A DNA stretch of 63,991 nt, the filler included, from an uncultured bacterium (lineage in GTDB: Bacteria > CAZSTA01), in the NCBI GenBank assembly GCA_964609495.1. It is 4 parts of 4 records of this genome, joined end to end, with 100 filler letters (N's around TTAATTAATTAA, not from the genome) between each part and the next. Parts side by side here need not be neighbours in the genome. Positions count along the whole stretch, not along the records: positions 1 to 18,271 come from CAZSTA010000058.1; 3 more parts are not named here. The stretch is one strand, 5' to 3'. Position numbers and translations under genes: made by a program. Below are positions 1-63,991 of the stretch, one piece after another (position 1 is the stretch's first letter; each line of letters starts with the position of its first letter). Under the pieces are notes generated by a model, which saw nothing but the letters and a program-made list of their open reading frames with translations, made no database searches and was not told where the DNA came from.

Positions 1-100
1 GGGTAATTTTGACAAGATAAAAGATTTTTGTTAGAATTAGGGAAAATACGAGATAATAAATATTATGTCAAGTTAAATAATTGAGATATGGTTAATAAGT

Positions 101-138
101 AAAAAAGAGCCTTTCCATTGAAGAAATGGAAAAGCTCT
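101..138 (-). terminator. Intrinsic terminator after the PD40 lipoprotein gene
   Basis: Inverted repeat GAGCcTTTCCATT/AATGGAAAaGCTC followed by a T6 tract on the minus strand, 12 bp past the stop codon. Confidence 0.75.
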
Positions 139-149
139 AAACTTATATT

Positions 150-1466
150 CTATTCACTATGTATTTGTATATTCCCTCCTCCTAAAGTCCCGCCAGCAGA
201 GTAACCATCTGACAGAGAGATGTTAAAGATATCATTCTTTCCTGGCTCTCCATTATCTTCTACCTCAACTGTGAAGGTGTATCCTCCAACACCATCTATC
301 TTGCAATCTCCGGTAAAGGTTGCTTTGTTGTCAGTTATCACTAGCGAGCTCATCGTCTCACTCTTCACCTTCATCTTCGTTGAGTGATCGATATATGTCA
401 GATGTCCAGTAGTTGAGTCTCCACTAGATTTCACATTAAAACCGAAGTTTGCTTTCTTCTTGCCAAGCGGAATCCATCCTCCACCTGTAACAAAGCCAGC
501 TTCCTCTTCGGTAATATAAGGAGACCAAGCAGGGAATCTGTTCTCCGCACTGCCATCGAAGGTTAATCTAGTCTGATTCGTGCCATCGGCATTCATCACA
601 TAGATCTCGTAATTTCCCTCATAATTAGAAGCGAAAGCTACATATTTGCCATCAGGAGACCAAGCAGGATCTATGTTGCTTCCAGAATTGGAGGTTAATT
701 GGGTTTGGTTAGTGCCATCGGCATTCATCACATAGATCTCCTCATTTCCACCCCGTCTGGAGACAAAAGCGATTTTAGTGCCATCAGGAGACCAGGTGGG
801 ATGCCAACTCCTATTAGTTGTCAGTCTAACTACATTGCTCCCATCACTGTTCATCACATAGATATCGCTCATACTGATATTCCCACCAGGATCATGACGA
901 GCGGACTGGAAAGCGATCTTAGTACCATCAGGGGACACAGCAGGATAGGCCTCAACGACACTATTATTGGTTAATTGGGTTTGGTTAGAGCCATCGGCAT
1001 TCATCACATAGATCTCATAAGTACTGTGAGTGTCGGGAATAACGCTAGCCGCATAGGCGATCTTAGAGCCATCAGGGAAGCAATCAGGCGCCAATTCAAA
1101 CATATCTGGATTATTAGTTATGTTAGTCTTGTCAGTTCCATCAGTGTTCATTCTCCAGATCTCATAATCCCCGCTCCTATTACTAGCCCAAACAATATAC
1201 TTTCCATCTGGCAACCAAGCAGGAGATAAATCATCCCCAGGATCAGTGGTTAGCCTAGTTCTATTGCTCCCATCAGAGTCCATCACATAAATCTCACGGT
1301 TACTATCACGATCAGAGTTGAAAGCGATCTTACCTGTATAGCTACCAGCTTCAGGCGCTTGAAGAATCTCAGATGAGGGAGTAATGTCGATCTCATTACC
1401 ACAGCCAATAGCTACAAGCCCAATCACCAAGGACAGAACGAAAATCTTTACAGCATTTCTAAACAT
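150..1466 (-). CDS. Lipoprotein with TolB-like PD40 beta-propeller and C-terminal post-COAP-1-like domain
   Basis: Lipobox VAIGC; six EIYVMNADG...P.WSPDG.KIAF repeats; C-terminal GFVTGGGWI..KANFGFNVK...VEDNGEPG.ND.F.I...GGNIQIH; AAGGAGGT SD. Confidence 0.85.
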   Translation of the reverse strand: MFRNAVKIFVLSLVIGLVAIGCGNEIDITPSSEILQAPEAGSYTGKIAFNSDRDSNREIYVMDSDGSNRTRLTTDPGDDLSPAWLPDGKYIVWASNRSGDYEIWRMNTDGTDKTNITNNPDMFELAPDCFPDGSKIAYAASVIPDTHSTYEIYVMNADGSNQTQLTNNSVVEAYPAVSPDGTKIAFQSARHDPGGNISMSDIYVMNSDGSNVVRLTTNRSWHPTWSPDGTKIAFVSRRGGNEEIYVMNADGTNQTQLTSNSGSNIDPAWSPDGKYVAFASNYEGNYEIYVMNADGTNQTRLTFDGSAENRFPAWSPYITEEEAGFVTGGGWIPLGKKKANFGFNVKSSGDSTTGHLTYIDHSTKMKVKSETMSSLVITDNKATFTGDCKIDGVGGYTFTVEVEDNGEPGKNDIFNISLSDGYSAGGTLGGGNIQIHSE

Positions 1467-1799
1467 TTTAACTACCTCCTTTTAATTTTTCTTGGGAAAT
1501 CATAGGTCTGCTCTTACTTTAATTTTCTTATCCTTTGCAAAATCACCTCCCAAATACCAACCACATTGTAGTGACTGGTTTCACTATTAGCTCTCTATAG
1601 TCAAAGTGACAACTTAGACTATAGTTTCACTGCAATTAAAAATCATCGAACTTTTTTAGAATTTGTCCCGATTTTATAGGAGGAAGGACGAAAGTTATCT
1701 ACCTTGATATCTCTTGGAATCTACGGAGCTTATAGCGAGCGAAGTAGAGTTAGTCTCCTTAAACTCCCTAGCATCAAAATACAACTTGCCTCTCCTCTA

Positions 1800-1838
1800 T
1801 ATATTACAGAATAGAAAAAAGGAGAAAATCTTACATCG
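1800..1838 (-). promoter_or_regulatory. Putative ECF-sigma promoter, copy 1 (TGTAAG-N16-TATTCT)
   Basis: Same motif and 16-nt spacer occur four times around the ECF sigma locus; this copy points toward 150..1466. Confidence 0.6.
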
Positions 1839-2164
1839 AAAAATTATTTTTTTATAACTTTTTTTATTTCAAGTAGTTTCAATAGATCACAAAGTTAATA
1901 TTTTATTCACTGAAAAGGGGATTTATGGTTAAAAATTATCAGACTTTTCCGGAAGAGAAACTGTTTTATCTCTATTTCAGAGTAGATTATCAGGAAATGA
2001 GGCAAAAATTGTTGCTTTCCTTTTAAGCTTTAAATTATACAATTTTGGGATCTATTGAAATTGTCTTGAGCCTCAGCGGAAATAGAAGGAATTAAGCTGA
2101 TGATAATTGTCAGAATTATCACCAACAGCATTCTAATATCAAACAATCTCTTTAATCAAAAGAA

Positions 2165-2189
2165 TTCCCCGCAGCAGAGCTGCGGGGAA
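2165..2189. terminator. GC-rich hairpin downstream of the C13 peptidase gene (terminator or REP-like)
   Basis: Perfect 11-bp inverted repeat TTCCCCGCAGC-aga-GCTGCGGGGAA. Confidence 0.5.
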
Positions 2190-2225
2190 GTTCAATATTG
2201 GTGGGTCTGTCGTTGGGATTCAGGA

Positions 2226-4670
2226 CTAGGACATAGGTATAGATACCACATTTAGTAATTTCATCCACCAGATATCAGAGTAGTAATTATCACTGTGGGT
2301 AGTTACATAAGTAGATTTAGGAATGGCATAATTCCCTTCTGTATCCTTAGCATAGATGGTTACTTTGTATGTTCCCTCTTCAATGAGATTATCGTAAGTG
2401 CCAGTGTATCTTCCATCTCTATCAGGATCTTCCAACTGGATAATAGGTAAATCAATAATGGGATCTTCAGGAGGAGGTTCAACGTAAGAGGGATATTTAA
2501 TCACAGCCCAAACTGAAGCTACACCTTTATCGTCTGTAATATCAGCCCATATCTTGGCGATAGTCTTATTAATGAGATGCTGAGAGAAAGATATAGCTCC
2601 TATGAATGGTGAGTACTCCCTATAAGGACGAGTCCCCCAAGTTTTTCGAGAAGCTTTTATCCCATCACTTGCATTGCATATCCCATCTCCATTATCATCA
2701 AGTCGAGGAAGCTGATTGAGAGTGATCGCTTCCTTAGCATCAAGGTAAGAATTAAACAGAGTTTCACCAGAAACTACTCCTGAGAAGAACATATTGACAA
2801 ATATTTCCCCATCTTCCATATCAAAAGAGTCCTGATACCATTTGCAGCTGGCGATAACTATTCTTCCCTCCCTAGAGATACTATTATTCACTGAAGATAG
2901 GTATTTAGAAGGATTATCTACTATGAAACTTCCTGAGCGACAAGCTGAGATCACCACGGTTACATCATCACAGTTACTACTTGCTTCTAAACTACTCAGG
3001 TAGGAATCTAATTCTTCTACGGTAGTCGCATCTGCTGGCCCATTGGTATAGAACTCATCTACATCCCCATGATCTACTAAGATTAGATAGAAGGGGATAG
3101 CAGAATTGACTCTAGTTGAAGCCCAAGCTTCAATAGCAGATTTAAGATTAGAATCAGTTGCTAAAGCATCGATGTCATCACTGTAGTTACCATTACCATC
3201 AACATCCTGAATGAGCTTTGGATTAAGATAGAATATTCTTTCTCTAATATACCCTAGGTCTAGGAGAATATTGTAAATTCGATTAGCAGTAAGATTAGTA
3301 TTGCTAAACATAGAATCGGAGGTGTGGTGAGCTCCATTATGTCCGGCTGCGAGTATCACATAGCCAATATCTCTTGCTGGCTCTAAGAAGAAATCGAGAG
3401 GAGTTGCTTGTCTAGCTATCACCTTGATTGTCTTTGTCTGAGGGACATATTCAGATTCAAAAGCTTGAAGTGAATATGACCCTGCTTCCAAACCTGTGAT
3501 CTGATAATATCCATTTTCATCAGTCTGAACGCATAAGTCACCATACATACGGGTGGGCCCATAAGTAATGCAGACCCAAGCATCTCGAATAGGATTTCCA
3601 TTGATATCCTTGACGTATCCTTCGATGGAGCCAATTAACCCACTAGTGCTAGGTGACCAGCGAGCAACCACATTATCTATCGACCACTCAGGATCATCAG
3701 TCAACTGAACCGCATCGGTGACATGAATACCCACTCCCCTGTCATATCTTATGGTCATCACATAGATCTCGTGCTTCCATGAGTCCTCTACCGGCTCTCC
3801 AGAATCATAAGATATCTTTGCTCCATCCCCAGAATAAACACCTCCGTAGGGAGACCAAGCAGGCATCCTGTGCTCTATATTGTCCTCGAAAGTTAATCTA
3901 GTCTGATTCGTGCCATCGGGTTTGATCACATAGATCTGATACATATTATGGCTCGTCTCATGATAGGAAGCGAAAGCGATTAGATTATCAGGAGAAGGAG
4001 ACCAGGCAGGCCATATACTGCTTGAATTATTGTGGGTTAATTGAGTTTGGTTAGAGCCATCAGCATTCATCACCCAGATCTCCTCATACCCAGACCTTCT
4101 GGAGACGAAAGCGATCTTAGTTCCATCAGGAGACCAGGTGGGATTCGAATCAGTATCACTAGTAGTTGTCAGTCTAACTACATTACTTCCATCGATGTCC
4201 ATCACATAAATATCCCCTCGAGGATCATCACGATGGGAAAGGAAAGCGATCTTAGTTCCATCAGGAGAGACAGCAGGATGTGAATCCTTGACATTATTAT
4301 AGGTTAAACGGGTCTTGTTAGAGCCATCGGCATTCATCACATAGATCTCGAAAGTATTGGTGTCAATGATGGGGCCGGGACCACTAGTCGCTATATAGGC
4401 AATTTTAGAACCGTCAGGGAAATAAACAGCCTCACTATCGATCATATCCGAATAATTAGTTAGGTTAAACTTGTCAGTTCCATCAGCGTTCATCCTCCAG
4501 ATCTCAGCATCCATTAGTTGCTTTTTCTCATTAACCTCCATCCTAGTCCAAATAATCCACCCCTCCTCAGTTGAAGCGTATCCAGGCACAACAAACACTG
4601 TTAAAACCAGCACCACTATCGTGATTGTAACTGCGATATTTCTTGTTACTCTTTCGAATAAATTCTTCAT
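2226..4670 (-). CDS. Secreted PD40 beta-propeller + carboxypeptidase-regulatory-like domain + C13 (clan CD, caspase-fold) peptidase
   Basis: Signal peptide; PD40 repeats; GSIEGYVKD..G.PI.DA.V...TDENGYY.ITGL.AGSY; clan CD dyad LILVDHG (His) and VVISACRSGSF (Cys); Q.P.LDDNGDG. Confidence 0.8.
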   Translation of the reverse strand: MKNLFERVTRNIAVTITIVVLVLTVFVVPGYASTEEGWIIWTRMEVNEKKQLMDAEIWRMNADGTDKFNLTNYSDMIDSEAVYFPDGSKIAYIATSGPGPIIDTNTFEIYVMNADGSNKTRLTYNNVKDSHPAVSPDGTKIAFLSHRDDPRGDIYVMDIDGSNVVRLTTTSDTDSNPTWSPDGTKIAFVSRRSGYEEIWVMNADGSNQTQLTHNNSSSIWPAWSPSPDNLIAFASYHETSHNMYQIYVIKPDGTNQTRLTFEDNIEHRMPAWSPYGGVYSGDGAKISYDSGEPVEDSWKHEIYVMTIRYDRGVGIHVTDAVQLTDDPEWSIDNVVARWSPSTSGLIGSIEGYVKDINGNPIRDAWVCITYGPTRMYGDLCVQTDENGYYQITGLEAGSYSLQAFESEYVPQTKTIKVIARQATPLDFFLEPARDIGYVILAAGHNGAHHTSDSMFSNTNLTANRIYNILLDLGYIRERIFYLNPKLIQDVDGNGNYSDDIDALATDSNLKSAIEAWASTRVNSAIPFYLILVDHGDVDEFYTNGPADATTVEELDSYLSSLEASSNCDDVTVVISACRSGSFIVDNPSKYLSSVNNSISREGRIVIASCKWYQDSFDMEDGEIFVNMFFSGVVSGETLFNSYLDAKEAITLNQLPRLDDNGDGICNASDGIKASRKTWGTRPYREYSPFIGAISFSQHLINKTIAKIWADITDDKGVASVWAVIKYPSYVEPPPEDPIIDLPIIQLEDPDRDGRYTGTYDNLIEEGTYKVTIYAKDTEGNYAIPKSTYVTTHSDNYYSDIWWMKLLNVVSIPMS

Positions 4671-4768
4671 TTTAACCTCTCCTTTTTTCTTTTATGATCG
4701 ATCTTTCAATCTGCTTAAGATTTACAATATGTATAGCCCTGTACGTCGATAAAGCATTTGTTTGGAAA

Positions 4769-7700
4769 CTAAATATATCCTTCAACTTTTTTCTTCTCTC
4801 TTTCTGCTCCTAACCTCTCGAATATCTCCGAAGCATTCTTCAAATACTCATTAGCTTTCTCTTTTCTCCTCAGTTTCGAGAGGAGGATACCTGCTTCTAG
4901 ATATGTTCTTCCCAATTCATATTCGATCTTCTGAAGGCTCTCCAAACTTTCCTCAAAATGTTCTTCAGCTTTTCTATGTTCTCCCTTGAGTTGATAGAGC
5001 ATCCCCAGAGTTCTCTCCAGTCTCCCTCTATCTAAGAAGCTATCCTTATCCATAAGCTCTTCCACTTTCTGACAATATTCCTCCGCTCTCTCAAGATCAC
5101 CTAGTTCGAGATATACCTCTCCTAAACCTCGATAAGCCTCCGCTAATTTCGATGTTATTCCCTTATCCTGGGAGATCTGCTGGGCTTTAAAGTAGTTCTC
5201 CAGAGCTTTATCCAACGCTCCTTCATCACTATAAACTGTTCCCCAATTGAGATAGGATTCTATTATTGTATCAATATCCTCTATTCTTTCTCCTATCTGG
5301 AAGGCACTTTTGATGTATTCAATAGCTTTATCATCCTCTCCCTTTCCCCAATATAATAAAGCGAAGTTGTTATAGAGATTGCCAAGCAACCAGGGATCAT
5401 CTATCTGCTCCTCGCATATCTCCAAACATTTTCGGTAGTGACTCAAAGCTTCATCCCACTCCCCCTTACTCCAATAAGCTAATCCCAAGTTATTATGGGC
5501 ATGAGCTACTCTCCAGATATCATTTACTGCCTCTCTAGTCTCTAAGCAGTGAACATAATACTCGATCGCCTTACTCCAGTCTCCCTCATACCAATAAGCG
5601 ACCCCTAAGTTATTTGCGGCGATCGAGGCTCCTAAAACATCCCCAATCTCGTCTGATATCTCGAGACTCTTCTGGTGACTCTCTATCGCTAGCTTTCGCT
5701 CTCCCTTCGACCAATAAGGCCAACCTAGACGATTGTAAGCTCGAGCTTCCCCTATCCGATTCTCACTCTCGATACTGATCTGTAAGCTCCTCTTTTGATG
5801 CTCTATAGAAGCTTCCAAATCCCCTCTCTTCAAGTGAACTATCCCCAAGTCACTCTCTACAAGAGCTGTCTCAGAGGTATATCCCAATTGCTCGACTATA
5901 CTTAGATCCCGCATTAGATAGTCCACTGCCTTGTCATATTGACCCTTCTTCTCATAAATCCGACCGATACAGCCATATATCTCTGCGGCTATCTCATTAT
6001 CGAGATCATCCCCTAGATAGCTCAATGCCTTATCATATATCTTCAAGGCTTCCTCCCAATTGCCCTCTTCATCTAGGATATTGCCTAATCGTCGATAGAT
6101 TCCAGCGAGATCTCTATCCGTCTTGGCTAAAGTGAGAGCCTCCTCATAATCCCCTCTAGCAGAATCCCTATCCTCCTGAAATCTCTTGATATCACCTCTA
6201 GCCAAGAGAAGCTCTAACTTCTGCTTCTCATACTCAGTCTTATCTTCTATTTCAACGGTGAGTAACTGCTCAATACATCCTAGAGCCTTCATATAGGAGG
6301 ATATAGCTTCGGGATAGGAATAATACTTGAACGAATTATCTCCACTCATCTTCAAATAGATAACAGCCTTCGCTGGATTTCTACCGTTTAGAAAATGATA
6401 GCTTAACTCTCCTGCTCTCTCAGCTAATAATCGCTCCTGTCCCCGACAGATATTCTCCAAAGCCTCCCCTATGGCGCGATGATACAATATCTTCTGGGGA
6501 AGAGGCAAACTGTTATAAAGCACCTGTTGGGTATAAGTATGATGAAATCTATAATGAAAATCTAGAGAGAGAACACCCTCCGTCTCGAGCAGATGGATGA
6601 GTTGATAATCCTGCTCTAATTCACTTAATTTACTCAAAATACCCAACTCATCTGCCTTGAGAACAATTATCACCAGATTAGAGGTGAACTCGTTCCCGAT
6701 AACTGAAGCACACTCCAATATCCCTCGCTCCTCCCTCTTCAAAGGACTCAAGCACTCCTCGATGATCAAAGATATGCTCTCCGGAACGCTTATCTCCTCT
6801 ATCCTCTGTTTCAATCTCCAATATTCTTCCTCCTTCGCTATGCTCCCTCTTATACTGAGCAACCTAAGGGTCTCTATAATGAAGAAGGGATTACCATCAG
6901 TGAGTTGATGGAGGCGTTCGATAAAGGATCGCTCGCTCTCTAACCCCGGAAAATTCTGCTGGAGGATATCTACCATCTGTTTGGAGCCCAACCCTTTTAG
7001 CGATATCTCCGAAGAGTTAGGGAGACTCCCCAATTGTCGAAGTACTTTTGCCAAAAGGATTGAGGATTCAAGTTCCTCCTCCCGGTAGGTGCAGAGGAAC
7101 AACAAAGGAATATCCTGCGATAACTTATCAAGAAGGTAGGAGAGCAAATCGAGTGAAGTGGGATCAGCCCATTGAAGATCGTCACAGAACAGGACTAGAG
7201 GAGCATCTTTAGTCAACTCAACTACCCTCTGACTGAGATAAGAGAACATCTGATAACGTTGCTGTTCATAATCCTTTCCCCCTCCTCTTCCTTCAACCTG
7301 AAACTCTAGCTCGAATTGAGCTTGCCAGGTAGAGAATTCCCTCAGAGCCTCTCGAAAGAGAAATAGTAAGTCATTCCTGCTGATCTCGGTGCATCTCACC
7401 TTAGCCAAACGAAACTGAGGATGTTCTATCTCCAATTGAGAGAGGAATTGCTCTCCCAAAGCTGTCTTTCCAATTCCCCTCTCTCCAGAGATGAGGACAA
7501 TCTGACCTCTCCCCGCAAGTGTCTCCTTCATTTTTCGCCTCAGCAATTCGAATTCATCATCCCTACCAACTAAGCTTGGAGCTATCTCCACCTGAATCTG
7601 CTTTGTATAACTCTCAAGCTTATCTCCTCTCTCGTTCTCATAGGATATCAGGATAGACGGAAAAGTCACAGGCTCTTCACTATACACGATGGGGGTTAGT

Positions 7701-10450
7701 TCATAAGTTAATACCTTGAAGTTATGAGCTGGAATAGCTCCTCTCCAACTTATCTCCCCTCTACTGAATTCAAACCCCTTTGGAATACATACCTCAAGGG
7801 CTACTTCGAGTGCTTCTTCATTCCCTACATTTTCCATTCTTAATTCCACTTGGGAGGTAAGACCCATAATCATACGTCTGGGAGCCTCAAGTGATGCTAC
7901 TATAACCGGATCCGGTTCAACGCTTATCAGATTTATCTCTCTATGCACAAAGTCGAATTTATAATCTTGGCGAAGCTTATTCTCATAGAAGCTCCTCTCA
8001 CAGGAGACGATCATTTCACTATTAAGAAATCCCGCCTTTATCTCTCGCGTGCAAGGCCCTAGATAAAGGTGATCAACATTATTCAGTCCAGAGAAGAGGA
8101 GGAGAAACTTGTGATTTCGCAGTTGCCTCTCCAAAAATATCTCGGTGAAATTCATCCCTCCCGACTCTAGCGAGTATCTTATAAGCTCCAAAAGATTCTG
8201 CTCTCCATAAGCATCCAATTTAACTAGGATTGGAATAGGAGAGTTCTTTATACCACTGAGTAGCCTCCGTTGAGCATATTTCAAAGCTAAACATTTCAAG
8301 GCAGTATTCGTATCTACAGGGGCTCCCAATAGAACCATCCTTTTGCTCTCCTCCAGAGCTTCCTCAATTTCTTGTATCTCTGCTGAGGATATATCCTTAT
8401 CTAAAGGCGTCACAGTTACTTTTGTCCTTTCCAATCCAGAATAAATCTCTATAAGATGGGCTAGATAATCTCTATAGATATCGGGAAGAGCAATCTCGAT
8501 CGCTTCCTCCAGAGTCCTCACATATCTGATCTGGAAGGTGGAAAGACCTAGATACTTCTCCGGAATCTCTGGGGCGTTAGCATAAGGGATCACTACCACT
8601 TCTATCCCCATCTCATAAGCCACCTTTAGTTTAGCCGCAATTGAGCCTACCCTCGATATCCCCCCATCTTTTGCTACTACTCCTGTAAAAGCGAATTTGC
8701 GATCCACTGGTTCATTGTAGAAGTTGGAGATGAGTGCAATTGCTATCGTCAATCCTAGAGAATCCCCCTCATAACTGGGCTTTATGTCCTCTATCTGCCA
8801 AGATACATCATATTCCTTAGCCATTCCAAACCCCTCTTGCTCTAAGTGGAGATAAGCTGCTTCTATTGCATTCTCAACCGCTCTCTTCATAACTTCATCC
8901 TCGATCTTATTGCCAGCTCTTATCTCTCCCATACCTCTAGATACTGTAACTATAATGTCGCTTATATATCCCAGTCTAGTGCTGGGATCGACGAATAACC
9001 CCCTTGTTCTAAAACCTTTTCTCTCCTCCTCCCTAAACTCTCGAATTATCTCTAGCACCAGTCTACTTATCCTAGCAGTATTATAACCCTTAGCTTCCAG
9101 ATACTTAAAGTAAGTATTGAAAAAGACTTCCAGAGCCCTAAGGGAGGTAGAGATTGTGCTTCTCAAGTTTTCCAACTGATTTCGCTCTTCCTCAGTGAAA
9201 GGAGAGGCCTCAAGAACCGCGGGGAGGGAATCTATCTCAGTACTCTGGAGAATTGAATAAGCTCGCATAACCATCTTATGAATGCTATCTACAGTCTTGG
9301 AAGGATCAATAAGTCCTCTTACTGCCAGATGGAGATTATCTAGGACATTTTTCTGGATAGTTAACTTCTCCCGAAGCTCTTGCCACTTGCTCTCCTTCTC
9401 CTCCTTCAGATATCCCTTTAATATCTTAATACAGTTATCTAGAGTCTCTCTATCCCAGATCTCTGCTTTAGAGAGTATCTTAAATAGTTCTCTTCGGGCA
9501 GACCTTATCTCAGGAATTCTCTCGCTATCTTCGATCTTCCGCAGCAACCATCGAACTCTTCCCAGTTCCCGATTAAAGACTCTTATTCTCTTCTCGGCTG
9601 CTCTAAGTTCATATCCTATCTCTGCTTCCTCATATAGCCTCTCCTTAAGTTGGTATAGATCATTCCTCAGCATATATGCACTCTGGTATCGCTCTGCCAA
9701 CTTCTTGCTCATAGCCTTCAAGATGATCTTCTCTAAATCTTGGGGAATAGAGGGATTTAAATCGGTGGGCTTCCTTGGCTCCTCCTCGATATGGGCTATG
9801 ATAACGGCTATAAAATTGTCATAGTTAAAGGGAGGCTGTCCAGTTGAAAGCTCATAGATAACTACTCCGACTGAATAGAGATCACTGTGATGATCTACTT
9901 TCTCTCCTCGAGCTTGCTCTGATGACATATAAGCCGCTGTTCCCCTAATTTCTCCCGATTCTGTCAATTCAGGATTTCTCGTTCTAGCTAAACCAAAATC
10001 CATTACCTTAACTATTCCCTGCTCAGTCACCATAATATTATCAGGTTTTATATCCCGATGGATAATTCCTCTCTGATGGGCTTTATCTAACGCCTCGCAT
10101 ACTGCGATAGCTATATCTAATACCTGCTCTATAGGTAAAGGAGAGGTCTCCTCGAGCAACTCTCTTAATGTCTTTCCTTTCAGATACTCCATTGAGATAT
10201 AATATAGACTGTCTTCTCTATCTATATCGTAGATAGAGACTATATTGGGATGAGATAATTGAGCGATCGCTCCAGCCTCTAAATAGAAACGCTTGATATA
10301 GTTGGTATTACTGCTAAGGCTCTCTGATAACACCCTGATCGCTACCGTTCTCTCTAGCCTAGTATCATAAGCTTTGTAGACTGTGCCCATCTCTCCTTGT
10401 CCCAGCATTTCGATTATTTTATATCGTCCTCCCAAAACTTTTCCTATCAT
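4769..10450 (-). CDS. Multidomain NLR-like protein: Ser/Thr kinase-like + Lon (S16) protease + degenerate NACHT + Ig-like + STAND AAA ATPase + TPR array
   Basis: HRDIKPDN/DFG kinase motifs; EGDSLG...FTG...AAK Lon dyad (S564/K607); GERGIGKT Walker A (aa 989-996) and LFCDDLQWAD Walker B; TDGNPFFI; >10 TPRs; no TM segment seen. Confidence 0.85.
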   Translation of the reverse strand: MIGKVLGGRYKIIEMLGQGEMGTVYKAYDTRLERTVAIRVLSESLSSNTNYIKRFYLEAGAIAQLSHPNIVSIYDIDREDSLYYISMEYLKGKTLRELLEETSPLPIEQVLDIAIAVCEALDKAHQRGIIHRDIKPDNIMVTEQGIVKVMDFGLARTRNPELTESGEIRGTAAYMSSEQARGEKVDHHSDLYSVGVVIYELSTGQPPFNYDNFIAVIIAHIEEEPRKPTDLNPSIPQDLEKIILKAMSKKLAERYQSAYMLRNDLYQLKERLYEEAEIGYELRAAEKRIRVFNRELGRVRWLLRKIEDSERIPEIRSARRELFKILSKAEIWDRETLDNCIKILKGYLKEEKESKWQELREKLTIQKNVLDNLHLAVRGLIDPSKTVDSIHKMVMRAYSILQSTEIDSLPAVLEASPFTEEERNQLENLRSTISTSLRALEVFFNTYFKYLEAKGYNTARISRLVLEIIREFREEERKGFRTRGLFVDPSTRLGYISDIIVTVSRGMGEIRAGNKIEDEVMKRAVENAIEAAYLHLEQEGFGMAKEYDVSWQIEDIKPSYEGDSLGLTIAIALISNFYNEPVDRKFAFTGVVAKDGGISRVGSIAAKLKVAYEMGIEVVVIPYANAPEIPEKYLGLSTFQIRYVRTLEEAIEIALPDIYRDYLAHLIEIYSGLERTKVTVTPLDKDISSAEIQEIEEALEESKRMVLLGAPVDTNTALKCLALKYAQRRLLSGIKNSPIPILVKLDAYGEQNLLELIRYSLESGGMNFTEIFLERQLRNHKFLLLFSGLNNVDHLYLGPCTREIKAGFLNSEMIVSCERSFYENKLRQDYKFDFVHREINLISVEPDPVIVASLEAPRRMIMGLTSQVELRMENVGNEEALEVALEVCIPKGFEFSRGEISWRGAIPAHNFKVLTYELTPIVYSEEPVTFPSILISYENERGDKLESYTKQIQVEIAPSLVGRDDEFELLRRKMKETLAGRGQIVLISGERGIGKTALGEQFLSQLEIEHPQFRLAKVRCTEISRNDLLFLFREALREFSTWQAQFELEFQVEGRGGGKDYEQQRYQMFSYLSQRVVELTKDAPLVLFCDDLQWADPTSLDLLSYLLDKLSQDIPLLFLCTYREEELESSILLAKVLRQLGSLPNSSEISLKGLGSKQMVDILQQNFPGLESERSFIERLHQLTDGNPFFIIETLRLLSIRGSIAKEEEYWRLKQRIEEISVPESISLIIEECLSPLKREERGILECASVIGNEFTSNLVIIVLKADELGILSKLSELEQDYQLIHLLETEGVLSLDFHYRFHHTYTQQVLYNSLPLPQKILYHRAIGEALENICRGQERLLAERAGELSYHFLNGRNPAKAVIYLKMSGDNSFKYYSYPEAISSYMKALGCIEQLLTVEIEDKTEYEKQKLELLLARGDIKRFQEDRDSARGDYEEALTLAKTDRDLAGIYRRLGNILDEEGNWEEALKIYDKALSYLGDDLDNEIAAEIYGCIGRIYEKKGQYDKAVDYLMRDLSIVEQLGYTSETALVESDLGIVHLKRGDLEASIEHQKRSLQISIESENRIGEARAYNRLGWPYWSKGERKLAIESHQKSLEISDEIGDVLGASIAANNLGVAYWYEGDWSKAIEYYVHCLETREAVNDIWRVAHAHNNLGLAYWSKGEWDEALSHYRKCLEICEEQIDDPWLLGNLYNNFALLYWGKGEDDKAIEYIKSAFQIGERIEDIDTIIESYLNWGTVYSDEGALDKALENYFKAQQISQDKGITSKLAEAYRGLGEVYLELGDLERAEEYCQKVEELMDKDSFLDRGRLERTLGMLYQLKGEHRKAEEHFEESLESLQKIEYELGRTYLEAGILLSKLRRKEKANEYLKNASEIFERLGAEREKKKVEGYI

Positions 10451-11268
10451 CTCTTACTCTCCCCCAGAAATTTAATTTCTACCCTTAGTTCCAAAAGGGA
10501 TGATATGTCTATACCGACTTCCCTGATTAAATCACTGCTAAAGCGCGCTTCCATCACTCCCTTGAAGACCCTAACAGTCTCGGAGAGATATAACTCTGGC
10601 AGGTGGATTATTACCTCTTTATCCTCATATATCTCTTCCATATCTTCGAAACGAATGCAGAGACGCTCTTCTTCATCTATATATATATCACCCTTATACT
10701 TCCCCTCTATACTCTCAAAAGCTCTGGGAGGTTCCTCAAGCTCCTCTTCTTCACTTAAGGCAGATAATTTCAAAGGTGATGCTCTCTCGGAATCTAGGGA
10801 GGGATGTTGCCGAAGAAAACGTAATCTTACAACATTATCTCGATATCCCGGCTCAAGCTTCTCCCGTAGGCTATCTAGAAAGTCCGGTGGTGCGGCTGAC
10901 ATCTCCTCCAATTTCAGTTCCTCCTGTGAAATCTCTCTTAACCAACGAAGAGAAGCGATTGCCTCCCTACAAGACGAGCATATTCTGAGGTGAGCTTCTA
11001 CCTCCTCCTTCTCCTCTCCAGCGATTTTATCTTCAAGATATGAGATGATCTCCTCATAAGTTAAGCATCTCCAAACTCTTTCCTGATAACCAGCATCCTT
11101 CATATCTATCATCCAATCAGTCAAATCTCGATTAAATGCCAACCAATTCTTTAGTTTATCTCGACAATAAGTGCATCCGCTTATATGTTTCTTCATTTCC
11201 CTCAACTCCTCAGCATTAAGTTTAGCTTCGATATATCTGAGTATGATCTCATCCGTCAAATGTCTCAT
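10447..11268 (-). CDS. Soluble anti-sigma factor with two zf-HC2 (ZAS) domains
   Basis: HISGCTYC and HLRICSSC motifs, each preceded by a HLT/CLT.E.I..Y helix; immediately downstream of the ECF sigma; stop overlaps the next start (ATGA). Confidence 0.8.
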   Translation of the reverse strand: MRHLTDEIILRYIEAKLNAEELREMKKHISGCTYCRDKLKNWLAFNRDLTDWMIDMKDAGYQERVWRCLTYEEIISYLEDKIAGEEKEEVEAHLRICSSCREAIASLRWLREISQEELKLEEMSAAPPDFLDSLREKLEPGYRDNVVRLRFLRQHPSLDSERASPLKLSALSEEEELEEPPRAFESIEGKYKGDIYIDEEERLCIRFEDMEEIYEDKEVIIHLPELYLSETVRVFKGVMEARFSSDLIREVGIDISSLLELRVEIKFLGESKR

Positions 11269-11284
11269 CTTTACATCTCCTCCT

Positions 11285-11325
11285 TTATATAAATAGAATT
11301 GAAATAAGGGAAGAATCTTACATCA
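11285..11325 (-). promoter_or_regulatory. Putative ECF-sigma promoter, copy 2, driving anti-sigma and NLR-like genes
   Basis: TGTAAG (11322-11317, contains the sigma stop codon) - 16 nt - AATTCT - ATTTATATA, then AAGGAGG SD. Confidence 0.6.
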
Positions 11326-12754
11326 AAAAATCTTTTTCATATAAACTTTTTAATTTAGCTAGTGCTCTGGACTTCCTTGTATCATAAGCACTTCTGCTTA
11401 TACCCAACCTTTTTGCAGCCTCAAGAGGAGGTAGATCATTAAAATAACAAAGGACTGCCTCCCGTTCCCCTTCAGGTAAACTCAAAATAGCTTTATACAG
11501 CCAATCGCTGAAATCTATCTCTTCCTCTATCTCTTTGCCTATCTCTTGAATAGCTATACTATCATAAGGCTGATGTTCCTCAAACTCCAAACTTTCGATT
11601 TTGATCTTAGAGATCTCAAGTATTCCCTTTAAAACCTCTATGATAGTGCTATAATACAAAGCTGAGTTGGCGATTGATAAAATATAGTAGATGATCTCCG
11701 CAAATAATAAACTAGATAGATATTCTCTCCTTAATTTATCAATATCATCCTTCTCCATTTTTGCTCTCTGAGATGTTGTCTTAAGTCTTCCTCTAAGTGA
11801 TATTTTATCTCCCTTACATATAAATTGATCATTATTTCTTATTTGGATTAAATCTATACTACCACTGCCTCCTATTAATTTATCTAAGATATACTTCAGT
11901 CTTTGAAAAGATATATCCATGTTTTCCTTTCTTAGGATGTAGCTGATAACATATATAAGGTCCAAACGAGAAAGGAGTCTCTTCTTCAACTCAGCTATAG
12001 AAACACTTGATCCAGAATGCTTTACCTCAGCATCTAATCTCCACTTATTATCATCCTTTACATAAAAAAATCTATTTTCATTCCTCAATACTAAATTGAT
12101 TATATTGCTTTCTACTCCCCCTACAACGAAATGCTTCTGAAGTTTTCGCTTAAGTTCAGCGAAGGATAAAGCTGAACTTCTCAACAGCTTATGGATAATC
12201 TTGGTGATAGTTAGAAGCGAGCTGATCTGGGAGAATCTTTGAATAATACTAGCGAGTGCTTTCGTATCATACTTAGAGCTTCTAAATCTCCACTCAGCTA
12301 ATCCATATATCTTTCCTCTCCCTCCTGAGTAATCCCTTATGCGTTTATCGAGATTAAGGGCGGTCTTACTCTTCCTTATCAACGTGTTTAGGTAGTTATC
12401 TTTTGATATCCCGCTCCTTATAATATCCTCGACAATGCCTCGTATCCAATTTTGAAAACCCAGGTAGTCTCTACTATGAAAACTAGTTAGGTTCCCAAAA
12501 GCTTTTAGACATACATCCTGAATAATATCTTCATCGATGTCTCTTCCTCGCTCTCTTAAAAAACTACTAGCTATTCTATATATTAGATCAGCTAATATCT
12601 CTCCTATCCTCCAATCTTTACCCTCAAGATATATATCTATTAATTGTCTCAGTGATTCTTTAATCTTCCGAAGAATATCAGGGGACAAATTATCTTTTCT
12701 ATTTAGGTAAGTAACAATCAGGTGATTCAAAGTTGGGGAAAGCAAGAATAACAC
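11318..12754 (-). CDS. ECF-type sigma-70 factor with a large internal insertion
   Basis: Region 2 EDIIQDVCLKAF...F.NWIRGI; region 4 LPEGEREAVLCYF..L...EAAKRLGISRSAYDTRKSRALAKLK; adjacent ZAS anti-sigma. Confidence 0.8.
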   Translation of the reverse strand: MLFLLSPTLNHLIVTYLNRKDNLSPDILRKIKESLRQLIDIYLEGKDWRIGEILADLIYRIASSFLRERGRDIDEDIIQDVCLKAFGNLTSFHSRDYLGFQNWIRGIVEDIIRSGISKDNYLNTLIRKSKTALNLDKRIRDYSGGRGKIYGLAEWRFRSSKYDTKALASIIQRFSQISSLLTITKIIHKLLRSSALSFAELKRKLQKHFVVGGVESNIINLVLRNENRFFYVKDDNKWRLDAEVKHSGSSVSIAELKKRLLSRLDLIYVISYILRKENMDISFQRLKYILDKLIGGSGSIDLIQIRNNDQFICKGDKISLRGRLKTTSQRAKMEKDDIDKLRREYLSSLLFAEIIYYILSIANSALYYSTIIEVLKGILEISKIKIESLEFEEHQPYDSIAIQEIGKEIEEEIDFSDWLYKAILSLPEGEREAVLCYFNDLPPLEAAKRLGISRSAYDTRKSRALAKLKSLYEKDFLM

Positions 12755-13127
12755 CCTCCTCCAAAAATACCAGCAAGAGAATTAATAAACCTATTGGCTA
12801 GAATTTTTCGCGAAATGCCCACTTTATGCGGCTTCTTCAATTATTTAAGAGAATAACTTAGACTTACCTAAAAATCAGCTTATATGAATTGTTTTCACTT
12901 TTAAGTGCTAAACTTGAATTAGTAATCCATTAGATAATTTAATTCATGCGTGATGTATGAAGAATATCCAAATTCTAACTCCCCATTTTTAATGCAACAC
13001 TCAATATTTATTCTATTATATTATATCATATATCAGCGCCCAATTGCTCCCTTATTTTTGAATCTTCTTTAGTATATTATAGCATATGTTATGTCTAATA
13101 AAAAATTTTGTAAAATTTTCTCTTTTC

Positions 13128-13167
13128 GATGTAAGATTTCCTCCTTTTTTCAGTTCTTAATATATAG
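13128..13167 (+). promoter_or_regulatory. Putative ECF-sigma promoter, copy 3
   Basis: TGTAAG 13130-13135 - 16 nt - AGTTCT - TAATATATAG. Confidence 0.6.
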
Positions 13168-13229
13168 AAGGGGAAATAGTAGAGGTACTACTAGTACCCA
13201 AAGCCACCTATCCTCTGCATCTTGAGAAG

Positions 13230-13270
13230 GATGTAAGATTTTTGCTCTTTTTCTATTCTATAATATATAG
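13230..13270 (+). promoter_or_regulatory. Putative ECF-sigma promoter, copy 4
   Basis: TGTAAG 13232-13237 - 16 nt - TATTCT - ATAATATATAG; the downstream ~100 nt also resembles the leader of copy 1. Confidence 0.6.
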
Positions 13271-13374
13271 AGGGAGGAAATAAGTTGTGTTTTGGTGCTA
13301 GTGCCAATTCTCTCTTAAAAAGATTAACTCTACTTTGCTCAATATAAGCTAATTTAGATAAAGGAGGAGTCCCA

Positions 13375-16300
13375 ATGAAAACTCAAAAGAATTCAAGATT
13401 TACTAACGGGAGTGCTATGAACAGATTTTATGCAAAATTCATAGTAATCTCATTATTAATCTTGTTATCGATTTGCTTTGGCGCCTTGGAAGTTCAAGCT
13501 CAGGATTTATTACAAAGAATAGCAGACCATGTGAATCTAAATAATCCGCTAAGGATATCCGAAGATTATTACTATAATAATGAAAAATGGGTTGCATATT
13601 TTCACGGCAGTGTTCCAATTGGGCCAGGAGTCTCAGGCGGATTGACAATTACTATTGATTTAACTGACTATCTTCGAATAACTCCTGAAGGTCAGGATGA
13701 TTGGATTACTGTATGGACTGATGCTACCGTAGGAACTGGGGGTTGGAGCTTCGGGTTTGGTGCACAGAAACGTCATTTTGGTGCAAACGCTCCTGACAGT
13801 TTTGAACATCTTTTTGATTGTTCAGCTGGTTATTCAGGACCTGGCTTTAGTGCTAATGTTTTTGAAGTATCTTCATCTGGAGATAGTAAGGTAATAAATG
13901 TTAGTTTCGGACCCGAAATTCAATTTGATTTTGGATCTGGTGCAATTTGCGCGATCCATGGTATCACTTTTGAGATAAGGAGAGAAAGACTTAATAGAAT
14001 ACTATTTAATGCACTAGTTCCTGGAATACCAATGGGAAATTTTGCGTCACTTTTTGGTGAGAATTTGATATATCCTGATCCAGACAATGTATCGATTTTC
14101 GAGTGGCTATTTGGGATTCGATTTACTACGCCTTATGACCGACTCTCTGATGATCCTGAAGCTTTTCTTATAAAGGACATCATTTCCGATAAATTGGTCG
14201 TTGGTGGTGATTGGGGCACAATTAGAGTTCGAGTTAAAGTACTGGAAGGTGATTATTACTACATTAGAGTGTGGGATGATGATGGTGTTAGTGCTCCTGG
14301 ATGGAATTGGGCAAGTGTAGAATCTGGCCCAGTTTGGTTAGAGGTAGGACAAGAATATTATTTTGATTTTTGGGTAAAACCAGACGATCTAGAAGAAGAA
14401 TTTGGCTTCTGGTTGTATCAGAAGGATCTGTCTGTTGGCCCCATACATACTTGGAAAATCTTAGAAAAGATTCTATATACTTTATATGCGTTACCGAGCG
14501 ATTTTGATATCGACCCACCTGAAGTATCAAGTCATAATTATGGTACCAATCCCGAGACTAATATTTTTGTTGTTTTCAACGAAGAACTGGCAACGAAAAC
14601 ATTTACTAATTCTACGATCCTTGTTTCTGGATCATTATCGGGAATCCATATATGCTCTTTTGATTACGAACCCTCTACAAATACGATGATAATTGATCCA
14701 GAGACAAATTTCCTCGATGGCGAAACTGTCACGGTTACAATAACTAAATATATCCAAGATTTGGTCGGAAATGGTCTCGCAAGCCAGTATGAATTTAGTT
14801 TCACCATTGAGTCTGCCCCTCAACTACATTCACCACAAATATTACCATCATCTGCAGGTGATACAGATACCCACTTTAATTTTTCAATTGTTTACACAGA
14901 TTTAGATAACAATTCTCCTGATTACGTTAAAGTTGTGATTGATAGCGTAGCATATCCACTTACTTCGGCGGATACCGACTACAAAGATGGAGCAAAGTTT
15001 TCTACGCCGAGTGGCCTCATCTTTGGGAAAGGTGAACATCAATATTACTTCCGCGCTCAACAGGGTACCCATATACTTCAAGTCCCCGAAGGGACTGAAC
15101 AACTCAGTTTTTCTGTTGTCTCATCCGCTTCCTCCATTTCTCTTTCGTTAAACCCGACGAGCGTCCCAGAAGATGGAATAACTACGACGACAGCTACTGC
15201 AACAGTAACAAACAGCTTTGGCAACCCTGTTGAAGGTGAGACAGTGACCTTTAGCTCGAATGGTTTTCCGGGGACATTTAGTCAAACCCAAAAAGTAACC
15301 GGTCCCGATGGGAAGGCTTCAGTTACATTCTTGCCAGCGTCATCAGGCTCTGCTACTATCTCTGCGACAATAGCAGGCGATTTATCTGACGATACATTAG
15401 AGGTAACTGGTGGAGAATGGTCAATGTCGCCGATCAGATTTAGATACCCGCCAATAGGAAAGGGCAGTTACTATGTCTATAGAGTAAAGGTGAAACTCGA
15501 ATACGCCAATGGTGATCCAGTGCAAATGGAGAATGTTGATTTAACCTCATCAGGAGGTTACTTTTCGCTTCCCGACGCTTCAAATCATTCCGGATCTTCA
15601 TCAATTTCCGTCTATACGAACAACAATGGCATCTGGGGACAAGCTGAAGCGGATCTATGGATTCCTAATGGTGATACCTACTTTATCTCTGCTGTGAGTT
15701 CAGGTGCTTCAAGGAGCACCCGTGTCTACCTCAGCGATGGATCTGAGCAACCTGGGAGTTTTAAACCTTTCAAAACACTTAATTTTTATAATGGTATATG
15801 TGATGTAGATTGGTCAAATGATGGCAGTAAAGTCGCCGCTTTACGTGGAGGTGGTAATCCGGGTTGGGTTCGAATATGGGATACAAACGATTGGACCGAA
15901 ATAGCAACTAACACAGGAGACGATCTGTATTATGGCGGCTACTCTCTTGATTTCGATGATAGCAGTTCTTTCCTGATAGTTGCGTATGGTGGCGGTGATG
16001 TAGCTCGGATAACATCAAATGGGATCAGAGTGTGGGGTCTCGATGTTGGTGAAGCCATTTATGATGTTGATATTTCACCTAATGGAGGGAGCTTTGTTTC
16101 TGGCAGCAGTGATTGTTATTGTCGCATTCACTCAACCTTCAATGGAAACCCTATATACACATTTCCACAACTTGATAAAAAGTCATATGCTGTGGACTAC
16201 TCTCCACACGGTTATGTCGCTATAGGTTCAAACGGTGGCACAGTGAGAGTCTATAGAACTTCAAATTATTCCCTTGTTGGTGAAGACAACTTCGATCAAT

Positions 16301-18271
16301 CTGTATATGCCTTGGATTGGTCACCAGATGGCCAAAGATTAGCCATCGGTCTTAAAGATCATCTCGTAATAATTGCCAATCCTTTTAACTTTGATGATAC
16401 TCAGTTGCCGTACCTCGGGCATACGGGATACATACGTGATGTGAAGTGGTCTCCCGATGGTTCTATGATTGCAAGCGCTGCTGATGTGGATGGTATTCAT
16501 ATTTGGGATTCGTCTTCCGGGCAACCAATAACCCAATCAGATAAAAGAGATGTTAAAGCTGTGGCATGGGATCCAACTGGCAATATGTTAGCTGCTGTTG
16601 ATCCAAACTATGTTCTCATATACGCACCTTTTGATAGTGTACCGCCAATAATTTCTAATCCCTCTTGTAATCCCTCTCCCTGCGAAATCGGCGATCTATT
16701 GAGAATCAACGTTTGTGTGATTGATGATATTTTTGGTGTTCCCGGTACAGTGTCTTCTGTCGAAGCTCATATTAAGGGTCCAGGGCAAGCTCCCTCCGGA
16801 TACACAGCACAGTCATATTCTGAATACACAATACAATTATATGATGATGGTAAACACGGTGACCAGAATGCTAATGATTCGATATTCGGCGAATATTGGG
16901 ATACCTCATCTGCCCCTGAAGGCACTTATTCGATAGATTTCTATGCCGAGGATGCCAATTCAAATTTCGTTCTTTTTGAAAATATATTATCGTGTCCAGT
17001 TTTCGATTACCCTCAAATAAGTGACATTAGCCACTCTCCAACAAATCCGTCGAACACAGACTCAGTAACAGTTGAAGCCAGCATATCAGATCAATCTGGT
17101 ATCGCCTCAGCAACACTTCTATTTTCTACTGACGGCGGTTCGACTTGGAATCCTATTATTATGACAAACACAAGCGCAAGTGGGGATATTCTGCTGGCAA
17201 GTGGGAGCATTTGGCAGGGTGTTATTCCTCCTCAATCGGTCTCGGAGGTCCGGTACAAGATAGAGGCTATCGATCTATTAAATCATTCGAAGACCTCAGA
17301 GGAAAATACTTATTCAGTTAATATTACATCACCGATCCCTCCCTCCAACCTGAGCGCCACAGCGGTCTCTCAGACACAGATCAATTTGGCTTGGCAGGAT
17401 AACTCATCTGACGAGTCTGATTTCCACATCGAGCGTTCGCTGAATGGGACCTCAGACTGGGAGGAGATTGCCACCGTACCAGCCAACAGTACTAGTTATA
17501 GTGACACCAGGTTGAGTTGCAACACTACTTATCACTATCGTGTGTGCGCCCACCGGCACAGCGACGGACAGTTCTCCTCCCCCTCTAACGTCGCCAATGC
17601 CACCACAGCATCTTGCGATGTCTTGACTGCGCCCTTCTTCGACGATATGGAAAGTGGGGCTAATGGGTGGTCAGCAACTGGGTTCTGGCATCAAGTAACA
17701 CAGGGAGTCAGCCCTTATCCTGAAGCTCACAGCTCGACTCACAGTTGGTGGTATGGACAGGATGCCACAGGTAATTACGACAACGGCTCCACGAATTCTG
17801 GAGACCTGACCTCACCACCCATCTCCATCCCTGGCCCAGGTTGCGTACTACAGTTTTGGTACTGGTATAAAACGGAAGATACTTGGGATCCAAAGTGGGT
17901 GCAGATTTCATCCGATGGTGGGCCATTCATCAATGTAGTTCATATATCCGGAGAGCCAACACAGAGTTGGGTCCAAAGCCAGCCTATCGACCTCTCTGCC
18001 TATGCTGGCAGTACCATACAAGTCCGCTTCCACTTCAATACAATTGACAATCTCCAAAATGCCTTTCGTGGTTGGTACATTGATGATTTCTCTATCACCG
18101 CGCCTTCGCACTACACTTGGTATTTTGGGCAGGGATATGGAGGGAGTGGCTGGCAAACTTATGTGATGATGGTTAATCCTAGTGCTTCTTCGATAAACTA
18201 CGACGCTTACTTCTACAAGGAGGGAGGAGGAACAGTAACTGACTCTGGAATTATCAATCCCCATGCTCGAA
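13375..18271 (+). CDS. Large secreted/surface multidomain protein (Ig-like, WD40, FN3, jelly-roll, DUF5719-like C-terminal module); truncated by contig end
   Basis: Signal peptide ending VQAQ; Big_5-like I.V.FNE...I.DL.GN.L; Big_1-like ATVTN.FGNPV.GE.VTF; WD40 GHTG.IRDVKWSPDG; LYDDGKHGD.NAND motif; FN3 PSNLSATAVS..QINLAWQDNS; FFDDMESG...GWYIDD; WYFGQG module. The terminal LIN is a linker artefact. Confidence 0.8.
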
Positions 18272-18371
18272 NNNNNNNNNNNNNNNNNNNNNNNNNNNNN
18301 NNNNNNNNNNNNNNNTTAATTAATTAANNNNNNNNNNNNNNNNNNNNNNNNNNNNNNNNNNNNNNNNNNNN
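18272..18371. other. Artificial contig linker
   Basis: 44 N + TTAATTAATTAA (stops in all frames) + 44 N. Confidence 0.97.
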
Positions 18372-18395
18372 AAAGGGCTTTAGTTCAATCTCAGT

Positions 18396-18428
18396 GTTCC
18401 CTCTCCCCTCGTGGGAGAGGGGGGAAAC
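18396..18428. repeat. REP-like palindrome (CCCTCTCCC-loop-GGGAGAGGG family)
   Basis: GTTCCCTCTCCCctcgtGGGAGAGGG; near-identical unit at ~24148-24175. Confidence 0.55.
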
Positions 18429-18474
18429 CAAACCCATCAAGAGAGAGGTTCTTATTCCTAAATAAGCTTGCTCT

Positions 18475-19071
18475 TCAAAGACTTTCCAACCAGTGATGTT
18501 CTGGATGGCAGATTTCTATGGCCTTTTTGAGCCACAATCTTCGTTCCTCGCCAAGCAGATCAACAGCCCTGTAAAAATCATCCTCATTTCTCTTAATGCT
18601 GGGGGCTTTCGCCTTGTATAGAAGGGCGATCTCAGGAGCTATAAAAGGGATACCATCCTCTGAGCGCATACCTATCCTTTCGATCGGTCGAGTGATCTCC
18701 ATATTCCTTCTGAACCTCCAGAGTTCCCCGCTGGACTCGTTTAGAAGGATCTCAAGGGGATCGCGATCGCTACCTATTCTTTGGGCCTCAATTTGATGTA
18801 TGGGTAATTCCAACCATTCATCCTCAGCCCATAATTCCCTTGGATATATTTGACCCTTCTTGGGAATAACCTTTCTAAGTTCCCATCCAATTAAATGTGA
18901 TCTAATAGCTCTTTGATCCTTCCTAAATATCGCTATTTCAATGTCTTGGTGTTCCCTTGTCGGATGCCCAATAAACAAGTCGATCGCCCATCCACCAGCG
19001 ATAAACCAAGGCTTTTTAAATCCAGTCATCAGTTTCTTGATCTTTAAAACTTCTTCAAAATTTTCCGTCAC
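18475..19071 (-). CDS. Nucleotidyltransferase, aminoglycoside-2''-adenylyltransferase-like family
   Basis: PWFIAGGWAIDLF.G..TREH.DIEI and GIPFIAPEIALLYKAK motifs. Confidence 0.75.
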   Translation of the reverse strand: MTENFEEVLKIKKLMTGFKKPWFIAGGWAIDLFIGHPTREHQDIEIAIFRKDQRAIRSHLIGWELRKVIPKKGQIYPRELWAEDEWLELPIHQIEAQRIGSDRDPLEILLNESSGELWRFRRNMEITRPIERIGMRSEDGIPFIAPEIALLYKAKAPSIKRNEDDFYRAVDLLGEERRLWLKKAIEICHPEHHWLESL

Positions 19072-19122
19072 TTTAATTCCACTAATCTAAGATAACGATT
19101 AATATCGAATTAATCCTTCTCA

Positions 19123-20184
19123 TCATGTCAAGTCCATCCTCGATAGCTTAGCCCTATTCAGAAGTTCCCCACCTATATGATTTATGAAGGCTTGGTTTAT
19201 ATCCTTACTCATAGCCTCTATCTTGCCCCAAAGCTTATGAGGTATCAGACATATATAGGGTTCATAGATAGTTTCCTGCAACTCGAATTCATTGGGAGGC
19301 CATATAGTATCCTCCCACCCGAAGAAATATGTCCTAACCTTACCCTCCCCTGCTAACTTCACAAACTCAAGCTTTTCTCCCTGCTCATCAGGAAACGCCA
19401 ATATTAAACTTCTTCCACCGCTGATATTACTGGGAACATTTGGATGAGATGCGATACGAACGGCAACAGCTATCAACTCTCCAGCGAAGCTAAGCGTCCG
19501 AAAGTCGAAGTTCCTTTGCTGAAAAGTTGCCCTTAGATACTCTTGCACTAGATAAGGGAAGCTCTCGATCTCGAGCTCTTCGAACTGTCCAAGAGAGTTC
19601 AGATAATAAAAGCCCTCTCTGCGCCAACCATAGCAGGGCCTGATAATACACTCACCATATTTCTCTAAGAACCGCTTCACCCATTCTTTGAGAGTGCGAT
19701 ACTCACCTACCCTAACTGTATTAGGCAACCGAAAGAGGGTCTTCTTTAACTTCCTCGCTCTCTCAGAAAGCAAGCGATATTGAACATACTTATCCAAGAG
19801 ATCAGCCAAACGAGGGAAATTATCCTTTAAGAGGCTATCCTCTAACAATCCTCTCCCTACTTTATAGAGCAATCTTAAGGGAGGGATTTGATTGGCATAG
19901 ATGTAGAATGAACATCTCCACTTCTGACGAATTAAATCCTCTAATTTCCTTATAAGCAATCTATTATTATCTATCCATCTTTTCCCCCGTTCTCCAAAAG
20001 TCCTGATTATCTCATCCTTCCACAATCCTGTTCCTTCTATAATGTCAGTCATAATTCCGGGAACACCAATGTTGACCTCGAGCAGATATATCTCATCCTC
20101 CTTGATAATAAAATCGATCCCTAAATACATCTCTTTCACCTCCTCTAATACAACTTCGATAAGATTAATTGCTCTTATCACCAC
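19123..20184 (-). CDS. Circularly permuted RimK-like ATP-grasp protein
   Basis: GIDFI....YLLEVN..PG at the N-terminus; DK...LPNT, IIRP..G..REG, YLVQEYL, DFR, SNISGG follow. Confidence 0.65.
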   Translation of the reverse strand: MVIRAINLIEVVLEEVKEMYLGIDFIIKEDEIYLLEVNIGVPGIMTDIIEGTGLWKDEIIRTFGERGKRWIDNNRLLIRKLEDLIRQKWRCSFYIYANQIPPLRLLYKVGRGLLEDSLLKDNFPRLADLLDKYVQYRLLSERARKLKKTLFRLPNTVRVGEYRTLKEWVKRFLEKYGECIIRPCYGWRREGFYYLNSLGQFEELEIESFPYLVQEYLRATFQQRNFDFRTLSFAGELIAVAVRIASHPNVPSNISGGRSLILAFPDEQGEKLEFVKLAGEGKVRTYFFGWEDTIWPPNEFELQETIYEPYICLIPHKLWGKIEAMSKDINQAFINHIGGELLNRAKLSRMDLT

Positions 20185-20386
20185 TTGTATAAATACACCT
20201 AAACTCGGCTATCACCTCTACAAAAGATAACTCTCGGAGATTCTCCGCATCACCTCCAGATTTCCTCAAAGCTGTTACAAGAGAGGCTTTGCTGCCCCCA
20301 TATTCTCCAGCTTCTCGAAGAAATACGCTCACTAGATATAATATAATTAGCGGTCGGATCCATGAACCCGACCGCAGAGCTTCACT

Positions 20387-21661
20387 CTACATCAATTTCA
20401 ATATCTTTCTTCCCGATTCACATGTCCTCTTAGCTATCTCCGAAGTCCTCAGCCTCTCGAATCCGATGACTCGACTCTCAAAAGCATCCCCTATCGGGTC
20501 CTTCCATTTATTAGGAATCGCCTCTGCCCCTATAATAGTCCCCATAATAGCTCCAGTTTGACCAGCAGTGCAATCCGTATCAAGTCCGCACATATTAGTA
20601 ATACACAAGGATTTCTCGAAATCGCCCTGCCCATATAGCAGACCGATCACCACCGCGGCAATGGCGGGAAAAGTATGGACTGGGCTATACTCCTTCGCAT
20701 AAGTCTTCTCCACTTCCGCCCAGGCATCCTCCCAATTAGAGTGCTTATCACACCAATCCATAGTGGTTTTTACCACTTCAGCGAAGCGGCAATCCTCTGG
20801 CACATAGGATAGACCTATCTCCAATAATCGGCGAGGATCTTTCTCCACAAAAGCGGCGCTGATGATAACCGCATCGTATATCTCTCCATATACTCCGTTC
20901 TTCTCGTGGGCGATCACTCCATCCATATAGGAGTATTCCATCGCTAGCTCAGAACAGCCAGGAGTTAGCAGTCCCCAAACCTCACCTTTCATCTGAGCTC
21001 CGATCCACTCGCTGAAGGGATTATCTATTATTCCAGAGGCTGGGGGCATAATCCCTTTGCATAGATTCTCAAAAGCCACCTCCTCCGCGGTGTAGTATTC
21101 AGCAAGATGCTCTACCCACTCCCAAGCTAATATCTCAGAGGTTAAGTTTATTCCATACTCCTCTAGTGCATGAATAGCGATGATCTCGTAAGCAGTATCA
21201 TCATTCAAGGTGCTAGGTTCCTCGACGTAATCCCAGATCTCACCATAAGTAGCAAGGATCCTTTCCCTAGGCCATCCTTCAACTGGGCCGCCTAAAGCAC
21301 CGCCGATGATCTTGCCCAACCATCCCCCATAAGCTTTATCATAGTAGTCTTCAAGATCGTACTCTTTGCTTAACTTCAGTCCATCGCCAGGCAGACAGCT
21401 TTTAATATCATCTAAGGTGGAAGGCTCTACATACGGGAAATCGGGATCCTCCTCAGCATCATCTAGGGTAGCTAAAGTCCTGCTAATCCATTTCAACCCC
21501 TCATCATATTCCCACTTATCTATAAGTTCTTTAGCCCTCTCGTATAGAGGAACTGCCTCCTCGACTAGGTAGCCCATCTGTCTCTTCGAATCGATCCATA
21601 ATTTAGTCAACCCTAACTTCCTTTTTGCCATCTGATTTCTTTCTTCCCTATCAAGCCTCAT
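20387..21661 (-). CDS. ADP-ribosylglycohydrolase family protein
   Basis: GGWLGKIIGGALGGPVEGW, NDDTAY, CGLDTDCTAG. Confidence 0.85.
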   Translation of the reverse strand: MRLDREERNQMAKRKLGLTKLWIDSKRQMGYLVEEAVPLYERAKELIDKWEYDEGLKWISRTLATLDDAEEDPDFPYVEPSTLDDIKSCLPGDGLKLSKEYDLEDYYDKAYGGWLGKIIGGALGGPVEGWPRERILATYGEIWDYVEEPSTLNDDTAYEIIAIHALEEYGINLTSEILAWEWVEHLAEYYTAEEVAFENLCKGIMPPASGIIDNPFSEWIGAQMKGEVWGLLTPGCSELAMEYSYMDGVIAHEKNGVYGEIYDAVIISAAFVEKDPRRLLEIGLSYVPEDCRFAEVVKTTMDWCDKHSNWEDAWAEVEKTYAKEYSPVHTFPAIAAVVIGLLYGQGDFEKSLCITNMCGLDTDCTAGQTGAIMGTIIGAEAIPNKWKDPIGDAFESRVIGFERLRTSEIAKRTCESGRKILKLM

Positions 21662-21662
21662 A

Positions 21663-23066
21663 TCATTCGCCCGAAGTATCTTTCAACTTCTCGGCTTCTC
21701 TCCTTTCCTTATAATCTATAAGATTAAACCTTTCCCTATTAGCAGCAGATATAGCTAAACCACTTGCCACCCCGGTGAATACCGATTGCATCTTCACCTT
21801 TTCCTCTCCGAACTTTCTCCTGAGCATATCGATAAAACAAGGGATGGAGGAAGAACCTCCAGTTCTAACCACCGTATCTATCTGAGAAGGCTTCAACTGA
21901 GCTTCCGCTAAAGCTCGATCAAGGCAATCCTCTACCTCCTCTCTCTCCTCTTTTATTATCCCCTCAAACTCCTCCCTAGTTATCCACTCTCTGAACTTTA
22001 TCTCATCCTTATTCATCTTTATGATCGTCTCTTCTATCTCCGAGAGTTGACACTTAGCTCGCTCAATGCTCTCGAAGATGTCGAAACCGTAATTCTTGGT
22101 GATAAGACAGCGAAGAGCTCTCATCGCTTGAGGATTATCTCCAGTTCTCTCCGCTCTGGTTATAGTCTCTAATACAGTGGGAGTGTTAAGCGAGATTATA
22201 CTCTGCCAATCGCATATCCTGCTGAGAATATAGGAGGGAAATGGAAGCTTTCGCTTTCCTCCCATAGTTGATCCCTCCCCGAAGTATTTAAGGATCTTTC
22301 CCTTCATAATCTCCTTATCTAAGAGATCTCCCCCGATATTTACTCCCTCAGTAGCTAATATTCTCCTCTCACCCTCTCCTCCCAACTGCATTATCGTTAT
22401 ATCTAAAGTTCCACCTCCGAAATCGAAGGCTAAAACATTCTGCTTAGAGGTTAAGACGGTTTCGTAGAAGAGCGCCGCCGCTATCGGCTCTAATTCCAGA
22501 TCGATCCTCTTGAAGCCTGCTATCTCGCAAGCGGAAAGCAACTTCTCTTGAGCATTACGATCATCGTCAGGATCGGGAGAAAATTTGACCGGTCTTCCCA
22601 AAACTATATTATCTATCCTCTCTCCCAGATACTTCTCCGCTCTTTCCCTTATCTCTCTTAATATGATACTGACTAATTCAGCTAAGGAGCATATCTTTCC
22701 GAAGACATCGGTTCCACTAGAGCTATCTATACTGAGAGCGGCCTTCATAGAGCGAAAAAATCTGCCTGGTAAGTTCTCGTCAACCAGACAATACACATCC
22801 CTTACAAAGCTCATATCAGCTCCGCTGAAGTCGATCTCCCCCACATATTTACTTACCAGCTTGATCGCTCTATCGATATTATCATCAATATAGGTATCAA
22901 CTGCCTCCTGCCCTACGAAGCGTTTGTGATCCCTATTGATATAGAGGACGGAACGAAGTATATAGGGATCTTCACTGAGCGGATCTATCGGTATTAACTC
23001 AACTTCACCATCCCTGAAGAGAGCAATACTCGAATTGGTAGTTCCAAAATCCAGACCTATCTTCAT
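21663..23066 (-). CDS. Hsp70-family ATPase (YegD-like, no substrate-binding domain)
   Basis: GLDFGTTNS, GRPVKF, EPIAAA, DFGGGTLD, TGGSS.IP. Confidence 0.85.
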   Translation of the reverse strand: MKIGLDFGTTNSSIALFRDGEVELIPIDPLSEDPYILRSVLYINRDHKRFVGQEAVDTYIDDNIDRAIKLVSKYVGEIDFSGADMSFVRDVYCLVDENLPGRFFRSMKAALSIDSSSGTDVFGKICSLAELVSIILREIRERAEKYLGERIDNIVLGRPVKFSPDPDDDRNAQEKLLSACEIAGFKRIDLELEPIAAALFYETVLTSKQNVLAFDFGGGTLDITIMQLGGEGERRILATEGVNIGGDLLDKEIMKGKILKYFGEGSTMGGKRKLPFPSYILSRICDWQSIISLNTPTVLETITRAERTGDNPQAMRALRCLITKNYGFDIFESIERAKCQLSEIEETIIKMNKDEIKFREWITREEFEGIIKEEREEVEDCLDRALAEAQLKPSQIDTVVRTGGSSSIPCFIDMLRRKFGEEKVKMQSVFTGVASGLAISAANRERFNLIDYKERREAEKLKDTSGE

Positions 23067-23100
23067 TTTCGAGCTCCATTTAAGATTTAATTGATCGAAG

Positions 23101-23946
23101 CTAAGGTTTCCTCACAAATAACCACCACTGGGGATCGAAACCATCACAATCTATTATCTCCAATCCCAAATCAGAAGTTGCGATCCAATCTCTGGCTAAG
23201 GGAACGTAAGAGCCATATAGCTCCAGAGGATATCCACAATCCAGATCGATCTGATAGACATGGGTATTGAAGATCATATATCCTCCCCTCTTTAATAATC
23301 GCCAGCATACCCCAATCAGATCTATGAAGTTATCATAAGCTACCTCGCGTAATTTCCCTTGACGATAGTATTCTGTTACTCCTTGAATCATGGCGGGTAA
23401 GATATCGAACCAATCGTTATTGACTGTGTCTATCCCTTTCCTATCCGCAATTATAGTTTGGAACACATCGTTTATCGCATGCTGAAAGGTAACCACATCA
23501 AACGCCTCTGGCTCGATGTATTTCTCCAGATTGACCGCGTTATCCTCAACTACCCTCACCTCTATTCTTAAACTAGCAGTTCTTCTCCTCAATCCCTCTG
23601 TCAATATCCTATTGAGATTAGCGGAGACATAACTTCCCTCTCCATCCGAATATATCTCCAGAGCTTGAGGAATAGGATCGGAGGCTCCAGATGCTATCTC
23701 CAAGACGCTTGGATTTTTGGCTAGCTTTGTCCTCTCAAAAGCATCTATCCACTCCGCTATGAAATAAAGCTTGAACATCTCGCCACTTATATCTCTAGCG
23801 AAGTTTATGGGGACATCGGTTATCTCATCGATTATCTCCTCTATCCCCTCCTGAGAGGTAACCCTGAGTCTATTCACAGTTTCTCCTCTTAGCAATAGAT
23901 CCCACTTTCCTGACTTTATCTGTTCTGCAAGCTCCTTTTTATGCAA
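23101..23946 (-). CDS. Probable class I SAM-dependent methyltransferase
   Basis: VLEIASGAS motif I, DNAVNL, FDVV, LLKRGG. Confidence 0.55.
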   Translation of the reverse strand: MHKKELAEQIKSGKWDLLLRGETVNRLRVTSQEGIEEIIDEITDVPINFARDISGEMFKLYFIAEWIDAFERTKLAKNPSVLEIASGASDPIPQALEIYSDGEGSYVSANLNRILTEGLRRRTASLRIEVRVVEDNAVNLEKYIEPEAFDVVTFQHAINDVFQTIIADRKGIDTVNNDWFDILPAMIQGVTEYYRQGKLREVAYDNFIDLIGVCWRLLKRGGYMIFNTHVYQIDLDCGYPLELYGSYVPLARDWIATSDLGLEIIDCDGFDPQWWLFVRKP

Positions 23947-24086
23947 TCCCTATCTTCCTCTCGTGTCGTAATTTTTTGATACACTTAATTATAGCACAGC
24001 TATTTATCATAGTCAAGCTAGATCTTTAACAAGGGAAGCATGTAGGATATCGTAACTAGCAGATTTGGGTTTGAACTCCCTTAAAT

Positions 24087-24192
24087 CATCCTCCCCTAGC
24101 CCCTCCCGTCAAGGGAGGGGGAACTAAAGAGATCGAGCTTATCTCGATGTTCCCTCTCCCACAAAGGGAGAGGGATAGGGTGAGGAGGATGA
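24087..24192. repeat. Inverted pair of REP-like hairpins (REPIN-like element)
   Basis: CATCCTCCCCTAGCCCCTCCC-gtcaa-GGGAGGGGGAAC ... GTTCCCTCTCCC-acaaa-GGGAGAGGGATAGGGTGAGGAGGATG. Confidence 0.55.
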
Positions 24193-24242
24193 GCATATCT
24201 TTCCCAGCCCGAAGTTTTACATGCTTACTTTGACAATACCAC

Positions 24243-24271
24243 TTGACAAAGAAGAGATTATATAATAAAAT
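24243..24271 (+). promoter_or_regulatory. Housekeeping sigma-70 promoter
   Basis: TTGACA-17 nt-TAAAAT upstream of 24350. Confidence 0.5.
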
Positions 24272-24349
24272 TGAGTAAAATAAGATATGATTCCCCAAAT
24301 TGAATTTTGTTGCATCAGATCGTTAAATTAAAAGTTAGGAGTGTGATAA

Positions 24350-25900
24350 GTGAGGAAAATCTCGATAATTATATTAGGCATCGTTCTCATAATACTCATA
24401 ACCAGTTGTGAAAGAGGTCCTGGCTCTGGTATTTCTCTTGTAATCACTAGTTTAAAAGCTGATCCTTCTCGAATAATACCTAGAGGCACATCCACCCTCT
24501 CAGTAGAAGCTCAAGGCAGTGGCACTTTGAGATACAAATGGAGCGTTCAAGAAGGAACTTTATCATCAACTACTGAAAAGAGCGTGATCTATAAAGCAGG
24601 AGATAAGACTGGAACTTTCAAGATAACGATCGAGGTATCGGATGCCAAATCCACCGTATCGAGGAGTATAAATATCGAGGTTGTAAATAATGGCGCTCCG
24701 GTGATAAAAAGCATAACGGTCAGCACCGATCATTCTCTCTTCGCTGAGGATGCGCCAGAAGCCATCGCCGCTCTCTATAGCAACATCCATATCTCCGCCA
24801 AAGTCGAAGATCCTGAAGGTGATCCATTGACCTACAAGTGGAACGTTCAAGGAGATGGCTGGGGAGAGCTATTGCTGACAGAAGGCTCAAAAGCAACTTA
24901 TGGCACTCCCACCGCAGATGGCGAGTATGAGATAAAGCTGGAGGTAAACGATGGTTGGGGAAGAACTCCGATCTCCTATACCAAGAAGGTAAATGTGATC
25001 TGGGCTGATCCTGCCACGAATAAGTTAGTATTCCATCGCTCCAAAGAGCGATCCGATCCTTTCGGAAATCGGGAGATATATCTTATGTATCCTGATGGAA
25101 GCCACCAAATTTGCGTAACTCCTCATACCTCAAGTGAATTTTGGATGGATGATTATGTTACCTGGTCCCCCGATGGCAAACAGTTAGTATTTGCTTCTAA
25201 TAGAGATTTCCCTTCCTCTCAATGGAGGGATGATCGAAAGAGCGATATCTACAAGGTAAAAGTTGATGGAACTGGATTGACTCGCCTGACTAACGATAGC
25301 TACTATACCGATAATGATGAGCCAGCTTGGTCACCAGATGGAACGAAGATCACCTTCCAGCGAGGGAGAGGATTGGGAACTCGCTATGATATTTGGGTTA
25401 TGGATGCTGATGATGGAAGTAATCCCGCCAACTTAACCTCTAATGTAAATGGTAGCAATTGGGCAGTATCCTGGTCGTTCGATGGAACTAAGCTCGCCTT
25501 CGTCTCGGAAGTGGGGACGAAGATGGATATATGCGTGATGAATGCAGATGGCACTGGTTTCGCAAAGTTGACAAGCAGTGGAGATGCGGTTGATCCCGCT
25601 TGGACCCCTGAGGGGCGAATCTCCTATGTGCGCGTTGTTCAAGATAGAGGAATTTATATAATGAATGCCGATGGCTCTAATAAGACCAGACTGACTTGGA
25701 GCGGTAGAGATTACGATCCTGATTGGTCTCCTGATGGAGATAAGTTCGCATTCGATTATATTCCTTGTCAACAAAATGATAAGAACTGCAAGGAGATATA
25801 TATATTATCTTCAGATGGAGATGATCAAGATAGAGCTAAGAGGAGCAGAATAACCTATAATAGCATGGCTGATGATAATCCTGCTTGGTCACCTAAATAA
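24350..25900 (+). CDS. Lipoprotein with two Ig/PKD-like domains and a TolB-like PD40 propeller
   Basis: Lipobox ITSC; L.Y.W...G.L repeats, DPEGDPLTY.W; WSPDG repeats. Confidence 0.8.
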   Translation: MRKISIIILGIVLIILITSCERGPGSGISLVITSLKADPSRIIPRGTSTLSVEAQGSGTLRYKWSVQEGTLSSTTEKSVIYKAGDKTGTFKITIEVSDAKSTVSRSINIEVVNNGAPVIKSITVSTDHSLFAEDAPEAIAALYSNIHISAKVEDPEGDPLTYKWNVQGDGWGELLLTEGSKATYGTPTADGEYEIKLEVNDGWGRTPISYTKKVNVIWADPATNKLVFHRSKERSDPFGNREIYLMYPDGSHQICVTPHTSSEFWMDDYVTWSPDGKQLVFASNRDFPSSQWRDDRKSDIYKVKVDGTGLTRLTNDSYYTDNDEPAWSPDGTKITFQRGRGLGTRYDIWVMDADDGSNPANLTSNVNGSNWAVSWSFDGTKLAFVSEVGTKMDICVMNADGTGFAKLTSSGDAVDPAWTPEGRISYVRVVQDRGIYIMNADGSNKTRLTWSGRDYDPDWSPDGDKFAFDYIPCQQNDKNCKEIYILSSDGDDQDRAKRSRITYNSMADDNPAWSPK

Positions 25901-25921
25901 CTATTACGAGGTGAAGATCGA

Positions 25922-26245
25922 TTGACAAATAAGAAGCGAGGATTAATCCTTGAGAAAGATGGCAGACCGAAGCATCCTTATATCCACCGAGTTAAAGGTT
26001 ACTGTGGAGGAAGGCCGATTATAGTTGGGACTAAATTCCCGGTGAGATCTGTAGTCAACTATATCCTTAAACAAGGTATGACTCCTGAAGAGTTAGTAGC
26101 TGAATTCAATTATCTAACTCTGTCCAAAATATACGACGCTCTCTCTTACTACTATGATCATAAAGATGAGATCGATAGAGATATAGAGCAGAATACTGAG
26201 GAATATTGGAAGAAGAAGACGGAAGGCGAATCTTGGCGAAAATAA
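25922..26245 (+). CDS. DUF433 family antitoxin
   Basis: HPYI.....CGGRP.I.GTKFPV....GMTPEEL...F..LTL..IYDALSYYYDH.DEID. Confidence 0.85.
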   Translation: MTNKKRGLILEKDGRPKHPYIHRVKGYCGGRPIIVGTKFPVRSVVNYILKQGMTPEELVAEFNYLTLSKIYDALSYYYDHKDEIDRDIEQNTEEYWKKKTEGESWRK

Positions 26246-26588
26246 CTTTATACCTAGATGAAGATGTACGTAAGTTTCTAGCAGTGATTCTGCGTCAAAG
26301 AGGTTATAAAGCCCTGAGCGCTGAGGAAGTGGGGGGATGTTAAGTCGTAGTGATGCTAAACAATTAGCTTATGCTGTATCTCGTAGATATACAATCTTGA
26401 CCTATAATATAAGAGATTATGTCGATCTTGCCAGATATTATGCTGAGAATGGATTAGATCACTTCGGAATAATAGTTTCAGCTCAATTAGACTTTAAAGA
26501 ACTGTTTCGTAGGGCTCTCAGATTATTATCGACTTACACAGCTGAAGATATGAAAAATCGTTTTGAGTGGTTGAGTAACTTCAGATAG
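26233..26588 (+). pseudogene. DUF5615 PIN-like toxin, frameshifted at a G6 run
   Basis: TTG 26233 gives MAKITLYLDEDV...LRQRGY.ALS.EEVG, which stops at 26341; the continuation MLSRSD..QL.YA....ILTYN.RDY...HFGII is in another frame from 26337. Confidence 0.8.
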
Positions 26589-26592
26589 GAGA

Positions 26593-27354
26593 ATGCTTAT
26601 GAGAACAAAAATTATCTTAACCGTATCCGAATCGAAGAGACTTATCGGTAAAGGAGTCGCCAATCTCCCTTCGGTGAAAGCCAGAATGAAAGAGGGGATG
26701 ATAGCTATAGTTATGGGGACTACCAATGGCCATGTGGCTGAGGAGATCTTAGGACACAAGATCAGTCGAAAAGGGTATAGAAGAGGAGCGATCTTTCCTG
26801 CTAAAGGAGATAGCTCTAGTTGGATAAGCTATGAGAAGGTGTCCGATGTCATATTAAAGGATGGCAAAGTCCTAGAGGATATATCACTACTCGATGCTGT
26901 CGCTGGGATGAAAGCTGGTGATATCTTTATCAAAGGCGGTAATGCTCTTAACTATGACAAGAAGTTGGTGGGAATATTGATCGAGTCTCCAACAGGAGGA
27001 ACTATCGGCGGGAATATAGGGCATATCGTAGGTAAAAGGGTGGAATTGATACTACCCGTAGGATTGGAGAAATCTATCTATATGGACATCAACGAATTGG
27101 GTCGCCTTCTCGCTGAGGATATGGAATATATAGGCATTGTGCCGAGAATGTTACCGGTAACTGGCACTATCATCACCGAGATAGAGGCTTTGAAGGTGTT
27201 AACTGAAGTAAAAGCTATTCAGATCAGTTCAGGTGGAGTAGCAGGAGCAGAAGGAGCGGTTCAACTCCTAATTGAAGGGGATAAACAACAGTTGGATAGG
27301 ACTATGGCTTTGATGGATACGATCTGGGGAGAGCCACCTTTTGCCGAAGTTTAG
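26593..27354 (+). CDS. Conserved hypothetical protein
   Basis: Long ORF with SD, LTVSESKRLI.KG, GTTNG, KGGNAL, PVGLEK motifs; function not recognised. Confidence 0.6.
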   Translation: MLMRTKIILTVSESKRLIGKGVANLPSVKARMKEGMIAIVMGTTNGHVAEEILGHKISRKGYRRGAIFPAKGDSSSWISYEKVSDVILKDGKVLEDISLLDAVAGMKAGDIFIKGGNALNYDKKLVGILIESPTGGTIGGNIGHIVGKRVELILPVGLEKSIYMDINELGRLLAEDMEYIGIVPRMLPVTGTIITEIEALKVLTEVKAIQISSGGVAGAEGAVQLLIEGDKQQLDRTMALMDTIWGEPPFAEV

Positions 27355-27366
27355 AGGATAGATAAT

Positions 27367-29259
27367 ATGTGTGGGATATGTGGGGCTTATGGCCTTAAAG
27401 GACAACAGCCAATTGATAGGGATGAATTGAAGAGGATGTGCGATATTATGATCCATCGCGGTCCTGATGACGAGGGGAGATTGTTGGAGAAGAATGTTGG
27501 ATTGGGGATGCGAAGGTTGAGCATCATCGATCTGGCAGGAGGTCATCAGCCAATACATAATGAGGATAAATCGATCTGGATAGTATTCAACGGAGAGATA
27601 TATAACTATCAGCCACTTAGAGAGAGATTAGAGGAGAGAGGACATCGCTTCTATACCAATAGCGATACCGAGTCGATAATCCATGCTTATGAGGAATGGG
27701 CGGAGGATAGCGTCAAAGAGTTAAGGGGGATGTTCGCTTATGCCCTGTGGGATATGAAACAGGATAAGCTCATCCTAGTTAGAGATCGCTTGGGAATTAA
27801 ACCTCTACACTATATGATCGATAAGGATAGGCTTATCTTCGGCTCAGAGATCAAATCGATCCTTCAGGCGGAAGGGGTCGAACGAGAGGTGAATCTCAAA
27901 GCCCTTCCTGAATTTCTTACCTTCGAATATATCTCTGCTCCAGAGACGATGTTCAAGGATATAAAGAAGCTTCCCGCAGGATATATGCTCATCTGCGAAA
28001 AGGGGAAAATAAGCATTCAAAGGTATTGGAAATTATACTTCAGAGCCGATAGAAGGCGAAGCGAAGATGATTACGCAGATGAATTGTTCGAGCTTCTAAG
28101 AGAATCGGTTAAATATCGTCTGATAAGCGATGTTCCTCTAGGAGCTTTCTTAAGCGGGGGAATCGACTCCAGTTCCATAGTTGGTTTGATGAGTAGCCTC
28201 TCAGATCGACCAGTCAAGACCTTCTCCATCGGCTTCGATGATAGATCTTATGATGAGCTTAACTATGCGCGATTAGTCGCCAAGAGATTCGACACGGAAC
28301 ATCAGGAGATGATCATAAAGCCCCAAGCGATTGAGCTAGTCGATAAGCTCATAAAGTTCGTGGATGAGCCCTTCGCTGATTTCTCCCTATTTCCTACTTT
28401 TCTCGTATCTCAGATGACCCGACAATATGTAACTGTTGCTCTATCTGGAGATGGAGGAGATGAGCTATTCGCTGGTTATGACACCTATGTAGCCGATCGG
28501 ATCGCTCACTATTATAGTAAAATCCCAGCATTTATCCGAGAGGGAGTAATAGCTAAAATTCTAAAAGGTATTCGTCCCTCCTCCCAAAAGAAGGGATTAC
28601 TTAATATGGCTAAGAGATTCGCCGAAGGCGCCTCCTTACCCGAGGAGATAGGACATACCAGATGGATGAGCTTCTTCAGTGCGGAGGAGCGAGATAACCT
28701 ATATTCGGATGGTCTAAAAGCGGAACTCGATGGGAATAATCCCTATCACAAGATCAGGAATTATATACTCGAAGCCGATCTCGATGATATCATCAGTCAA
28801 GATCAGTATGTGGATATAAAGACCTATCTGGTGGATGATATATTATTTAAGGTGGATCGAATGAGCATGGCAAACTCCCTAGAAGCGCGAGTGCCAATTT
28901 TGGATCATAAGTTCGTCGAGTTCGTCGCGACCATACCATCATCCTTGAAGCTAAAGGGGTTAAAGACCAAATACATCTTTAAGAAAACCATGTCTCGCCT
29001 TCTTCCTGCTGAGGTCTTGACCAAACCAAAACAGGGCTTCAGCATCCCCATCAAGAATTGGCTCAAAAATGAGCTTAAAGATCTGATGCTAGAAGTCCTT
29101 TCGGAAAAGGTTATAAGCACCAGAGGATATTTCAACTATGATTTCGTAGCGAAGTTGATAGATGAACACCTGCGAGGACGAGAGAATCATAGCCATCGCT
29201 TGTGGGCTTTGATGATCTTCGAGTTGTGGCACAGGGAATATATAGATAGAAAGGAATGA
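27367..29259 (+). CDS. asnB: Asparagine synthase (glutamine-hydrolysing) / amidotransferase
   Basis: MCGICG N-terminal nucleophile, HRGPD, RRLSIIDL, FNGEIYN, LSGGIDSS, SGDGGDELF.GY. Confidence 0.92.
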   Translation: MCGICGAYGLKGQQPIDRDELKRMCDIMIHRGPDDEGRLLEKNVGLGMRRLSIIDLAGGHQPIHNEDKSIWIVFNGEIYNYQPLRERLEERGHRFYTNSDTESIIHAYEEWAEDSVKELRGMFAYALWDMKQDKLILVRDRLGIKPLHYMIDKDRLIFGSEIKSILQAEGVEREVNLKALPEFLTFEYISAPETMFKDIKKLPAGYMLICEKGKISIQRYWKLYFRADRRRSEDDYADELFELLRESVKYRLISDVPLGAFLSGGIDSSSIVGLMSSLSDRPVKTFSIGFDDRSYDELNYARLVAKRFDTEHQEMIIKPQAIELVDKLIKFVDEPFADFSLFPTFLVSQMTRQYVTVALSGDGGDELFAGYDTYVADRIAHYYSKIPAFIREGVIAKILKGIRPSSQKKGLLNMAKRFAEGASLPEEIGHTRWMSFFSAEERDNLYSDGLKAELDGNNPYHKIRNYILEADLDDIISQDQYVDIKTYLVDDILFKVDRMSMANSLEARVPILDHKFVEFVATIPSSLKLKGLKTKYIFKKTMSRLLPAEVLTKPKQGFSIPIKNWLKNELKDLMLEVLSEKVISTRGYFNYDFVAKLIDEHLRGRENHSHRLWALMIFELWHREYIDRKE

Positions 29260-29263
29260 GAAA

Positions 29264-31078
29264 GTGGTGGCTTTAATCAGCAGTTATATACTAGCTTTTA
29301 TCATATCCCTCATCCTATCATCCCTCGGGTTAGCGATCTGGATGAGGACGAAAAAAGGGATTGATAACACCCCTTCATACAAGAACCAGAGGCAGAATAT
29401 CGGAATAGGAGAGTTGATATTCATCTCGGCTTTTCTATTCTCTATAGCTCTTACTGCTGGTGGCTATCGTATTATCACAGCTATAGCGATAGGGGGAGCT
29501 ATAATCTTACTCATAGGAGAGATCGAGGCTAGAAGGGGTTTAGCTTGGCAATTGAAACTCATAGGACAGATAGCCGCGGGGCTGATAGTAGCCAAAATGG
29601 GGATAAAGGTGGAGTTCATAACGAATCCCTACGATGGCTATTTCTATCTAGGATGGATGAGCTGGCCGATCACTATCGCTTGGCTAGTGCTTATAGTTAA
29701 TTCCGTCAGTTTAACCAATGAGATCAAGGGTATGACCTCGGGGATAGTAGCCATATCATCCCTAGCCTTCTCCTTCATCGCTTGGCAGCAGGAACAGACT
29801 ACCGCGGTTATTCTAGCCTTAGCTCTAGGGGGAGCGGCTTTAGCATTTTGGAGATATGATATAAGCTCGGATTCCAGCGAAATGAGATTAAGTAAAACTG
29901 CCTCTACTTTCCTCGGTCTTATATTGGGGATAATCGCCATCTCAGGAGTATTGAAGAGTGCGGCGACCTTTGCTTTGATCCTGCCCATCCTCGTCCTAGG
30001 AGTGCCCATCTTTGGAACTTCTTACGCTTTGGTTGCCAGCTATGCCAGGGGAGGATCTATATTCAGTGATAATCGCATATATCTCTACGGAAAACTGAGA
30101 GCTTCAGGTCTGAACGATAAGCAGATAGTTATAATTATGTATATAATCACTATTTACCTCTGTTTTTCCGCTCTTATCCTATCTCGCTGGGCTAGTGTTT
30201 ATGCCTTGGGTTTCTTAGGGAGCTTCGGAGCGGCTTTCCTTTGGAGCCTCCGAACGGGATTATTAACCCTTCCTAGAGCGATCTCCCAAGGATATTATTC
30301 TGAGCCTCTCTATCCGGAGAGAATTCAGCTTTTAGGAGTCAGAATTGATAGAATCAATACAACCGAAGCCTTAGAGAGAATAGAGAGCTTCATCACAGAA
30401 GGAACTCCTCATCTTGTAGTCACTCCAGATACCTTGGCTATAGTTCGCGCTCAAACCGATGAGGAGTATAGGAGAATAATTGCAACCGCAGATTTAGTGA
30501 CTCCCGATGGCTCTGGGATATTATGGGGAGCTAAGATGTTGGGGACTCCCCTTTTGGATAGAGTGACTGGGATAGATACTTTTACCAATCTATGTTCGAT
30601 AGCCTCAAAGAAGGGATACACCCTATTTCTATTAGGAGCTAGAGAAGAAGTGATAGCAAAAGCCGCGGCTAATTTGAGCGAGAGATATCCGGGGTTAAAG
30701 ATAGTAGGATATCATAATGGATATTTTCAAGGAGAGGAGGATAGAGTCATTCAAGAGATCAGGGAGAAGAAACCAGATATGCTCTTCGTAGGACTCGAGG
30801 CTCCCCACCAAGAGAAGTGGCTCAGTCGCAATCTCTCCAGATTACAAGTTCCAGTATGTATGGGAGTGGGCGGGAGTTTCGACGTCCTATCGGGAAATAT
30901 AAGGAGAGCACCTCGCTGGATGCAGAGGCACAGCTTAGAATGGCTATATAGACTCTACCTAGAGCCTCGCAAACGAGTTAAAAGGGCAATGCTTATCCCT
31001 AAATTTATGGTGATGGTGATGATGGCTAGGATGATTAGTAGAGGGAGATTAAAAGAAGATGATTACAATCGAGACTAA
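29264..31078 (+). CDS. Fusion of a degenerate MraY/WecA(TagO)-like membrane domain with a WecB/TagA/CpsF glycosyltransferase
   Basis: ~11 TM helices with WecA topology; C-terminal ADLVTPDG.G, RVTGID, GL..P.QE.W, GVGGSFD, RAP.WM...LEWLYRL..EP. Confidence 0.8.
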   Translation: MVALISSYILAFIISLILSSLGLAIWMRTKKGIDNTPSYKNQRQNIGIGELIFISAFLFSIALTAGGYRIITAIAIGGAIILLIGEIEARRGLAWQLKLIGQIAAGLIVAKMGIKVEFITNPYDGYFYLGWMSWPITIAWLVLIVNSVSLTNEIKGMTSGIVAISSLAFSFIAWQQEQTTAVILALALGGAALAFWRYDISSDSSEMRLSKTASTFLGLILGIIAISGVLKSAATFALILPILVLGVPIFGTSYALVASYARGGSIFSDNRIYLYGKLRASGLNDKQIVIIMYIITIYLCFSALILSRWASVYALGFLGSFGAAFLWSLRTGLLTLPRAISQGYYSEPLYPERIQLLGVRIDRINTTEALERIESFITEGTPHLVVTPDTLAIVRAQTDEEYRRIIATADLVTPDGSGILWGAKMLGTPLLDRVTGIDTFTNLCSIASKKGYTLFLLGAREEVIAKAAANLSERYPGLKIVGYHNGYFQGEEDRVIQEIREKKPDMLFVGLEAPHQEKWLSRNLSRLQVPVCMGVGGSFDVLSGNIRRAPRWMQRHSLEWLYRLYLEPRKRVKRAMLIPKFMVMVMMARMISRGRLKEDDYNRD

Positions 31079-31093
31079 CAAGGGAGAGGCACT

Positions 31094-31912
31094 GTGTTAG
31101 GGGTTGTTTTATTTATCCCTCTTTTGATTATAGCATCGCTCTTTTACTACGCAATTTATATAGAACCTAGAAGGATCGTAGTTACTAAACCGAGAATAAA
31201 ACTCTCCAATAAAGCAAAATCTTTATCGAATCTGAAGATAGTTCACCTCTCAGATCTACATATCACCAAGTTCGGTTTCAAAGAGAAGCAATGGCTTCAT
31301 CTACTTCGGGAGATAGAGCCAGATATAATCTTCATCACTGGAGACTTTATCAGCGGCCCACCAGGAGTAGAGGTATGCCTTTCGATTATGAAGCTTCTCA
31401 AAGCTAGATATGGTATCTGGGGAGTGCTGGGAAATAATGATAATAGGGCTTATGAGAAGCTGGATAGATCACCTGTAGATGATCTTAGAAGCGTTGGAGT
31501 TAATATCCTGCTTAATTCCGCTATTCGAATAGAGGTGGAGGAAGGTTCTTTTTGGATAATAGGAGTGGATGATCCTTACCAGGAGAGGGACGATCTGACG
31601 GAGGCAATGAGAGGGGTGCCTGAGGATGAATTTAAGCTACTACTAGCTCATTCTCCGGATATATTCGAGAAAGCCGTAAATCGTGATATAGATTTAATTT
31701 TAGCTGGGCATACCCATGGAGGACAGATAAGGCTCCCCGGCTTAAAAGCCCTCTATGTCCACTCCAGCAATAGTAGTTCTGGTTATGATGCTGGTCTCTT
31801 TAGCAAAGGGATCACCCTAATGTATGTGAACAGAGGAATAGGAACCAGTATCCTTCCGATGAGATTCCTCTCCCCTCCAGAGGTCGCCGAGCTAGAGATA
31901 GAATTAGAGTAG
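31094..31912 (+). CDS. Metallophosphoesterase (YkuE/YaeI-like)
   Basis: HLSDLH, ITGDF, LGNND, LAHSPD, AGHTHGGQ, VNRGIG. Confidence 0.85.
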   Translation: MLGVVLFIPLLIIASLFYYAIYIEPRRIVVTKPRIKLSNKAKSLSNLKIVHLSDLHITKFGFKEKQWLHLLREIEPDIIFITGDFISGPPGVEVCLSIMKLLKARYGIWGVLGNNDNRAYEKLDRSPVDDLRSVGVNILLNSAIRIEVEEGSFWIIGVDDPYQERDDLTEAMRGVPEDEFKLLLAHSPDIFEKAVNRDIDLILAGHTHGGQIRLPGLKALYVHSSNSSSGYDAGLFSKGITLMYVNRGIGTSILPMRFLSPPEVAELEIELE

Positions 31913-31935
31913 CTATTCCTATCCGAGAGGCTATA

Positions 31936-32796
31936 TTACTCCTCACCATCGCTTGTAGGGATGTGCTTCATAGGTATATCGAGCATCTTCTTAAAACTTT
32001 CGCTGTAAATCCCAGCGAACAAATCTATTCTCGGATTGATAAACGTCTCCAGAGGATCTATTTCTCGATTTGTGAAAATTACTGGAGCTTCTCTAATCAA
32101 CGTAAAGGGCATGCATTCTGCCGATTCTCCCATCACTAGAATAGCTGCTGAAGCCAGGGAATCTGCAACTGCCTTCTCGGTGATGCGCAGAGCTTTACCA
32201 AACAAATCTCTCTTTCCTACCTCACTCTCCACTCCCTCAAAACCACTATATGCTAAAGCCAATCCTGTAACACCTCTACGCAAGGGGTTACAATGAGAAT
32301 CGGTAACAACGACTCCCAGCTCCTCAACCTTATATTCCGATCTCAACTTCTCCCTGAAATCTCTAGCCCAATCCCATGAATTCTCTGGCCAAAGTATGGC
32401 ATATCCATCTGGGACGTTTGATATATCTATCCCTGCATTAGGGATGAAAATATTATCCTTCAAAGCTAAGTAGATGAACTCAGCCTCAAATAGTTTATCC
32501 GCTTCCCGCAAGATCAATTCGGCTAATCCAGGTTGGATATCGAAATCACTAGAGTGCTTAAGCTTCTTCATCTTTCTGGATTTAGCAGAAGGCTTGATCT
32601 CGGATAACTTCACGATCCTATCCTGTTCCAAAGCAACCACCTTTGAGGTTACACATATTATCTCCCTATCTCGTAATGGCTCATCAAGGGCATCTTTAAG
32701 AATCGCAAAAAGATCCTGCCCCTTCTCAATTATAGGCGTCTTAATAGCTGTAACCTGCATATCGAACCCCCTTCTTCGTTTCTCCTCCGATATCAC
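31936..32796 (-). CDS. CofE/F420-0:gamma-glutamyl ligase family protein
   Basis: VTSKVVA, PNAGID.SN, GVVVTDS...PLRRG.TG, DLFG..L..T, MGE..E..P. Confidence 0.75.
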   Translation of the reverse strand: MISEEKRRRGFDMQVTAIKTPIIEKGQDLFAILKDALDEPLRDREIICVTSKVVALEQDRIVKLSEIKPSAKSRKMKKLKHSSDFDIQPGLAELILREADKLFEAEFIYLALKDNIFIPNAGIDISNVPDGYAILWPENSWDWARDFREKLRSEYKVEELGVVVTDSHCNPLRRGVTGLALAYSGFEGVESEVGKRDLFGKALRITEKAVADSLASAAILVMGESAECMPFTLIREAPVIFTNREIDPLETFINPRIDLFAGIYSESFKKMLDIPMKHIPTSDGEE

Positions 32797-32893
32797 CCCT
32801 AGTAATCCTTATCTGTCTTAGCACATTATACAGCTATGGAAGCATGTAAACTTTGCGCTAGGTATAAATTAAACAATTTCCAAAGTTATAGAT

Positions 32894-32931
32894 AAAAAAC
32901 CAATCACTGCTGGAGATCAGTGATCGGTTCC
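32894..32931 (-). terminator. Intrinsic terminator after nrdJ
   Basis: AACCGATCACTG-loop-CAGTGATTGGTT followed by a T tract on the minus strand. Confidence 0.65.
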
Positions 32932-32974
32932 GTCATCAACTATATTATACCAGAAAATAGCAATAATATCAAAT

Positions 32975-35900
32975 CTATCCGCACCTCGAATATCCACAAG
33001 CTCTGCAGATAACACAACCTTCCACAAACTCGACCATATGGCCGCACTCAGGACATTCGGGACACATTCCCGAGGCATATCTAAATACCTCCTTCTTCTC
33101 CTCCTCACTTGAGGCATTTCCATCTTTGATATATCTCTCCAGGGCTTTACCAATAGCATCTGGACAGGAGAGAATAGCTCCTCCCTCCCTCCACAGTGGA
33201 GAGGGACATCTGATACCTTTTAATTGCTTGATAATGGCTTTCGTTTCCACTCCCGATCTCAAAGCTAGAGATATCAGACGACCGATTCCCTCGGATTGAG
33301 CGGCTAAACATCCCCCAGTCTTCCCCATTCGAGCAAAGACCTCACATAGCCCTTCTTCATCCTCATTAATAGTTATATAAAGCTTCCCACAACCAGTTCT
33401 TATTACCTGAGTTGTTCCCCTAGTCACCGCTGGTCTAGCTCTGGGGACCCGAACCTTTGGCTCCTCCTTTGTAGCGTCTTTAGTCCCCACATTCAAGACC
33501 TGAAAATCCCTACTACCATCTCGGTAAATAGTTATCCCCTTACATCCCGTCTCGTATGCCAGCCAGAATACCTTCTCCACATCCTCTTCCGTGGCTTTAT
33601 GTCTTAAGTTCACCGTCTTACTCACCGCATTATCAACATGCATCTGGAAAGCGGCTTGCATTCTAACGTGGTATTCGGGAGAGATATCATGAGCGGTCTT
33701 AAATACCTCCTTCACATCCTCAGGCACTTCCTCGATACCTTGCACCGATCCCACCTCGGCTATCTTCTCCATAAGGGCTTTGGAGTAAAAGCCTCTCTCT
33801 TTTGCGATCTTCTCGAACCATTTATTTACCACTAATAACTTCTCCGTAGAACCGCCCTTATTGAATAAGGTCTCCCTGACATAAGCTATTGAGAATAGAG
33901 GCTCGATTCCTCCAGAGCATCCAGCAATGATCCCGATAGTTCCCGTAGGGGCGATTGTCGTCCTCGCAGCATTTCGCATCTTCATCCCTTCGGGAACATC
34001 ATAGATGCTTCCCTTAAAGTTGAGAAAGACGCCGCGTTTGTCTGCTAATTCCGATGATCTCTTGGTAGCCTCAGAAGAAATAAACTCCATAGCTTTCTCA
34101 GCTAAGCTCAGAGCCTCTTCGGAGTCGTAAGGTATGCCTAATTGGATTAGCATATCAGCCCAGCCCATCACTCCTAATCCGATCTTGCGATTCCCTTTGG
34201 TCATCTCCTCTATCTTAGGCAGGGCATACTTATTTCTGTCTATAACATTATCGAGGAAATGAACAGCGATTCTCACCGTTTCTCTTAATTTTTCCCAATC
34301 TATTTGACCAGCGGTGATCATTCGAGAGAGGTTGATCGAGCCAAGATTGCACGATTCATAAGGTAGGAGGGGCTGCTCACCACAATTCTTAGTTATAACC
34401 CCACTAAAATTATGTTTATCTAACTTGGTTATATATGCAATAGTATGAAAATCATCTACAGTTGTGTTGAATACATCACATTCCTCAATTTCCTCAATGC
34501 TCTCAACAATCATAGCTTTGGGCTTGGTGAAATGAGATATACCATCCCTAAAAGCCATTAGCTCTGTATTTGGTTTTAATTCTAAAGTTATAATTTCATC
34601 TCCTTTAGGAGTGAGAAATTTATGATCTCCAGTTACTATAATGTAACCACCGTCATCCAAATTCACTTTGTATACTTTTGCCTTCTTCCTGGTAAGCCTA
34701 AAGTTCCTTGCCATCCTTATTCTTATATTCCCATCCTGGCGACTCCAGCAATACACAGGTGTATCTTCTCCCAACTCAGCAAGTTTTTTGATTTTAATAG
34801 GAACTGCCTTTCGTCCATCTGCTACAGCAATACGAGTATCTCCACTAACACAAGGATTAGTGCTTTCAATTGCCCCCAAATGTGGAGTAGGATTATACTT
34901 ATTAATTCTATCAATAAAGATTACCCCTGGGTCTCCATTCTTCCAAGCGTTCTTAATGATCGCCCCCCAAATCTCTTTAGCTTTCATCTTCTTAACAAGA
35001 AGATCGGTGCGGGGATTAATAAGCCCCCAATCCTCATCCTTATCAACTGCTCGCATAAAATCATCGGTAACTGCTACCGAGATATTGAAATTAACCATAG
35101 CTTGATTATCATTCTTACAAGTTATAAAATCCATTATATCTGGATGAGTAACGGATAATATTCCCATATTAGCTCCCATTCGCACCCCCCCTTGTGTGAT
35201 CTCCTGGGCAGTAGAGCTAAACACCCTCATAAACGATATCGGGCCTCCAGCCACATTTCCTGTGGAGCCTACCACATCCCCTCTAGGCCTTAGCTTGGAG
35301 AAGGAGTATCCCACTCCTCCCCCAGTTTTATGAATCAGGGCAGCCCACTTGATCGCATCAAAGATCTCCTCCAGAGAATCCCCTACTGGGATCACAAAAC
35401 ATCCCGATAATTGCTGTAATATTCTGCCCGCTCCTCTTAGAGTAGGGGAATTAGGGAGAAATTCCAAACTTGTCATCACTCTGTAGAAGGAATCCACGCT
35501 TTGCTGAACCTCTTCCTCGCTGGAGCCATATAACTTATCCGCGGAGGCTACATCTTTCGCCACTCTTCTAAACATAGTAGAGGGAAATTCAATAGGATTG
35601 CCTTCCTTATCCTTCCGTAAATATCTCTTTCGAAGGACGATAAGCGCATTATCGGAAAGTTCTATCTCATCATCCATCCCAGATTTACCGATAGCGGAGG
35701 CATAAGCTTCCGCGACCGATCTATAATCATTATCAAGCAGAACAGCTTCTATAAAGAGAGCGATCCCATTTCTATGGCTACTCTCTTTGAAGATCTCAGA
35801 AGATCGTCCTCCATCTCCCTCCTCCCAGCGAACGATGACCTGTTTAGCTAATTCCCTAGCGTAGGCTCTATCAAATTGTTGCTCAGCATCCCTAGCGGCT

Positions 35901-35986
35901 TTCAATATCGCTTCTGTGATATCCTCAAGAGCAGGAATATAATCTATTCCTCCATTTTCATTCTTACCAATTATGATATCAGTCAT
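32975..35986 (-). CDS. nrdJ: Class II (B12-dependent) ribonucleotide reductase with intein, C-terminal TSCPD domain and Zn ribbon
   Basis: FLPNSPTL, LSGCFV, GGGVG, NPC/GEQPL...SCNLGSINL, TIAPTGT, AVSKTVNL, KGITIYRDG, TGCG.LY, SCPDAI, CPEC...C..CGYS.C. Confidence 0.92.
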   Translation of the reverse strand: MTDIIIGKNENGGIDYIPALEDITEAILKAARDAEQQFDRAYARELAKQVIVRWEEGDGGRSSEIFKESSHRNGIALFIEAVLLDNDYRSVAEAYASAIGKSGMDDEIELSDNALIVLRKRYLRKDKEGNPIEFPSTMFRRVAKDVASADKLYGSSEEEVQQSVDSFYRVMTSLEFLPNSPTLRGAGRILQQLSGCFVIPVGDSLEEIFDAIKWAALIHKTGGGVGYSFSKLRPRGDVVGSTGNVAGGPISFMRVFSSTAQEITQGGVRMGANMGILSVTHPDIMDFITCKNDNQAMVNFNISVAVTDDFMRAVDKDEDWGLINPRTDLLVKKMKAKEIWGAIIKNAWKNGDPGVIFIDRINKYNPTPHLGAIESTNPCVSGDTRIAVADGRKAVPIKIKKLAELGEDTPVYCWSRQDGNIRIRMARNFRLTRKKAKVYKVNLDDGGYIIVTGDHKFLTPKGDEIITLELKPNTELMAFRDGISHFTKPKAMIVESIEEIEECDVFNTTVDDFHTIAYITKLDKHNFSGVITKNCGEQPLLPYESCNLGSINLSRMITAGQIDWEKLRETVRIAVHFLDNVIDRNKYALPKIEEMTKGNRKIGLGVMGWADMLIQLGIPYDSEEALSLAEKAMEFISSEATKRSSELADKRGVFLNFKGSIYDVPEGMKMRNAARTTIAPTGTIGIIAGCSGGIEPLFSIAYVRETLFNKGGSTEKLLVVNKWFEKIAKERGFYSKALMEKIAEVGSVQGIEEVPEDVKEVFKTAHDISPEYHVRMQAAFQMHVDNAVSKTVNLRHKATEEDVEKVFWLAYETGCKGITIYRDGSRDFQVLNVGTKDATKEEPKVRVPRARPAVTRGTTQVIRTGCGKLYITINEDEEGLCEVFARMGKTGGCLAAQSEGIGRLISLALRSGVETKAIIKQLKGIRCPSPLWREGGAILSCPDAIGKALERYIKDGNASSEEEKKEVFRYASGMCPECPECGHMVEFVEGCVICRACGYSRCG
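34385..34852 (-). mobile_element. Mini-intein (156 aa) in nrdJ
   Basis: Inserted at NP|CGEQ; begins CVSGDT, block B TGDHKF, block F DVFNTTVDDFH, ends KN with Cys as +1; no LAGLIDADG domain. Confidence 0.9.
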
Positions 35987-36267
35987 TTATAATTCCTCCC
36001 TTATGCTTTATAATCCGACTAAAATAGTAATATTTCTTTATCAAAAAATTGTTACTACTAAATACTTATCTGTGATAAGCCGAGATATAAGAAGTCTATA
36101 CTTTCGTAGATTTTTCAAAGATCTGCTATTAATGCGGATTTTTGGATAGGAGGTATGTATGATACAAATCCTACAAAAATCCGCTTGAAAATCGAATTTT
36201 CAGTTTAGCATCTTCAAAAAATGAGAAACTATAGTGAATATTCTAAGGTTGAATTCACTTCATATTG

Positions 36268-36538
36268 TTAGTTTCTCAACTTTTGAAGGATACTCCCAGT
36301 ATAGGACATCTTATTTAATTTTTTAACAATCTTAATTATTGTTTTTGGCAATGTCTCTTCAGATGATTCGCCATTATCGACTCTTCGTTTAAATCTGTTA
36401 GCAATAAACCTGTGTTTCAATGGCTTACCTGTAGAACCAAGTGCTTTCTTCGCCTGTTGCATAAGGTTTTCATAATCTACTAATTCGTCTTTCAAAGTTT
36501 CCTCTAATTTATATTCTAATATGGCATATCTATCTGAT
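36268..36538 (-). CDS. C-terminal fragment of a protein cut by the contig end (AT-rich; possibly an OLD-family nuclease tail)
   Basis: Frame stays open to the contig edge; LE..L....GKP...RF.A...LP..I..I pattern; family assignment is weak. Confidence 0.35.
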
Positions 36539-36638
36539 NNNNNNNNNNNNNNNNNNNNNNNNNNNNNNNNNNNNNNNNNNNNTTAATTAATTAANNNNNN
36601 NNNNNNNNNNNNNNNNNNNNNNNNNNNNNNNNNNNNNN
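36539..36638. other. Artificial contig linker
   Basis: N44-TTAATTAATTAA-N44. Confidence 0.97.
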
Positions 36639-37121
<483 letters not shown>

Positions 37122-37816
37122 AAGGAGTTAGCGAATGGAAGCATTCGTTAGGTCGGTAGCCGCTTTACCTGACTTCAGCACATTGTTGGACTTTCAAATG
37201 GTGATCTTTGACAAATGAATATAGTTTTGGGTAGTGCATCTTCGATAACAGATGATAGATAACGGTTACTCGAGGTCGTCAAGTTAGTAAGGGCATACGG
37301 TGGATGCCTTGGTGCTAGGAGTTGAGGAAGGGCGTGGCTAACGGCGATACGCCCTGGGGAGTTGTAAGCAAGCTTTGATCCAGGGATACCCGAATTGGGA
37401 AACCAGTTGCGATGAACTCGCAACATCGTGATCTGAACACATAGGATCACGAGAGGATACCAGGGGAATTGAAACATCTTAGTACCCTGAGGAAAGGAAA
37501 GCAAAAGCGATTCCCCCAGTAGTGGCGAGCGAAAAGGGATGAGCCTAAACCGATCTCACCTAAGAGCCTGTAGGCGTTGTGAGCTCGGGGTAGCGGGGCG
37601 TCACTGGGCTGGGCTACAGACCGGCCGAGGAGTTACAAATTCCCTTTTGATCCGAAAGGTATTGGAAAAGCCTACCATAGATGGCGATAGTCCAGTAGGA
37701 GTAGGAAGGGAACTCCTTGAGTGATGTTTCCCCAAGTACTACGGGGACCCACCCTGTAGGAATCCGGGAGAATCACCTCCTAAGGCTAAATACTACCTAG
37801 CAACCGATAGTGGAGA

Positions 37817-37847
<31 letters not shown>

Positions 37848-39150
37848 GGTTGAGGGGAGTGAAATAGTACCTGAAACCGTGTGCCTACAAGCAGTGGGAG
37901 CACTATACTGCAGCCTTTAAGGCCGCGGTAGTGTGACTGCGTGCCTGTTGAAGAATGAGCCGGCGAGTTACTAGGCGTAGCGTTAGGCTAAGCGGATTAC
38001 GCGTAACCAAAGCGAAAGCGAGTCTGAATAGGGCGACAAGTTGCGTCTAGTAGACCCGAAACCGAGTGAGCTATCCATGGCCAGGGTGAAGCGTGTGTGA
38101 CAACACGTGGAGGCCCGAACCCGTTAACGTTGAAATGTTATGGGATGAGCTGTGGATAGGAGTGAAAAGCTAAACGAACTCGGCGATAGCTGGTTCTCCC
38201 CGAAATAGCTTTAGGGCTAGCCTCGACTCGTAAGTTATGGAGGTAGAGCACTGATAGGGCTAGGGGCCTTACCAGGTTACTGAACTCTATCAAACTCCGA
38301 ATGCCATAACTTTTTAGGTCGGGAGTCAGACCGTGGGGGATAAGCCTCATAGTCAAAAGGGAAACAGCCCAAACCGTCAGCTAAGGTCCCTAAGTATAGG
38401 CTAAGTGGTAAAGGATGTGGAATTACTCAGACAACCAGGATGTTGGCTTAGAAGCAGCCATCATTGAAAGAGTGCGTAATAGCTCACTGGTCAAGCGGTT
38501 CCGCGCCGATAATTATCGGGGCTCAAGCCTATCACCGAAGCTACGGAAGTGGCCCAACCTCCGGGTTGTCCACTTGGTAGGGGAGCGTCCCATATTAGGT
38601 TGAAGGTAGACCGTAAGGACTACTGGACGAGATGGGAGTGAGAATGCCGGCATAAGTAGCGATAAGACGGGAGAGCAAACCCGTCCGCCTAAAGCCTAAG
38701 GTTTCCTGGGGAAGGTTAAACCGCCCAGGGTTAGTCGGTGCCTAAGCCGAGGACGAAAGTCGTAGGCGATGGATAACTGGTCAATATTCCAGTACCACCC
38801 TAGGATCGCTACCAGCGATGGGGTGACGCAGGAGGGCAGACCAGCGCGCGATTGGAAGTGCGCGTCTAAGCCAGTAGGAGGATCGCCCAGGCAAATCCAG
38901 GCGATCATAACTCTGAGAGGTTATAGAGAGCTCTTTTTTGAGCGAATTGGTTGATCCCACACTGACAAGAAAAGCCTCTAGTGAGATTTTAGGGTGACCG
39001 TACCGCAAACCAACACAGGTAGGCCGGGAGAGAATCCTCAGGCGCTCGAGAGAACCCTCGTTAAGGAACTCGGCAAAATGATCCCGTAACTTAGGGAGAA
39101 GGGATGCCCCATTAACGTGAACCGACTGGCTCGGGGAGCGAGAAGGGGTT

Positions 39151-39184
<34 letters not shown>

Positions 39185-39334
39185 ACACAGGTCTCTGCTA
39201 AGTCGTAAGACGATGTATAGGGGCTGACGCCTGCCCGGTGCTGGAAGGTTAAGGGGAGGGGTCAGTTCGGTCTTTTAGGCCGAGCGAAGCTCTGAACTGA
39301 AGCCCCAGTGAACGGCGGCTGTAACTATAACAGT

Positions 39335-40045
39335 AGTCTGGCTACGAGACGGCTGTTATAAAATTCGGCTATATGCTGGGAAATCTGAGTATCCCACACT
39401 ACCGAGGAGGTAAAAATGTGATGGGTGCAGATGATCAGCAGGAAAGACTGCCGAGTTGTCAGGATCATTTGGGGTGCTATATAGCAGGGTTTGTAGATGG
39501 AGAAGGAAGCTTTAGTGTATCACTCAAACCGCATCCAAATATGAGGCTTGGATGGGTGGTTGACCCGGTATTTCAAGTCTATCAACATAAGGATAGAGTT
39601 GGGATATTAAAGCTCATACAGAGTTATTTGGGATGTGGAAAGATTAAGCCTAAATCTCCAACGAGTAATACGATGGTGTATATCGTGGGTAACAGAAGAA
39701 CCCTACTAGAAAAGATAATACCCTTCTTTGAGAAATATAAGTTGATATCTTCAAAGTATGAAGATTACTTGAAATTCAAAGAGATCCTAGAGAGGATGAA
39801 AGAGAAGGAGCATTTGACGCTGGAAGGTTTGAAAGGGATAGTTTCTATAGCCTGTTCGATGAATAGTAATGGAAAACAGCGTAAATACTCTGAACAACTC
39901 GTCCTTGACTCTCTGGCAGAATCCTCAGAGACTATACGCCGGACATCTCAGATAGAGATGAAGATATAGTCCGATCTGCATGGCGACATGCAGAGCTAGG
40001 CAGAAATGATCTAGCCGCCCTTGAGAGAGGGTAGTAACAAAAATG
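39335..40045 (+). mobile_element. Group I intron at 23S position equivalent to E. coli U1923 (711 nt)
   Basis: Exons rejoin as GTAACTATAACAGT|CCTAAGGTAGCG; P1 exon TATAACAGT pairs with GCTGTTATA (39352-39360) with U-G at the splice site; P ATGCTGGGAAA, Q ATCAGCAGG, R CAGAGACTATA, S AAGATATAGTCC; terminal G at 40045. Confidence 0.93.
39418..39969 (+). CDS. Single-motif LAGLIDADG homing endonuclease (intron-encoded)
   Basis: YIAGFVDGEGSFSV, F.V.Q, L..I...LGCG.I, IIPFFEKY.L; GGAGGT SD at 39406-39411 favours GTG 39418 or ATG 39421 as start. Confidence 0.9.
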   Translation: MMGADDQQERLPSCQDHLGCYIAGFVDGEGSFSVSLKPHPNMRLGWVVDPVFQVYQHKDRVGILKLIQSYLGCGKIKPKSPTSNTMVYIVGNRRTLLEKIIPFFEKYKLISSKYEDYLKFKEILERMKEKEHLTLEGLKGIVSIACSMNSNGKQRKYSEQLVLDSLAESSETIRRTSQIEMKI

Positions 40046-40066
40046 CCTAAGGTAGCGAAATTCCTC

Positions 40067-40140
<74 letters not shown>

Positions 40141-40546
40141 TAATACTCGTGAAGATGCGAGTTACCCGCGACAGGACGGATAGACCCCGTGGAGCTTTAC
40201 TATAGCTTGATATTGAATTTTGGTGGAGCATGTGTAGCATAGGTGGGAGGCTGGGAAGGCGGATCGCCAGATTCGCTGGAGCCATCATTGAAATACCACT
40301 CTTGTTTTAGCGGAATCCTAACTTCGACCTGTGAAGCCAGGCGGAGAACAGTGTCAGGTGGGTAGTTTGACTGGGGTGGTCGCCTCCTAAAAGGTAACGG
40401 AGGCGTCCAAAGGTTCCCTCAGCGCGGTTGGCAATCGCGCCCCCAAGAGTATAAAGGCAGAAGGGAGCTTAACTGCGAGATAAACAAATCGAGCAGGTGC
40501 GAAAGCAGGGCTTAGTGACCCGACGGTTCCATGTGAGTGGGCCGGA

Positions 40547-40583
<37 letters not shown>

Positions 40584-40618
40584 AATCTTCCCCCGATAGT
40601 TCACATAGACGGGGAGGC

Positions 40619-40654
<36 letters not shown>

Positions 40655-40687
40655 CGGAGCAGGTCCCAAGGGTTTGGCTGTACTCCA

Positions 40688-40739
<52 letters not shown>

Positions 40740-41071
40740 TATCCGTCGCGGGCGGAGGAGGCTTGAAAGGAGCTGCCCCTAGTACGAGAGGATTGGGGTG
40801 GACGAACCGCTAGTGTTTCAGTTGTTTTGCCAAAAGCACGGCTGAGTAGCTATGTTCGGAGGAGATAAGCGCTGAAAGCATCTAAGCGTGAAGCTCACCT
40901 TAAGATTAAGCTTCCCACAGCGTTAAGCTGGTAAGACTCCTGATAGATGATCAGGTTGATAGGCCAGAGGTGTAAGAGTGGTGACATTTTTAGCTTACTG
41001 GTACTAATAAGTCGAGGGCTTGGCGGCTCACGAGTAACCGTTATCTATCGTCTGTTACTAATGAAATCAAT

Positions 41072-41190
41072 TCCTGGTGACCAGAGCGGAGGGGCCCACA
41101 CCCGTTCCCATTCCGAACACGGTAGTTAAGCCCTCCAGCGCCGATGGTACTGCACGGGGGACTGTGTGGGAGAGTAGGCCGTTGCCAGGA
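41072..41190 (+). rRNA. rrf: 5S rRNA
   Basis: CCTGGTG...CACCCGTTCCCATTCCGAACACGG.AGTTAAG...CGCCGATGGTACT...GGGAGAGTAGG..G.TGCCAGG. Confidence 0.95.
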
Positions 41191-41229
41191 ATTTTTATTT
41201 TTGAGAGTCAAGAAAGGTAGGTGGATAAT

Positions 41230-41472
41230 ATGGACTACGCGAGATTTTGCCCAGGGAGCATCTCTATCCGCCAACCTATCCCTGAGTTTGTGGAGTGTCC
41301 TCGCTGTGGAGAAGAGGTGGAGATTTGGACGGATGAGATAACAACCCGATGTCAAAATTGTCAGATGACTATCTCGAGAGATAGAGCGCCCTCTTGCATA
41401 GATTGGTGTAAATTTGCCAAGGATTGCCTCGGTGTGGAGGCTTATAACCGCCTTAAAGGTGGCGGTAAATAG
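41230..41472 (+). CDS. Small Cys-rich (Zn/Fe-S) protein
   Basis: CPG...CPRCGEEVEIWTDE....C..C...SCIDWC..A..CLG; AGGTGG SD. Confidence 0.75.
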   Translation: MDYARFCPGSISIRQPIPEFVECPRCGEEVEIWTDEITTRCQNCQMTISRDRAPSCIDWCKFAKDCLGVEAYNRLKGGGK

Positions 41473-41491
41473 GAAAATTTCACTTTCCCTC

Positions 41492-42949
41492 TTACTCTTC
41501 TAGTTTTATGATGTTATCCATAGCCATCCTGCGAAGTTGACCATCCTCTAATAGCTTTATCACCATCTCAAATTGATTTATAGCTTTTTCCTTCTCGCCT
41601 TTCTTCCGATAGGCAGCTCCAAGATTATAGTGGGCTTCAACAAGATCTGGCTTAAGAGCTATAGCTTTAGATAATTCCTCAATCGTCTCGTCCAACTTAT
41701 CTTTAGCTCGGTAGGCTACACCCAGATTATAGTGAATCTCGGCAGAATTGGAGTCGAATTTAAGAGCCTTCTGATATTGAGCTATAGCCTCATCTAACCA
41801 CCCCTTGTCATAATAAGCTATCCCCAGATTGCTATGAGCAGCGGCGAAATAAGGTTTGAACTTCAGAGCCTTTTGGTACTGTGCTATTGCCTCTTTCAAC
41901 ATTCCCTTGCCATAATAGGCTAGTCCTAGATTATTATAAGCCTCGGCAAAGTAAGATTTGATCTCAATTGCTCTCTTATACTCAGCAATCGCTTCCTCGA
42001 TCTTGCCCTGAGCTCGGTAAACTAGTCCTAAGTTATTATGAGCTTCAGCGAAGTTGGGATTAAGCCCTAAGGCGACCTTATATTCAGCTATAGCCTCATC
42101 TATTTTCCCCTGATTATAATACGATATCCCTAGATTATTATGGGCCGCAGCGAAATCGGGAGAAAGCTCCATCGTAGATTGCAACGAGGATATAGATTTA
42201 TCCAGTTTGAGCGCTAAGGCATTCTGCAGTGATATTACCGCCTCATCTAAGCGACCCTCTTCCCCATATATAATTCCCAGATTATAGTGAGCGGCAGATA
42301 GATTCGGCTCGATAGACAAAGCTGATTGGTAGGCACTTATCGCCTCTTTCTTTTGTTCTTGCCAGTAGTGAGAATTGCCCTTATATAAATATATTACTTC
42401 CCTTCCTATCGCGACTTTAGAAGGATAAGATAGGGCAGAAGAAAAACTAGCAATGGCTTCCTCATCCTCACCCCTTTGATATCTTATGAGCCCGATTAGC
42501 AATGGAGGAAGGCAGGATAGATCGTTTACAGTGAGCTTCATCAGGAAGTTATCTATACTATCGATTTCCTTTTTCCCAGAACTATCTCGCTCATATATCA
42601 GTTGAATATATATATTGTATAAATCCGTCTTTAGATCGAACCACCCATATAGCACGATCTGGTACCCGTATTCATTCCCGTGATATCGAGCCTCTATATC
42701 ATCCTCGATAGCTTCCTCAAATTTTTCTACATGTATTCCCTCTTCCTCTAAAGGTTTCAAAGCTTCTATCAGATACTTAGTGGAATACACCACATATTCC
42801 GATTTTGAACTAATTTGATCGAAATCTGCGATGAGGATATTTACTCCTTGCAAACTAGAGGAGGCATTTGCAATGATCCTGCTACTTAAGATTTGAAATA
42901 CCAAAATAGCGATTACAAATTTAGCTAATATATAAACTCTTTTCCTCAT
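41492..42949 (-). CDS. Secreted TPR-repeat protein
   Basis: N-terminal hydrophobic segment; repeated A.AHNNLG..Y...G..DEAI..Y..AL...P. Confidence 0.85.
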   Translation of the reverse strand: MRKRVYILAKFVIAILVFQILSSRIIANASSSLQGVNILIADFDQISSKSEYVVYSTKYLIEALKPLEEEGIHVEKFEEAIEDDIEARYHGNEYGYQIVLYGWFDLKTDLYNIYIQLIYERDSSGKKEIDSIDNFLMKLTVNDLSCLPPLLIGLIRYQRGEDEEAIASFSSALSYPSKVAIGREVIYLYKGNSHYWQEQKKEAISAYQSALSIEPNLSAAHYNLGIIYGEEGRLDEAVISLQNALALKLDKSISSLQSTMELSPDFAAAHNNLGISYYNQGKIDEAIAEYKVALGLNPNFAEAHNNLGLVYRAQGKIEEAIAEYKRAIEIKSYFAEAYNNLGLAYYGKGMLKEAIAQYQKALKFKPYFAAAHSNLGIAYYDKGWLDEAIAQYQKALKFDSNSAEIHYNLGVAYRAKDKLDETIEELSKAIALKPDLVEAHYNLGAAYRKKGEKEKAINQFEMVIKLLEDGQLRRMAMDNIIKLEE

Positions 42950-43012
42950 TTATTCTCACCTATTTAGATCGCCTCTCCCTCAAGTTCAATCCTATTAGAG
43001 ATAAGATTCCCC

Positions 43013-43399
43013 CTAATCGCAGATATCCGGCTCTTCTACTGTAACCATTATATTCACCTTGCCAAAGCTCTCCCTGCGTCCATCACTCACCTGCACCCTA
43101 ATAGTGAACACTTGATCCTCTTGCACCTGAGGAGCTGTCCAGGATACGAATTCTCCCTTAGTAGCACTTAGTAAACCTTCATTTGCGCTCCAAGTAAAGG
43201 TCAACTCATCATCTTCATTAGGATCAGCCGATTTAGCCTGCATTTCGACCACTTTTCCTGCCTGAACCACAGTTGAGGAAATTACTATATTAACTGGAAA
43301 GGGCATATAGTTATATTCACCAGGGCTATAACTACTACATCCTAAGAGCAGAATAGCGATCCCTAACAAGGACAAGATGAATATTACGACTCTTCCCAT
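43013..43399 (-). CDS. Small lipoprotein with an Ig/PKD-like domain
   Basis: Lipobox LLGC; DPN.D.LTFTW....G.L.....V.WTAP; V.VSDG. Confidence 0.7.
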   Translation of the reverse strand: MGRVVIFILSLLGIAILLLGCSSYSPGEYNYMPFPVNIVISSTVVQAGKVVEMQAKSADPNEDDELTFTWSANEGLLSATKGEFVSWTAPQVQEDQVFTIRVQVSDGRRESFGKVNIMVTVEEPDICD

Positions 43400-43581
43400 T
43401 TTTCCTTCCCCTTTCAAAGAGTAACCTGGGCAGTTATATTTATAGTATAGAACAAGTATGTAGAATTGTCAAGTGTTTTTTGACAAATCAATCCCTTCTG
43501 GCTTTGAGTCCTCAAGCCATATTCTATAAAAGGTCGAGAAGAGATGGAATAGAGCTCTGATAAATCTCATAACATATCTAA

Positions 43582-43610
43582 GGGGGCTAACTTCAACAAG
43601 CTAGCCCCCC
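43582..43610 (-). terminator. Hairpin after the sugar-catabolism operon
   Basis: GGGGGCTA...TAGCCCCC inverted repeat downstream of 43631. Confidence 0.5.
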
Positions 43611-43630
43611 GTCTTGAGGACAAGGACTCT

Positions 43631-44620
43631 CTAAAGCGGCAGCTTCACCGGTTTACCCTCGGAGGCTGACTTATAAGCTCCTAAAGCGACCTCCATAGCC
43701 TTCAAGCCATCCCAACCAGTAACCTTGACCGAGGAACCAGTCTCTACCGCCTCAACGAAATCGGTGATCATCGCTAGATCCATATTCTCCCCCCAAAAGA
43801 CCCAGTCGGTGCTCATAGTCCTATCGCTATATACTGCCATATTCTGGGCAAAGAGATCGAGGTCGATCACTCCTTCAGTCCCAACGATCTCCATCGTTAC
43901 ATCTCCCCAGGTGGGGAAGGACTTCGGGCGAGACCAACTAGCATCTAGGCTAGCGAACATTCCGTTCTCGAATTCCACAGTTAAAATACCACAGTCGTCG
44001 ATATCCACATCGTGGAGCAAAGTATCGATCTCAGCATATACTTCTACTATCTCCTTGCCGAAGAACCATCGCCATAGATCGACTACGTGGACGGTATGAT
44101 CCATAACCGCCCCTCCTCCAGACTTCTCCTTCTCCAAGAACCAGCCCGGAGGCATCCTCCCGTGATTAGTCCCTTTAATCGCTAATATCTCTCCTATCGC
44201 CTCCTGCTCTAACATCTGCTTCGTCTGGATAGAGGAAGCGGTAAAGCGACAAGGGAAGGCTGTCATCAACTGGACATTGTTCTCCTCGCTAGCCTCGATC
44301 ATAGCTTGAGCATCAGCGATAGTGATAGAGATTGGCTTTTCGCAGAGGATATGCTTTCCAGCCTTAGCTGACGCTACTGCCATCTCCTTATGAGCAACAT
44401 TAGGAGAACAGATAATAACCGCATCCACATCCTGAGCTAATAGCTCGTTATAATCCTTATAATATCTCTTCGCTCCGAACTTATCCAAGGCGTTTTTGCC
44501 CCTGACTTCATTATCGTCCGCTATTCCCACGAACTCCACCTTATCGGAGAGCATAGTCAGAGCGAGAGCATAGCTATAAGCATGCATATGAGCAAAACTT
44601 ATCATTCCGACCTTAACCAA
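43631..44620 (-). CDS. Gfo/Idh/MocA oxidoreductase
   Basis: GKHILCEKP, GGGAVMDHTVH..DL. Confidence 0.9.
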   Translation of the reverse strand: MVKVGMISFAHMHAYSYALALTMLSDKVEFVGIADDNEVRGKNALDKFGAKRYYKDYNELLAQDVDAVIICSPNVAHKEMAVASAKAGKHILCEKPISITIADAQAMIEASEENNVQLMTAFPCRFTASSIQTKQMLEQEAIGEILAIKGTNHGRMPPGWFLEKEKSGGGAVMDHTVHVVDLWRWFFGKEIVEVYAEIDTLLHDVDIDDCGILTVEFENGMFASLDASWSRPKSFPTWGDVTMEIVGTEGVIDLDLFAQNMAVYSDRTMSTDWVFWGENMDLAMITDFVEAVETGSSVKVTGWDGLKAMEVALGAYKSASEGKPVKLPL

Positions 44621-44633
44621 AGTGCTTCACCTC

Positions 44634-45638
44634 CTAACGAGAGAAATCGGGAACTGATACAGGATTTCCGCTTTGAGCGGATTCGATTGCGGCTAGGGAG
44701 ATGCGTAAAGATTCCAAAGCATCTTTGCCACTCACTCGCGGTTCTTCATCCCTCTTGAGGCAATCTATGAAGTGTTCGAGTTCCAATTGATACGGATTCT
44801 TGAATAACGGACTGGATGGGACTGCTACCTTATCAGTTTTTCCGGGCTCGATCTTGGTTCGAGATAGCATCAAGGGGATAGCTCTCTGGCTATCGAAAGT
44901 TATCATCCCTTCAGTTCCACATATCTCGAAATTGACCTTGAAGGTTCCTGGGGGATAAGCCCAACATACCGCGGTATGGGAGATCAAGCGATTCTTAAAG
45001 CGCAGGGTTACCAAGCCGTAATCTAGTTTTCCCAGATCTTCGCGGAAGGTCAGGCATTTGGCATAAGCTCTCTGGACATCTCCGAAGCACCAACGCAGGA
45101 AATCGAAGTCATGGATGATCATATCGAGGATCGGCCCTCCACTTATCTCGAAATCGGAGTACCACTCCTTCGGAGGATAATGAGAGCCTCTGGCGGTTCT
45201 GACCATCTTTGGCTCTCCGATTAGACCCCCATCTATGATCATTTTAGCGTTGGAGAACTCGGGGAAGAAGCGGAGGACATGACCAACCATAAATTTCTTA
45301 TCTCTTCCCTCTACCGCCTTCAGCATCTCCTCCCCATCTCTTATCGTCCGAGCAAGGGGCTTCTCACAGAAGATATGCTTATCAGCCTCTACCGCCTTTA
45401 GGACGAAATCCTTATGAACAGTGGTAGGAACACAGACATCGACTATGTCGAATTGGCATTCCTTGATCATAGCTTCCCAGTCTGAGAAGGTCTTAGCGTT
45501 GTAGGGAACGGCTAAGGCTTGGGCTTTCTCCAATATGATATCAACTATCGCGGTAACTTCCACCTCGGGAATATTGTTATAACAGCGGGCATGCTCGCCG
45601 CCCATAGTTCCCGCCCCGATTATCGCTACCTTGAGCAT
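44634..45638 (-). CDS. Gfo/Idh/MocA oxidoreductase
   Basis: IIGAGTMG, HIFCEKP, SGGPILDMIIHDFD. Confidence 0.9.
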   Translation of the reverse strand: MLKVAIIGAGTMGGEHARCYNNIPEVEVTAIVDIILEKAQALAVPYNAKTFSDWEAMIKECQFDIVDVCVPTTVHKDFVLKAVEADKHIFCEKPLARTIRDGEEMLKAVEGRDKKFMVGHVLRFFPEFSNAKMIIDGGLIGEPKMVRTARGSHYPPKEWYSDFEISGGPILDMIIHDFDFLRWCFGDVQRAYAKCLTFREDLGKLDYGLVTLRFKNRLISHTAVCWAYPPGTFKVNFEICGTEGMITFDSQRAIPLMLSRTKIEPGKTDKVAVPSSPLFKNPYQLELEHFIDCLKRDEEPRVSGKDALESLRISLAAIESAQSGNPVSVPDFSR

Positions 45639-45641
45639 CAG

Positions 45642-46478
45642 CTAGCACCTCCCTAAGATACGATCCATCGCCGCTGAGGTATCGTATATTAGCTGATCGG
45701 GATAACATCTATAAGGAGACATCTCAGCGGTTACATAGCCATCATATCCCACTTCCTGGAGAGCTTTGATGACCTCAGGCCAGTTGACATCTCCCTCTAA
45801 AAGATTGACGAATCCATTGATATTTCCGATAGCTCTTTTGAAGTCCTTGAAGTGGATCCTGACTATCCTCTTGCCCAAGATCCTTATCCAATGCTCAGGG
45901 TAAGCGTTTACCACCACATTGCCCACATCGAAATAGGCTTTCACATAAGGGCTATCGATCTCATCGAGGAAGCGAGCCATATCGAAAGGACTCGTCAAGA
46001 ACATATTCCAAACGTTCTCCACTCCGATAGCAACCTTCTTCTCCTCGGCATACTCCTTGAGTTCGAGAAGGGCGTCCTTAGCCCTGTCATAGGCGACATC
46101 GTAGGAAACTGGCTCGACGGGAGCGAAGGAGGAGCCCACCGATCCCGGGACCATCAGAATAGCATCGACTCCCAGCCAAGTGGCGAGATCGAGCATCTTT
46201 CTACATACTTCCTTACCCTTCTCCCTCACGCTCTCATCAGGAGAGGTAAGCGGATATTTCCAGAACAAACCGGTGGATAATCCAACTAACCCTAACCCAA
46301 CTTCCTTTGCCTGCTCAACTATCCTCTTCATATCTGCCTCAGTTGAGGAGATCGTTATCTCTCCTTCCCCCGCGGCGTTGACCTCTATCGCCTCGAAGCC
46401 AGCTTTCTTAGCTAACTCCAGAGCCTCCTTTATCGAGGTGCCAGCGGGAAAGGCCCAAAGATTAATGCTCTTCTTCAT
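45642..46478 (-). CDS. Sugar phosphate isomerase/epimerase (xylose-isomerase-like TIM barrel)
   Basis: GVENVWN.FL.SP, YFDVGN, IHFKD, G.VNW, TAE. Confidence 0.88.
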   Translation of the reverse strand: MKKSINLWAFPAGTSIKEALELAKKAGFEAIEVNAAGEGEITISSTEADMKRIVEQAKEVGLGLVGLSTGLFWKYPLTSPDESVREKGKEVCRKMLDLATWLGVDAILMVPGSVGSSFAPVEPVSYDVAYDRAKDALLELKEYAEEKKVAIGVENVWNMFLTSPFDMARFLDEIDSPYVKAYFDVGNVVVNAYPEHWIRILGKRIVRIHFKDFKRAIGNINGFVNLLEGDVNWPEVIKALQEVGYDGYVTAEMSPYRCYPDQLIYDTSAAMDRILGRC

Positions 46479-46570
46479 TTAATAATCCACTCCTTTCTTG
46501 TCATAAGTTTTCTCTTCATTTTAATGGCAATTTTGCCTAACGTCTTGCATATTTGCGAAATGCTAAACAA

Positions 46571-47296
46571 TCATACTTTCCCTATAATCGCTATATACAC
46601 CCCATCTTGCCAATCTAGGAAATCTCTGGCTTCCCAACCAGTATCTTTGAGGATCTCCTTCATCTCATCTTTCGAGACCAAGAGATAATCAAACCAAGGA
46701 GTAACATATTTTCTATATCGTATCCTGATCCTAACTTGTCCAGCCATTCTACCTCTTCTTCGATTGAATTTATGATACTCCAAGTGTTCAGGAGCTTCAG
46801 TTTCATAGGGATCTCTGGTCTCCGCTATTATCCTTCCTTCCCCTGGTGTAATCGAACGGAATCTTTTGAGAAGCCATTTGGCTCTCTTCAAATTTCCAAA
46901 TAATCCAAAATTATTTCCGAACATCAAAATAGTGTCAAATGTTCCCAATTGAGAAGTGATCTGCGTGATAGATAAAACCTGAGCGTTTCGTAACCCTCTC
47001 AACTTGCAAACTTCTATTGCAAGAGGGGAAATATCAATGCCAAGGACATCAAATCCCTGTTCTTGTAAGTAGAGGGAATGTCTTCCTGCTCCAGCTCCTA
47101 TATCCAGAACTTTGCCCTTTACATATTTCATAGCTTCTCTTTGGTGTTTGGGCCATTCACTATACTTTGAAAGATAAGCTTTTGGATCGACAAGACCAAA
47201 AAAACCATCGTCTCTCTCATTTATCTCGTATCCCCCTTCTCCTTTAAAGTAATCATAAATTTCATGTCCATAGGCATCTTGCCAATCTTCCAGCAT
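46571..47296 (-). CDS. Class I SAM-dependent methyltransferase
   Basis: VLDIGAGAGRHSLYLQ..G..V.GID.SP.A; FDTIL..GNN.G. Confidence 0.85.
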   Translation of the reverse strand: MLEDWQDAYGHEIYDYFKGEGGYEINERDDGFFGLVDPKAYLSKYSEWPKHQREAMKYVKGKVLDIGAGAGRHSLYLQEQGFDVLGIDISPLAIEVCKLRGLRNAQVLSITQITSQLGTFDTILMFGNNFGLFGNLKRAKWLLKRFRSITPGEGRIIAETRDPYETEAPEHLEYHKFNRRRGRMAGQVRIRIRYRKYVTPWFDYLLVSKDEMKEILKDTGWEARDFLDWQDGVYIAIIGKV

Positions 47297-47382
47297 CGCT
47301 TTTCCTCCTTACATATATCCTCAGCGGACATGGCGCTAACTTAAAATAACCGAACTACTACGTTTATCCACAACTCTAGCTC

Positions 47383-48231
47383 CTATTTACTCTTTATTAT
47401 ATCAGTCCAATCGTGCTGAGCTTTAAACCCCAGAAGCCTCTCCGCTTTGGCACAACTGATAGGAGACATATTCCCCTTAAACGAGGGATCTATATCCTTT
47501 ATCCCCGGATAATACTTGTTCAGAAGGTCTAGGGTATCATAATCAGGAGCATAGCTAGAATCAGCACATATAAAGAAAGCCTCATGCTTTAGTCCTTCGA
47601 CTTCTAAAGCAAGGCGGAAAGCCCTAGCTATGTCGTAAACAGCGGTATATACCCATATACCCTTTGCCCCTCTCTCCGGGTTATTTAAGAGCTTGGTATA
47701 ACTCTCGGCATCCTCTGGGAACCAGACGAAGCAAGGACGCAAGCAGATCGTTGTCATATCATATCTTCTGGTATACATCTTGCAGGTCTCTTCGTTGACC
47801 AACTTGCTCAAACCATAAGGATCCTGGGGTTTCAAGGGATGTTCCTCATCAATAGGAATATATTCGGGTAGGAAGTGATGCTCCTGAAAGACAAAGCCCA
47901 AGGCAGAATCGCTAGTAGCTGCGATGAACTTTTTCACCCCATTCTTAGCAGCCGCCTCTAAGGCATTGAAAGTCCCCATCGTGTTTATGAACATAACCTT
48001 CTCCGGAGGATCAACGAGAGGGTGAGGGATAGCTGCTAAGTGAATTACTGCCTCATGACCAGGCATAACCTTCTCTAAATCCTCCAGCTTAGTTATATCC
48101 CCCTTCACAAACTCATGCTTACTATCAGTTGGTTCAACAATATCAAAATTCGTTAACTCATATCTCCCCTCTAGCTCTTTAAGGACATATTTCCCTATCT
48201 TACCACTACCACCAGTTATCAATACTTTCAC
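47383..48231 (-). CDS. NAD-dependent epimerase/dehydratase (extended SDR), copy B
   Basis: TGGSG.IG, HLAA, YGLSK. Confidence 0.9.
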   Translation of the reverse strand: MKVLITGGSGKIGKYVLKELEGRYELTNFDIVEPTDSKHEFVKGDITKLEDLEKVMPGHEAVIHLAAIPHPLVDPPEKVMFINTMGTFNALEAAAKNGVKKFIAATSDSALGFVFQEHHFLPEYIPIDEEHPLKPQDPYGLSKLVNEETCKMYTRRYDMTTICLRPCFVWFPEDAESYTKLLNNPERGAKGIWVYTAVYDIARAFRLALEVEGLKHEAFFICADSSYAPDYDTLDLLNKYYPGIKDIDPSFKGNMSPISCAKAERLLGFKAQHDWTDIIKSK

Positions 48232-49091
48232 TTTATTCCCTCCTTTTCACTCTTCACTACATCAGTCCAATCGTGCTGAGCTTTGAACCCTAGAAGCCTC
48301 TCCGCCTTGGCAGAACTGATAACAGATCTATTCCCCTTAAACGAGGGATCTATATCCTTTATCCCCGGATAGTACTTATTCAGAAGGTCTAGGGTATCAT
48401 AATCAGGAGAAGAGGTAGAATCGACACATATAAAGAGAACCTCATGCTTTAATCCTTCGACTTCTAAAGCAAGGCGGAAAGCCCTAGCTATATCGTAAAC
48501 AGGGATATATACCCATAAGTTTTTCACTCCTCTGTCCGGGTGGTTTACGATTTTGGTGTAATTCTTGGCTTCCTCTGGAAACCAGACGAAGCAAGGACGC
48601 AAACAGATCGTCGTCATACCATATCTTCGGGTATACATCTTGCAGGTCTCTTCGTTGATCAACTTGCTCAAACCATAAGGATCCTGGGGTTTCAAGGGAT
48701 GTTCCTCATCAATAGGAATATATTCGGGTAGGAAGTGATGCTCCTGAAAGACAAAGCCCAAGGCAGAATCGCTAGTAGCTGCGATGAACTTTTTCACCCC
48801 ATTCTTAGCAGCCGCCTCTAAGGCATTGAAAGTCCCCATCGTGTTTATGAACATAACCTTCTCCGGAGGATCAACGAGAGGGTGAGGGATAGCTGCTAAG
48901 TGAATTACTGCCTCATGACCAGGCATAACCTTCTCTAAATCCTCCAGCTTAGTTATATCCCCCTTCACAAACTCATGCTCGCTATCATTAGGTTCAACAA
49001 TATCAAAATTTGTTAATTCATATCTCCCCTCTAGCTCTCTAAGGATATACTTCCCCAATCTACCGCTACCACCAGTTACCAATACTTTCAC
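48228..49091 (-). CDS. NAD-dependent epimerase/dehydratase (extended SDR), copy A
   Basis: TGGSG.LG, HLAA, YGLSK; near-identical to the adjacent copy. Confidence 0.9.
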   Translation of the reverse strand: MKVLVTGGSGRLGKYILRELEGRYELTNFDIVEPNDSEHEFVKGDITKLEDLEKVMPGHEAVIHLAAIPHPLVDPPEKVMFINTMGTFNALEAAAKNGVKKFIAATSDSALGFVFQEHHFLPEYIPIDEEHPLKPQDPYGLSKLINEETCKMYTRRYGMTTICLRPCFVWFPEEAKNYTKIVNHPDRGVKNLWVYIPVYDIARAFRLALEVEGLKHEVLFICVDSTSSPDYDTLDLLNKYYPGIKDIDPSFKGNRSVISSAKAERLLGFKAQHDWTDVVKSEKEGIK

Positions 49092-49215
49092 CTTATCTCC
49101 TCCCTATTAATCCGAGTTTGACGGCTAGTAATTATGAGCTATTCATCTCGATTCACAGGAAGGATGGGTGATGAATATAACAACTATCAATATCACCACC
49201 CGTCCCTTTATCATC

Positions 49216-50337
49216 CTAATTCAGATCTTCTAGGTAATCGTATACTTCATCTAGCTCGAAGGTTCTCCAACTATCTCCACCCTTAGTTACATCAGCAAGA
49301 ATCCTATCCGCATAAAGGAATAAAGAGGTATCAGGTCTCTTATTCTCCACCACGTATTTTACGTACTCCAGCGGATTCCCGAAGCATAACTCTTTATCTA
49401 TCCCGATACGAGCGGAGAGGACCGTCTTGCCGCCTAACTTCTCCACCGCCAACTCATAGGACGTTTCGCATACTCCGAAGTCGATCCCGATTAGCTTCTT
49501 CGTCTTCAGCAGATTATCGTAGTTAAACTCGAAGTTACCGCAGGAGTGGATGAATATCCCATCGAAGGCCTCTGAGAGTCGATCGTTATAGGGAATGCCG
49601 AATTCCTCATAGAGGGCTGGAGAGATAACAGCTATTAAATCTTCGCTTATGGAGATGCCCTTATCGGGAGGAACCCAGACCTGGGGACAGTGGTTGGGAA
49701 CGAATAGATCCCCGCAGATTCGCTTCTGCTCTTGAGTGAACTCGATGATGAGATCGGTTACCATATCAAGGAGCATATGCACTTCCTTGGGATGCTCATA
49801 CATCTCGATAAAGAAGTCAGTATAACGCCAGATCAAGGAAGCGGTATCCAGAGGACCTTGAATATCAGTTACCCTGATGGGAAGCTGTCCATCGGTCTCG
49901 TCGATCATATACTTAGTGAGATCTAGGACTCTCCCCAGAAGCCCATCGGTGATCTTAGGTTTTTTCAACTTGTGGACTTGAGAGGCAGAGGTTATTATAG
50001 GGACTGTCCAAGGTTGCTCATTTTCGGGATAGATTATCTCACAGCCGAAGGCGGAAGCGAAGATGCCAGTGCCTATATAGGGGAAGAGCGCAGGGATATA
50101 ATCATCTCTTCCAATAACGCGATTCCCTATTTGCTGTAATTGTTCTTTCAGCATTATCTCCTCATTGAGAAAGAACTCCTTCAAATTCTCGCAAATGGGC
50201 TTCATATCTGGATCCTTGACATCACCGATGTGATAAGCTGGTCTGCTCATCTCCTCTAAATTCCAGAATTCAGTGAGGAATTTCTTCGTCTCCTCAAGCT
50301 TTTCTCTGGGTAACTCTGATTGTAAAGTTACTCCCAT
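49216..50337 (-). CDS. Uroporphyrinogen decarboxylase / MtaA-CmuA-like TIM-barrel family protein
   Basis: ASAFGC, DIQGPLD.A, ISED....ISP..YEEF..PY, IHSCG. Confidence 0.75.
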   Translation of the reverse strand: MGVTLQSELPREKLEETKKFLTEFWNLEEMSRPAYHIGDVKDPDMKPICENLKEFFLNEEIMLKEQLQQIGNRVIGRDDYIPALFPYIGTGIFASAFGCEIIYPENEQPWTVPIITSASQVHKLKKPKITDGLLGRVLDLTKYMIDETDGQLPIRVTDIQGPLDTASLIWRYTDFFIEMYEHPKEVHMLLDMVTDLIIEFTQEQKRICGDLFVPNHCPQVWVPPDKGISISEDLIAVISPALYEEFGIPYNDRLSEAFDGIFIHSCGNFEFNYDNLLKTKKLIGIDFGVCETSYELAVEKLGGKTVLSARIGIDKELCFGNPLEYVKYVVENKRPDTSLFLYADRILADVTKGGDSWRTFELDEVYDYLEDLN

Positions 50338-50555
50338 AATTTTTTTTCCTCCTTATAAATTGAGTTTTGAAATCCCCTTTAAGGGATGGTGAAAGCGACT
50401 TTGAAAGTGAAATCTCTCTATATTATAGTTTAGAGATACACTAAGGTCAAGTAGTTTCACTCAATCCTTAGCACAAAAAATTTCAGTCACCTAGTAATTC
50501 AAGTGCCCAAAGATCATTTTATAAATGGCGTCAGGTCGAGAGCCAGACGCCACTA

Positions 50556-51719
50556 TTATCTCACTCCCATCGCCCCTCTAAGCACTCTCGATAGCCATCC
50601 CTCCCTTAATTCTATAGCTCGATGAGGACAAAGCTCGTGACAACAATAGCATTTAATACAAACGTTATAATCTATAGATGGAGTTTCCCCTATCATCTTC
50701 ATTGCCTTAGGAGGACAGTTCTTTACACATATCTGGCAACCTCTACATTTATCTTTGTCTATATAAGGTTTAACCACCACTGAATTTTTGAGCCAAGATC
50801 TTAAAAAAGATGGAAGGGATTTAGTCCAATCTCCTTCTCTAAGAGGATATCTGAAGTTGTCTATCCTCATCTCACCATTGCCCAATACCTTTATCTTCTC
50901 CGGGCTTTCCGCGCTTAATCCCCACTCAAATCCTCTCTTATTAGTAGGAATACTTAGCGGAGGAAGTCCCACTATCTCAGCCGCTACTGAATCTAAGGCT
51001 ATTCCATCCTCGCTCACTAAAATAGCTCCTATTGCTCGTGGATCTCCAGCCGAAGGGCCGTCCCCCTCCATCCCTACTATCGCATCCATTACGTTTAAGG
51101 TGGGATTGGTGAGGGTATATAGATCAACTAACATTCCTGAGAAAACTTCTACATTCGACATCCTCAGGTGATACTCCGCTTTTCTGAAGCCGGGTATAGC
51201 TCCGAACATATTTTTTACCGCTCCAGTTAGGCGAGTAAAACCATGGGTCTTCAGTTTCGGTAAGTTGATGATAACATCTGCTTCTAAAACCGCCTTAGCT
51301 ATTATGAATCTCTTAGTTATTCTTCCCTCCGGGAAGGGCACTTCTTCGTAGTCCTCATCAAAATAGACGATCTCAGCGGAAGTCTCATCTGCTACATCTC
51401 TGTATCCAGCTATCGACATCATCCTCTCATAACTTGTGGGAGTATTCATCCTTCCTCCACCTGGACTATCTCCTATAAGTGGCTTTCCTCCCACCTCTTG
51501 AACTAATTCTATCATCGCTTGAACTACAGTCGGATGGGTAGTAACAGCTTCTGAGGGCGGTTTTCCCATCAGAAGATTAACTTTTAATAGAACTTTATCT
51601 CCCTCTTTTATTATCTTGTCTAAATCGCCATCTAAAACTAGATTTATCGCTTTTCGTAGCGCTTCCTTAACCTCGGAAAGATCATATTTTGAACAGCTTA
51701 TGACAGAAACTTGAGACAT
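50556..51719 (-). CDS. DUF362 protein with C-terminal 2x[4Fe-4S] domain
   Basis: VLLK.NLL, TTHP, NLPKLKTH, KN.FG..PG, MEG.GP..G; CRGCQIC...CP and CIKCYCC..CP. Confidence 0.9.
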   Translation of the reverse strand: MSQVSVISCSKYDLSEVKEALRKAINLVLDGDLDKIIKEGDKVLLKVNLLMGKPPSEAVTTHPTVVQAMIELVQEVGGKPLIGDSPGGGRMNTPTSYERMMSIAGYRDVADETSAEIVYFDEDYEEVPFPEGRITKRFIIAKAVLEADVIINLPKLKTHGFTRLTGAVKNMFGAIPGFRKAEYHLRMSNVEVFSGMLVDLYTLTNPTLNVMDAIVGMEGDGPSAGDPRAIGAILVSEDGIALDSVAAEIVGLPPLSIPTNKRGFEWGLSAESPEKIKVLGNGEMRIDNFRYPLREGDWTKSLPSFLRSWLKNSVVVKPYIDKDKCRGCQICVKNCPPKAMKMIGETPSIDYNVCIKCYCCHELCPHRAIELREGWLSRVLRGAMGVR

Positions 51720-51899
51720 TTACCGCTTCCTCTCAGAATTTTATTGATACATTATATATCCTAGAATAACATAAAAGGCTTAGAAATGCAACAGCTTTTT
51801 TTCTCATAGATTCGACTTATTCGCCCTAAAGTTGGGTATATGGAATATAGGATGGGCTTAATTATTTCGCTATTATCTATTACGAAAGGAAAGAGTGTA

Positions 51900-52094
51900 T
51901 TGAAAGTGGGCAGGGACGATTATAAGGAGACTGGAGGAGATGAGAAGAAAGGGAGGATAAAAAGGAGAAGATTCTCCCAATTGGATTTATTCGAGGATAG
52001 ATGCGATAATTGTGGAAACTACGGAACTTTTAGGAAGGTGAGCGGTATGAAGAGATGTTATATATGTGGGCATTTCAAAGATTGGGGAAATTAG
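51900..52094 (+). CDS. Small Zn-ribbon protein with a QLDLF motif (start uncertain)
   Basis: RRRFSQLDLFEDRCDNCG...KRCYICG; purine-rich coding-like composition. Confidence 0.45.
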   Translation: MKVGRDDYKETGGDEKKGRIKRRRFSQLDLFEDRCDNCGNYGTFRKVSGMKRCYICGHFKDWGN

Positions 52095-52250
52095 ATTCTC
52101 TGAAAAATAAATTGTATTTAGCAAAAAGGAGAGGTTGAATATGTAGAGGTTCTTATGAGGCAAGGAAGTCCAGAGTACCAGCTAAATTGAGAAAATTATT
52201 GGTATAGTAAAATATATTTAGGTATAATGTAAATAGGCAACCGAATATTC

Positions 52251-52332
52251 GATCGGATGGAGGCTATTAACCTATAGTTTGTATTTGGTTACTTGGACAT
52301 AGGCTAGCCAATAGTGAAACCGGCCACTGATT
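52251..52332 (+). ncRNA. Cyclic di-GMP-II riboswitch
   Basis: P1 GATCGG(A)TGG/CCACTGATT; GGCT/AGCC; CCTAT/ATAGG; TGGTTACTT loop pairing with TAGTGAAACCGGCC, which resembles the class II signature TGGGCACTT...TAGTGCAACCGACC; TATAAT at 52223. Confidence 0.78.
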
Positions 52333-52347
52333 AGGGGGTGGTTTTTT
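52322..52347 (+). terminator. Riboswitch expression-platform terminator
   Basis: GGCCACT-loop-GGTGGTT followed by a T tract; overlaps the 3' strand of P1. Confidence 0.65.
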
Positions 52348-52443
52348 AATTCTCTTGAGCTCATTATACTTAGCAGATATATTACCTTCAATAGATTCCA
52401 AAGGTGCATAATTTAATTTCCGAATAATAGAAGGAGAATTAAA

Positions 52444-54790
52444 ATGAGAAAAAAAGCAAATATTTATTTTTTTGTTACTATGGGAAAGCTTTCTCTTGTC
52501 GCTCTGGCAATATTGTGTCTCAACTTCATCGCTAGCTCAACCGGTGAATCAGACACTCTTTCCCCGAAGGCTAGTTCCGCTAGTATAATTGTGGGTACCA
52601 CTGTACTGGGTCAGACAACAAATTATATCGGCGCCACCGAAGCCGGCGGCCTCTACATCGATGATCTTACAGACTTGGGTATCAACACCTACCGGATGTG
52701 GACCAAAATGGCGGAGCTGGAATGGTGGGACGATGACGATGCGATGGATGAACAGTGGGACGATAGTGAGTATGGGACGCCCACGATCGCTGATATTCGC
52801 GCCGATGCCGACAACGACTTCATCAACACTATCCCTTGGGCGTGGTGGGATGCACGTTTCAACGAGGTTCAAGGCTGGCGCTATGGTGAGCAGACGCGTC
52901 GGGGGATCATCGAGAAGCTGGTGCAAAACGGCATCACACCGATCGTCACCTTGCGCACTATAGACGATCAGGGGGATCCGGATTACTGGCCTGGGGTCCG
53001 GTGGGCGCCCAAGCCGCCCGTGGATCAGAATTTTCGCAACGAATGGTGGGAGCACTGTTTCGCCATCGCATACTGGCTCAACGTGCGCAACGACTACGGC
53101 ATCACGCACTTCGAGGTGCTCAATGAGCCGGACTATCCGGGTCAGGGGTGGCAGGATGGCGGCACGCCAGCGGACTATGCGCTACTTGTGTTGGATGCCC
53201 ACGATGCCATCAGCTACGCCAATAGTTTCGCCGGTTTGTCAGTCTATATCCACGCCCCGATTGTGGCCAACTACAACAGCTCCTACGTCGCCGATACGCT
53301 GGACAACGCCGACGCCGCGGTGCAGGTGGTGGATTACCACAGCTATGCCACCGACGTCCGTCCCAGTATCACCGGCATCCGCAATACAATCAACAACCAT
53401 AACCCGGACGGCGTCCTGGAGCCGATTTGGAACTCCGAATGGGGGGCACTGTGGAGCTCCTACGACACCTTCGACCGGGCGATGCTTACCGCCAACCAGC
53501 TTCTCACTTTCTCCCAAGAGGAGGTCGAAGGCGTTACTATCTTCAATATGTATGATTGGTCCACCGCTGCTGGTGGTGATTATGGGTTGATTGATTTACA
53601 AGATGACGGTGCGGGCGGTGCCAACCGAGTTCCTACCGAGACTTACTATGCGTATCGTCTCATGATTCGGGGCTTGATAGGGGCTAAAGATCGGATGGAG
53701 TTCACTTCCAACGGCGTAAGTGGCGATATCATTGTCACACGGGATGAGGAAAAGTTATACATTATCGTTATAAATGGGGGAGCAACAATCACAGCCGATA
53801 TATCTACCTTGGGCATCGAAAGTGGCACAGTGAAAATTTACGAGTATAGCAGCATCAATAAGGATGTGGTGGTAGCCAATCCTACTATGACTGACGGCCA
53901 GTTCACCTTCACTGCTCCTACCAGTGGCATTTCCCTTGCTGAAGTTACTCCACCACCTGATCCTCCTACTTTAATATCTCCTGATGATGGTTCAACGACG
54001 GATGACAATACCCCGACTTTTGACTGGAGTGATGTGAGTGATGCAGTTCAATATCAGCTTCTAGTAGATAACAACAGTGATTTCAGCGCTCCAGAGATAG
54101 ATACTACTCCTTCCTCTAGCGACTATACTCCTACTAGTTCCCTAACTGATGACACCTACTATTGGAAGGTTCGAGCAAAGGATAATGTTGAAAATTGGGG
54201 TAATTATAGTGGAACTTGGTCCTTCACTATCGATACTAATTACTACTGGTATCTTGGACAGGGATTTGCCGGGACCGGCTGGCAGACTTATATAATGATG
54301 TCTAATCCTAGTGCTTTCTCAGTCAACTACACTGCCACCTTCTACAAGGAAGGAGGAGGAACACCTGTAACTGACTCTGGAGTTATCAATCCCTTCTCTC
54401 GAAGGACGATAGCGGCTCATCTCCTCCCTGGCTTGGAAGATGCCTTCTCTGCCAAGATAGAGACGAGTGCTCCGATAGTAGCAGAGCAGCCGATGTATTG
54501 GAACTGGAGTGGGGGATTCCCCCAAGGAGGACATACCACGATAGGCTCACCTGCCTTATCAGATACCTGGTATTTTGGACAGGGATATGGAGCGAGTGGC
54601 TGGCAAACTTATGTGATGATGACTAATCCTCATAGCTATCCAGTGACCTACGATGCTTACTTCTATAAGGAGGGAGGAGGAACACCTGTAACTGACTCTG
54701 GAGTTATCAATCCCTTCTCTCGAAAGACGATAGCGGCTCATCTCCTCCCTGGCTTGGAAGATGCCTTCTCTGCCAAGATAGAGACGAGTG
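52444..54790 (+). CDS. Secreted clan GH-A (GH39/GH5-like) glycoside hydrolase + Ig/FN3-like domain + two DUF5719-like WYxGQG modules; truncated by contig end
   Basis: Signal peptide; FEVLNEPD acid/base and IWNSEWG nucleophile; PTL.SP.DG....TPTFDW...YYWKVRA; internal repeat ~54240-54470 / ~54565-54790. Confidence 0.78.
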
Positions 54791-54890
54791 NNNNNNNNNN
54801 NNNNNNNNNNNNNNNNNNNNNNNNNNNNNNNNNNTTAATTAATTAANNNNNNNNNNNNNNNNNNNNNNNNNNNNNNNNNNNNNNNNNNNN
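54791..54890. other. Artificial contig linker
   Basis: N44-TTAATTAATTAA-N44. Confidence 0.97.
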
Positions 54891-54945
54891 GGGGGAGTTA
54901 TAATTCGATCTGAAATCATTTTGATCCCCGATTCTATATGCATCC

Positions 54946-55135
54946 CAAGACTAATAAGATGTTGACATTTTTGAGAATTGTGATATAATAAAATTAGTTT
55001 AATTAAACATATTTTGCGATGGAGCGAAGTTAAGGTTACCCTATTATCATAGTATAAAGGAGGTGGTTCTTTTACATTTAGATGTAAAAAGGTGGAAACA
55101 TTCCAAAAATTCATTTTCCAAAGGAGGGAAAAGAA
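54946..55135 (+). promoter_or_regulatory. Duplicated promoter/leader, copy 1: TTGACA-16-TATAAT plus operator palindrome GTTTAATTAAAC
   Basis: TTGACA 54962-54967, TGn-TATAAT 54984-54989, palindrome 54997-55008; near-identical to 58270-58458. Confidence 0.8.
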
Positions 55136-57055
55136 GTGAAAAAGAATTTATTACTTGCTACTTGTCTGGTAGTTGTGTTTGTGCTTGTCTCAGTTCCCCT
55201 GTATGCGGCTGAGATGAAGTTCAACGAAGCTCCTATGTTGAAGGAGTTAGTGGAGGCGGGCGAACTTCCCCCAGTGGAGGAAAGGATACCTGAGGAGCCG
55301 ATGGTTCTAGAGCCACTAGAAGAGATTGGACAGTATGGAGGAACGTTAAATGTGGGAGACTTAGACCCCTTTAATGCCATAGACGCAAGAGAACTACGGA
55401 AGGTTGGTCTGTTTCGATTCTCTATGGATTGCACAGAAATAGTTCCTGAGGCGGCTGAGGGTTACGAGCTCTCCGAGGATAAAAAGACTTTGACCATATA
55501 TCTAAGAAAAGGGCTGAAGTGGTCAGATGGTCATCCCTTTACTGTTGATGATATGCTCTTCCGGTGGGAGGATGAGCTTTTAAACAAGGAGCTTACCCCT
55601 GTTCTGGGGAGCTTTTGGCAACCAGGCGGCGAGCCAATGAAATTTGAAAAGGTAGATGATTATACCCTTCGTATGCACTTTGCTGTGCCATATCCCGCTG
55701 TAATGTCTGATCTGGGTCATTGCTGGTCTTCTGGACAGATGAATCTTTACGATCCAAAACATTATTTGAAAAAGTATCACATAAAGTATAATCCAGAGGC
55801 AGATAAACTGGCAGAAGAGGGGGGTTTTCCTAACTGGTGGAAGTGCTTTGGTGCCTATAGAAATCCTGGTTATTACCGGTGGAACTTAGATGTTGATCTT
55901 CCCACTCTTGATAGATGGATAATAAAAGAGATAACACCTACTTATCAGGTGTGGGAACGAAACCCTTATTTCTGGCAAGTGGATACCGCTGGCAATCAGC
56001 TTCCCTACATCGATAGAATGATCGGCAGGCTGTATGGAAATGTGGAGATGTTAAATATGAAGATAACTAGTGGAGAAGTAGACCTTTCCTGTTTCAACAT
56101 ATTGATGAAGGATTATCCTCTTTTTAAGGAGAACGAGGAGAAGGGAAACTATCGCACGTTCACATTTAAGGCCTGTTTAGGATCAGCGATGACGTATACA
56201 CCTAATCTAAATCATCAAGATCCTGTGATGAGGGAGATCATGCGGGATATTAGGTTCCGCCAAGCCTTATCCTTAGCCATTAACCGGGAGGAAGTTGACG
56301 AGATCATCTTCTATGGACTGGGCACCCCTCGTCAGGCAACCGTTCTTCCTACTACCTCCTACTATAAAGAGGAGTGGGGCGAAGCCTATGCTGAGTATGA
56401 TCCTGATAGAGCTAATGAGCTTCTGGATGAGATGGATCTTGAGTGGGATGCAGAGCATGAGTATCGTCTAAGACCTGATGGCAAAACCATAAGTATTTTG
56501 ATCCAGTTTTATGCCGGAGAGGGACCAAAGACAGAGATTTCCGAACTGGTAAAGGAGTATTGGGAGAAAATTGGGGTAAAAGTAGCTCTTAAGCCTACAG
56601 ATCGTAGTTACTATGCAGATCGGGCCGAGGCAGGCGCCTTAGATATGGGGAGCTGGCATTTGGATTGTGCTACCGAGCTTTTTGCCTATGGGCCTCCTGG
56701 TACTAAAAAATTAACTAATCTTGGCGGCGAAATGTCTCCTGCTGGAGAATGGCAGAGGTGGTATAATACCAAAGGAGAAACGGGTGAAGAGCCTCCCGAG
56801 GAGGTAAAAAGATTTTTCAAGGACGCTGAGGATTGGGCCCTTGCTATGACTAAGGAAGAATATATACGGCTGGCTCAAAAGGTATTCGATTTTCATGCGA
56901 AAAATCTAATTTTCATTGGCACTGTAGGTATGACTCCCTGGCCTGTTACGGCAAAGAATAATCTAAGAAATGTTCCTACAGAAGGTTGGTGGGGCTGGGA
57001 TCCCGATTTCTGGGAGCCTTATGAGCCTGCACAGTTCTTCTTTAAGGAAGAGTAA
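55136..57055 (+). CDS. ABC transporter family-5 solute-binding protein 1
   Basis: EAPML..LV.AGELPPVEER.P, GQYGG, LRKG.KWSDG.PFT.DD, ERNPY...VD..GNQLPYID. Confidence 0.92.
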   Translation: MKKNLLLATCLVVVFVLVSVPLYAAEMKFNEAPMLKELVEAGELPPVEERIPEEPMVLEPLEEIGQYGGTLNVGDLDPFNAIDARELRKVGLFRFSMDCTEIVPEAAEGYELSEDKKTLTIYLRKGLKWSDGHPFTVDDMLFRWEDELLNKELTPVLGSFWQPGGEPMKFEKVDDYTLRMHFAVPYPAVMSDLGHCWSSGQMNLYDPKHYLKKYHIKYNPEADKLAEEGGFPNWWKCFGAYRNPGYYRWNLDVDLPTLDRWIIKEITPTYQVWERNPYFWQVDTAGNQLPYIDRMIGRLYGNVEMLNMKITSGEVDLSCFNILMKDYPLFKENEEKGNYRTFTFKACLGSAMTYTPNLNHQDPVMREIMRDIRFRQALSLAINREEVDEIIFYGLGTPRQATVLPTTSYYKEEWGEAYAEYDPDRANELLDEMDLEWDAEHEYRLRPDGKTISILIQFYAGEGPKTEISELVKEYWEKIGVKVALKPTDRSYYADRAEAGALDMGSWHLDCATELFAYGPPGTKKLTNLGGEMSPAGEWQRWYNTKGETGEEPPEEVKRFFKDAEDWALAMTKEEYIRLAQKVFDFHAKNLIFIGTVGMTPWPVTAKNNLRNVPTEGWWGWDPDFWEPYEPAQFFFKEE

Positions 57056-57083
57056 ATAAGTAAAGATTTTTGATTAAGAAGAG

Positions 57084-57121
57084 GGGAATTCTTGTCCAAG
57101 AAAATCGGGCAGGAATTCCCT
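57084..57121 (+). terminator. Intergenic hairpin between SBP and permease (stabiliser or attenuator)
   Basis: GGGAATTCTTG...CAGGAATTCCC; analogous hairpins at ~60390-60420 and ~63508-63545. Confidence 0.55.
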
Positions 57122-57141
57122 TCTAATTAGGGAAATATAAA

Positions 57142-58140
57142 ATGCTACATTACATTATCCGGCGATTTCTTTATATGATTGTTATTTTATTAGTGCTATC
57201 GGTTGTTGCCTTTATCATTATCCAGCTTCCTCCCGGCGATTATTTAACTTCTTATATAATGAAGTTGAAGGCAACGGGCCAGATTGTTGATGAAACGGAG
57301 ATCGCCTCACTGAGAAAACAATATGATTTAGATTTACCAATGTACCAACAATATCTTATGTGGATGTGGAAAATGCTTCACGGGGATTTTGGGATGTCAT
57401 TTCAGTGGAATAAACCTGTGAGCGAGTTAATAGGGGAGCGGATAGTATTAACAGTAATCATATCCCTTTTCACCCTCACTTTTATCTATATTGTGGCTAT
57501 TCCTATAGGGATTTATTCCGCTACCCATCAATACTCTCTTGGTGATTATACCTTTACTGTATTTGGTTTTGTTGGCTTAGCTACCCCTAACTTTCTCCTC
57601 GCCTTGATATTAATGTTTCTTTTCTTCAAATATTTTGGACTCAGTGTAGGTGGTCTTTTCTCACCGGAGTATGAGTTAGCTCCCTGGAGCTTGGACAAAT
57701 TCGTAGATATGCTAAAGCACCTTCCCATTCCCATAATTGTTATCGGCACGGCTGGCACTGCCTGGCTCATTCGGGTTATGCGGGGATGTCTATTGGATGA
57801 GCTCCGCAAGCAGTATGTTATCACTGCTAGGGCTAAGGGAGTTGCCGAGAGGAGGCTTCTCTTTAGGTATCCAGTAAGGGTCGCGATTAATCCCATAATA
57901 AGCACTATAGGTTGGACACTTCCTACTATCGTCTCTGGCGAAACTATTACCGCGATAGTGCTTAATCTACCTACTACAGGTCCTTTGCTTTTTCGGGCCT
58001 TGGTGAATCAGGATATGTATTTAGCGGGAAGCACCGTTATGTTCTTAAGCTTTCTAACTGTAGTAGGGACCCTTATCTCTGATCTGCTGTTGGTTTGGGT
58101 AGATCCTCGTATTAGATATGAAAAGCAAGGAGGAACTTAA
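57142..58140 (+). CDS. ABC transporter permease, DppB/OppB type, 1
   Basis: IIQLPPGDY, GDFG.S, TARAKG EAA loop, DPRIRY. Confidence 0.92.
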   Translation: MLHYIIRRFLYMIVILLVLSVVAFIIIQLPPGDYLTSYIMKLKATGQIVDETEIASLRKQYDLDLPMYQQYLMWMWKMLHGDFGMSFQWNKPVSELIGERIVLTVIISLFTLTFIYIVAIPIGIYSATHQYSLGDYTFTVFGFVGLATPNFLLALILMFLFFKYFGLSVGGLFSPEYELAPWSLDKFVDMLKHLPIPIIVIGTAGTAWLIRVMRGCLLDELRKQYVITARAKGVAERRLLFRYPVRVAINPIISTIGWTLPTIVSGETITAIVLNLPTTGPLLFRALVNQDMYLAGSTVMFLSFLTVVGTLISDLLLVWVDPRIRYEKQGGT

Positions 58141-58269
58141 AACAATCTATCTCTCGAATTTATTGTGATTCTCTTCAATGGTTATTGAGATATTAAGGGG
58201 GATATAGGATATGTATAACCCAACGAATGAATTCGTAAGTTGGTGATCCTATATCCCTCTTTACTTGTT

Positions 58270-58458
58270 CAAGACTAATAAGAGGTTGACATTTTTGAGA
58301 ATTGTGATATAATAAAATTAGTTTAATTAACATATTTTGTGATGGAGCGAAGTTAAGGTTACCCTATTATCATAGTATAAAGGAGGTGGTTCTTTTACAT
58401 TTAGATGTAAAAAGGTGGAAACGTTCCAAAAATTCATTTTACAAAGGAGAGAAAAGAA
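58270..58458 (+). promoter_or_regulatory. Duplicated promoter/leader, copy 2
   Basis: TTGACA 58286-58291, TATAAT 58308-58313; palindrome lacks one A (GTTTAATTAAC). Confidence 0.8.
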
Positions 58459-60379
58459 ATGAAAGGAAATTTATTACTTACTGTCTGTTTGGTAGTTGTG
58501 TTTGTGCTTGTCTCAGTTCCCCTGTATGCGGCTGAGTATAATGAAGCTCCAATGCTAGCGGAGCTAGTGGAGGCAGGCGAACTTCCTCCAGTGGAGGAGA
58601 GACTACCTGAAGAACCTTTAGTGATAGAACCAATTGAGGAGATTGGGGAGTATGGAGGAACAATTCATACAATTTTTCCTGGTCCCGAGCACTATGGCGA
58701 ACTTGAGATGGCTGCCGAACGCATTCTCCGACTATCTGATGATGGGAAAAGTATAATTCCTAACATCTGCAAAGATTTCGAATTGTCAGAAGATGCAAAA
58801 GCTATAGTTATATATCTGCGAAAGGGAATGAAGTGGTCAGATGGAGCTCCCTTCACTGCCGATGATATAATGTTCTGGTATGAAGATGTTCTCCAGAACA
58901 AGGAACTCACTCCGGCTATATGGTCGGGTTGGCTTCCTGGCGGTGAGCTAATGAAAGNNNNNNNNNNATGATTACACACTCCATCTTAGCTTTGCTGCTC
59001 CCTATCCACTGATAATTAAACGACTCGCCCGGGCAAACGTGACTGATTTCCATCTACCCAAGCACTATCTGAAGAAGTGGCACATAAAATACAATCCCGA
59101 TGCGGATAAGCTAGCCCAAGAGGAAGGATATGATCACTGGTGGCAATTGTTCCAGAGAAAAGCAAATCTTAGTGGTGCTTTAGGTGCTGGAGCAGATCCT
59201 GATTCTCCCACTCTTAAAGCTTTCGTGCTTAGAAAGAAGGGGACTGACTTCGTGATGGCGGAGAGAAATCCCTATTATTGGAAGGTAGATCCTGAGGGCA
59301 ACCAGCTCCCTTATATTGATAGGATCTTCGTTTCTACAGTTGGGGAGAGGGAGATGCTTAGTGCAAAGATAGTAGCTGGAGAAGTCGATCTTGAAGGTCT
59401 CCAGACAGATCTGAAGGATTTACCCCTCTATAAGGATAGCGCCGAACAAGCCAATTACCAGGTGCTTATCTGGAATAGGGTTCAGGGGGTAGATGTTTGC
59501 TACCAACCCAATCAAACTTATGCTGAGGATCTTGTCTTACGAGATATCTTACGAGATGTCAGATTCCGTCGGGCTCTATCGTTGGCTATTGATCGGGATG
59601 ACATTAATGAAGCTATCTACTTTGGATTAGCAACTCCTCGTCAGACGACAGTTATTCCTCAGTCCAAGTATTTTGAACCGGAATTTGCTTCTGCCTATGC
59701 TGAATATGATCTCGACAAGGCTAATGCGCTCCTTGATGAGATGGGTCTGAAGTGGGATGAGAATCACGAGTATCGTCTGCGACCCGACGGTAAGAGGCTC
59801 TCTATAATCCTTGAATATGCTGAAATGGAGACGCCTAAAACTCCTACTAGTGAGCTTATTAAGGAGTATTGGAAAGATATCGGGGTTGATCTTAGCGTAA
59901 AGATGATAACTGGAGAGTTAGACTCGATACGTTATATGGGAAATCTAGTTCAAATGGGCTTGTGGCATGCCGATAGATGTGGATTTCTCTTTGATACCGA
60001 GCCTTTCTGGTGGGTTCCTATGCGATACCAATGGGAGTGCACCTGGGCTCCCTTATGGGCTCGATGGTATGAAACAGGAGGGGAAGCAGGGGAAGAGCCT
60101 CCAGAGGAAGTAAAGAAGAATATAGAGCGATGGGAGAGAATGAGAATTACTCCAGACGAAGAGGAAAGGATTCGTTTGGGTAAGGAGATATTGCGCTCCC
60201 AGGCTGAGAATCTCTGGACGATTGGGACTGTAGGCTTGGCTCCTCATCCTGTTATAGTGAGAAATAATTTGCGAAATGTCCCGGAAAAAGCTGTGTTAGG
60301 TTGGGATTACTTCTGGACATTGCCGCAAAAACCGGAGCAATATTTCTTCAAACACCCCCTACTTCCTAGTCAAGAGTAG
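58459..60379 (+). CDS. ABC transporter family-5 solute-binding protein 2 (one gene split by the scaffold gap 58958-58967)
   Basis: N-part ends GELMK and resumes DYTLHLSFAAPYP, matching paralogue MK.EKVDDYT; a 12-nt gap restores the frame. Confidence 0.88.
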
Positions 60380-60444
60380 GTAAGAGAATGAGGATTCCTG
60401 CCAACCAGGCAGGAATCCTCTGTTTCAACGGAGGAATATAAAGG

Positions 60445-61434
60445 ATGCTATTTTATATGATCCGTCGACTTCTCTATATGTTCATTGTTTTATTTATAGT
60501 ATCTATTGTCGCCTTTATCATTATTCAACTTCCTCCTGGCGACTATATAACTTCCTATATCAGACAATTAGCGGAGAGTGGACAAGCTGTTGATGAAGCC
60601 CAAATTGCTTCATTGAGAAAACAATACGACCTTGATTCACCAATGTATCTTCAATATTTTAAATGGATGTGGAAGATGCTTCACGGGAATTTTGGGATGT
60701 CCTTCTCCTGGAATAAACCGGTGAACAAATTAATAGCTGAGCGATTGCCATTAACGGTAATGATATCACTTGTTACCCTTGTTTTTACCTATATTGTCGC
60801 CGTTCCCATCGGGATTTATTCCGCTACTCATCAGTATTCTCTTGGTGATTACACCTTCACTGTATTTGGTTTTGTTGGCTTAGCCACTCCTAATTTTCTC
60901 CTCGCTTTGATATTAATGTTCCTTTTTTATAAATATTTTGGTCTTAGTGTAGGTGGTCTTCTCTCACCCCATTTTAAGCTAGCTTCCTGGAGTTTCGCGA
61001 AATTTGTCGATCTGTTAAAGCATCTTCCTATTCCTATAATAGTTATTGGCACGGCTGGTACAGCCGGTCTCATTCGAGTTATGCGCGGATGTCTATTGGA
61101 TGAACTTCGCAAACAATATGTCATCACTGCTAGGGCTAAAGGAGTGGCGGAGAGGAAGCTTCTCTTCAAGTATCCAGTGAGGGTCGCGATTAATCCTATA
61201 ATAAGCACTATAGGTTGGACCCTTCCTGCTATTGTCTCTGGGGAAACTCTCACGGCGATAGTCCTTAGCCTGCCCACTATGGGTCCTTTGCTTTTCCGAG
61301 CTCTATTGAGTCAAGATATGTATTTAGCAGGAAGCACTGTTATGTTCCTGACTTTCTTGACGATAATAGGGACCCTTATCTCTGATCTTTTGTTGGTTTG
61401 GGTAGATCCCCGTATTAGATATGAAAGTAAGTAA
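60445..61434 (+). CDS. ABC transporter permease, DppB/OppB type, 2
   Basis: Close paralogue of 57142..58140. Confidence 0.92.
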   Translation: MLFYMIRRLLYMFIVLFIVSIVAFIIIQLPPGDYITSYIRQLAESGQAVDEAQIASLRKQYDLDSPMYLQYFKWMWKMLHGNFGMSFSWNKPVNKLIAERLPLTVMISLVTLVFTYIVAVPIGIYSATHQYSLGDYTFTVFGFVGLATPNFLLALILMFLFYKYFGLSVGGLLSPHFKLASWSFAKFVDLLKHLPIPIIVIGTAGTAGLIRVMRGCLLDELRKQYVITARAKGVAERKLLFKYPVRVAINPIISTIGWTLPAIVSGETLTAIVLSLPTMGPLLFRALLSQDMYLAGSTVMFLTFLTIIGTLISDLLLVWVDPRIRYESK

Positions 61435-61435
61435 T

Positions 61436-61510
61436 GATGATATGATAAAGTTAGTTTAATTAAACATATTTTGCGAGGGAGCGCGAAGTTAAGGTTACTC
61501 TATTATCATA
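61436..61510 (+). promoter_or_regulatory. Duplicated leader, copy 3 (partial), with the operator palindrome
   Basis: TTAGTTTAATTAAACATATTTTGCGA...GAAGTTAAGGTTAC..TATTATCATA retained; TTGACA absent. Confidence 0.65.
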
Positions 61511-61599
61511 ATGGGAAGGAGGTGATAATTCAGGGAAGATACAAAGGTGATCGAGAGGTTAGGCCTATCAAAAAATCATTTCAAAAGGAGGAAAAAGAA

Positions 61600-63492
61600 G
61601 TGAAAAGGAACTTTACTATTGGTTTGGTAATTATGTTTATGCTTGTCTCAGTTCCCCTATTCGCGGCTGAGATGAAGTTCAACGAAGCTCCTATGTTAAA
61701 GGAACTAGTGGAGGCAGGTGAACTTCCTCCAGTGGAGGAGAGACTACCTGAGGAGCCCCTAGTGGTAGAACCAGTTGAGGAGATTGGACAATATGGAGGA
61801 ACAATTCGAACTCCCTGCGTATTGACTAATATAGCTGTAGATGTTGGATGGATGAATGTTGAATCGATGCTTCAGTTAGACTGTCAGGTGGTAGATGTAG
61901 TTCCCCAAATTGCTAAGGGTTGGGAGTTCTCGGAAGACAAAAAAACCTTTACCCTCTATCTGCGGAAAGGAATGAAGTGGTCCGATGGGCATCCCTATAC
62001 TGCTGACGATATTATGTTCTGGTGGGAGGATTTTACTTTAAATAAGGAACTCACCCCGATTTTGTGGACCGGGTGGGCTCCCGGCGGGAAAGCTATGAAG
62101 GTTGAGAAGGTAGATGATTACACGGTTCGGTTTCATTTTGCTGTACCTTACCTAAACTTCATCTACAGATTATTATCGAATCGCTCTCTTCCCAAGCATT
62201 ACTTGAAGAACTTTCATCCAGGATATGTTTCAAAAGAAGAATTAGACAAGTTAATGAAGGAAGAAGGTTACGATAACTGGTGGGAACTGTTCAATGCAAA
62301 AAACGATTGGGTAGAGAATATCGATCTCCCGGTTGTTAATGCCTGGAAGATGTCCAAGATAACTCCCGAGGCAGGGTTTTTAGAGCGAAATCCCTATTAT
62401 TGGAGGGTGGATACCGCTGGTAATCAGCTTCCTTATATCGATAAAGTAACGGGTCTGCGTATAATAGATAGGGAAGTAGCCAATATGAAGATAATAAGCG
62501 GTGAGGTAGATTATGCCTGTGCCGCTATGAAGCTGGAGGATTACCCTCTCTATATGGAAAGTAAAGAGAAGGGCGATTTTCGGGTTATGCTCTGGAAACT
62601 CCGTTTCCAGTCAGCCACTGGGTTTATGTTTAACTTGACTGACAATGACCCAGTTCTACGCGAGATCTTTCAAGATGTTAGATTCAGGAGAGCGATATCT
62701 TTGGCTATTAACCGGGAAGAAATTAACGAGGCTGTTTTCTTTGGGTTAGGTGTCCCTATGCAGTCAGCTATGCCTCCCGGTAGTCGCTTCTATGATCCGG
62801 AACTTGCTGAAGCTTATGCGGATTATGATCCTGAGGGAGCTAACAAGCTCTTAGACGAAATGGGGCTGACCGAGAGAGATGCAGATGGCTATCGTTTACG
62901 TCCAGACGGGGAGACTCTCATTATACATTTTGAGTGTACCGATATAGGTGCCGCCCGAGGGTTAATGAGTATATGGCCTATGGTGCAAGATTACTGGAAG
63001 GAGATTGGGGTCAAAACGGAAATAAAATTACACGAGCGCACCTTCTTTGACACTCGTTTAGCGGCGAATGAGGTATCGGCAACTATGTGGGGTATAACGG
63101 GCGTTGTAGATGCAGAGCTTTACACAACCGCTAGCTGGCTGGTGATCAGTAGTGAAAACTGGTGGAACAATAGCTGGTGGGGTCCCAAGTGGTATGATTG
63201 GTTTAACACTAAAGGAGAGACGGGCGAAGAACCAACAGAGGAGATTAAAAGACTTAATGAATTGTTCTACCGGATACAAGTCTCTCCCGATGAGGAAGAA
63301 AGAAATGAACTGATCAGAGAGATTCTGCGCTCCCAAGCCGAAAACCTTTGGATGATTGGGACTGTAGCGAATATTCCCCAGCCTATTGCAGTAAAAAATC
63401 ATCTGCGGAACTTTGCTGAGGAGTGTGCCTGGACCGTTTATGGTCATGGTTATATGGTTTCAAATCCGTGTCAGTGGTTCGTGCGACAGTGA
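61600..63492 (+). CDS. ABC transporter family-5 solute-binding protein 3
   Basis: GTG 61600 after AAGGAGG matches the paralogue starts; same SBP motifs. Confidence 0.9.
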   Translation: MKRNFTIGLVIMFMLVSVPLFAAEMKFNEAPMLKELVEAGELPPVEERLPEEPLVVEPVEEIGQYGGTIRTPCVLTNIAVDVGWMNVESMLQLDCQVVDVVPQIAKGWEFSEDKKTFTLYLRKGMKWSDGHPYTADDIMFWWEDFTLNKELTPILWTGWAPGGKAMKVEKVDDYTVRFHFAVPYLNFIYRLLSNRSLPKHYLKNFHPGYVSKEELDKLMKEEGYDNWWELFNAKNDWVENIDLPVVNAWKMSKITPEAGFLERNPYYWRVDTAGNQLPYIDKVTGLRIIDREVANMKIISGEVDYACAAMKLEDYPLYMESKEKGDFRVMLWKLRFQSATGFMFNLTDNDPVLREIFQDVRFRRAISLAINREEINEAVFFGLGVPMQSAMPPGSRFYDPELAEAYADYDPEGANKLLDEMGLTERDADGYRLRPDGETLIIHFECTDIGAARGLMSIWPMVQDYWKEIGVKTEIKLHERTFFDTRLAANEVSATMWGITGVVDAELYTTASWLVISSENWWNNSWWGPKWYDWFNTKGETGEEPTEEIKRLNELFYRIQVSPDEEERNELIREILRSQAENLWMIGTVANIPQPIAVKNHLRNFAEECAWTVYGHGYMVSNPCQWFVRQ

Positions 63493-63570
63493 GATCTTAA
63501 TTAACATAGAGGATCTCTAGTCGAAGCAAAAGACTAGAGATCCTCGTCTTTTAAGGTGAAGAAGTAGAAA

Positions 63571-63991
63571 ATGTTACATTATATTATCCGCCGACTTCTC
63601 TATATGGTAGTTATCTTGATATTGATATCTGTGGCTGCCTTTATCATTATTCAACTCCCTCCGGGTGATTATTTAAATTCCTATATAATGAAATTACGGG
63701 CAACTGGTCAGACTGCTACTGAAGCAGAAATCGCCTCCCTGAGAAAACAATATGGCTTGGATTTACCAATATATCAGCAATACTTCAAATGGATATGGAA
63801 GATGCTCCACGGAAATTTCGGAAGATCTTTTCAATGGAACAGACCGGTGAAGGAGTTAATAGGGGAAAGGTTAGCTCTAACAGTAATCATATCCCTTTTC
63901 ACCCTTGCTTTTGCCTATGTTGTGGCTATACCTATCGGGATTTACTCAGCTACCCATCAGTATTCTCCTGGTGATTACACCTTCACGGTTA
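63571..63991 (+). CDS. ABC transporter permease, DppB/OppB type, 3 (runs off window)
   Basis: MLHYIIRRLLYM...IIQLPPGDYL; paralogue of permeases 1 and 2. Confidence 0.88.
   Translation, partial: MLHYIIRRLLYMVVILILISVAAFIIIQLPPGDYLNSYIMKLRATGQTATEAEIASLRKQYGLDLPIYQQYFKWIWKMLHGNFGRSFQWNRPVKELIGERLALTVIISLFTLAFAYVVAIPIGIYSATHQYSPGDYTFTV

Follow-up and report, generated by a model that had tools for sequence, protein, structure and literature searches.

Regulated proteolysis of anti-sigma factors is known from membrane cascades and, in the cytoplasm, from the CRISPR-linked proteases CalpL and Craspase. The locus described here raises the question of whether an NLR-like receptor could use the same principle. 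An earlier note had read it as a candidate signalling or defence system, in which a STAND-TPR protein with a Lon protease effector acts on an anti-sigma factor and frees an ECF sigma factor.

Organization of the locus

The window, meaning the whole 64-kb stretch of DNA that was analysed, is made up of several contigs with N blocks between them. Its first 18,271 bases are a ~18-kb contig with six genes, which holds the locus and is followed by an N block from position 18272 (Table 1). The genes for the sigma factor (P0003), the anti-sigma factor (P0002) and the multidomain STAND protein (P0001) are co-oriented, all on the minus strand. The start of the STAND gene overlaps the anti-sigma stop in an ATGA at 10447-10450, read directly in the sequence, and through this overlap P0001 is predicted to be translationally coupled to the anti-sigma gene. 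No 19-residue window in the three proteins reaches a Kyte-Doolittle value of 1.6; the maxima are 1.29 for P0001, 0.98 for the anti-sigma factor and a borderline 1.55 at aa 348-366 of the sigma factor. Coordinates, strand, sequence and hydropathy all agree with the original description of three co-oriented genes, the last two overlapping by ATGA and none with a transmembrane segment.

Table 1 Features of the 18-kb contig (positions in the window)
Feature	Position	Strand	Basis or remark
PD40 beta-propeller protein, lipoprotein-like N-terminus (..VAIGC)	150-1466	minus	PD40 E 6.6e-47
Motif copy D	1779-1837	minus	nhmmer E 3.4e-16
PD40 propeller + CarboxypepD_reg + weak Peptidase_C13 protein	2226-4670	minus	Pfam
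Multidomain STAND protein gene (P0001)	4769-10450	minus	1893 aa
TPR array, ~aa 1431-1890	4781-6160	minus	TPR_12, TPR_MalT
STAND NTPase + helical arm to ~aa 1430	6161-7573	minus	AAA_16, motifs
Middle region, aa 660-948	7607-8473	minus	aa 844-948 matched to repeats
Lon (S16) proteolytic domain, aa 478-659	8474-9019	minus	Lon_C, fold
Helical domain, aa 280-477	9020-9613	minus	family alignment; AF2 model
Hanks-type Ser/Thr kinase domain, aa 10-261	9668-10423	minus	Pkinase E 2e-50 (Pfam)
Soluble anti-sigma gene (P0002)	10447-11268	minus	273 aa
Motif copy C (GATGTAAGATTC..TTCT..)	11266-11324	minus	nhmmer E 4.6e-13
ECF-type sigma gene (P0003)	11318-12754	minus	478 aa
Motif copy A	13128-13185	+	nhmmer E 5.1e-15
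Motif copy B	13230-13288	+	nhmmer E 1.7e-13
Large secreted Big_1/Big_5/WD40/fn3 protein	13375-18271	+	Pfam; cut by contig end

The large protein combines a Lon domain with a STAND NTPase

The Lon_C family matches aa 495-655 of P0001 (E 3.2e-12, 46.9 bits against a cut-off of 21.1, Pfam). Since GDSLG begins at 562, the serine is Ser564; Thr589 and Lys607 follow at +25 and +43. In an alignment to solved Lon proteases (7p6u_A, E 7.3e-14), Ser564 and Lys607 fall on the catalytic Ser and Lys, and the Ser, Thr and Lys are nearly invariant across an alignment of 14 family sequences. In an AF2 model of aa 280-687 (pLDDT 82), the Lon domain matches 3wu6_A (Foldseek E 6.9e-13, TMt 0.84) and the E. coli Lon catalytic domain 1rr9_A (VIA Z 25.3, rmsd 2.0, 177 residues). 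By this model, the fold of aa 478-659 is that of a Lon proteolytic domain. The folding of aa ~480-660 as Lon_C had been set as a test of the proposal, and both structural comparisons bear it out, just as Pfam, the motif positions and the 7p6u_A alignment agree on the proposed Lon/S16 domain and its three residues.

A helical domain precedes Lon_C throughout the family alignment. A structure search with aa 280-477 gave generic helical matches only (Z 9.0 or less), and an AAA match, as for an AAA+ unfoldase directly before Lon_C, is absent from this region in Pfam and in the model.

P0001 also has the layout of a STAND protein, with a P-loop NOD, C-terminal repeats, and the kinase and Lon_C on the N-terminal side. 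AAA_16 covers aa 960-1118 (E 5.2e-26, Pfam), with Walker A GERGIGKT at 989 (Lys995), Walker B DDLQWAD at 1090 and GNPFF at 1186. The repeats match TPR_12 in 8 stretches (E 3.7e-61) and TPR_MalT (E 6.7e-22, both Pfam), beside which an AfsR model also matched in profile searches; the array is presumed to be the sensor. With AAA_16, TPR_12 and all three motifs located, the intact STAND ATPase and long TPR array that had been claimed are confirmed.

Between the Lon domain and the NTPase, aa 660-843 have no Pfam match at E up to 10, and aa ~844-948 form a DUF11/CARDB-like beta-sandwich that matches repeats in P0028 and P0066 (Pfam: BatD/DUF11/CARDB). By eye only, Walker-like remnants (GAPVDTNT, LLLFSGLNNVD) are visible within aa 660-843. 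A NACHT remnant at this place is unsupported, because BLAST against the NACHT of P0004 gave a best E of 0.75.

The N-terminal kinase domain as a possible rival output

The earlier architecture was right in its Lon, STAND and TPR parts and overlooked an N-terminal kinase domain with a Pkinase match of E 2e-50. It matches 4eqm_A (E 4.5e-66) and PknB 1mru_A (E 9.8e-64) in the PDB and keeps an intact HRD (HRDIKPDN, at 131) and DFG (at 151). The beta3 lysine position is occupied by Arg39 (codon AGG): ‘vairvl’ of P0001 stands opposite ‘vaikai’ in 4eqm_A and ‘vavkvl’ in 1mru_A. A Lys-to-Arg change at beta3 is a classical kinase-dead change, and the domain is probably inactive or weak. The beta3 Lys is absent from two of six compared STK-STAND relatives too, so the class includes members without it. 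The domain may therefore be either a rival output or, given the Arg at this position, a scaffold.

If the kinase were the output, STAND activation would lead to phosphorylation of the sigma or anti-sigma factor, just as some ECF sigmas are phosphorylated by Hanks kinases, and the Lon domain would serve receptor autoprocessing or turnover. Besides the intact HRD and DFG motifs, the recurrence of the STK-AAA_16-TPR architecture favours this, as PF00069 occurs in 10 of the 119 other NOD relatives listed. Several ECF groups are described as associated with Ser/Thr kinases (PMC7826278), and PknS is described as phosphorylating EcfK (PMC13147305). However, the kinase-linked groups are described as typically lacking an anti-sigma factor (PMC7826278), whereas one is present here. 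Together with Arg39 and the lack of the beta3 Lys in the two relatives, this speaks against a kinase output, and the conserved catalytic residues of the Lon domain argue that the protease is used. We consider this reading unlikely.

The anti-sigma and sigma factors

The anti-sigma factor (pI 4.8) matches zf-HC2 in 2 stretches (E 4.6e-12, Pfam); its only other Pfam match is a weak Fer2_BFD. Its HxxxCxxC motifs at aa 28-35 and aa 93-100 each have an upstream His or Cys, so that both ZAS modules are complete, with H3/H28/C32/C35 and C68/H93/C97/C100 as candidate zinc ligands, and both fit the canonical ZAS ligand spacing. The call of a soluble ZAS anti-sigma factor was correct; that it carries two complete ZAS motifs had gone unnoticed. 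A predicted N-terminal sigma-binding part is followed by a linker (aa 126-185), Pro/Ser/Glu-rich by segment composition, and a C-terminal domain; no known Pfam family was found in the C-terminal ~150 aa. The part from aa 186 to 273 is acidic and, judged by eye only, seemingly beta-rich. The ATG is preceded by the RBS AAGGAGG.

The sigma factor scores 63 bits with the NCBIfam sigma70-ECF model TIGR02937 (cut-off 42.9). It matches Sigma70_r4_2 (E 2.2e-10) and, with just 16.8 bits and thus below the cut-off, Sigma70_r2 (Pfam). Since aa 36-470 align to model positions 4-163 of 165, regions 2 and 4 (sigma2 at ~aa 36-113, sigma4 at ~aa 401-474) lie ~300 aa apart. Instead of the short sigma2-sigma4 linker of ECF (group 4) sigmas, P0003 has an insert of ~300 aa that contains an internal repeat, 35% identical over 55 aa (E 0.007). 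The ECF assignment stands, with this insert in the 478-aa protein as the part that had been missed, and because of it a standard sigma/anti-sigma pairing is uncertain. The true start is likely a TTG at 12745, behind GGAGGAGGG.

A motif common to the locus and two flanking genes

A two-block 55-nt motif of the form TGTAAGA-N17-TTCT occurs in four copies in the 64-kb window, all on the 18-kb contig and with nhmmer E values from 3e-16 to 5e-13; elsewhere in the 64 kb, no match is better than E 1.1. All four copies are oriented toward a downstream gene. Copies A and B, which a repeat search also detected, stand in tandem, 102-103 nt apart, and face the plus-strand gene at 13375. Copy C lies between the sigma and anti-sigma genes and runs up to the RBS and start of the anti-sigma gene. 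Copy D faces the lipoprotein gene, and its likeness to copy B runs over ~125 nt. Upstream of the sigma gene itself, the motif is absent.

All three flanking proteins have signal-like N-termini, that of the 2226-4670 protein being a hydrophobic segment; its gene, which starts 98 nt beyond the end of the STAND gene, may be co-transcribed with it. We regard copy C as a candidate promoter of the anti-sigma and STAND genes, and the 13375-18271 and 150-1466 genes as candidate regulon members. The placement fits a local sigma regulon, although the motif might instead be a binding site for a different regulator or a duplicated leader. The proposal that the sigma factor drives the flanking secreted-protein genes thus gains a motif common to the anti-sigma/STAND genes and two flanking genes, while the promoter role is one that we infer.

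ZAS anti-sigma factors such as RsrA can respond to thiol or redox stress alone, without a protease. The link between the genes might accordingly be regulatory only: the ZAS protein would sense thiol or redox state itself, and the STAND-Lon-kinase protein would be a regulon member with unrelated targets, for example other cytoplasmic proteins. The four candidate zinc ligands of each ZAS motif suit this reading, as does copy C, which puts the anti-sigma/STAND genes under the element common to the candidate regulon. ATGA coupling is usual for proteins that act together, though common in unlinked operons too, and the ~150 extra C-terminal residues of the anti-sigma factor need a role; on balance, we think it improbable that the link is regulatory only, about as improbable as a kinase output.

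Relatives and the question of defence

A search with aa 280-950 of P0001 found no near-length relative, the one match among 8000 candidates scored being the query itself; the same holds for the anti-sigma factor (one match among 1867 candidates). The NOD region has 1703 relatives at E <= 0.001 among 8000 candidates scored. Those listed carry cyclase, SARP/BTAD, HTH or kinase effectors, and Lon_C occurs in none of the 119 others listed. Among ten Lon-family matches scanned, four (P0006, P0017, P0018 and the fragment P0004) carry the helical domain and Lon_C N-terminal to NACHT or AAA_16 and TPR, which makes Lon_C a recurring module at the N-terminal side of STAND proteins. None of the ten has a kinase domain; the kinase fusion in P0001 may be recent and idiosyncratic. 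The small helical-plus-Lon_C family, in which the module is joined to STAND-TPR, to RNase HII/HIII or just to TPR, was not found in the searchable literature. It may point to a broader class of Lon proteases that are site-specific and independent of ATP.

PADLOC returned generic kinase models only, on the kinase domain, and no match for the anti-sigma or sigma factor. The 18-kb contig, with its six genes, carries neither a defence gene nor a cas gene, and relatives were not found in the viral contigs or plasmids searched. The locus is without a pointer to phage defence, and with NOD relatives of the signalling type, the defence role suggested in the earlier note is unsupported here. An antiviral NLR-like system, in which the TPR array senses a phage protein and the Lon domain degrades host proteins (abortive infection) or frees a defence sigma factor, would agree with the effector-NOD-repeat layout resembling Avs and bNACHT, with protease effectors documented on defence STANDs (10.1101/2025.11.14.688446) and with the CalpL precedent (10.1101/2024.05.08.593097), but it is very unlikely given these results, the secreted propeller and Ig-like proteins encoded by the other contig genes, and a candidate regulon of surface proteins.

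A proposed model for proteolytic sigma release

We propose a model in which the three genes would form one cytoplasmic signalling module. The tandem-ZAS anti-sigma factor would keep the sigma factor inactive. Upon binding of a cytoplasmic cue by the TPR array, the AAA_16 NTPase would drive oligomerisation of P0001, and the N-terminal regions of neighbouring subunits would meet: the kinase (probably inactive or weak), the helical domain and the Lon domain with Ser564/Lys607. The Lon domain would then cut the anti-sigma factor in trans, most plausibly in the Pro/Ser/Glu-rich linker (aa ~126-185). The freed sigma factor would transcribe from TGTAAGA-N17-TTCT the genes of the PD40 lipoprotein, the giant Big/WD40 surface protein and the anti-sigma/STAND pair. 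As the motif precedes the anti-sigma/STAND genes, the proposed circuit would include negative feedback.

The analysis establishes the domains with their catalytic residues, the fold, the gene overlap, the absence of TM segments and the four copies of the motif. We infer that the proteins bind, that proteolysis is gated by oligomerisation and acts on this substrate, that the motif works as a promoter, and what kind of signal is sensed. That a STAND-gated Lon domain cleaves the anti-sigma factor with CalpL-like logic, at a locus seen once, is a possibility that we put forward tentatively. The complete picture of an NLR-type receptor with transcription output, including a sigma-driven surface-protein regulon and a pseudokinase scaffold, is more doubtful. 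If true, it would amount to the first proteolytic pathway leading from a STAND protein to a sigma factor, and to a counterpart of CalpL that works independently of CRISPR. NOD oligomerisation and sigma release, both major principles of signalling, would be joined in it. Lon domains would then serve as STAND effectors, and three genes with a candidate cognate promoter would make up a compact sensor-to-promoter module.

Comparison with known systems

Like the signal-transduction STANDs (effector-AAA_16-TPR), of which we take MalT, AfsR and PknK to be exemplars, P0001 has both Walker motifs intact, together with GNPFF and a TPR region that is MalT-like; it differs in what lies ahead of the NOD, namely two enzyme-like domains and a beta-sandwich. 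The metagenomic proteins P0006, P0017, P0018 and P0004 share the helical domain, Lon_C with conserved Ser/Thr/Lys, NACHT or AAA_16, and TPR, but they are just 25-44% identical, lack the kinase and have the NOD directly after Lon_C. These proteins are unnamed or annotated only as ‘TPR repeat protein’. In ATP-dependent LonA and LonB, an AAA+ unfoldase takes the place before Lon_C that the helical domain has in P0001.

Class I ZAS pairs (RsrA-SigR, ChrR-SigE, RslA-SigL) likewise combine a zf-HC2 HxxxCxxC protein with an adjoining ECF-type sigma factor, and the anti-sigma factor matches RslA 3hug_B weakly (E 0.99); here, in contrast, there are two ZAS modules with a 150-aa tail and a 300-aa insert in the sigma factor. 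As with kinase-associated ECF sigmas (ECF43 and related; PknS-EcfK), the locus pairs an ECF sigma factor with a Hanks kinase domain, yet this domain is without the beta3 Lys and forms part of a STAND-Lon protein.

The closest parallel in logic is CalpL-CalpT-CalpS. CalpL is described as having to oligomerise before it cleaves CalpT; the cut, made in trans within the oligomer, falls in a poorly structured part of CalpT and frees the ECF-like CalpS (10.1101/2024.05.08.593097). Both systems have a Lon-type Ser/Lys protease after an N-terminal helical domain, fused to an oligomerisation-type sensor, and a soluble anti-sigma factor and ECF-like sigma factor encoded alongside, here judged from sequence. 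They differ in the sensor, which is SAVED in CalpL and AAA_16 with TPR in P0001, where neither SAVED nor CARF is among the best 25 of 37 Pfam families, and in the type III CRISPR context of CalpL, compared with no cas gene among the six here. CalpT is described as MazF-like with DUF2080 (10.1101/2024.05.08.593097), whereas P0002 is a tandem ZAS protein, and P0001 has the extra kinase domain. In structure, the P0001 Lon domain also resembles canonical Lon (Z 25.3) more closely than it does CalpL 7qda_A (Z 14.9, 136 residues). In its proposed logic P0001 is like CalpL, but it is not a member of the CalpL family.

Gene layout of the locus

The locus lies on the contig at bases 1-18271 and comprises the genes for an ECF-type sigma factor (P0003), an anti-sigma factor (P0002) and a large STAND protein (P0001). 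The earlier note had described three co-oriented genes, the last two overlapping by ATGA, and both points were confirmed in the sequence. The window contains blocks of Ns, each large block consisting of two 44-N runs with 12 bases between them, and is thus a chain of separate contigs rather than one molecule. Genes past base 18271 have no physical linkage to the locus, with which bases 1-18271 alone are contiguous; 18,271 is also the length of the longest contig from which P0001 is recorded. One listed ORF, 13375-18327 (+), extends into Ns. The rRNA genes, with a group I intron, are found on another contig.

Features of the locus and of other parts of the window
Feature	Position	Strand	Remarks
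Sigma factor P0003	11318-12754	-	478 aa
Insert of P0003	11555-12415	-	about 300 aa, between sigma2 and sigma4
Anti-sigma factor P0002	10447-11268	-	273 aa; RBS AAGGAGG
STAND protein P0001	4769-10450	-	1893 aa
Pkinase	P0001 aa 10-261		Pfam E 2e-50
Lon_C	P0001 aa 495-655		Pfam E 3.2e-12; 46.9 bits vs cut-off 21.1
AAA_16	P0001 aa 960-1118		Pfam E 5.2e-26
TPR array	P0001		Pfam TPR_12 E 3.7e-61, eight stretches; TPR_MalT E 6.7e-22
Motif copy A	13128-13185	+	oriented to truncated 1650-aa Big/WD40/fn3 gene
Motif copy B	13230-13288	+	oriented to truncated 1650-aa Big/WD40/fn3 gene
Motif copy C	11324-11266	-	occupies sigma/anti-sigma intergenic region, reaches anti-sigma start
Motif copy D	1837-1779	-	oriented to PD40 lipoprotein gene
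Leader after copy B	13267-13374	+	
Leader after copy D	1690-1800	-	
Secreted protein gene	2226-4670	-	814 aa
rRNA contig	36639-41190		
16S rRNA, 3' part	36639-37106		in three pieces
23S rRNA	37277-41027		
Group I intron in 23S	39742-39993		53.4 bits
ORF overlapping the intron	39373-39969		198 aa
5S rRNA	41073-41190		
N blocks	18272-18371, 36539-36638, 54791-54890, 58958-58967		

P0001 contains a canonical Lon domain and a STAND NTPase

The residues named in the earlier note are present in P0001, both in the Lon domain (Ser564 within GDSLG, Thr589 and Lys607) and in the NTPase (GERGIGKT at 989, DDLQWAD at 1090 and GNPFF at 1186). In pairwise HMMER comparisons with solved Lon proteases, 'egdslgl' aligned with 'dgpsagi' and 'siaaklkva' with 'gvkekllaa' (7p6u_A, E 7.3e-14), which places Ser564 and Lys607 on the catalytic dyad.

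An AlphaFold2 model of aa 280-687, built from a 14-sequence family alignment, had a mean pLDDT of 82. Model residues 199-380 (P0001 aa 478-659) match the catalytic domain of E. coli Lon (Foldseek, 3wu6_A, E 6.9e-13, TMt 0.84; VIA-align, 1rr9_A, Z 25.3, rmsd 2.0 over 177 residues). The Lon_C fold, on which the earlier note had staked its reading beforehand, is thus borne out. CalpL (7qda_A) matches the same model with a Z of only 14.9 over 136 residues, so the Lon domain of P0001 is of the canonical rather than the CalpL kind.

About 300 residues separate Lon_C from the NTPase. Within them, aa ~844-948 match repeats in P0028 and P0066 that Pfam assigns to BatD/DUF11/CARDB beta-sandwiches. Lenient Pfam scans of aa 660-960 and of the helical stretch preceding Lon_C (aa 280-495) gave no significant match, and a decayed NACHT at aa ~700-800, proposed by eye within the unassigned region aa 660-843, found no support (best BLAST E 0.75).

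Relatives of the two halves of P0001

For aa 280-950, the only near-length, word-sharing relative among the candidates scored was the query itself (1/8000). An exhaustive HMMER search with this region returned 967 proteins at E <= 0.001, of which 28 reached E <= 1e-10 and a single one E <= 1e-30. We searched ten of the top-scoring proteins for Pfam domains. These ten define a small family that shares the N-terminal helical domain and Lon_C with P0001 and differs in the C-terminal part: NACHT or AAA_16 plus TPR in P0006, P0017, P0018 and the fragment P0004; TPR alone in P0009; RNase HII/HIII in P0008, P0010 and P0015; and no further Pfam domain in P0013, while P0005 has three Lon_C copies. A kinase domain was found in none of the ten. 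Across the 14-sequence alignment the Gly-x-Ser, Thr and Lys positions (283, 285, 310 and 328 of the first sequence; P0001 aa 562, 564, 589 and 607) are nearly invariant, which favors, at the level of sequence, the members of this family being active proteases.

Of 8000 candidates scored against the NTPase part (aa 950-1450), 1703 are relatives at E <= 0.001. Lon_C (PF05362) occurs in none of the best 119, the query excluded, and Pkinase in 10 of them; the same set commonly has adenylate/guanylate cyclase, SARP/BTAD and HTH domains. P0001 therefore looks like a kinase-AAA_16-TPR signal-transduction STAND protein that has acquired, by insertion, a helical-Lon_C module and a beta-sandwich.

Profiles of the Lon region found no match in genome contigs, in metagenome contigs (alignment A3) or in viral contigs (A6 and A3), and the sole metagenome match to A6, the alignment of P0006 and P0018, was a spurious TPR. 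A tblastn search of plasmids also found no match. In whole genomes, the helical-Lon region matched 0/401, 1/301, 1/151, 0/101, 2/401 and 0/167, none a family member (the tally over all searches, a 23S search included, is 1532 genomes). All four matches cover the Lon_C part only, and the ORFs concerned have either 772-800 aa or 1374 aa. The longest of them (L036 7155-11279, +, in genome G965 of the same phylum as G005) encodes a Lon protease in which two AAA modules precede a canonical Lon_C (E 5.5e-59), and it lies outside the P0001 family.

As a separate observation, P0008, P0010, P0012, P0014, P0015 and P0031 (about 780-800 aa) combine the helical domain and Lon_C, with Ser/Thr/Lys kept, with a C-terminal RNase HII/HIII; two of these six are named 'ribonuclease HIII' at JGI. 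We know of no explanation for this fusion.

The N-terminal kinase domain lacks the beta3 lysine

The N-terminus of P0001 is a Hanks-type kinase domain, overlooked in the earlier note, which closely resembles those of Stk1 (4eqm_A, E 4.5e-66) and PknB (1mru_A, E 9.8e-64). HRD and DFG are intact, and the beta3 lysine ('VAIK') position is occupied by Arg39 (codon AGG). Replacement of this lysine by arginine is a classical inactivating change in kinases. In six aligned STK-AAA_16-TPR relatives the position is Lys in four and Ala in two (P0189 and P0266), and kinase domains without the beta3 lysine may therefore recur in the kinase-AAA_16 STAND class. Kaur et al. 2020 made a related remark about other conflict systems (PMC7159879). 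One alternative to proteolysis is that the kinase domain delivers the output of P0001. We consider this unlikely, given Arg39 and the statement, in a report on ECF groups, that kinase-linked groups usually lack anti-sigma factors (PMC7826278).

The anti-sigma and sigma factors

P0002 has two zf-HC2 stretches (Pfam E 4.6e-12). Its two HxxxCxxC motifs (aa 28-35 and 93-100) are preceded, at a distance of 25 residues, by His3 and Cys68, respectively; the protein is acidic (pI 4.8) and has no hydrophobic segment. Neither the Pro/Ser/Glu-rich stretch (aa 126-185) nor the 90-residue acidic tail matched a family, the tail under a lenient Pfam scan, and the query alone was returned as a near-length, word-sharing relative. 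A complex prediction of P0001 aa 1-690 with P0002 (score 0.00, mark 0.34) speaks neither for nor against binding. It is improbable, in our judgment, that the association of the three genes is merely a regulatory link with the ZAS anti-sigma factor sensing redox.

P0003 exceeds the NCBIfam sigma70-ECF cut-off (63 bits vs 42.9), its aa 36-470 covering 160 model positions; in Pfam, region 4 is clear (E 2.2e-10) and region 2 weak (16.8 bits). The insert contains a ~55-aa internal repeat (35% identity over 55 aa, E 0.007) and matched no family in a lenient Pfam scan, with a faint winged-helix hint (WH_PARP12, E 0.055). In the AlphaFold2 model of P0003 alone (mean pLDDT 37.7) only region 4 is confident. 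ESM Atlas returned sigma-like features for P0003 and zf-HC2-like features for P0002, and nothing beyond.

A 55-nt element recurs at the locus

A 55-nt element is present in four copies (nhmmer E 3.4e-16 to 4.6e-13), the next best match in the whole window having an E of 1.1. It consists of GATGTAAGATT(T/C), followed by a T-rich spacer, TTCT and finally TAATATATAGAGG, and the distance from TGTAAGA to TTCT is 17 nt in every copy. This two-block layout may resemble that of promoters used by ECF sigma factors, an example being the AAC / TC-type one of E. coli sigma-E. No copy is found upstream of the sigma gene. The leaders after copies B and D are similar for about 125 nt in differing reading frames, which suggests that the conserved element is DNA or RNA rather than peptide; Rfam matched no RNA family, either at the motif or in the leaders.

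Each of the three flanking proteins begins with a signal-like or lipoprotein-like sequence. These observations fit a regulon, as we infer it, in which P0003 would drive the flanking secreted-protein genes together with the genes of its own inhibitor and receptor. The element could instead serve another regulator. The 814-aa secreted protein carries PD40 repeats, CarboxypepD_reg and a weak Peptidase_C13 match (E 0.0026), and by eye it has the His-Gly and Ala-Cys motifs of the caspase-like clan.

Discussion

We tentatively propose a model, somewhat short of an even chance, in which the STAND protein gates proteolytic release of the sigma factor. A cue would bind the TPR array of P0001, the NTPase would drive oligomerisation, and the Lon domain would cut the anti-sigma factor in trans, with the linker of the latter as the probable site; the freed sigma factor would then act at the four motif copies. 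The antiviral defense role suggested in the earlier note is very unlikely, finding no support in PADLOC, the NTPase relatives, the neighboring genes, or the viral and plasmid searches. The locus is represented by a single instance, whose function is inferred throughout.

In the literature searched we found no description of a Lon-STAND fusion or of STAND-driven anti-sigma cleavage, though survey supplements may list such architectures; three surveys (PMC13581612, PMC7159879 and 10.1101/2022.07.19.500537) do not use the word 'Lon' once in their main texts. By analogy, the logic proposed for P0001 would have CalpL as a worked precedent. As reported for that system, the domains of CalpL are an N-terminal one, a Lon domain and a SAVED domain, and CalpT is cut only within the cA4-induced CalpL filament, by a neighboring subunit, at a site in a poorly structured region, whereupon a degron is exposed and CalpS is eventually freed (10.1101/2024.05.08.593097). 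Unlike CalpL, P0001 has no SAVED domain and its Lon domain is canonical; the anti-sigma factor has a different fold, and its contig has no cas context. The locus thus lies outside the CalpL-CalpT-CalpS family, and may still work like it. It is real and unusual, while the protease/anti-sigma/sigma cascade is already known as a kind; P0001 belongs to the AAA_16 STAND class, and its effector set is unprecedented among the relatives examined.
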